Source of the DNA: Pseudomonadota bacterium
GTDB taxonomy: Bacteria > Bdellovibrionota > Bdellovibrionia > Bdellovibrionales > SG-bin7
Length of the DNA stretch: 33,035 bases
Direction of reading: 5' to 3'
NCBI GenBank assembly: GCA_034439715.1
Contig: JAWXAY010000064.1
Span: 1 to 33,035 of the forward strand
A program made the translations under genes and the position numbers. The notes beneath the pieces were generated by a model that had not been told where the DNA came from, ran no database searches, and saw only the letters and a list, made by a program, of their open reading frames with translations. This document shows positions 1-33,035 of this stretch, in pieces. Numbering within the stretch: position 1 is the first letter of the stretch; every line of letters begins with the position of its first letter.

Positions 1-63
1 ACACAAAATGTTGGTCTAACCTATAGAGAAATTTACGATGAAAAACCCGCAAAAAAAACTTAA
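1..63 (+). CDS. Probable 3' end of a gene entering from the left (...TQNVGLTYREIYDEKPAKKT*), function unknown
   Basis: Frame +1 is open from base 1 to TAA at 61-63 and converges on the HD-domain gene. Too short to identify. Confidence 0.35.
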   Translation, partial: TQNVGLTYREIYDEKPAKKT

Positions 64-125
64 AAAACTGCTATTAAGTGACAACCGGATAGGCAGGTAA
101 CTTTCTCATAATTTAGTTTCCTCTC

Positions 126-719
126 TTAAGTAAAACCTTTGGCCACAAGATCAATGTAATAACTGAGACGCGCATCCTGTCGCCCCACAACTTTAGCTTC
201 TTCATCCCAAGAGCGTATTCTTAGTGCGTCTTTAAAAAGAGGGTTTTGCTCAAACTCTTCAACTTCAGAAATATTTAATTTACCGCCCTGAATCAGCAAA
301 GTTTTCTTGCTGGCTGCAGAGAGTCTTTCGGCATAACTTTCGTGCTTGGTAACTAAATACCGTTTGGCTGTCACATGTAACTTTACGAGTTCAGCAATTC
401 TAACTGAAAAACCTAAATTCTTTAGAAATTCAGCGCCGACAGTTTCATGGTCCATCCGCCCGAGGTTCATCATTTTTTGAGAATCGCCATCTGAAATAAG
501 GTGACCGATATCGTGTAAAAATGCTGCTAACACGGTTTCTGGGGAGGCGTGAGCTCCGATTGCTAGATCACCACACTGAATGGCATGCTCTAACTGCGAT
601 ATATTCTCGCCTATATAATCGAGTTCAGCAGCTTTGCTATAGAGGCCCTCTATTATGGCCATGGCAGTGGCTATGGCTGAGGCTAGAGCTGGGGCCCTAA
701 TGTTTGAATTATATCTCAT
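126..719 (-). CDS. HD-domain protein, PhnZ/TmpB-like diiron oxygenase / phosphohydrolase family
   Basis: Motifs YIGENISQLEHAIQC, AAFLHDIGH, DHETVGA, LHVTAKRYL, LSAASKKTL..QGG and RSWDEEAK match the PhnZ-type HD subfamily. Start probably ATG 719 (or 662) rather than the track start at 809. Confidence 0.85.
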   Translation of the reverse strand: MRYNSNIRAPALASAIATAMAIIEGLYSKAAELDYIGENISQLEHAIQCGDLAIGAHASPETVLAAFLHDIGHLISDGDSQKMMNLGRMDHETVGAEFLKNLGFSVRIAELVKLHVTAKRYLVTKHESYAERLSAASKKTLLIQGGKLNISEVEEFEQNPLFKDALRIRSWDEEAKVVGRQDARLSYYIDLVAKGFT

Positions 720-792
720 AGATTTATTGCTTTGTAGCACAGCAAAAATACTAAGGCAAAAGTTAAGAAACTGACTATTCTTGCCTGACGAC

Positions 793-837
793 TGTCTAAT
801 TTTTAACACCTTTAGATCAAATAAAAGAGATCTAAAG
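793..837. promoter_or_regulatory. Putative transcription-factor sites: TGT-N10-ACA (793-808) and a 9-bp inverted repeat CTTTAGATC-N10-GATCTAAAG (810-837)
   Basis: Both are visible in the divergent intergenic region, about 45-90 bp upstream of a sigma54-like element. TGT-N10-ACA is the NifA-type enhancer pattern. Confidence 0.35.
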
Positions 838-880
838 ACCGCCTAAATCTAACTCCTAGTATATTCAACAGGTTATAATT

Positions 881-896
881 AGGCATCGATCTTGTA
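881..896 (+). promoter_or_regulatory. Possible sigma54 -24/-12 element (AGGCATCGATCTTGTA), imperfect
   Basis: GGCA-N6-TTG spacing is correct, but -12 reads GT instead of GC. A TATAAT at 874-879 is an alternative sigma70 -10. Confidence 0.35.
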
Positions 897-913
897 ATAT
901 TGGTACTTAGTAA

Positions 914-1342
914 ATGAATAAACTATTCTCTCTTTTATTATTGCTAGGTTTTGTTGGTACTGCGAACGCCAATTGGGACTACTATCACGGTGACCAAAAT
1001 GCCGCGCTGCTTGATTTCACTTTGGGTTCTTTCCCGGGTTACGAACGAATGTACGGTGCTTATCAGGAGGACGGAACAAATCTCTTATTTAATCAATATG
1101 CCAACGACGCCAATTATGTATCTGCCCATAAAGAAAAGTATGGTGCTGCACCTAATAACTCAGACATGAGTAATTACCATAACGTGCTTAGTTTTATTGA
1201 TTCCTATGAGCAAACGCGACGAGCACTAAACGGCATAAACGAGCCCTGGAATCAAAATGGCCTGTGGGACTTTACCAAACCATTTAACCAATTGGGCTTT
1301 CCAAAATCTAATGATCTTTTTTCTTCTTCGGTTTCAATTTAG
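914..1342 (+). CDS. Small secreted hypothetical protein (N/Y/D/G-rich, Cys-free)
   Basis: Sec-type signal peptide MNKLFSLLLLLGFVGTANA with an A-x-A cleavage site. No recognisable domain. Confidence 0.75.
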   Translation: MNKLFSLLLLLGFVGTANANWDYYHGDQNAALLDFTLGSFPGYERMYGAYQEDGTNLLFNQYANDANYVSAHKEKYGAAPNNSDMSNYHNVLSFIDSYEQTRRALNGINEPWNQNGLWDFTKPFNQLGFPKSNDLFSSSVSI

Positions 1343-1727
1343 ATTTTTTCTTTGCTTTCGGAATTTTACCAATTCTCAAATCACCCTTAGCAATTAACTC
1401 ACAGGCTGTCGTCACCGACTCCTCGAAGTCAACACTGTCTGCCGGCAGGTTTTGCCAGTTAGTGGGCCCGGTGCCAAATAATTTAAGTGATCTCATGTTC
1501 GGGAAAATTTTTTTAAGACTTTCGTGATGCTCGGCCGATGTCGCTAACCACACCCCGTTATCGTCGGTGTAATCTAACTTATCTCGCATAATCACAGTAA
1601 TTTTATCTCCAACGTAAACCGCATGGCAACCAAACATCGGCCTCACTCTCGGATTTAGATTTTCTAAAAGCTCCAATACGAAATCAAAGGGAATTGGTTT
1701 TTTTCGTTTGGCAAATGCGATGTCCAT
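1308..1727 (-). CDS. TfoX/Sxy N-terminal-domain-like protein
   Basis: RPMFGCHAVYVGDKI motif typical of TfoX_N-like proteins, and a Lys-rich C-terminal tail. Overlaps the convergent gene by 35 bp. Confidence 0.7.
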   Translation of the reverse strand: MDIAFAKRKKPIPFDFVLELLENLNPRVRPMFGCHAVYVGDKITVIMRDKLDYTDDNGVWLATSAEHHESLKKIFPNMRSLKLFGTGPTNWQNLPADSVDFEESVTTACELIAKGDLRIGKIPKAKKKSKLKPKKKKDH

Positions 1728-1744
1728 ATAAACTAAATATCTAT

Positions 1745-2185
1745 TCAGTATTCTATATTAAGTACAGCTTGATTATAGGTGAGAACGGCTTCCATCAGAT
1801 AATTATCAGATATTATGAGCGAGAGATAACCTAAAGCGAAGGCGCCTAAGGCCGCCCCTCCACCTTCTAATCGTTGCTGGGTCGTAAAGTCTTTACCCAC
1901 AAGGGTGTAAGCAAGGCCCACCGCTGAGGCCGCCCCAAAAAAGCGAGCTGCGTAGTTCCAGCGCTTGCTCGCTTTAGCCTCGTCTTTTGTTTCATCAAAT
2001 TGAGTGAGAAATTTCTGCATACCTTTAACATTTAAATACTCATCATCTTGAGAGTATTTTCTTAGTAATCCCGAGTCTTCAGTATCAATCGGCACGTCAG
2101 GCTTTGGCAACGCAACCTCTTTCGAAGCGCAGGCCAATGAGAGTAAAAAGGGCATGATCATCAAAAACTGAATTAACCTTGTCAT
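1745..2185 (-). CDS. Putative lipoprotein with two C-terminal hydrophobic helices
   Basis: Hydrophobic leader ending in the lipobox LSLAC, plus two Gly/Ala-rich hydrophobic segments. Start uncertain (ATG 2185 versus TTG 2206). Confidence 0.65.
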   Translation of the reverse strand: MTRLIQFLMIMPFLLSLACASKEVALPKPDVPIDTEDSGLLRKYSQDDEYLNVKGMQKFLTQFDETKDEAKASKRWNYAARFFGAASAVGLAYTLVGKDFTTQQRLEGGGAALGAFALGYLSLIISDNYLMEAVLTYNQAVLNIEY

Positions 2186-2217
2186 ATACAAGGAAATCCT
2201 AGACAAAAAACTCTATC

Positions 2218-2246
2218 TTGGCTATCGAATTAGTAGCAATTAGCAT
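2218..2246 (+). promoter_or_regulatory. Putative sigma70 promoter for tRNA-Gly
   Basis: TTGGCT-N17-TAGCAT, ending 16 bp before the mature tRNA 5' end. Confidence 0.45.
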
Positions 2247-2262
2247 GATAAAACTTAAAGAT

Positions 2263-2338
2263 GCGGGAATAGCTCAGTTGATAGAGCATCGGCTTCCCAA
2301 GCCGAGGGTCGCGGGTTTGAGTCCCGTTTCCCGCTCCA
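2263..2338 (+). tRNA. tRNA-Gly (anticodon CCC)
   Basis: 76-nt cloverleaf: acceptor stem GCGGGAA/TTCCCGC, D-stem GCTC/GAGC, anticodon stem TCGGC/GCCGA with loop TTCCCAA, T-stem GCGGG/CCCGT, U73 discriminator, encoded CCA. Confidence 0.97.
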
Positions 2339-2360
2339 GTTTAAGGGTTCTACGAGGTCC

Positions 2361-3833
2361 TCAGCGGATATAAATAGTTTCTACTTTTTGTTGCCCCAAG
2401 ATATCGGCACGAGGTAACCCCTTTAAAAAGGCATCCAGGCTAGAAAAGACTTCCACTCCCGCAGCCTGCAATTGCCCGAGCTCGCGAGCCAAGCGATAGT
2501 GATGACTGCGCAACAGTTCCGACTCAAATTGAAGACCTGCTTTCTGAAGAATAGAAGCGTCAAGCTCGCGTTCAGAAAGAGCCAAAAAATATCGTCGATT
2601 CTTTTTATCAGCAATCACTGAGTGGGCTGCTGTTCCCAGGTTCTGATTTATTTTTGCTATGATACCTTCGAGCTGGACCTGATCCAACTTTTCACCCACC
2701 AAATCAATTCCGCCAAGGCGCCCCAAAAACTCAAAGCAAGGTGTATTGCCTATAAAATCCGTCACCTGGAGGCGATCACTAAGACCATAGCGCATCAACC
2801 CCCCGCTAGTCCATAAGAGGGGTTGCACTATCTGATGCTTTTCAAGTTTCCATGCCGGTAAAATTCTCTGACTGTTAAGACATAAAAATTCATAGTAGTG
2901 ACAGTCAATTGCTAGGGGAAGTTTGCCTTCGTAGGGAATAGTTACTACTCCTTCGGTAGCCCATAGGCCTTTGGCTAAAAAAGTAACTTTAGGAAAAATT
3001 TCTCGAAGTTGTTCGGCATATTGCTTTGATGTTGATGATTTCCACAAACTCATAGCTGCTAAATTTGGCCATGTCTCATTTAGGAAATCGACTTTTGAAA
3101 GATTAATATTAGGCAGTGGACGGACTAACTTAGGTACCTCTAAAAAATCAAAGGCCCAGATCCCTGACTTTAAAATCTCGAAAATTTCTTCTCGACGCGA
3201 GTACAAATCATCGCAAACTCGTGTCCAATAGGTAGGACTCCATACTGAAACAAAACTGAGATCCTGACAATTCATGAGTTGAACCAATAGTATGGTCCAC
3301 GCCGCCTCGCTCGTGGGGGCAAGTTCAAGTGATGGGGGCACAGCTCTAATCGAACCAAAAATCCACTGCTGCCACATAGGTAAAATTTTGAAATCATCAT
3401 TGCTGGTCAGTCCTCGCAACTCTGTGGGAAGCCAGGAAAGAGACCAGTAATGTCGGCCCACCCTAGTTCCAGGGGATTGCAGATAAACCTCATTCATTAG
3501 CAAAGCAGCTGAAGAAGAAATATCCTTTATAAAATTTCTTGAATAAGGAATCCATTTGCGCTCATCCGTCGAGCCGCTCGTAGGCACCCACCGCCTAACC
3601 CACGAGTTCTTCTCGGCTCTAACTCTATCCAAAGCGCTTTTATAAAAATCATAAGAGGTAATGCTGGAATCATGTCGCATATCCTCAATCCATGGGCAGT
3701 CCTCTAGTGATTTTTGTATTTCTTGAAATTTTTGGGTCTGAACTGTTTTACAATCACCAAGCTTTCTTCCAAAAGCCCTAGCGCGAGACTGAAAATTCCG
3801 CGACAAAAAAAAATGGCTGAGTTTAGAGTTCAT
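2361..3833 (-). CDS. GH3-family (auxin-responsive promoter-like) acyl acid-amido synthetase
   Basis: GH3/ANL nucleotide-binding motifs PTSGST..KWIP, LWATEG and RYGLSDRL, plus FLGR...DLVGEKL and HYRLARELGQL. ATGA-type 4-bp overlap with the upstream gene's stop region. Confidence 0.9.
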   Translation of the reverse strand: MNSKLSHFFLSRNFQSRARAFGRKLGDCKTVQTQKFQEIQKSLEDCPWIEDMRHDSSITSYDFYKSALDRVRAEKNSWVRRWVPTSGSTDERKWIPYSRNFIKDISSSAALLMNEVYLQSPGTRVGRHYWSLSWLPTELRGLTSNDDFKILPMWQQWIFGSIRAVPPSLELAPTSEAAWTILLVQLMNCQDLSFVSVWSPTYWTRVCDDLYSRREEIFEILKSGIWAFDFLEVPKLVRPLPNINLSKVDFLNETWPNLAAMSLWKSSTSKQYAEQLREIFPKVTFLAKGLWATEGVVTIPYEGKLPLAIDCHYYEFLCLNSQRILPAWKLEKHQIVQPLLWTSGGLMRYGLSDRLQVTDFIGNTPCFEFLGRLGGIDLVGEKLDQVQLEGIIAKINQNLGTAAHSVIADKKNRRYFLALSERELDASILQKAGLQFESELLRSHHYRLARELGQLQAAGVEVFSSLDAFLKGLPRADILGQQKVETIYIR

Positions 3834-4930
3834 ACTATTCCCATCTCAAAACCGACTAAACCATCGACAGGCTGACGAGGAGGCTGAGATTCCAGGCGCA
3901 CTGAGAACAGGTCGATTTCGAACTCAAAACTGACGAAAGCTCCCGAAGATTTTTGGCGATGTTTTTGTTCGGCATAAGAAATAATGTGGTGGTTGTGGCG
4001 GTTCTTAAATAACCAGTGTGCAAATGCTTCGGCCCCCTCTCTAGATGTCAGCGAGTCGTCCCAAGCCAAATGAGTAAGATACAAGGTAGAAAGATTTTCG
4101 CCAGCGCGTACAGCTTTGCCACCAAAAAACTTCGAAATTTGATTGAGAATTCGAAAAGGCCATGGGCAACGATCTATCATCATACGCTTGATTGCTGTTG
4201 GCGCCCAAGGCAAAGTGACAGCCAATATTCTTTTGTCTTTCTCGAGCACTAAAAAATCTTCAAGCCTCCAGCCAGGCCAATGCAATTGTCTATGTGTCCA
4301 TTCATTTCCTTCGGCTTCCGAAAAGTCGTATCCCAAAAAAACATTCTTATTAAAGCGAGTTAATAATTTTCGAATATTGGATTCATCTGTCTGAACAGCT
4401 GGCCTCACTAATAATCTAGAACCAGATGACCATGGTTTTCTAGCAAGCAAATTTATCATGCGAACTGTTTTTAAAAAATCATAGCGGAAGCCCGAGCTAC
4501 GCTTTTGATTTACAAGATTCTTTTTCGCTGTGCGATTTTGCGCGACAATCGCCGTAAAAAAATAATCAGCAGCTAAATGTTGTAAGAGTTTAGGATAAGC
4601 TTTTCTCCATAGACGGCTTGTTAAGCGAGACGACTGAATCCGCATGTCACCTAAATACCCGACCCTTAAGAGTTTGTCTTCCACATAACGGCGACTCATC
4701 GAGGCGCTAGCAAATCCTAAAAACTCTTGATTATGCCGACCTACAATACTTAGGTAATCGCTACTTTGCGCACGCAAAAGTGCAGTAAAATCTGGACTCC
4801 TTTGATAAATTAAATTCAAGCCCGCCAACTTCATTGGTGTAGCACGAAACAAACTGTCTACATCACCTTGATCGTGTGGCGAAAAGTGTGCAAGCTGGGG
4901 GAACTCCTGTTTGAGAATAGTTAAATCCAG
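3830..4930 (-). CDS. Tandem GNAT-fold acyltransferase-like protein, probable CTG start
   Basis: N-terminal ATPM...LIYQRSPDF, VGYLGDMRI (GNAT motif A region), and a second repeat starting LLVRPAVQTDESNIRKLL. The frame stays open upstream of TTG 4852 to a CTG at 4930 preceded by GGAGG-N7. Confidence 0.7.
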   Translation of the reverse strand: MDLTILKQEFPQLAHFSPHDQGDVDSLFRATPMKLAGLNLIYQRSPDFTALLRAQSSDYLSIVGRHNQEFLGFASASMSRRYVEDKLLRVGYLGDMRIQSSRLTSRLWRKAYPKLLQHLAADYFFTAIVAQNRTAKKNLVNQKRSSGFRYDFLKTVRMINLLARKPWSSGSRLLVRPAVQTDESNIRKLLTRFNKNVFLGYDFSEAEGNEWTHRQLHWPGWRLEDFLVLEKDKRILAVTLPWAPTAIKRMMIDRCPWPFRILNQISKFFGGKAVRAGENLSTLYLTHLAWDDSLTSREGAEAFAHWLFKNRHNHHIISYAEQKHRQKSSGAFVSFEFEIDLFSVRLESQPPRQPVDGLVGFEMGIV

Positions 4931-5991
4931 AGTTCACCCTCCCTGCTCAGAGAATAACTATTAATTTGCGTTTTATCTTTAGCCCCTTGAGAACGCATGC
5001 GATCAATCACCAGGTGAAGTTCATCAGCAGAAGACGAATAATATCCGCCTTTAGCATTAAAGGACTGTGGTCCCTCTTCCCTTTCAAAGATTTCCAAATT
5101 TGTGCCCTGATTTTTCATGATATCCACGTCCTGTTGTATCACTTGCCGAGTGTAAAACTTCAGAAAAGGCTTTAGCCATGGCGTGAGCCAACCCACCCTA
5201 AAACAAATCCAGGTATAAACACGTGTCTGGTACCGAGAGATAGGAGTGCACTGAGAATTTATAATAAATTGATGGTCTCCAAAAACATAGTCAACCCTCG
5301 TAATATTTGGGAAAATAAATTCATCGGTATGAATCATAGGTTTTTTTTTGCGATTTAGAAGTTTAGACGTAAATCCAATCTCATCTTTTTGCTGACGATA
5401 GGTCACTTTAAGTTTGCCGTCACTCGCGAATAAGGATATCGGAACACAGATTTGTCGGCGACGGCGAAACCATTTGTCATGGACAAAAACAGTATGGGGA
5501 ACATCCATGAAATTCTGCACTAGGTTTGTCACTTCATTTTTAAAGTCAGTAATCATGAAGTACTGGCTCCACTCGGACTCGGAGTGAAATGGAAATCGCC
5601 AAGGAGGTGGCAATTTGGGCTCTTCACTCCCAGGCCAAATCCATACACAACCATCTTGAATCTGTTGAGGCGGCGCCTTGAGTCTCCAATCCTTGGGCGG
5701 CACTAAATCACCATTAGAAGGAATCTCCGCAATGGTCCCATCAGAGTGAAAACGCCATCCATGATAAGGACAACGAATGCCCCCCTTTTCACATTTTCCC
5801 ATGCTCAATTGTGTGCCCCGATGAATGCAACGATCTTCAAAAACTCGAATTTTTTTAGTTTCATCACGAAATATCACATAGGGAGTGTCATAAACTGTCC
5901 GGCGCAAAGGTTTATCTTTAACCTCACTCTCCAGAGCTAAAACATACCAGTGATTGATAAGGTCTCCATCCATTTCTTTAAGAGACTTCAC
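4921..5991 (-). CDS. Rieske non-heme iron oxygenase alpha subunit (VanA/KshA-like)
   Basis: Rieske ligands CIH...CPYHGW, mononuclear Fe motif NFMDVPHTVFVH, and C-terminal QQDVDIM. GTG start overlaps the upstream TGA. Confidence 0.93.
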   Translation of the reverse strand: MKSLKEMDGDLINHWYVLALESEVKDKPLRRTVYDTPYVIFRDETKKIRVFEDRCIHRGTQLSMGKCEKGGIRCPYHGWRFHSDGTIAEIPSNGDLVPPKDWRLKAPPQQIQDGCVWIWPGSEEPKLPPPWRFPFHSESEWSQYFMITDFKNEVTNLVQNFMDVPHTVFVHDKWFRRRRQICVPISLFASDGKLKVTYRQQKDEIGFTSKLLNRKKKPMIHTDEFIFPNITRVDYVFGDHQFIINSQCTPISRYQTRVYTWICFRVGWLTPWLKPFLKFYTRQVIQQDVDIMKNQGTNLEIFEREEGPQSFNAKGGYYSSSADELHLVIDRMRSQGAKDKTQINSYSLSREGELWI

Positions 5992-8786
5992 GGGAACACA
6001 ACCTTGTTATACTGATTTAACAAAAGAGTAGAAACATCCTGTTTCCATTTCCCGCACCAAAAGAGCGTTGCTGAAACACCTTTTGCATTTGCTCCCAAAC
6101 CAAAATGCAGGCGCCCATCACTTTGCGACGAAAGGCCACTCACGTTTTGAGTTTCTTGGGTAATCGACCAAGACTTCCCGGCGCTTTCCATGACTTGTAA
6201 AATCACGCGCGTTCCAATTGCCTGACGATTACATTTTTGGGAATGGGATTGTAATTCAATTCCTACCCATTGATTGGGGATTTTTTCTAACGAAATATTT
6301 TTATAGAGAGATGGCTCTTGAAACTGGTGCGTAAACAAAAGATCTCTGCGACCACGGTTCTCAAAGTCAGCTGATATAACTCCGCGCGAATTTGTCAGCT
6401 GTGTGAGACCTGTACTTTCAGCAACATCCACGTATTGAGGTTTAGCCTTGGTGCCGCGATTCCAATAAAGCCGATTTCGTTCTTTGCCAAAAATGCAGTG
6501 CCCTCTAATATCGCCCCAATGACTAGCATATCTATGGATTGATGGTGGTGATCTTGCTACCTTTTCGTTGACGTACCAGTAATCAGGACACTTTTCATAG
6601 AGTCGGTCATAAGTATCATCGACCATCCCATTAGCCTGAGAAATATCAACCCAGCCATCGTTATCAAAATCTGTGGCTACGGCACCCCAACCAAAACGAC
6701 TCTCATTGAGCACACCTTTCTGCGAAGCCTCTTCCTCAATTTTTGGATAAAAGGACTGGGCTCCTGGCAAAAACGTCCACAGTAGCGAACCTTCGGCCTG
6801 CAGAGCATGGTGAACATTGGATACATAAACCCCTAGCCACCCTGTGCGGTCGTAGTCGGCGATAGAAACATTCATACCCTTATAGGTGTCGCGGCCAATA
6901 GATCCAAAAATTATACCTTTAATGTTTTCAAATTTCTTGCCTTCAATATTGTAATAGAGGTCATCGGGACCAAAATCATTGGCGATATAAATATCTGGCC
7001 ACGAATCCTGGTTAAGATCCGCAACTCCCACAGCTAGTGACCAGCGAGTTTCGACGAGACCAATGGATTCGGGATCAGCTCTCAAAAACTTATGATCTGG
7101 TGTTTGAAAATAAATATAATTAAGACCGCCATTGTTCGACTGATGCCAACTTTCGTGCATAAAATTAAACATTCTCTGATCACCAGCGTACTCAGGTTGG
7201 GGTAGAGAAAACAAATTGAGTGGTTGAGGGGTAGAGTAGTCCGGCAAGGTTTCGGGAATAACATTTAAGACCACAAGGTCAAGCAACCCGTCCTGATTGA
7301 AGTCTGCAAAAGCGGCGGACATGGAGTTTCCGAAGCGATAAAGGCCACTCTCTTGAGTCACGTCCTGCCAATCGAGCTTTCCCTTTTCGATCAACAGGTT
7401 TTTTAGAAGTCGATTAGAGCCAAAGGCTACCGGAAGAAATAAATCTTGATCACCATCATTATCATAGTCTGCAAAAACTCCGTTCATCACTAGACCATGA
7501 ACCTCAGGAGACTTTAGTATTTCGGTAAGGGCTAATAGAGGAGTTGCGTGAAATCGGTAGTCGCCCTCATTGAGGTAAATGAGCGAGCGCGTTTCTGTTT
7601 TCTTTAAGAGGTTCGTTAAGAATAGATCGGTTTTACCATCGTTATTGACGTCAGCGGCAGCACCGGCATCCCCTATGCTTAGCAGCCACTTAATAACGTG
7701 CTGAACCCGGACGTCTACACGCTGAAAAATATCCCCCGGCTCAAAAGCATTTAAACCACTCTGCGACTTATCAATTTTTTCAAAATAAAAAGTCAGGTCC
7801 TGATGCGCTATTCGTGCGTCGGCTCGATAAAAAAGAATGCTTAGCACTGTCAGTGGCGCCAAGACAAAAAACTGCCGATAATATTTGGAAGACCAGAAAC
7901 TAAGTTTTAAATAGTTAACCGGTCCCACGGCAACAGCCGCCCTCACGTGATTGATAATGAGTCGGATCAAACCGACAATCAATGCCGCATAAAAAAAAGT
8001 ATAATAGCTCTGCTTGAGGTGAAGTAACAAATCCACAGCCGCTAGCCAAAAGCCCACCCAGCGTTGTTGGGCAATATCTTTTGGTGACGTGGAGGGGTCG
8101 GTGATCATAAAAAAAGTAAAAATAAAAAATGAGGGAGAGGACAATGTTCCTAAAAAAAGAGTCTCAAACGGCAAATGGTGTTTCATAATCCAAGCGCGAA
8201 ATGCGGTCTGCAAAGTAAAAAAAATCAAGAAACTAAAAACTAAATTGTGACGGTTAACTTTAGGAATAACAAACAACAGCCCAAGCATTATCACAAAAAA
8301 TGACATCGCGGCAATGCCATTCCATTGATAAGCAGGAGCGGCCGTCACAAGATCAGAGCTAAAAAGCAAAGAAAAGGAGACTCCCACCATGGCGGGATTC
8401 AACGCGTGTTTGCCTTTATACTGAAGCAAATACTTTGAACCTATTGCGAATAAAACCGGTAGATACAAAAAACTAAGTCCGTGACTATAATTCAACAAAA
8501 ACGACAATGAAAAACTGGTGATCACAGCACTTAGTGGAAAAACAAAACGGCGATGAAATAAGTAAGTCAAGAATAGTTCAAAGCTCACGCAGGCTGCGGT
8601 GGTCACAATCGCCTGCAGTGGCGAACGATTGAATCCGAGTACCGTCAAGCCCAATAAAAGATAAGTGAATAAAATAACAGCTACAGGAATACGCGGATCA
8701 ACTCTTTGATAGCTTTGAATGCAAGCTTGCCAAAAGTCAAACCCACCGATTGGTGCCGGCGCCGCTCGAGTATCTGAAATTTCCAT
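5988..8786 (-). CDS. Fusion of an UnbU/RnfD-like polytopic membrane domain with a CRTAC1/FG-GAP beta-propeller and an ASPIC-UnbV C-terminal domain
   Basis: N-terminal ~320 aa hydrophobic, with KHALNPAM and FFMITDPSTSP (RnfD/NqrB/UnbU motifs). Seven DxDxDG-like repeats (ADVNNDG, ADYDNDG, ADFNQDG, ADLNQDS, ADYDRTG, TDFDNDG, ADFENRG). C-terminal NRQAIGTRV...SSQSDGRLHFGLG. Start ATG 8786 or TTG 8792. Confidence 0.88.
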   Translation of the reverse strand: MEISDTRAAPAPIGGFDFWQACIQSYQRVDPRIPVAVILFTYLLLGLTVLGFNRSPLQAIVTTAACVSFELFLTYLFHRRFVFPLSAVITSFSLSFLLNYSHGLSFLYLPVLFAIGSKYLLQYKGKHALNPAMVGVSFSLLFSSDLVTAAPAYQWNGIAAMSFFVIMLGLLFVIPKVNRHNLVFSFLIFFTLQTAFRAWIMKHHLPFETLFLGTLSSPSFFIFTFFMITDPSTSPKDIAQQRWVGFWLAAVDLLLHLKQSYYTFFYAALIVGLIRLIINHVRAAVAVGPVNYLKLSFWSSKYYRQFFVLAPLTVLSILFYRADARIAHQDLTFYFEKIDKSQSGLNAFEPGDIFQRVDVRVQHVIKWLLSIGDAGAAADVNNDGKTDLFLTNLLKKTETRSLIYLNEGDYRFHATPLLALTEILKSPEVHGLVMNGVFADYDNDGDQDLFLPVAFGSNRLLKNLLIEKGKLDWQDVTQESGLYRFGNSMSAAFADFNQDGLLDLVVLNVIPETLPDYSTPQPLNLFSLPQPEYAGDQRMFNFMHESWHQSNNGGLNYIYFQTPDHKFLRADPESIGLVETRWSLAVGVADLNQDSWPDIYIANDFGPDDLYYNIEGKKFENIKGIIFGSIGRDTYKGMNVSIADYDRTGWLGVYVSNVHHALQAEGSLLWTFLPGAQSFYPKIEEEASQKGVLNESRFGWGAVATDFDNDGWVDISQANGMVDDTYDRLYEKCPDYWYVNEKVARSPPSIHRYASHWGDIRGHCIFGKERNRLYWNRGTKAKPQYVDVAESTGLTQLTNSRGVISADFENRGRRDLLFTHQFQEPSLYKNISLEKIPNQWVGIELQSHSQKCNRQAIGTRVILQVMESAGKSWSITQETQNVSGLSSQSDGRLHFGLGANAKGVSATLFWCGKWKQDVSTLLLNQYNKVVFP

Positions 8787-8817
8787 ATTCAAAGCAGAAC
8801 AAAAATCGATATTTTTA

Positions 8818-10935
8818 TCAAGATTTTAATTTTAGAGCGCGCAATAGATAAAGGTCTCCCACCAAGGCGGCCAAAAATCCCAAAATCAAAAATAGCCCAA
8901 GCTCACGCATAGTTAAAAAATAAGAGAAGAAAAATAGCGCCGATAGGCCCATCATAAAAATAGACACACTGAATGCCATTAAACTTAACTGTCCCGCTCT
9001 GTCTTGGTTCTTACGATTTGCACGGTTCATTATAAACTGAATGGTGTTGTCGCCGGCCAAGCCTACTACTATGGCGCCCACCACGGCAGTCATCATGTTG
9101 ATGGGAAACTGAAAAAGTGCCATCAATATCATCATGACACATGGAGCCCACATGGCGGTCGCTAAATAGAGCCAAATTGGTCTTTGCCGATTGATGACCA
9201 GCAGACCAAAAATCACTCCTGCAACCAGCAACAAACTCAGTACAAAACTCTCGGCCAAAGTATTAATAAGAAGACGTGTGTATTCTGCAAATACCACCAT
9301 CTCCCCTTGCACGGCACAATGGCTGTTGCAGATTTGTTCAAGCTTCTCCGTCAAACTGTTGATTTTTAAAACATCCCCCGAAGCTAAAAGAACAAAAATT
9401 CTTTCTTGTCTATCGGCGCTGATAAACTTTTGTCCCAACAGAGTTAATCGGCTCTCACGTTGAATAAGGTCATTTAAAAGTTCACTGCCTTCGCTGCGTG
9501 GCAAGTGGTCATCAATGGTTTCTACCTGAACTACCCCTGGTAAAATTTTGATTTCATCCAAAATCTTTTTTTTATCGGAGACATTTATCGCTCGTTTGAA
9601 CACGACTTGTAGATCGCTCTGAGCCCCTCTGATTTGCTTTAATTTCTCAGTCACTTGAGAAAAGGAGTGTTGCTCGGGCAATATATCAAAAGGCGAGTGA
9701 TTGAGATTCATTTTTTTGAGCGCAAAAGGAGACAAAGTCATTATTAGCAATATCCCCATCGCCAAAGATTTCGGTAACAACCTGATTGACATTTTTTTAA
9801 AAATCTCGCTAAGAGACGATGGCTTGGTCCAATACTGGAGACTGGGAAAAAGCCTAAGAATCGATGGTAGAAACACAAAAATGACGATCCATTCAAGAAG
9901 GGCGCCCCACGCCGTCCAAAAACCGAATCGGCGCACGGCCGACAGATCACTGACAAGGAGAGAACCAAACCCTATTACGGTTGTTAACGTCGTAAAAAAA
10001 CTGGCTGCAGAAAAGCGAGCGATGGCATGAAATCCACGCCTGCCTTTTTCTACTTGATAGGTACTAATGGCGACAAAATCTTCGATGACCGCCAAGGATA
10101 ACACCAAAAACAGTCCGGTCGTAAGGGGATCGATAGGAACACCACTAGCCGTCATGGCCAGTTGCAATGGAATAAAAGCGGCAGAAAGGCAACCTAACAT
10201 TAAAAATCCGGATTTCCAGGTATTAAAAAGTAGCCGCGCCAAAAGCATCAAAGCAACAATAAATAAGATATTTAATTTTTGGGTGGCATCCATGCCTTCC
10301 TTCATCGCCTGCTGAAAAATAAGATTGCCCGTAAACCCTAAATTCCAAGAAGAAAGATTATCGCTTAGCGTTTTTTGAATGCGCGATGTGTGTTCCGGAT
10401 CAAAACGACCATAGGTAGTGACTTTTTTTAAATCCTCAAAACCAAAAATTAGAATAACGCTAGTAAAATCCTTATCAAAAAATATTTGACTGTTCGATGC
10501 CCCTTTAACCTTGGCCCACCAGACAGGGGATTCGTGGCAATTGTGGGGAATCAGCGTCGGAAAAAAAACATGGTGAGGTGAGGTTTCGACTTCTCGTATT
10601 TGAAACGGACTGTAAAAATGCACAAGATTGTCAAGCTTAGGAATAACTCTCTCAATGGCTCCTTTTAACTGGCAGAGATCAGCCGCGCTCCACGCTTGCC
10701 CCCCCTTAGGACTTACTATCAAGAACAACTCCTGATCAGACGAGAATTGTTCGAGATGATGCCTGAAGCTTTCCACCCTTTTGCTTTTGGAGTCTACGAA
10801 GTCGAGTGTGTTTATGTTAATAACCAGCGGTTTTAAAAAGAATGCTGGCATTAGCAATAACAGGTATAAACCAATACCCCAAAAAGGTTTCCTGTAGAAA
10901 AATCGACTAAGTTTACGAAAGAAGAACACAGTCAT
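8818..10935 (-). CDS. MMPL/RND-superfamily lipid exporter
   Basis: Two-fold repeat of TM, extracytoplasmic domain and 5 TM. Motifs TTLTTVIGFGSL..S...VRRFG and GLAGDNTIQF. Confidence 0.88.
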   Translation of the reverse strand: MTVFFFRKLSRFFYRKPFWGIGLYLLLLMPAFFLKPLVININTLDFVDSKSKRVESFRHHLEQFSSDQELFLIVSPKGGQAWSAADLCQLKGAIERVIPKLDNLVHFYSPFQIREVETSPHHVFFPTLIPHNCHESPVWWAKVKGASNSQIFFDKDFTSVILIFGFEDLKKVTTYGRFDPEHTSRIQKTLSDNLSSWNLGFTGNLIFQQAMKEGMDATQKLNILFIVALMLLARLLFNTWKSGFLMLGCLSAAFIPLQLAMTASGVPIDPLTTGLFLVLSLAVIEDFVAISTYQVEKGRRGFHAIARFSAASFFTTLTTVIGFGSLLVSDLSAVRRFGFWTAWGALLEWIVIFVFLPSILRLFPSLQYWTKPSSLSEIFKKMSIRLLPKSLAMGILLIMTLSPFALKKMNLNHSPFDILPEQHSFSQVTEKLKQIRGAQSDLQVVFKRAINVSDKKKILDEIKILPGVVQVETIDDHLPRSEGSELLNDLIQRESRLTLLGQKFISADRQERIFVLLASGDVLKINSLTEKLEQICNSHCAVQGEMVVFAEYTRLLINTLAESFVLSLLLVAGVIFGLLVINRQRPIWLYLATAMWAPCVMMILMALFQFPINMMTAVVGAIVVGLAGDNTIQFIMNRANRKNQDRAGQLSLMAFSVSIFMMGLSALFFFSYFLTMRELGLFLILGFLAALVGDLYLLRALKLKS

Positions 10936-11833
10936 CGATCATACCGACACAGATCTGACTATCAGTTATGGTTTCTGTAGTGGTCCACTGCCACTCAATT
11001 TTCAAGAGTTTGCCCTCAGAGAACGACAATTTTAAGATCTTCCCGAAGCGCAGCATCTCTTTATTGAAGTAGATATAAAAATTCCCTAAAGAATATGATG
11101 TCAATAGATTGTCTTTAAAAGTAATTGGTTGAGGCGTGTGAGAATGGTGACCTATAACTACCGGAAACTCCTTAAATTTTGAGTGCCTTAGATCTCGCTC
11201 GAGGGCTGAAGGAAAAAAACAAAATTCCTTTCCCCAATGTAAAGATGCAATGGTCCCTTTATTTATGTCACTAAAACCAATTACCTCAGAGCAAGGAACG
11301 TTTGACATTTGAGTAGCACCAACCAACCTTACTTTATTAGCGTCGAAAAATGGCCGATCTTTTAATCCATAATAATGAGAGTGCGAAGCTGCCAAAACTT
11401 TTTTTGTATTAATGAGTCCTTCGACACCGTAGTCAAAAGAGTGATTGTTGGCCAAACCAAATACCCACTGCCCCAAAGGCTTTAGTAAATTGAGGTCCTC
11501 TAAGATCCTAGGATGATTGAACTGTTTAATAAAAACGAGATCGCGTTTTTCAACCAAAGGGCCTTCAAGATTGGATACTAAAAAATCGCAATCCTCAACA
11601 AAGTTTTTGAGAAGAGGCGAAAACCGCAATTTTTTACCCGAAGTTCCCATCAAATCGCCGACAAAACCCAATTTCAAATCGCAAGCCCCAGAAGCCACTT
11701 CGACGCACTTTGGTATATCATGCAATTGTAAAGGATTTTTAAAGTCTCCACCACGCAAAAAACGCCAGACCCAAGCTGCTGAATGTTTAAATCCGTAGGG
11801 AGACTTGAATTGTTCTAGGTTCATGCTTACCAT
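10913..11833 (-). CDS. CapA/PGA_cap-family metallophosphoesterase-fold protein, apparently cytoplasmic
   Basis: Motifs GFVGDLM, NLEGP, LANNHSFDYG, SLHWGKE, GHHSHTPQ and YSLGNF. No signal peptide or TM anchor visible. Start 11833 or 11824. Confidence 0.88.
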   Translation of the reverse strand: MVSMNLEQFKSPYGFKHSAAWVWRFLRGGDFKNPLQLHDIPKCVEVASGACDLKLGFVGDLMGTSGKKLRFSPLLKNFVEDCDFLVSNLEGPLVEKRDLVFIKQFNHPRILEDLNLLKPLGQWVFGLANNHSFDYGVEGLINTKKVLAASHSHYYGLKDRPFFDANKVRLVGATQMSNVPCSEVIGFSDINKGTIASLHWGKEFCFFPSALERDLRHSKFKEFPVVIGHHSHTPQPITFKDNLLTSYSLGNFYIYFNKEMLRFGKILKLSFSEGKLLKIEWQWTTTETITDSQICVGMIDDCVLLS

Positions 11834-11858
11834 TAGTGAAAGAGTTTAGACGAGTTTT

Positions 11859-12875
11859 ATGGATGCTCAAGCAATATTAGTATGGATAGTTCCCTTCTTC
11901 CTTATCTTTATGGGATTGGAACTCTTTTACTTTTATAAAATTGATAGAAGAGTTTACAAGACCAAAGACACGCTTTGCAGTCTTAGTTGTGGCTTTGGCC
12001 AGGCTCTGGTCGATTCTATTTTAAAAGTTTTCTTGATATGGAGTTACGACATTTTACAGCGGAAGATCGGCATTGCTCCGCAACCCCCTAGCGTCCTCCG
12101 ACTTATATCTGCATTTATCGTGGTGGATTTTATGTACTACGTTTATCACCGCCTATCTCATAATATTAACTGGATGTGGGCGATCCACGTCGTTCATCAT
12201 TCCAGTTCCGAATTCAATTATTCAGTCGCCTTGAGGCAGGCTTGGTTTCAAAAGCTTTCCGCTTTTCCATTTTACTTGCTATTTATTTTTACAGGAGTAG
12301 GCGCAGAACTCATTGGCGTAATCATTGCCATACATGCTTGCTGGCAATTTTTGTCTCATACGCGAATGAGCAAAAATGAAATTCCCATTGTCCGCTGGCT
12401 ATTTGTGACTCCGGCCCATCATCGCGTTCACCATGGTACCAATCCCCAGTACATAAATAGAAATTTTGCCGGCGTGTTGTCAGTTTGGGACAGACTATTT
12501 AATAGCTATGAACCCGAAGTTGAAGCCGTTAAATACGGTATTAGCCCTCAACTTGAAAAATATGGCGTTTGGAAAATCAACACTCATATCTGGCTCGATA
12601 TCTTTCGTGATTTAAGATCACTTCCGACGATAAGACAAAAATGGAAGCTGCTGTGGAGTTCTCCACAAGGAGCTCAGTCGGACTCACCTATCCCACCAAA
12701 AAAATCAAATAACCCTTCGACGCCACTACTAATATTCCAGACCTGTGTCTTTTTATTAATCATTTGTTTTTTAGCCTTTCACCCTACATGGCCACTAACC
12801 TGGCGGCTGACGCTGGGCGCATGCCTTCTTGTTTTTCTAATTTTTTCTGGCCAACTCATCGACAAAACATTGTAA
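11859..12875 (+). CDS. Sterol desaturase / fatty acid hydroxylase superfamily protein, alkylglycerol monooxygenase-like
   Basis: His boxes YYVYHRLSH, HVVHHSS..FNYSVALRQ, FLSH and TPAHHRVHHG.N..YINRNFAG.LSVWDRLF, with multiple TM segments. Confidence 0.9.
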   Translation: MDAQAILVWIVPFFLIFMGLELFYFYKIDRRVYKTKDTLCSLSCGFGQALVDSILKVFLIWSYDILQRKIGIAPQPPSVLRLISAFIVVDFMYYVYHRLSHNINWMWAIHVVHHSSSEFNYSVALRQAWFQKLSAFPFYLLFIFTGVGAELIGVIIAIHACWQFLSHTRMSKNEIPIVRWLFVTPAHHRVHHGTNPQYINRNFAGVLSVWDRLFNSYEPEVEAVKYGISPQLEKYGVWKINTHIWLDIFRDLRSLPTIRQKWKLLWSSPQGAQSDSPIPPKKSNNPSTPLLIFQTCVFLLIICFLAFHPTWPLTWRLTLGACLLVFLIFSGQLIDKTL

Positions 12876-12902
12876 TTAACACAAGAAAATAAGGAGAACC
12901 TC

Positions 12903-14453
12903 ATGAAATTAAATCTTGTTCTTATCGTCTGTTTTTTCTCTTTCGTAGCCAGTGCGGCAAGGCCAAAAGCTTATTCATTCAAACAATATTTGGCGGAAGT
13001 CCAAAGGCCCGTGGCAATCGCCGAAGCAGACTACCCTTATTTTGACGAAAAAATGTCGGCTACAATAAAACCCCAGCTAGATATAGAAGCTCAGAGAAAA
13101 CCTGCTCAGATGAGTGAACTCCAAGAAAGTAATATGAGCCCCGATGCTCAAGAGGTCATAAAATCTATTGCAGCCATTGACGTCAGTGACGAAAATCCAA
13201 AAGCCACTGACGAGCTCGATAATCTTATTAACTTATATTTGGATAAGAAGTACGCCACACTTTCTCCAGACGCTAAACTCATTGTGTCTCAACTGCGAAG
13301 CCTAAAACCATTTCGCGGTTTCCTTTGGAGATTTAGACCCTATCTTGATCAAGCGCGCATAACACAAACCGCGGCACTCACATCATTTAAGAATTTAGCG
13401 GCCAATTTGCGCTGGTTGCTCCGTTCACCACAGGCTAAGCTGGCTTTCAGATACGTCTCCGAGCCCTACGCCGAAGGCGATGTTTTAGCGCCCGCAATTG
13501 ATAGCGAAGGAAAAATTCAATATTGGTTAGCGTCTGAGGTATTACCAGCCTTTAGTAAAACAGCTAAAATGTTGCACGAAATACCTGTCGATTCTGCAAA
13601 GCCTCTCGTTTGGGATAACCGTCTGCTTATGGGGCCCGAAAGTTTTAAAGATGGCATTGATCGCTTTAAGTGGACGGGCGAGGTTGAAAAACAACTTCTC
13701 ATTGCCTCCTACGAAAATTCAATTTCTCAAATTTTATTTTTTAATTCTTACTCGATTTACAATCTCTTAGAATTATCGGTTGATCTGGGAAAACTTTTTG
13801 GTGTCGATAGCCTTCCTATTCCGTTTACTGAGGCTCAAGGCGTGACCATGGCGCAATATCAATCTGTGATCATGAAATCAAAGTATGAAGAGTTTGGTAA
13901 AAAAATAAGTGGTTGTACGTACGCCAATAAGGCTTGCATGGAAATGTCCTTTAAATACTTGAAATCGGCAACCGAACGCACTTACGATGTGTGGAAAATT
14001 GCGCAAAGGCGAGATGGAAATAATTTCTTCGCGCTAAACACAGAGTATGCACAGGTCGATATCGCACGCGGCAATATCAATTTTGAGAATATCAAGAGCT
14101 TGGTCAATAGAAAAACCATGCTTCGCAGTCTTGCTACGGGCGAAGTCGCAGTGTTTGACCTGAGGGCTTTCTATATGCCAAATCCTCCCGCAGATCTTAA
14201 GGCACTTTTGCCTACGGGTTTTGATAATACTAAAGACCGTGAAAAGTCTATCCAGTTAGGGAAACTAACCAAAACCGAGTCCTATCGTAATTTCTTTTTC
14301 GGCAGTCCACTCACTTGGAAAAGCGTTGAGCCCTACAAATCATTTTTACCGAATGTGACTTCGGGTAGCGACGTACTTCAAGCCGGTCGTGTTTTAGCAC
14401 ACGCCACGGCAGGAATTGTGAGAATTCCCGGATTAACCTTGGCCGAACAATGA
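12903..14453 (+). CDS. Secreted hypothetical protein (516 aa)
   Basis: SD AAGGAG, signal peptide MKLNLVLIVCFFSFVASA, and an ATGA overlap with the next gene. No recognisable domain. Confidence 0.8.
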   Translation: MKLNLVLIVCFFSFVASAARPKAYSFKQYLAEVQRPVAIAEADYPYFDEKMSATIKPQLDIEAQRKPAQMSELQESNMSPDAQEVIKSIAAIDVSDENPKATDELDNLINLYLDKKYATLSPDAKLIVSQLRSLKPFRGFLWRFRPYLDQARITQTAALTSFKNLAANLRWLLRSPQAKLAFRYVSEPYAEGDVLAPAIDSEGKIQYWLASEVLPAFSKTAKMLHEIPVDSAKPLVWDNRLLMGPESFKDGIDRFKWTGEVEKQLLIASYENSISQILFFNSYSIYNLLELSVDLGKLFGVDSLPIPFTEAQGVTMAQYQSVIMKSKYEEFGKKISGCTYANKACMEMSFKYLKSATERTYDVWKIAQRRDGNNFFALNTEYAQVDIARGNINFENIKSLVNRKTMLRSLATGEVAVFDLRAFYMPNPPADLKALLPTGFDNTKDREKSIQLGKLTKTESYRNFFFGSPLTWKSVEPYKSFLPNVTSGSDVLQAGRVLAHATAGIVRIPGLTLAEQ

Positions 14454-15247
14454 TTCAAACAGGAGAGGCTCATAAGGATTTTGCTGTCGCTCAGGCAACT
14501 GAGCGGAAGCGACTTATTGGAAAGATTAAATCTGTCAACAGCCTTTCTGAAACTGAGATTAATGAGATGTATCATCTCTTTATTCGCTATTATGAAAATA
14601 CATCTCTGCAAAAGTTTCGCGATGACCTCTTAAGAAAACGTGATGTATTGCTAGCATCAACGGATAAACAAATTATCGGTTTTACTACAATAACCGAAAT
14701 GAAATTTACCACTTCAACTAATCAGTTGGTAGTTGGCCTGTTTTCAGGTGATACGATTGTTAACCAGCTCTATTGGGGAAAAACCCCACTCAAACGCTTG
14801 TTTTTTGTTTATCTTTGGCGGCAAAAAATAAAATATCCCTTTGTTCCCGTATATTGGTTGCTCATTTCGAAAGGCTACAAAACCTACTTAATTCTGACTA
14901 ATAATTTTTTGTCGTATTTTCCTCAGGCTAAACGATCTACTCCTGTTCACATCAAAGATATACTTAACCAATATGCTCGCGACCTTTACGGCGATCGTTA
15001 TGATGCGAGCACAGGACTCATTTACTCGCAAGGTAAGAATGACCATATAAAAAATGGCGTTGCGCCGGTCGACAGCCACCTGAGATCTCAAAATATCAAC
15101 ATTAAGTTTTTTGTGGAACAAAACCCTAACTGGCAGCAAGGCGACGAACTCGTTTGTTTGGCTCGGGTCGACTTTCTGTCACTGCTATTTGGTTTTCTTA
15201 AAGCCATTTTTAAAAGTAAATTTCAAAAATCCAAGCAGACTGAATAA
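14450..15247 (+). CDS. Conserved hypothetical protein with probable GNAT-like fold
   Basis: Motifs IIGFTT, FSGDTIV...YWG, YWLLISKGYKTY and FF..QNPNWQQGDELVCLA. From recollection, not a search, this family often lies near bacterial GH3 genes. Confidence 0.65.
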   Translation: MIQTGEAHKDFAVAQATERKRLIGKIKSVNSLSETEINEMYHLFIRYYENTSLQKFRDDLLRKRDVLLASTDKQIIGFTTITEMKFTTSTNQLVVGLFSGDTIVNQLYWGKTPLKRLFFVYLWRQKIKYPFVPVYWLLISKGYKTYLILTNNFLSYFPQAKRSTPVHIKDILNQYARDLYGDRYDASTGLIYSQGKNDHIKNGVAPVDSHLRSQNINIKFFVEQNPNWQQGDELVCLARVDFLSLLFGFLKAIFKSKFQKSKQTE

Positions 15248-15842
15248 ATAGTTGCAGCAAAACCACAGCTGCCACAAAAGTTGTGAGGCGATTGATAAAA
15301 ATCCACTTTGGATCGTTGGAAGCAAAATAAACATTGTCCTTTTCTTCATTCTGAGAACGAGTTTTTAGAAACAAATAGGCAAACACCCCTTCAAATATTG
15401 TCGAAAAAATAATGACCAGTGCGTAGGAATAACAAACTGAATTAAAATTATTTTCTAACGAAAACTCGCCCCAAAATCCTGATTGCCATCCAAGCACGAC
15501 AAATAAAATAATATGCAGAGTGTCGTGGGTAATTCCGTAGCGCGGAGACCAGTTGTACCAGCGATAGATCATAAATAGCTCTAAAATTCCACGCGTCCAC
15601 CAGCTCACCAAATGACCTACCAATACATATCTAAAATTATCTGGCAGATCTGTGTGAAATAAAAAGAAAAATGGTAAAATAAACCACGTCAAAACTGTAT
15701 AGAATAACCAAATTGATTTTGGCCAAGATATAGGTCCACCCGTCCACGCTTTTTTAGAGTTCTGTCGCCCATGGAAAAGGCAGGCTAAAATGAGAATTAA
15801 AAATGGCCAAAGAAAAATTACCAAATTTAAACCTTGATTCAT
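15210..15842 (-). CDS. Integral membrane protein (~6 TM), function unknown
   Basis: Alternating hydrophobic segments with polar conserved-looking motifs (TGGPISWPK, WSPRYGITHD, VYFAS). Overlaps the convergent gene by 38 bp. Confidence 0.75.
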   Translation of the reverse strand: MNQGLNLVIFLWPFLILILACLFHGRQNSKKAWTGGPISWPKSIWLFYTVLTWFILPFFFLFHTDLPDNFRYVLVGHLVSWWTRGILELFMIYRWYNWSPRYGITHDTLHIILFVVLGWQSGFWGEFSLENNFNSVCYSYALVIIFSTIFEGVFAYLFLKTRSQNEEKDNVYFASNDPKWIFINRLTTFVAAVVLLQLFIQSAWIFEIYF

Positions 15843-15898
15843 TAAACAAGTATAGCAATCATGTAAAAATAATCCAACATTAGTTAAAGGAGCCCTCT

Positions 15899-16444
15899 AT
15901 GCCTCACATAAATACTTCTGCTCAAATGCCAGGAATTGTCGACTTAATGATGACCAATCGAACATCTCATGAAGCGTTAGGTAAATTGGCCAATGCTATT
16001 TTGTTTGAAGAGTCCCCTCTTAGCCGAGGAGAACGAGAAATCATTGCAGCATATGTATCTGTTCTCAATAACTGCCGTTTTTGCTCTCTATCACATATTG
16101 CGATTGCCTCTGGTCTCGCTGACAATGTGGAACCCATTATTGAAGATTTAAAATCCAAGGGTTTTACTGAGAGACTATCTCTTAAAATGAATGCACTTTT
16201 GAAAATTGCCAGCGAAGTGCAAAAAAGTGGACGCGATGTTAAAGATGAATCAATAGCAAAAGCCAAAGCACTGGGTGCCAGCGATGGGGAACTACATGAC
16301 ACAGTATTAGTTGCTGCCGCATTTTGCATGTTCAATCGTTACGTAGACGGATTACAAGCTACCACGCCGGAGCCTGGCCATCCTTACTATAAGCAGGCCT
16401 CCGAAATGATAGTGAGTCGCGGTTACCAGGCGATACCCTCCTAA
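15899..16444 (+). CDS. AhpD / carboxymuconolactone decarboxylase-family peroxidase-related protein
   Basis: LSRGEREIIAAYVS.LNNCRFCSLSH (E-x11-C-x2-C-x3-H) and AAFCMFNRYVDGL. SD AAAGGAG. Confidence 0.9.
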   Translation: MPHINTSAQMPGIVDLMMTNRTSHEALGKLANAILFEESPLSRGEREIIAAYVSVLNNCRFCSLSHIAIASGLADNVEPIIEDLKSKGFTERLSLKMNALLKIASEVQKSGRDVKDESIAKAKALGASDGELHDTVLVAAAFCMFNRYVDGLQATTPEPGHPYYKQASEMIVSRGYQAIPS

Positions 16445-16472
16445 AAAAATTAAGTCAGATACGCCTAGTTCA

Positions 16473-17666
16473 TTACTTAGCCGGTGCCTCCATAAGTAAG
16501 AATGGATTAATACTCTGTCGGACTACAATATTTGCCTCTTTATTTAATCCCGCGTCTTCAAAATAGCCAAACAGCACGCCTTCCATCTGTCGTTGAGGTA
16601 TGTACATCGATTCCATAAAAAAATCGAAAACCGTCGACACGAGCGGGACCGGCGCAAGCCGGATAGCCATTTGTAAAAGGTAAAAAAGTGTGCGCTCATA
16701 GCGAATTCTTGAGGTATTAGAGAAGTCATATCCGACAGATAATTTATCAGATACCACGCTCCAGGGGTTCACAAGGTTTAACACCTTATTTAACGATCCC
16801 ACTTCGCCAGAATGAAAAGCAAAACCATGCTTTTCTCCCCATTTGCTAACTTCAGAGTTTCCTGAATTTTTTCTCTTTTCGGCCTGAACTAAAAAGTCCA
16901 CATACTTACCTTGTCCATACTGATCCCAGTTAATTTTGGCATAATTTCTTTCCCAGAAATCCCACCAGGCAATACGGGACTCAAATACTGAGGATGTAAT
17001 CTTATTAGCTTCGACTCGGGTTATACCAAATTTCTCTGGGCCATATTTATCAAAATGATATAGAATATAATTTTGAAAGAACGTACGCCGCTCTAGTATC
17101 ATGTCGAACAATGTTCGAATCACAAAAATTGCGACATTGACGCCATAAGAATTACCGACAGCTAACTTAACAAGATCCAAGGCTTGCATGGCGATCTTCA
17201 TCGCCTGTTCATTGGCGTTAAAATAAGAAGGATTATCTGGCACCGCTAATACACGAAAATCATGGCCTTCTGATTCGGCCTGTTGAACCAAGTACTCCAT
17301 TGCATTTCTCACGCTGGGATCGTCTAGAACAGGTTTCAAGTCATACTCTTTGAGGAAAACCAGAGATTGTTCGACCATTTCACGACTTCCGAGTGGCCAA
17401 TCCTTAGATTCACCAGCCATCTTTAAAACGGAAGTGCTATTTGCACTTTTTATTTTCTCTTGTGCCGCCAGTATGTCATCCACAAAGTTCTGAACAATAT
17501 TTTTCTCTGAAAATCTTTGTCTGTTTTTGAGATAGACGCGTTTCAATCCGCCACTGGCATCGCGTTCTACCTGTACTCTTCCAAAAAAAGATTGACCAGT
17601 GTCTGATTGGGCCGCAATAGGAGACAAAAGTGTCAATATAAAAAGATAGATCATAAATTTCGTCAA
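16473..17666 (-). CDS. Secreted hypothetical protein (397 aa)
   Basis: TTG start with SD GGGGAGG and signal peptide ...LTLLSPIAA. No recognisable domain. Confidence 0.78.
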   Translation of the reverse strand: MTKFMIYLFILTLLSPIAAQSDTGQSFFGRVQVERDASGGLKRVYLKNRQRFSEKNIVQNFVDDILAAQEKIKSANSTSVLKMAGESKDWPLGSREMVEQSLVFLKEYDLKPVLDDPSVRNAMEYLVQQAESEGHDFRVLAVPDNPSYFNANEQAMKIAMQALDLVKLAVGNSYGVNVAIFVIRTLFDMILERRTFFQNYILYHFDKYGPEKFGITRVEANKITSSVFESRIAWWDFWERNYAKINWDQYGQGKYVDFLVQAEKRKNSGNSEVSKWGEKHGFAFHSGEVGSLNKVLNLVNPWSVVSDKLSVGYDFSNTSRIRYERTLFYLLQMAIRLAPVPLVSTVFDFFMESMYIPQRQMEGVLFGYFEDAGLNKEANIVVRQSINPFLLMEAPAK

Positions 17667-17820
17667 ACTGAACCTCCCCGTTGATATTTAGCCTTCGGCA
17701 GATTGGTTAAATAACTGTTTAGGTCAACAGCAACTGTTCATTTTAATTACGAGGTAAGCGGAGATTCTCAATAAAGCACTTCGAATTTCTGGCGCTAGCA
17801 TTGTTATGTTTCTTTTTAAA

Positions 17821-19179
17821 TTAGATTTTAATGCTGGCGCGGCCCTTAAGCGTAACCGTATGTTTATTGATCTCTATCATTTTGGGGGTCCCAACGAGTT
17901 CAAATAGAACTTCATTGAGTCGATGAATGGTCATTCGTAAGCTGCGATAATAGATCGAATCAAAGTCAACAAGCCAAATTTTTTGAATTAGGGACTCAGT
18001 TGTAACTTGTTTAGATATAGACAGGGCCTCCATAATCTCTAAAAATCCGGAGCGCCGAGCAATATCAATAGATTTAGTGCCAAAGAATAATATCTTTGAG
18101 GCCTGATTAAAATTGATTGAAATATCTTCGTTAATTATCAAAATAGAGTGGTATCGAGATAGCCACAGTTGTTGCGACTCCGGTGTCAAAGAGTCCAAAA
18201 TAACCTTAAGAAGATTTCTTAACTCATTGGTATCAGAAGTATCCTTTGAAACGGCGAGATTCAGACCAAGTGCTCTAATATAACAAGTCACGGGCAGTGT
18301 CCTGGACAGAGCGATTAAGTTTCTAAAATCTGTTTTGTTTTCTCCGCTAAGGGCTATGCGATGAATTTCTTTTTCATATAGATTTAATTGAGCAAATTTC
18401 ATAAACTTAAAAAGTCTTTTATCGATTCTGTGATTTTGCAGGAGAAGTTCTTCTAAAAAATCATAGAATATTAGCTGTTTATCAACTTCACTAATGTGTT
18501 CATTATTTAAAATTTCTATTAATCTATTTGTGGCGTTTTTTGCACCGGCCAATGTCAGTTCTGATAACAGTAGTGCGTGTTGCACATCTACGTCAGCATG
18601 AAGATTGATGTCTGCCGAGCCGACGCTTATCATGCGTCTATAGGTGTTGGCTAACATTCCACTTAAACGAAAAGTCGACATGACTCTCATGGCTTGAGCC
18701 ATAACCCGAAAAAATCGCGGAACATCTTTGCGTTCATCCATTTGGATCATGAGTTGATTATAAAGTTTAGAGGCAGCGGCCACCTCACCGTCTTCTTCTA
18801 AAAATTTGGCGATGTTCAACTCGACCATTGAGCGTCTTTCAGAACAAAGAAAATCCTTATTGATTTCATAGGCTGCCTTTAAATCTTCAAAGGCAAACTT
18901 CCAATTTTTGAAATCAGAAAGCAGATAGAAGCACATGGCAATGTCGGTCAAGATGGCTACATGACTCCCAAAGTCTTTTTGGATTTGTAATAGCAAACCA
19001 AGTGCTTCGTTAATTTTACCAGTGAACATTAAGATTTCAGCCTGGCTATGCCCCAATATTCGAGACTCAACAACAGATTGAGGCTTATAACTTTCGATCA
19101 AACTGAGTGCTTTTTTGGACTGTCCGCCCTCGGCTAACTTAAATGCTTGGCTTTTTAGTGTTATAGCTAGATTCGACAT
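17821..19179 (-). CDS. Putative transcriptional regulator: TPR-like helical repeats plus C-terminal OmpR/PhoB-type winged HTH
   Basis: ATG 19179 with SD GGGAGG, 1 bp after the upstream stop. TPR-like segments (AEILMFTGKINEAL, AKFLEEDGEVAAA) and C-terminal ESLIQKIW...RSLRMTIHRLNEVL. No receiver or ATPase domain. Confidence 0.75.
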   Translation of the reverse strand: MSNLAITLKSQAFKLAEGGQSKKALSLIESYKPQSVVESRILGHSQAEILMFTGKINEALGLLLQIQKDFGSHVAILTDIAMCFYLLSDFKNWKFAFEDLKAAYEINKDFLCSERRSMVELNIAKFLEEDGEVAAASKLYNQLMIQMDERKDVPRFFRVMAQAMRVMSTFRLSGMLANTYRRMISVGSADINLHADVDVQHALLLSELTLAGAKNATNRLIEILNNEHISEVDKQLIFYDFLEELLLQNHRIDKRLFKFMKFAQLNLYEKEIHRIALSGENKTDFRNLIALSRTLPVTCYIRALGLNLAVSKDTSDTNELRNLLKVILDSLTPESQQLWLSRYHSILIINEDISINFNQASKILFFGTKSIDIARRSGFLEIMEALSISKQVTTESLIQKIWLVDFDSIYYRSLRMTIHRLNEVLFELVGTPKMIEINKHTVTLKGRASIKI

Positions 19180-19180
19180 A

Positions 19181-20278
19181 TCAGCCTCCCGGCCCTCTTG
19201 GCCTGGGGCCACCATGACCATTATAAGCGCTGTTCAAGCCTTTTTCTCTGAGGTTATATATGGTCTGAAGATTTAGTAACTCTTTATTGGCGCTACTACT
19301 GAAATAATCTTCAATGAGACCGCGAGTCTTCATACTGGTATCAGCTAAATCTTGAAGTGCAATGGGATCCGTCGAGAACTCAATTAGACCCGGCTCCTCA
19401 TTAAAAGCTCTTCCGCTCATTATTTTAATGAGAGATCTTTTTATCAAAGCGTAAGTATTCTCCGGAGACTCTTTAGAATTAAGTAATTTTATTTTACCAA
19501 TTTTATACTGAGGAGAGGAGGGGAATAGAAGATCAAGCGTCGCTTGAAAAACTTTTTCTTGATCGACACTGGCTTCGCCTCCGAAAAATGGTTTATCTAA
19601 CAAACTTTCGTGCCACTCGGATAACGGCAAGTAAGCTTTGACAAACGCTTTCGAATTTTTTTCAGACCTTTGAAATTCGAGATAGAATTGAACTTCTGCT
19701 AAAATAGCTCTATATTCTGCCAAAAAGGAGTCAATTGAATCTCCTGTTGGTTGATTCCCGTCTAACATATGGAATAATTCGTGGACAAAAGTGGTAAGAC
19801 CGGCTTGAACAGACTGATAGTTATTGAGAGCGATGATGCCGCCCACATCATCTTGGGCGTGAAACGCGCCCATCAGCTCATGCCGAATAGTCTTGTCGTT
19901 GACCCACATTGGTTGCGCCCAGTCTACAAAGCCATTTTTTAATGGCACGTCTGAATAAAGTCTAAGAACAATTGTATTCCGAAAGGCACGGTCGGCCAAA
20001 AGTTTTCCGTACTCTGTGCTAACTAATTTATTGCGATATGTACTATTTATTTTCTCTTCTATATAAGAAGTACCAGCATTTGGTGGTAATAAAAGCGAAT
20101 GAAAGCCACGCAGGCCTCTTAAAGCTGGGGAATATTTGCGCTCAACATATTGTCTCGCGACCACGGCTTCATCAGGTGAGATGCCCTCTAACATTTGGTG
20201 ATAAGCCGTGACTTCAGAGCGTGAGATTTCTCCTACCAAAAGGCCGCAAATTGCTGCTAGTGTAAATACTTTTGACAC
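19181..20278 (-). CDS. Secreted HEXXH (gluzincin-like) metallopeptidase-domain protein
   Basis: GTG start with SD AAGGGA, hydrophobic leader, TTFVHELFH followed about 17 aa later by AEYRA (candidate third Zn ligand), and C-terminal GGPRPRGPGG. Confidence 0.7.
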   Translation of the reverse strand: MSKVFTLAAICGLLVGEISRSEVTAYHQMLEGISPDEAVVARQYVERKYSPALRGLRGFHSLLLPPNAGTSYIEEKINSTYRNKLVSTEYGKLLADRAFRNTIVLRLYSDVPLKNGFVDWAQPMWVNDKTIRHELMGAFHAQDDVGGIIALNNYQSVQAGLTTFVHELFHMLDGNQPTGDSIDSFLAEYRAILAEVQFYLEFQRSEKNSKAFVKAYLPLSEWHESLLDKPFFGGEASVDQEKVFQATLDLLFPSSPQYKIGKIKLLNSKESPENTYALIKRSLIKIMSGRAFNEEPGLIEFSTDPIALQDLADTSMKTRGLIEDYFSSSANKELLNLQTIYNLREKGLNSAYNGHGGPRPRGPGG

Positions 20279-20331
20279 TTAATTTTTCCCTTGGTTGACG
20301 GAGTCCTGTTCGCAGTAAAAGCCAGTAAAAA

Positions 20332-20347
20332 AGCAATTTGTATGCCA
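20332..20347 (-). promoter_or_regulatory. Sigma54 (RpoN) -24/-12 promoter
   Basis: Minus strand reads TGGCATACAAATTGCT, an exact GG-N10-GC match to TGGCACRNNNNTTGCW except position 6. It lies 53 bp upstream of the 20278 start and just downstream of a terminator. Confidence 0.78.
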
Positions 20348-20390
20348 CTGGTTTATAGAGATCTCTCACCCAGACCCCGGACCCACCTAT

Positions 20391-20421
20391 AAAAAAAATG
20401 AGGAGCCAAAAATGGCTCCTC
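20391..20421 (-). terminator. Rho-independent terminator of the 20446-20958 gene
   Basis: Perfect 10-bp stem TGAGGAGCCA/TGGCTCCTCA with a 3-nt loop, followed by T8 on the minus strand, 24 bp after the stop codon. Confidence 0.88.
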
Positions 20422-20445
20422 ACGAGTATAAATTGGCACTTATAA

Positions 20446-20958
20446 TTAGTTAAGTGCTTCGCCTGCAAGAGTTGAATGTGTCTTAAAAATTTGACGATTC
20501 ATGCGGCCGTACCTTTCAGTCTCGTACACCACTGCTGTTTCAGGAAAACTCTGAATTGCAAGGCAGTGTGAAGAAAACTCTCGATTGTCGTGAACTTTAA
20601 GCATTTGACGGATTCCATCTACCGGCAATTTATTTTCTTCAGCTATATATACTGTAGTCCCACAAATTCCACTCTGAATCGTGACAAGTGGTAAAGAAAT
20701 AATAATTGGTGCAGGCATTGATTGTGCACAATATACTTCAGGCGGACAGTAGAATTTTTTATTTAGAGTCAGATTAATCTTTTTGGTTATTAGATCAACT
20801 GAAACGCTGGCGCTCTCAATATCATTGGCATACGACAACTGCTGATCGAGATTCCATTTAGTGAGGTTGGCAGAAAGTGCCTGTGGTGCGACAAAGGCGA
20901 CTGCCATCTGACTTACGAACAAACTTGCGATTAGGGTGGCTAAAGATACTGTTTTCAT
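20446..20958 (-). CDS. Small secreted protein with four Cys including a CPxxxxCAQxMP loop
   Basis: ATG 20958 with SD AGGAGG and signal peptide MKTVSLATLIASLFVSQMAVA. Confidence 0.8.
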   Translation of the reverse strand: MKTVSLATLIASLFVSQMAVAFVAPQALSANLTKWNLDQQLSYANDIESASVSVDLITKKINLTLNKKFYCPPEVYCAQSMPAPIIISLPLVTIQSGICGTTVYIAEENKLPVDGIRQMLKVHDNREFSSHCLAIQSFPETAVVYETERYGRMNRQIFKTHSTLAGEALN

Positions 20959-21149
20959 TTTTTCCTCCTGGGAAAGTTTTAAAGAACCGGACAAAACGAA
21001 ATATAGCCCAAAGTGATATATTAGAAAAATTATTAGATATTATCTGTGTTCAGAAGTTATAATTCTTGTCGCACTGCCGTGGACCTAAGCATTTCATGTG
21101 TTTAGTGAACAATGGCTTATTTCTGTCAGGAGTCTAAATTCTGAGGCAT

Positions 21150-24100
21150 TTAATTCAGCGAACTTGCTTCACACTTTTTAAGAGAGTCATATATATTTTT
21201 GGTATGCAAAAATAGGTTATTATCTAGGATTGGTTTCAAAAGCTCCGGCAAAGCCAAATTAAATTGTCGATACAAGGCTTTGTTTTCTAAAACTAGCGCT
21301 GCCAATCGTTCGCGGCGCCAGGATTCCAAAACTGAGAGATTGTAGGGAGTTTGAATCTTATTTTTTTCAAGCCAATCCCAATAGCTTTTGAGCTTTTTGC
21401 TATTGGCCTGGACATACTCCTGCGTCCGCTTTTCATAAAATTCTTGGGACTGAGTATGGTGCCATCCTTTTCTAAAAAGAACCTCAAAAGGAGCATAAAA
21501 GAAGTTAGCCTCCCAGCCCTGCGGCCATTCGGGAAAGTTACTCTGACGATATTTTTCGGCCGCTTTATAAACCTCGGGATACTCCAACTTAATAAGCTCA
21601 TCGGTCCACATGCGCTCATGAAGGGAAATCTCGCTGGCTAAGCGGGCAAACTCTTCCCCTCGGGCTAAGAAGGAATCAATTTTTTGTGCCACTTCACTAG
21701 AACAAACATTTGCCGCTACAGTATCCCAATCCACATTATTAGTTTTTACGACAAGTGATTTCTCAAACTTACCCTTTATTAACTTAGGCCATGTTTCCCT
21801 GTTTTCACCATAATGAGATTTGGATTTGGCTATGAAAGAGTGTTCATTGCAAAACGTTTTACGTAAATCTTCAAGAAAATAATCGCTCGTTACCATAGGA
21901 ATATTTTCGCCCTCAGGATAAAGAATATTCCTCATGATTTCCAAGCTCGGGCGCGGAACTTGTTCAAATAGGCGAAACCACAGATCGGACTTCATATCTG
22001 TATTAACCACATATTGTAACTGAAAATGATTTACCGACGCCAGTCCGCACTTATTGAGGGGGTACTGATGGCCCACGTATTTTTTATTGAATTCCCAAAG
22101 CGATGCAGGAATTAATCGTGAAGGCGATGCTAAAACAGAACCTGCGAAACATGAAGAAACAACTGTTCTAACCATCGTATCTTCAAACAATTCGCGATAG
22201 AAGTCGTTGAGCGTTAACTGGTCGAGTAGTGATTTTCCCCAAAGTGCGAAACCCGCTGGTGAACCGTGACCACCAAGCGCCACTGTTAGTCTCTTAGGGT
22301 TTTCCTGTGAAATATCATGCAGTGCCTGCCTAAAGTTTTTCAGAGTAGCCGCTATATAGGGTGTTTGACCTTTCGATAAAGGGCGAAAAGGAAACCCCCT
22401 GCTCTCGTCTAAATCTGGCAAAGTCATGGGGTCTCGGTATACAAAACTAAAATCCTTGTCATTGACCAAGGGTTGGGAAGACTCGTTTAGCGCGATTGAC
22501 TTACTGTAGGGTCCACCAGCGTTGAGTACCTTGGCTTTAGTTTGAAAGAGACCATAGTAAAAAGATCTCAGAAAAATTTCATTGCTTTCAAAATTCGATG
22601 CCTCGGAATAACCGCCGTTGACCACAAGAAATTTTGTCTCAAAATCTATTGGGTTGCCACTAGACTTTTCAAAAATCGACGAGAGTTGGTTTTTATCAAA
22701 TCCCTTAAAAAATGTCTTCAGAGCTATCTTATATTGGTTTTCGCTACCATTAAAGCGCAGTACATCTTCTAAGGCGGGCCGCAAATATTTTAAATCCAGA
22801 CCCAAGTTCAGAATAAGTTCTTGAACTAGGTCATTTAAAGAATCATCACTGGCTAATGTCAGGGCGGCCGCCCCAAGTTCTGAAAAATAAAAAGAATACC
22901 TAGCTTCTGTCGTCTTTAAGTTTTTACCTAGTCCTCTATTAAAGCGATAATCGTGGCCTACAACTCGTTCGCGCATAAGATGCTTGGCCAACTCCCTCAC
23001 TGAATTATCTTCGTTTCCAGCAGCCACCAACCAAAGTATTCTGTAGTTCCATTGATCAGGATATAAAGTAACGATAGGAAGCACTCTTTTTACAAACTTT
23101 ACCACTTGGGGTTCGTCGGAGTTTTTAAGGAGTTGCTGATCAAACCCTCGCAATCGAGCTTTTGCTTCAAGAGGAAGAGCCTTTCCATTGGCTGATTCTT
23201 TAAACGCCCTTTGATATTCCTTGATCATTTCGTCGATCCATACTTCGGATAGACCTGCATTATTGAGCGTTGGCTTCGGCAAAATAGCCTTTAACTTTTC
23301 CTTCCCGTAGGCCTGCTCAAAGGTGTCTCGGTAAAATTCCAATGGATATCTGCAAGATTTCGGAATACAAATTTCAAAAAATTTTTGAACTGGTTCTAAA
23401 GGTAAAAAACCTTTGGCGACCAAACTAATAATCTCTTTCTTTTTGGACAACTCTTGAGATAATTGAAATTGACTGGAGGCTAAATCAAGAATTGTGAGAA
23501 TAAATTGATTATATCCCTCACTATTTGAAATGGTGGATTTAATCGCGATTTTTCTTAGAATATTTAATGATATTTCTTTTAGCTCATTGGGACCGAGTAA
23601 ATAGACAGTCATTAATAGGTGATGGTCGATGTAGTTCGTGCTGGCCTCTAGGCGCCACAGATTTTCTTTAAGAGCTTTGTGCATATCTTTGTGTCCAACA
23701 TTTTCTTTAGTATAGGCATTCACATAGAAATTTATTTCGCCCTGATCAAAATTGGCAGTGGACAGATTCTTTAACTTTTGTAACACCATTTGATGAATTT
23801 CGCGATTGGCCCTCTGACGCAAGTCACTTAAGTACTTCGGTCCCTTCAGTCGCGCTAATAGTTCCTCGGCAATTTGTCGCTGTCGAGGGACATTTGAGTG
23901 TGCGTCGCTCTCTAATTGGGGCATTAAGGGCGCAAAATTTCTAATAGCTTCAAAGTAAAGCTTTACCACTAATGGTACCGAAAGAGTTACATCGAAAATG
24001 CTGAATCTTTTTAATAACGCGTAGAAAAAGTACTCATAACTTTCAGGCTTTTCTTGCTGACGGGTCATGCGCCGACCTTCGCTACTCCGAGACTCAAAAT

Positions 24101-25223
24101 AAACTTTCATGAGATTCCAATTTTTAGTCGGCTTCTTAAGGTGTGAGGCATGAATTCCATAATTCATTTCTAAGTCCATTTGGTCATCTTCGAGAAACTG
24201 AATCCCATTCATAAGGTTAGCCTTATTTCTTTCTGCGTCCGCCTTCATTGCCGAATTAAAATCAAGGTCCTTTTTTTCAATACGTTTCTTTATCAATTGA
24301 CGAGCTAAAGAATAAAGCACGTGATCCTCACTTTTAATGGCAGCCAAGTATACCTGCCCGCTATGCAGTAGGTTCCGGTGGAGGGTCAGTGGCACTATAT
24401 TCTTCTTTAAAAACTCAATGACGAGAGGATGCTTTGATTCATTACAAATCAATTGAATGTCTGGCCATTGGTCAGAAGGTTTTTTGGACAGAAGTGACTC
24501 CATTAGATTTGCGATGGATTTTTTAAGGGGCACTTCGAGAATTTGATTTCTTATGGCACTCGCTTTTTTCTCGGAATGATAAATATTTTTGAAGTAAGCC
24601 CCGGCGATCAATGCTTGTGGTCCCGCTAAAATCCATCTCTGCTCCAGTTCTGCTTTAACCTCTGCTCGATCTATTCCACATGACAAAAAGAGTCTGGCGG
24701 CCGCGTCAATATATGATTGCTGACTCAAAGTTTGGTGATGAAAGTAAGCAAATTGGTGAAAATAATTAGAAAAACGTTCCCAATAAAATAAAAAACGCTC
24801 CCGTGCAGTAACCGAACCTTGTGCGCCCGGTTTTGCCCGCGCGTCTATCACTGAATTACCCTGGAGTATCAAATTTTTAAAGAGTTCACGCCCCTGATTC
24901 ACTGTATTCTTGTTTTGTGAAAACTGTGCCGCAAAAAATAAATCACAATTCGAACAATTTTCATCGACAGCCAGATTTTGCATTTCTTTAGCAACAAGCT
25001 CTTCAACTGGTTTAGTATTTATACCATCAAGAATAGCCAAAAAAAACTGACTATCCTGAAGATCTTTTTTATGGCTAGTTGGCTTTATAGCCATACGACG
25101 ATAATATTTAATAGCCTGCTTTAGCGTCGACCCTTGCCCCACTGGCGGCATCTGCGCCTCGCTACCCAAGGGCAGCGCCATCAGCCCCAGCAGCAGAAGA
25201 CAAACAATCTTTGTCTTGTCCAT
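21150..25223 (-). CDS. Large secreted protein: alpha-helical N-terminal region plus clan CD (caspase/legumain C13-like) peptidase domain
   Basis: Signal peptide ...LPLGSEA. FLVVNGG....SN strand, TVALGGHGS (His986) and TVVSSCFAG (Cys1025), each at the end of a hydrophobic strand. Confidence 0.75.
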   Translation of the reverse strand: MDKTKIVCLLLLGLMALPLGSEAQMPPVGQGSTLKQAIKYYRRMAIKPTSHKKDLQDSQFFLAILDGINTKPVEELVAKEMQNLAVDENCSNCDLFFAAQFSQNKNTVNQGRELFKNLILQGNSVIDARAKPGAQGSVTARERFLFYWERFSNYFHQFAYFHHQTLSQQSYIDAAARLFLSCGIDRAEVKAELEQRWILAGPQALIAGAYFKNIYHSEKKASAIRNQILEVPLKKSIANLMESLLSKKPSDQWPDIQLICNESKHPLVIEFLKKNIVPLTLHRNLLHSGQVYLAAIKSEDHVLYSLARQLIKKRIEKKDLDFNSAMKADAERNKANLMNGIQFLEDDQMDLEMNYGIHASHLKKPTKNWNLMKVYFESRSSEGRRMTRQQEKPESYEYFFYALLKRFSIFDVTLSVPLVVKLYFEAIRNFAPLMPQLESDAHSNVPRQRQIAEELLARLKGPKYLSDLRQRANREIHQMVLQKLKNLSTANFDQGEINFYVNAYTKENVGHKDMHKALKENLWRLEASTNYIDHHLLMTVYLLGPNELKEISLNILRKIAIKSTISNSEGYNQFILTILDLASSQFQLSQELSKKKEIISLVAKGFLPLEPVQKFFEICIPKSCRYPLEFYRDTFEQAYGKEKLKAILPKPTLNNAGLSEVWIDEMIKEYQRAFKESANGKALPLEAKARLRGFDQQLLKNSDEPQVVKFVKRVLPIVTLYPDQWNYRILWLVAAGNEDNSVRELAKHLMRERVVGHDYRFNRGLGKNLKTTEARYSFYFSELGAAALTLASDDSLNDLVQELILNLGLDLKYLRPALEDVLRFNGSENQYKIALKTFFKGFDKNQLSSIFEKSSGNPIDFETKFLVVNGGYSEASNFESNEIFLRSFYYGLFQTKAKVLNAGGPYSKSIALNESSQPLVNDKDFSFVYRDPMTLPDLDESRGFPFRPLSKGQTPYIAATLKNFRQALHDISQENPKRLTVALGGHGSPAGFALWGKSLLDQLTLNDFYRELFEDTMVRTVVSSCFAGSVLASPSRLIPASLWEFNKKYVGHQYPLNKCGLASVNHFQLQYVVNTDMKSDLWFRLFEQVPRPSLEIMRNILYPEGENIPMVTSDYFLEDLRKTFCNEHSFIAKSKSHYGENRETWPKLIKGKFEKSLVVKTNNVDWDTVAANVCSSEVAQKIDSFLARGEEFARLASEISLHERMWTDELIKLEYPEVYKAAEKYRQSNFPEWPQGWEANFFYAPFEVLFRKGWHHTQSQEFYEKRTQEYVQANSKKLKSYWDWLEKNKIQTPYNLSVLESWRRERLAALVLENKALYRQFNLALPELLKPILDNNLFLHTKNIYDSLKKCEASSLN

Positions 25224-25229
25224 TTTTAT

Positions 25230-25712
25230 TTAGCTTCTAATTAAATCGTTAAAAAATGTCTCTTGGTATTTTTCTGAGCCAAGAATTTCCTTTAACAATT
25301 GCTTGAGTTTTTCACTGTCTTTTTTTTCAGCGACTAGAACTTGTGCCAGCAATTCACTTTCGTTAGACTCGAGATCCTCATTCATACTGTCAATCTCTGG
25401 CTTTTCGCTGCTTGCTAATTCAGATATTCTTGTATTCAGCGTCACAAAAAGGTCATTCCAAAGGTCAATTACTTCGGCCTTTTGGTCGACGGTTTTACTA
25501 TATGACCGTCTTAACAGAGCCAGCACTTCACCTTGAATGTCAGTCAGACTAAACTGAGCTTTTAATTGATTTATTTGAGCTACCAACTCGTAGGAGCGGC
25601 CCGCAAAACCATTTTCTATTCTTAAATCTTTGGGAGTTAGCGGGGGTTGATCTGCGAACAAAACTGAACTGTTAAAAAAAACCATTAAAAAGGCTACAAA
25701 AAGTTGTTTCAT
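25230..25712 (-). CDS. Small secreted acidic helical / coiled-coil protein
   Basis: SD GGAGG and signal peptide MKQLFVAFLMVFFNSSVLFA. Ends 6 bp upstream of the 1357-aa gene. Confidence 0.8.
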   Translation of the reverse strand: MKQLFVAFLMVFFNSSVLFADQPPLTPKDLRIENGFAGRSYELVAQINQLKAQFSLTDIQGEVLALLRRSYSKTVDQKAEVIDLWNDLFVTLNTRISELASSEKPEIDSMNEDLESNESELLAQVLVAEKKDSEKLKQLLKEILGSEKYQETFFNDLIRS

Positions 25713-25740
25713 ATTTAGTTCCTCCGAATTGTTATTTCGG

Positions 25741-25756
25741 TGCAGTTAATATGCCA
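25741..25756 (-). promoter_or_regulatory. Sigma54 (RpoN) -24/-12 promoter
   Basis: Minus strand reads TGGCATATTAACTGCA (GG-N10-GC), 28 bp upstream of ATG 25712. Confidence 0.72.
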
Positions 25757-25973
25757 ATAGACCCACTGGCGTAAGTCTTTGTATATTTGTACATTAGGTC
25801 AAATAGGTTAGATTTTTGACGTATATTGGCTGCAAAAGCCTTAAATTTGTCGTTTGAAATTCGTAAAATGGCGAGTGGGGCCCTCTTTTCTGAGCCGTTG
25901 CCAACGATAAGAAAAAAATAAACTTTTGAGGCAAAATATTAATCCTCTAGATATATTCTACCGATAGATCGGC

Positions 25974-27095
25974 ATGGACCATATTGCCGAGAAACTGTCT
26001 TATAAAGAGAAAGTTCGGGACACTTACAAAAAGTATGAGCGCTACCGCGATCCCGGCATTTTCGTAGCTGGTTTTGTGTTTGATTTGTTTACGGTAAGTC
26101 GCATAGACGACCTCCTTAGCATCCTCCAGCAGGCAGCTTATCTATTTATTATTTCTATCATGATTAGCCTCGAAATTTATGATCAATACAACCCCTTCAA
26201 CTGGCGACCTAAAATACAAAAGGTTTGGAGCTACAGAAATTTCATAATGCACTTTTTTTTCGGTAGTCTCTTGAGCGCCTACGCCATTTTTTATTTTAAA
26301 AGCGCCTCTCTGGTTACGTCTTTTGCCTTTCTTGGCTTTATGGTTACCCTTTTGGTAGCCAATGAGTTTAGTCGTGTGCAAAGTTCGGGCCCCCTAATGC
26401 GCATGGGACTCCTTAGTCTTTGCCTTGTTTCGTACTTTGGTTATTTGGTACCAATCATTTTTGGCCACACTGGGCCCATTCCCTTTATTTTAGCTCAGTC
26501 ATTGACGATTGCATATCATGCTGGGATTTTCTTTTATTTAAAGAAGAAACTCGGGCCCCATGTTACTTCGTTTAAACCCTTGGCTCAGGTTGTACTCCTG
26601 CCCTGTCTGTTAGTGCAGGGGATTTTTCTCGGCCTCTACATGACGTCACTCATCCCACCAGTGCCACTCTCGGCTCAGTACATGGGAATCTACCACAGTG
26701 TGCAAAAAGACAATGACCAGTATGAACTGGGCTACACTCGATCTTTTTGGAAATTTTGGCAAAACGGGGATCAGACTTTTGCCTCTCGTCCGGGTGATAA
26801 GATCGTATTATTTACCCGCCTTTTTTCTCCCGCCCGCTTTAAAGAAGACATCAATATTCGTTGGCAATTCAAAAATGTAAAGGGAAATTGGGAAACCCAT
26901 GATGTCATTCCTTTAAAAATTTCAGGTGGTCGTGACGAAGGCTTTCGGGGTTACGCTTACAAAGGAAATTACAGCCTTGGTTCGTGGCGAGTACAATTGG
27001 AAACTCAGGATAAACGAGAAATCAGTCGTGTTTATTTTGATGTAATCGAAGACACCTCATTAGAAGAACGTGACTTTAGATTTGATGTTCAGTAA
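25974..27095 (+). CDS. DUF2914-domain integral membrane protein
   Basis: About 7 TM segments, then IPPVPLS and a soluble C-terminal domain with ISGGRDEGFRGYAYK and GSWRVQLETQDKREI. Confidence 0.8.
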   Translation: MDHIAEKLSYKEKVRDTYKKYERYRDPGIFVAGFVFDLFTVSRIDDLLSILQQAAYLFIISIMISLEIYDQYNPFNWRPKIQKVWSYRNFIMHFFFGSLLSAYAIFYFKSASLVTSFAFLGFMVTLLVANEFSRVQSSGPLMRMGLLSLCLVSYFGYLVPIIFGHTGPIPFILAQSLTIAYHAGIFFYLKKKLGPHVTSFKPLAQVVLLPCLLVQGIFLGLYMTSLIPPVPLSAQYMGIYHSVQKDNDQYELGYTRSFWKFWQNGDQTFASRPGDKIVLFTRLFSPARFKEDINIRWQFKNVKGNWETHDVIPLKISGGRDEGFRGYAYKGNYSLGSWRVQLETQDKREISRVYFDVIEDTSLEERDFRFDVQ

Positions 27096-27118
27096 GTTTA
27101 AAAGTCTGGAGGTACCTT

Positions 27119-27514
27119 ATGTCGTGGATGGAGTCCTTTTCACTCGCTTTTACAGCTGGCGCTTTCGGTGGTTTGGCAAATGGTCTTGCCGTTTGGTTTT
27201 TTGGAATTAGCGGGATTAATAAATCTCTTGGAGTAGATATTGCCCCTAAACTTACTCCCGCTCTCATTTATTCCAAAGTCGCATGGGGCGGTATTTGGGG
27301 TCTAATGTTTTTAATTGGTTTTTCTGAAACGTCTTTATTATGTAAGGCAGTGGCCATTAGCATCGCTCCCACTTTGGTGCAATTATTCTATGTATTTCCC
27401 AAGGCTGAAAAAGGGACTGCCGGCTTAAAATTAGGTAAGCTAACGCCGGTAATGGTTGTCTTTTTTAATCTCGTCTGGGCCATTGCTACCGCAGTTTGGA
27501 TTCGCTTTAGTTAA
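27119..27514 (+). CDS. Small 4-TM membrane protein, function unknown
   Basis: SD GGAGG and Gly-rich TM segments (AGAFGGLANGL, VAWGGIWGL). Confidence 0.8.
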   Translation: MSWMESFSLAFTAGAFGGLANGLAVWFFGISGINKSLGVDIAPKLTPALIYSKVAWGGIWGLMFLIGFSETSLLCKAVAISIAPTLVQLFYVFPKAEKGTAGLKLGKLTPVMVVFFNLVWAIATAVWIRFS

Positions 27515-28260
27515 AGCTCAGGAGCCATTAATTTTTCGAGATAAGATGGCTTAGTCGCTAGATTCGGATAGGCATCATCACTGCGAATAAACTCAATAAA
27601 AAAATGTGACCTAGGTGCCAATTGCCAGTGTTGCACATCGCGTTTCCCAGTCATAAAAAAATCGTGGGTTAAATGATCAATGACCTCAATGCTTCGCAGT
27701 TTAAATTTTGTAGCAAACACTTTAATTAGCTCTTCAACTGTAACTGTATTTGAAAATCTCTCTTTAACCTTAATAAAATCTATCTTAGCCATTATCGAGT
27801 ACAGGTCATGGTAAGAGCACCAGTAGCGGTCTTTAATGAGTTCCCGCAACTGGGCTTTCCATTTAGTAAATTCTTTCTCATTCCAGCCTTGCCTTCTCCA
27901 ATCAATAAATACCTGACCCAAAACATTACAAAAAACCAGATCAGCATCGGGATAATCTTTGAGAACCAGGGGTAACCTACGAAAAAGGTCATCTTTAAAA
28001 ATATTTGATTTTACTTGGCCAAATTTTTTCTTAAAAAGGTAAGCGCCGAGAGAGTCTTTTTCAATGACAATCACTCGATCGTATCGATAAACAAATTCTG
28101 GAGGTAGAGAATAGCCTGCGCTAGGACCGACGAGTATCAGGTCCAGGCTCTTTTGCTCCCACTGATTTAGCCAGGTGCCGACTTCATTGAGAAAGGGTTG
28201 CCACAGTCTGCGTCGATACTTCCAGGCTAGATAATGATAAAAAAATCCGCCGCTAGTCAT
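27511..28260 (-). CDS. Hypothetical protein, possible SAM-dependent methyltransferase-like Rossmann fold
   Basis: LILVGPSAG Gly-rich loop, VIVIEKD acidic strand end, and LVFCNVLGQ. Confidence 0.55.
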   Translation of the reverse strand: MTSGGFFYHYLAWKYRRRLWQPFLNEVGTWLNQWEQKSLDLILVGPSAGYSLPPEFVYRYDRVIVIEKDSLGAYLFKKKFGQVKSNIFKDDLFRRLPLVLKDYPDADLVFCNVLGQVFIDWRRQGWNEKEFTKWKAQLRELIKDRYWCSYHDLYSIMAKIDFIKVKERFSNTVTVEELIKVFATKFKLRSIEVIDHLTHDFFMTGKRDVQHWQLAPRSHFFIEFIRSDDAYPNLATKPSYLEKLMAPEL

Positions 28261-28363
28261 GCTTCATTGTCCCAGATCTGAATGAAATTACCAATCATAC
28301 TAAAGTCTAATTGAGCGTTTTATAGCAAGACTTTCATCGAAGCCGTCAGTTATGATTTAGGGA

Positions 28364-29431
28364 ATGGATATAATTAACACTTCCTACGCCACTAAATCGG
28401 GAATGCCGCCAGGGTCGCTGATTTATGTCGGTGACGAGGCCCCCCAGTTTACGCCGTATTTAAAAATCATTGAGTACAGTTCTACCGAATTCAACGAATC
28501 GGTCATTAAAGATTTAAATACTACTCCAGTGTTCTCTAACCGAAACAATATTATTTGGATTTCCGTCATTGGAATTCACAACACTGACGTTATAAAAAAA
28601 ATCGGTCAAGATTTTGACTTACACCCACTCATGACTGAAGATATTTTAAACACTCAACACTTTCCTAAAATTGAAGAGTTTGAAGACTGTTTTTTCGCAA
28701 TATTAAAACCGCTGTTTGCCAATCATATAACAGGCATGGTGCAGAATCACCATGTTGCTATGGTGCTTAAGAATAATATTGTTATTTCATTTCATGAATA
28801 CGAAAAAGACATTTTTGAGCCAGTTCGTGACCGCCTAAAAAAATCTCGGGGCGCAATTCGAAAGGAAGGCTCTGGGTACCTATTCTATTGCTTGCTCGAC
28901 ACTGTCATAGATGGTTTTTTTGGTGCTGTCGAATTTGTCGAAGAGAAAATTGAACAGGTAGAAGAAAACCTATCTGACGGAGTGGAGGCCGGCATTGGTC
29001 ATGAGATAAATCAAATTACTCGAAATCTCATTTTTTTAAGAAAACACATCAATCCTCTAAAAGATCCCATCAAGGGTCTACAGAACAAAGAACTCGGAAC
29101 GATGAACGAAGAAAATGAAGCCTACCTACGCGATCTACACGACCATATTCTCAATGCGTTGAATCTTTTGGGTACCTATCGTGAACATATGACGGCCGTT
29201 CATAATCGCTATATGGCCTCGTTAACGATCAAGGCAAATGAAGTTATGAAAACGCTCACAGTGTTCGCAGCAGTTTTTATTCCACTCACATTTTTCTCTA
29301 GTATTTACGGCATGAATTTTAAGTATATGCCGGAACTGGAGTGGAAGTGGGGTTACCCGACATTTATGCTGGCCTGTCTTTTGTTAGTCCTTGGTATGTT
29401 CATCTATTTTCGGCGTAGAAGATTTTGGTAA
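28364..29431 (+). CDS. corA: Magnesium/cobalt transporter CorA
   Basis: GMPPGSLIYVG N-terminus, LHPLMTEDIL, NEVMKTLT, signature YGMNF..MPEL, and two C-terminal TMs. Confidence 0.97.
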   Translation: MDIINTSYATKSGMPPGSLIYVGDEAPQFTPYLKIIEYSSTEFNESVIKDLNTTPVFSNRNNIIWISVIGIHNTDVIKKIGQDFDLHPLMTEDILNTQHFPKIEEFEDCFFAILKPLFANHITGMVQNHHVAMVLKNNIVISFHEYEKDIFEPVRDRLKKSRGAIRKEGSGYLFYCLLDTVIDGFFGAVEFVEEKIEQVEENLSDGVEAGIGHEINQITRNLIFLRKHINPLKDPIKGLQNKELGTMNEENEAYLRDLHDHILNALNLLGTYREHMTAVHNRYMASLTIKANEVMKTLTVFAAVFIPLTFFSSIYGMNFKYMPELEWKWGYPTFMLACLLLVLGMFIYFRRRRFW

Positions 29432-29515
29432 GTAAATACTCGACCTAAGTTGGGTCCTGCTTTCTCATGTTTAACCGCACTTTCTGTCTTTTTTCTGTGG
29501 CTTTCTTATCTCGAA

Positions 29516-29523
29516 GCCGATAT
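29516..29523 (+). promoter_or_regulatory. Possible sigma28 (FliA) -10 element upstream of the cheY-like gene
   Basis: GCCGATAT (7/8 match to GCCGATAA) 20 bp before the start codon. No TAAA -35 at the canonical spacing. Confidence 0.35.
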
Positions 29524-29543
29524 TTTATTATAAGGGGAACTAA

Positions 29544-29960
29544 TTGGATACCAAGATTAAATTTTTAATCGTCGATGATTTGCAAAGTATGCGCTGGATT
29601 ATTATTAAGCGCCTAAAAGAAATTGGATTCACCAGTTTTTTGGAAGCCAATGACGGCGACGTGGCTCTTGAAACCTTGCGCAAAAGAGTCAAAGAAGAGA
29701 ACCCCTTAGAATTTATAATCTCAGATTGGAATATGCCCAATATGAAGGGTATCGATCTGTTAAAAGAAGTACGTAAAGATGCTGCGCTCAAGGAACTGCC
29801 GTTCTTAATGGTGACAGCTGAAGCTGATCAAGAGCAAATGCAAGAAGCTCTCGATGCCGGCGCAGACGCCTATGCCTTTAAACCATTTACTCCCAAAGAA
29901 TTAAAAGACAAACTCATGACAGTTTTACAGAAACGGAATCCAAAGGCCGTCGAACTATAG
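29544..29960 (+). CDS. cheY: CheY-like single-domain response regulator
   Basis: FLIVDD, ISDWNMPNMKG (phospho-Asp), LPFLMVTAE and KPFT. TTG start with SD AAGGGG. Confidence 0.85.
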   Translation: MDTKIKFLIVDDLQSMRWIIIKRLKEIGFTSFLEANDGDVALETLRKRVKEENPLEFIISDWNMPNMKGIDLLKEVRKDAALKELPFLMVTAEADQEQMQEALDAGADAYAFKPFTPKELKDKLMTVLQKRNPKAVEL

Positions 29961-29961
29961 G

Positions 29962-32355
29962 TCACAAGGCCGAAACCCCAAATTCTTTTTCCGCGGCGGC
30001 AATAATAAGGCGAGTTTTTAGAGCCACATCGGGATTCAGCGACATACTGTCAATTCCTAACTTTACTAAGAGTCTTGCAAATTCCGGATAATCGCTGGGC
30101 GCCTGACCACATATTCCGACTTTTTTACCTTTGGCTTTGGCCTCTCGAATGACCATCTCGATTAGCCGCGTGACCGCAGGATTTCGCTCGTCAAACAGAG
30201 GAGCCACGATTTCAGAGTCGCGATCCACGCCCAGAGCCAACTGAGTCAAATCATTAGAGCCTATTGAGAAGCCATCAAAAATCTCGGCAAATTCTTGTGC
30301 ACAAATAACATTACTCGGCAGTTCACACATCACGTAGATCTCTAGCCCGTCTTTACCACGTTCTAGTCCATGCATTTTCATTTCCTCTAAAACTCGCTTA
30401 CCTTCTTCTACTGTGCGACAAAAAGGAATCATCAGCTTCAAATTCTTTAAGCCCATTTCTTGGATTACTTTTCTCATGGCCTGACATTCTAGGGCAAAGC
30501 CATCTCGGTATTTTTCGTGATAGTAACGAGAGGCACCTCTAAAACCGATCATTGGATTTTCTTCTTTAGGTTCGAAGTCTCGACCACCCACAAGATTGGC
30601 GTATTCGTTTGTCTTAAAATCGCTCATCCGAACGATTACATCTTTAGGGTAAAACGCCGCGGCAATCATGCCCACAGCCTGAGAAAGCTTTTCAACAAAA
30701 TAAAGTGCCTTATTGGCATAGCCGGCCGTCAGTTTAGTAATTTGCCCTTTCACGCGGGGATCACGTAAATTATCAAAGTGAAGAAGTGCCAAAGGATGAA
30801 CTTTAATAAACTGATTAATAATAAATTCCATACGTGCCAGTCCCACGCCGTCATTGGGAATCAGAGACAATCTAAAACATTCATCAGGATTCGCTACATT
30901 CATCATAAGTTTCGTTTTTGTTTTAGGCAGATTTAAGAGTTCTGTTTGTTCAGATTTAAATTTTAATTTCCCCTCGTATACATAACCGACCTCGCCTTGC
31001 GCACACGAAATTGTAACATACTGACCGTTTTTCAAAACATCTGTCGCCTCGCCACATCCCACTACGGCGGGAATCCCTAGCTCGCGACTAATAATTGCGG
31101 CATGACAAGTTCGACCACCACGATTGGTGATGATGGCCGACGTTCTTTTCATTCCGGGTTCCCAATCGGGATCCGTCTTGTCAGTCACTAAAACTTCGCC
31201 GTCCTGCAGTTGATGAAGGTCCGCTGAATTGTTAATAACTCTGACTCTACCTTGCGCAATTTTTTCGCCCACACTGCGCCCTTTGATAATGACGTCACCC
31301 TGTTCGACTAAAGCGTAGGTGTTTAGTACGTCAACTCTTTGGCGCGAATGAATTGTCTCGGGCCGCGCCTGTAAAAGCATAAGCTGGCCAGTGATTCCAT
31401 CTTTCGCCCACTCCATGTCCATCGGAACATAGCGACCATGCTTCTCACTAAAGTAGTCTTCGACAATACAAGCCCAACGCGCGAGCTCAAGCGCGTCTTC
31501 GTCACTAATTGCAAAACGTTTACGATCTTCAGGTGGCACCGGCACGTTTTTAACGAGTTTCTCACCACCGACATCATAGATTAGTTTGATTTCTTTACTA
31601 CCCAGTTCTTTTTTTAATATGGGTTTAAACCCCTCTCTCAGAGTCGGCTTGAATACATATATTTCGTCGGGGTTGACCGCGCCCTGAACAATATTTTCAC
31701 CCAGTCCATAAGACGAATTAATGAGTACGGCATTTTGAAATCCCGATTCCGTATCGATAGAGAACATGACGCCCGAAACCGCGAGATCGGAGCGCACCAT
31801 TTTTTGAACGGCGACCGAAAGACTAACATCTAAGTGATTTATTTTTCGATGAGTGCGGTAAGAAATTGCCCGATCGGTAAATAAAGAGGCAAAACACTTT
31901 CGCACGCTCTCTAATAATACCCGGTCATCGTGTACGTTAAGATAAGTTTCTTGTTGGCCAGCAAAACTGGCATCAGGAAGATCTTCGGCCGTAGCGCTAC
32001 TTCTCACAGCGACATCACAACGCCCCATTTTTTCATATGCCTTCCAAATTGCCTCACGCATTTCTGGCGAAAAACCACCGCCTATAACGGCCATTCGTAA
32101 TTCTCGCCCGCGCTTTCTTAAATCATCGACATTGTTTACGTCAAGCCCACTGAGAATCTCTTTTAAAGCGGCGTCGAGCTTATTGTCCTTTAGAAATTGG
32201 CGATAGGCTTCCGATGTTATAGCAAAACCATTTGGGATGCGAACACCCTTTGGAGTAAGGGCGCGGTACATTTCGCCGAGCGCAGCGGTTTTTCCGCCCA
32301 CATGGGGTAAATCCTCTAGTCTGATTTCTTCAAACCATTTTATCCAAGGAGCCAT
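29962..32355 (-). CDS. ppsA: Phosphoenolpyruvate synthase (pyruvate, water dikinase)
   Basis: VAVRSSATAEDLPDASFAGQQETYLN, GGRTCHAAIISRE (phospho-His), DGFSIGSNDLTQ and GICGQAPSD. Start ATG 32355 or TTG 32361. Confidence 0.97.
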   Translation of the reverse strand: MAPWIKWFEEIRLEDLPHVGGKTAALGEMYRALTPKGVRIPNGFAITSEAYRQFLKDNKLDAALKEILSGLDVNNVDDLRKRGRELRMAVIGGGFSPEMREAIWKAYEKMGRCDVAVRSSATAEDLPDASFAGQQETYLNVHDDRVLLESVRKCFASLFTDRAISYRTHRKINHLDVSLSVAVQKMVRSDLAVSGVMFSIDTESGFQNAVLINSSYGLGENIVQGAVNPDEIYVFKPTLREGFKPILKKELGSKEIKLIYDVGGEKLVKNVPVPPEDRKRFAISDEDALELARWACIVEDYFSEKHGRYVPMDMEWAKDGITGQLMLLQARPETIHSRQRVDVLNTYALVEQGDVIIKGRSVGEKIAQGRVRVINNSADLHQLQDGEVLVTDKTDPDWEPGMKRTSAIITNRGGRTCHAAIISRELGIPAVVGCGEATDVLKNGQYVTISCAQGEVGYVYEGKLKFKSEQTELLNLPKTKTKLMMNVANPDECFRLSLIPNDGVGLARMEFIINQFIKVHPLALLHFDNLRDPRVKGQITKLTAGYANKALYFVEKLSQAVGMIAAAFYPKDVIVRMSDFKTNEYANLVGGRDFEPKEENPMIGFRGASRYYHEKYRDGFALECQAMRKVIQEMGLKNLKLMIPFCRTVEEGKRVLEEMKMHGLERGKDGLEIYVMCELPSNVICAQEFAEIFDGFSIGSNDLTQLALGVDRDSEIVAPLFDERNPAVTRLIEMVIREAKAKGKKVGICGQAPSDYPEFARLLVKLGIDSMSLNPDVALKTRLIIAAAEKEFGVSAL

Positions 32356-32444
32356 GAGCAATGATTTCTCAATTAAAGGGCGTTTTCAAGCTCAATTCCC
32401 TGATTGACATAGCCTTGGCACGACATGGTATTTAAGTATTTCAT

Positions 32445-33035
32445 ATGATCCTCATGATCTCACCGTTAAAAAAAGAATATAGAGCCCTTGTAGATGGCAT
32501 ACACAGTTTCGGATTCAACTTTAAAGAATCCCAAACTGGACGCCTACCATTTGTTGAATTTTCTGAGTTAAATCTGATTTGCTCAATTGGTGGTCACGGC
32601 AAATCCCAATTCGCGTTACAAACTCAGCACCTTATTAATTCCTTCAAAAAAATATCTCGGGTGATCTGTGCTGGCTCAGGCGGTGCGTTGGTGGATTCGG
32701 TAAAACCTCTTGATGTAGTCGTCGGAACTAAAACAATTGAACACGATTTTCTAGAAAAATTTATAGCTTCACCTCAGCCCGAATTTTTAGGCTGCGGAAA
32801 GATGATCGAGCTCTTTGCTAAAAAAAGTACTATTAAACCTAACTTCTCTGTCCATTTTGGTCCTATTGCTTGTGGCGACGAAGATATCGTGGATTCTACT
32901 AGGGCCCGGGTAATTCAAGAAAAAACTCAGGCCCTAATAGTCGCCTGGGAAGGCGCCGGCGGGGCTCGAGCGACAGCCTTTCACGGGCTGCCATACCTAG
33001 AAATTCGAGTTGCCACAGATTCTGCCAATCAAAAC
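32445..33035 (+). CDS. mtnN: 5'-methylthioadenosine/S-adenosylhomocysteine nucleosidase family (PNP_UDP_1), 3'-truncated by the window edge and absent from the ORF track
   Basis: Manual translation from ATG 32445: MILMISPLKKE...IGGHGK...VICAGSGGAL...DVVVG...EHD...GPIACGDEDI...VAWEGAG...PYLEIRVATDSAN, open to the end of the window. Confidence 0.8.
   Translation, partial: MILMISPLKKEYRALVDGIHSFGFNFKESQTGRLPFVEFSELNLICSIGGHGKSQFALQTQHLINSFKKISRVICAGSGGALVDSVKPLDVVVGTKTIEHDFLEKFIASPQPEFLGCGKMIELFAKKSTIKPNFSVHFGPIACGDEDIVDSTRARVIQEKTQALIVAWEGAGGARATAFHGLPYLEIRVATDSANQN

Follow-up and report, generated by a model that had tools for sequence, protein, structure and literature searches.

The window, that is the whole stretch of 33,035 nucleotides analysed here, belongs to a Bdellovibrionota MAG (95.7% complete) and harbors 11 tightly packed genes between positions 2361 and 16444. 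Six of them form a run on the minus strand from 11833 to 2361, encoding in this order a CapA/PGA_cap protein, an MMPL transporter, an RnfD-like/FG-GAP/UnbV_ASPIC fusion, a Rieske oxygenase, a protein without Pfam match and a GH3 enzyme. Their junctions comprise a 23-bp overlap, a 31-bp gap and then overlaps of 4, 10 and 4 bp, with the gap upstream of the fusion measuring 31 bp for an ATG start at 8786 and 25 bp for a TTG start at 8792. All 11 genes named in an initial sequence-only reading, as well as these overlaps and the gap of 25–31 bp, are indeed present. The run diverges from an FA_hydroxylase-family gene, whose start lies 25 bp from that of the CapA gene, and the intergenic gaps inside the locus are all ≤56 bp. 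The division into two arms made in the same reading could not be maintained: the minus strand carries the gene for a 210-aa membrane protein (15210–15842), which converges with GNAT2 at a 38-bp overlap and diverges from the AhpD-like gene at a distance of 56 bp, so that there are at least four transcription directions. The 10-bp overlap between the GNAT1 and Rieske genes requires a CTG start at 4930, giving a GNAT1 of 366 aa; the identical overlap is found for the GNAT1 homologs of L001, L003 and L005. Contigs from a separate sequencing run (X3) show 0 differences over 2200–8687 and 8946–14404, and hence neither the CTG start nor the 25-bp gap between the divergent starts is an assembly error. 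On the left, the locus is bordered by a tRNA-Gly(CCC) gene (2263–2338, plus strand; ARAGORN), which is convergent with the GH3 gene and lies outside the pathway. The flanking genes (HD, TfoX-like, 1745, 16473 and 17821) recur in 0 of 73 neighbourhoods checked, so these boundaries are right. In a scan for promoters and terminators, the counts were at the level of chance (28 vs. 30.6; 18 vs. 16.7).

The core gene at the left end encodes a 490-aa GH3-type acyl-adenylate/amide ligase (2361–3833, minus strand; Pfam GH3 and GH3_M). Its nucleotide-binding motifs TSGSTDERK (85), GLWATEG (289) and GLMRYGLSD (345) match those given for OlsH and JAR1, and residues S86, G87, S88, K93, E294, R348, Y349 and D353 are kept in at least 95% of 19 aligned rows. 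A PDB sequence search retrieved plant GH3 matches only (E 0.055–0.33). In a quick tree of a sequence set without OlsH, the enzyme falls into a clade that gathers 26 of the 27 rows stemming from loci with the UnbU-UnbV fusion. Its near-obligate partner is GNAT2 (14450–15247, plus strand), a single-domain GNAT-fold protein: among 301 genomes of the phylum, 49 of the 50 GNAT2 carriers possess this GH3 type and 0 of the 251 genomes without GNAT2 do, with co-occurrence here and below being counted among kin in which whole clusters move together, so that events are not independent, and with score cut-offs chosen after the gaps in the score lists were known. The AF2 model of GNAT2 (pLDDT 91.7; alignment A1, 109 of 120 listed homologs) retrieved GNAT folds at Z 10.3–12.4, including NatD, LasI and FeeM, none of which stands out. 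GNAT1 (3830–4930, minus strand) was assigned from its open reading frame and its structure neighbours in the Atlas, which cover a model of the 340-aa form over its full length (TM 0.72–0.90; 7 of 10 rows with GNAT Pfam families); judging from its length, it likely comprises two GNAT domains. A Pfam scan yielded a GNAT family match for neither protein and PDB sequence searches with both gave nothing useful, yet structure upholds both GNAT assignments of the sequence-only reading. The tied GNAT folds point to no particular substrate. Natural fusions connect GNAT2 with UnbU-UnbV in P0114 and with Lnb_N in L053.

The 932-aa UnbU-UnbV fusion (5988–8786, minus strand), assigned by Pfam, combines an RnfD/NqrB-like membrane domain with a CRTAC1-type β-propeller that is predicted to be periplasmic. 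Its halves match adjacent Streptomyces enediyne E4/E5 genes at 26–28% identity (tblastn). The full fusion is present in 26 of the 301 genomes and in 3 of 18 from the Bdellovibrio-type genus g10. In the AF2 model (pLDDT 91), the propeller superimposes on CRTAC1 with Z 35.3 and an rmsd of 2.6 over 461 residues; the fold searches covered the propeller alone, and the membrane half was assigned by sequence alignment with RnfD. The N, P, T, D and P of the UnbU motifs NPA and FMxTDP align with RnfD and are invariant in 133 of 133 rows (alignment A2, 119 of 120 listed fusion homologs plus 14 locus proteins); we take these motifs to be the riboflavin pocket of RnfD/NqrB. The position that presumably corresponds to the Thr carrying covalent FMN in RnfD is occupied by Ala (112), Ser (20) or Val (1) in the 133 rows. 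Since this Thr is missing, a redox role of UnbU is not assured. The adjacent Thr148 is kept in 118 of 133 rows, and the flavin attachment site may have shifted to this residue. The 210-aa membrane protein, which belongs to no known family and for which a PDB sequence search gave nothing useful, is tied to the fusion by its occurrence in 23 of 26 fusion genomes vs. 0 of 24 others, and in P0352 it is naturally fused to the N-terminus of UnbU-UnbV. One of 59 rows of its alignment A3 (L105:6191-6832) is an unrelated gene, which explains a second weak match in G128 and leaves the 23 of 26 unchanged. The protein conserves R84, E88, H106, D107 and E151. Prediction of its complex with UnbU-UnbV residues 14–800, a construct with an incomplete propeller, scored 0.00, which speaks neither for nor against such a complex.

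Three further genes encode putative oxidising or peroxidase-related enzymes. The Rieske non-haem iron oxygenase (4921–5991, minus strand; Pfam Rieske and VanA_C) contains the motifs CxH..CxxH and NxxDxxHxxxxH, with conserved cluster ligands C55, H57, C74 and H77 and a 2-His-1-carboxylate iron site with N160, D163, H166, H171 and D288. SxtT, GxtA-like and DdmC sequences are its best PDB matches. Its subtype is variant-specific (25 of 26 fusion genomes vs. 0 of 24 others), and no reductase gene lies within the cluster. The His-box diiron enzyme of the Pfam FA_hydroxylase family (11859–12875, plus strand; His boxes at 97, 110 and 187), which we take to resemble alkylglycerol monooxygenase, is accessory: most relatives have FA_desaturase-family genes in its place, such genes occur in 19 of 23 related neighbourhoods, and the nearest relative and L012 alone have a close match within the cluster. 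The AhpD-like peroxidase-related protein (15899–16444, plus strand; Pfam CMD, TIGR01926 below cut-off, CxxCxxxH at 59) is optional yet specific to the fusion variant, with 12 of 26 fusion genomes vs. 0 of 24 others.

The MMPL/RND-family transporter (8818–10935, minus strand; Pfam MMPL with weak HpnN and HAE3 matches) occurs in 22 of 26 fusion genomes, and the same four genomes lack both this gene and that for a 516-aa secreted protein of no known family (12903–14453, plus strand). The latter shows signal-peptide-like N-termini in 21 aligned rows and no named fold in the Atlas, and its second genomic copies likewise adjoin an MMPL gene. It is likely the periplasmic partner of the transporter, and the two constitute a separate export pair. 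Every related cluster has an exporter nearby, be it MMPL, TauE, ABC with a LolA-like protein or EmrAB-TolC, except L071, a minimal locus that ends at a contig end. The CapA/PGA_cap metallophosphoesterase-fold protein (10913–11833, minus strand; Pfam PGA_cap and motifs) is found in merely 4 of 26 fusion genomes, adjoining the cluster in 3. CapA and this particular desaturase-like gene are accessory, and the genes change places between loci, with 20 order strings among 23 neighbourhoods, some of them distinct only because the stretch ended early. The six-gene operon proposed earlier is therefore not the conserved unit.

Genomes with the full UnbU-UnbV fusion form one variant, distinguished by a GH3 clade, a Rieske subtype, a membrane protein and an AhpD of its own. 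GNAT1, a core gene of this variant, was detected in 25 of 26 fusion genomes, with inflated scores for G079, G105 and G294, from which rows were included in alignment A4. GH3 clade, Rieske subtype, GNAT1 and membrane protein coincide in 21 of 26 fusion genomes, and 17 of 26 additionally possess the MMPL and the secreted protein. The gene set is thus real, recurring with linked presence among Bdellovibrio relatives and not scattered. Besides the FA_desaturases, PAP2 enzymes (13 of 23) are lipid-enzyme neighbours in related loci, which further contain PlsC-type and LbH acyltransferases, Lnb_N, YceI, Mpo1-like (weak) and LolA-like proteins. The trio GNAT2-GH3-GNAT1 extends to Acinetobacter, Burkholderia and a Citrobacter plasmid. 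In Acinetobacter, it forms the run EmrA-EmrB-GNAT2-GH3-TolC-GNAT1 with a GH3 of the same clade as that of the window, and EmrAB-TolC next to this clade favours a secreted molecule over a membrane lipid. Bdellovibrio sp. HCB337, which has no triterpene cyclase, is a cultured carrier with a complete genome, and the fusion is also present in NC01 and BCCA.

From the observed gene content, folds, motifs and co-occurrence, we lean towards the locus being a carrier-free pathway by which an amide-linked lipid is made, oxidised and exported to the cell envelope. GH3 would use ATP to activate a free carboxylic acid, most probably a fatty acid, and couple it, like OlsH, to an amine or amino acid. GNAT2 and GNAT1 could then add further acyl groups, for which the scaffold would have to offer multiple amines or hydroxyls, and the Rieske and His-box diiron enzymes may hydroxylate or desaturate the lipid. 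MMPL would move it across the inner membrane, and the secreted protein would take it over as its carrier in the periplasm. The last step, a redox reaction on the outer side of the inner membrane, could fall to UnbU-UnbV and the 210-aa protein; UnbU would bind a flavin non-covalently and the propeller would hold the active site. AhpD may remove peroxide, and CapA would be an add-on. The order of steps, the substrates and the product are part of the proposal. This reading is favoured by the co-occurrence counts, the intact GH3 motifs, the OlsH precedent, the lipid-enzyme neighbours, the nearby exporters, the natural fusions and the UnbU motifs that align with RnfD. Against it stand the GNAT folds that single out no substrate, the lack of an OlsI-type hydrolase and of a Rieske reductase in the cluster, the EmrAB-TolC genes of Acinetobacter and the missing FMN-bearing Thr of UnbU. 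It is doubtful whether UnbU-UnbV and the 210-aa protein act on their own as a membrane oxidase with enediyne-type chemistry, i.e. halogenation or triple bond formation on an unsaturated chain, on the GH3/GNAT-built lipid. If they do, these bacteria would produce amide lipids of a new, acetylenic or halogenated class, with the fusion as the simplest handle on the role of E4/E5 in enediyne biosynthesis.

The same acyl-amide chemistry might yield a secreted small molecule such as a signal, antibiotic or surfactant rather than a resident envelope lipid. This is somewhat unlikely: the Acinetobacter arrangement, the patchy spread (26 of 301; 3 of 18 in g10) and the exchangeable tailoring genes are reminiscent of specialised metabolism, but the exporter of the fusion variant consists of MMPL and a periplasmic partner with no outer-membrane channel in the locus, and PAP2 and membrane desaturases work on membrane-bound substrates. 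Lipidation of a protein or peptide instead of assembly of a free lipid is improbable, even though the GNAT matches include protein N-terminal acetyltransferases and some loci contain Lnb_N and LolA-like neighbours or, in L053, the GNAT2-Lnb_N fusion. With internal gaps of ≤56 bp, a separate precursor gene would not fit, a cross-locus comparison of ORFs of at least 90 aa revealed no conserved small ORF, and known GH3 enzymes act on small molecules.

The largely predatory phylum, the often catabolic nature of Rieske and FA_hydroxylase-type enzymes and an MMPL/RND transporter that might work in either direction would all accommodate uptake and remodelling or degradation of foreign, for example prey, lipids. 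With the core trio residing in non-predators (the Acinetobacter, Burkholderia and Citrobacter plasmid loci), the remodelling of prey lipids considered in the sequence-only reading is nevertheless improbable. Moreover, 251 of 301 phylum genomes lack GNAT2, the locus contains no β-oxidation, ring-cleavage or outer-membrane uptake gene, and forming an amide with ATP is a biosynthetic step. Tailoring and export of a sterol or hopanoid is highly improbable: the genome encodes three triterpene-cyclase-family proteins, but a cyclase occurs in only 4 of 26 fusion genomes vs. 32 of 301 overall. The Rieske match to SdmA (67 bits, cut-off 600) and the MMPL match to HpnN (44 bits, cut-off 752) are far too weak, and such a system was rejected. 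An endogenous triterpenoid substrate is largely refuted, and the pathway is unlikely to depend on either prey lipids or sterols.

Gene content and co-occurrence bear out the earlier view of a conserved set of amide-forming, oxidising and export enzymes free of PKS and NRPS. Taken together, the locus represents a widespread candidate biosynthetic system that is likely to escape rule-based cluster finders, since PKS, NRPS and carrier protein are all absent. It offers testable modules in the GNAT2-GH3 core, the export pair of MMPL and secreted protein, and the variant set of UnbU-UnbV, membrane protein, Rieske enzyme and AhpD.

The closest known route is OlsH/OlsI. According to the report on the ornithine-lipid pathway of Singulisphaera acidiphila, OlsH joins a free fatty acid to an amino acid with ATP and without ACP or CoA (PMC12493201), as proposed here; a review likewise covers this pathway (PMC12971839). 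The likeness, based on motifs and description rather than sequence, lies in a bacterial GH3 with three nucleotide-binding motifs. In contrast, the window has two GNAT folds, a Rieske enzyme, MMPL export and UnbU-UnbV, and no hydrolase-fold match to an OlsI-type α/β-hydrolase among the 11 genes. The assertion that no characterised pathway has this gene set holds for the papers searched, but not for bacterial GH3 lipid formation as such, for which OlsH is a characterised precedent. FeeM N-acyl amino acid and LasI AHL synthases share the GNAT fold with GNAT2, and the products of FeeM-type enzymes are N-acyl amides; their scores (Z 10.8–11.9, 8–11% identity) are tied with those of unrelated GNATs within the 10.3–12.4 span. 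A term search of a paper on the stieleriacine N-acyl tyrosine route found no mention of GH3, Rieske, GNAT, MMPL or desaturase (PMC12479983).

UnbU resembles RnfD/NqrB in its membrane fold and in the motifs NPA and FMxTDP but differs in the Ala/Ser at the FMN-Thr position, the fused propeller and the lack of any other Rnf/Nqr subunit nearby. E3, which we take to be DUF1702, has no Pfam match among the window proteins; a genome search gave no match, with the control likewise unmatched. The window contains no enediyne PKS or thioesterase, and the four ketosynthase matches in the genome (95.7% complete) lie in frames of 398–433 aa. E4/E5 reportedly play a role in iodinated polyyne formation, in 2024 work by Gui et al. 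The enediyne PKS cassette comprises five genes (PMC8341276). Here, homologs of both E4 (UnbV) and E5 (UnbU) are fused in the order UnbU-UnbV, and their partners are the 210-aa membrane protein, the Rieske enzyme and GH3. The fusion hence provides a PKS-free setting for asking what enediyne E4/E5 catalyse.

All eleven genes that the sequence-only reading had placed at 2361-16444 were found in the sequence together with their junctions; the gene for the 210-aa membrane protein lies on the minus strand, and GNAT1 (3830-4930, minus strand) most likely starts at the CTG at 4930. The window is a complete contig of 33 kb from a 3.26-Mb genome (95.7% complete), whose closest named relative is SG_bin7 and whose remaining relatives belong to the Bdellovibrionota. 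The sequencing runs containing this DNA are microbial-mat metagenomes, and contigs of a second run confirm the sequence. Contigs of runs X4 and X6 stop at 8122 and 15118 with 255 loose letters, which may reflect strain variation or insertions that some members of the population carry inside GNAT2 and the fusion gene. Every cluster gene is single in the source genome; only GNAT1 and the desaturase have paralogs there, and these are distant. A tRNA-Gly(CCC) gene (2263-2338, plus strand) lies right at the left end of the cluster and is a possible insertion site; no integrase was found among the 27 scanned window proteins, and the GC content of the cluster (38-44%) is similar to that of the host genome (42.3%). 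None of the flanking genes was found to recur in related loci. They include an HD-domain oxygenase resembling PhnZ/TmpB (126-809, minus strand; 188.5 bits, under the cut-off of 214.6), which is not tied to the cluster in relatives. A 1357-aa protein (21150-25223, minus strand) and two more large proteins (17821-20278, minus strand) match no Pfam or NCBIfam family.

The locus is real and conserved. Four queries were run on one set of 301 phylum genomes, of which 26 encode the full-length UnbU-UnbV fusion (5988-8786, minus strand) and six others gave weak matches only (<175 bits). GNAT2 (14450-15247, plus strand) occurs in 50 genomes, including all 26 fusion carriers, and the secreted protein in 39. 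GH3 matched in 66 genomes and in 49 at 63 bits or more, every one a GNAT2 carrier; the sole GNAT2 carrier outside this group is a 160-contig assembly. A gap in GH3 scores between 227 and 155 bits delimits an upper set of 26 genomes, 24 with the fusion. In a quick tree of 52 GH3 rows, all but one of the 27 that come from fusion-bearing genomes fall into a single group (SH-aLRT 100), together with two minimal loci and an Acinetobacter protein. Further queries covered only the 50 GNAT2 carriers, 26 with and 24 without the fusion. As these genomes are kin and the clusters travel as blocks, all such counts describe modules rather than independent events.

The core module consists of GNAT2 and GH3, often with GNAT1 (at least 280 bits in 25/26 fusion carriers versus 3/24 fusion-free ones). 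It recurs with EmrAB-TolC in Acinetobacter, with PAP2, desaturases, a ferritin-like enzyme and a Rieske enzyme in Burkholderia, and with four radical-SAM genes on a Citrobacter plasmid. The Acinetobacter baumannii run EmrA-EmrB-GNAT2-GH3-TolC-GNAT1 (L064:5102-12781), whose GH3 falls into the clade of the window GH3, is a minimal form of the system. Specific to the variant under study is a module of UnbU-UnbV, the 210-aa membrane protein (23/26 versus 0/24), a Rieske subtype (25/26 versus 0/24) and, optionally, AhpD (12/26 versus 0/24). Fusion-free carriers instead harbor several Rieske genes, ferritin-like and short-chain dehydrogenase genes, or radical-SAM genes; a more distant Rieske enzyme is present in 14 of the 24. 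In a second Bdellovibrionota variant (L072, L073, L075, L078-L088), GNAT2 and GH3, mostly without GNAT1, are surrounded by three to five Rieske genes and by genes of the ferritin-like, short-chain dehydrogenase, Mpo1-like and FA_hydroxylase types.

MMPL (8818-10935; 22/26 versus 10/24) and the secreted protein (12903-14453; ~500 aa) form the export module. Both are absent from the same four fusion genomes, in two of which TauE adjoins the fusion, and the secreted protein, the one member of the pair searched for there, also occurs in six genomes without GNAT2. Second copies are paired elsewhere in several genomes, e.g. G283:C45:18817-23755 and G244:C1:1801279-1804662. CapA (4/26 versus 1/24) and the FA_hydroxylase-type enzyme of the window are accessory; related neighborhoods contain FA_desaturase (19/23) and PAP2 (13/23). 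Away from the cluster in one genome (G211:C35:14772-16899), a CapA homolog adjoins a homolog of the window desaturase, which suggests that the pair is a separate small unit. The genes are less tightly linked than their co-occurrence would imply, since GNAT2 lies ~270 kb from the other cluster genes in the nearest relative and the set is split in some genomes.

The fusion model (pLDDT 91) comprises about eleven long helices followed by a CRTAC1-type propeller (Z 35.3); the enzyme aldos-2-ulose dehydratase, which has a similar propeller, is the next distinct Foldseek match. The membrane half aligns to RnfD and keeps NPA and FMxTDP, while Ala or Ser occupies the position of the FMN-bearing Thr of RnfD. 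In the homolog P0114, the cytoplasmic GNAT2 is joined to the N-terminus of UnbU-UnbV, which, with the basic residues preceding the last helix and a conserved Cys pair, suggests a periplasmic propeller. Another homolog, P0352, joins the 210-aa membrane protein to UnbU-UnbV; in other organisms this domain is joined to FA_hydroxylase or glycerophosphodiester phosphodiesterase domains (P0321, P0372). More distant UnbV/UnbU-like genes occur in different settings, as two tandem fusions (L061, G240:C10) and as a split pair adjoining radical-SAM genes (L063, G253:C53).

The GH3 protein has all three ATP-binding motifs and the Rieske enzyme both metal sites. GNAT1 matches GNAT-annotated clusters in predicted structure across its full length, and GNAT2 is modeled as a single GNAT fold (pLDDT 91.7) for which the fold search preferred no relative over others. 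We infer every step of a carrier-free route to an oxidized amide-linked lipid, which is somewhat favored as the function of the locus: GH3 would form the amide, the GNATs would then add further acyl groups, the acylated amide may then be oxidized, MMPL would export it, and a finishing redox step could take place at the periplasmic face. That the product is a secreted small molecule instead appears unlikely, and remodeling of a foreign lipid or lipidation of a protein are each improbable. Sterol tailoring is more doubtful still, with a cyclase in only 4 of the 26 fusion carriers. The source genome carries three triterpene-cyclase-family genes (C43:2041-3960, C86:588-2516, C94:77778-79769; L067, L068); that on C86 is preceded by a predicted flavin monooxygenase-like gene, judged by eye to be a possible squalene epoxidase.

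The gene set is apparently undescribed in print, as no description was found in the literature searched. Both halves of the fusion are matched by the enediyne genes E4 (UnbV) and E5 (UnbU), which are themselves adjacent; unlike enediyne clusters, the locus contains no PKSE, and this identity was rejected. The ornithine-lipid pathway (PMC12493201) employs a bacterial GH3 enzyme, OlsH, which showed no activity in live E. coli cells. Its OlsI has no counterpart in the cluster, which is not placed in the OlsH/OlsI pathway, and the cluster GH3 is proposed to work in the same way as OlsH.
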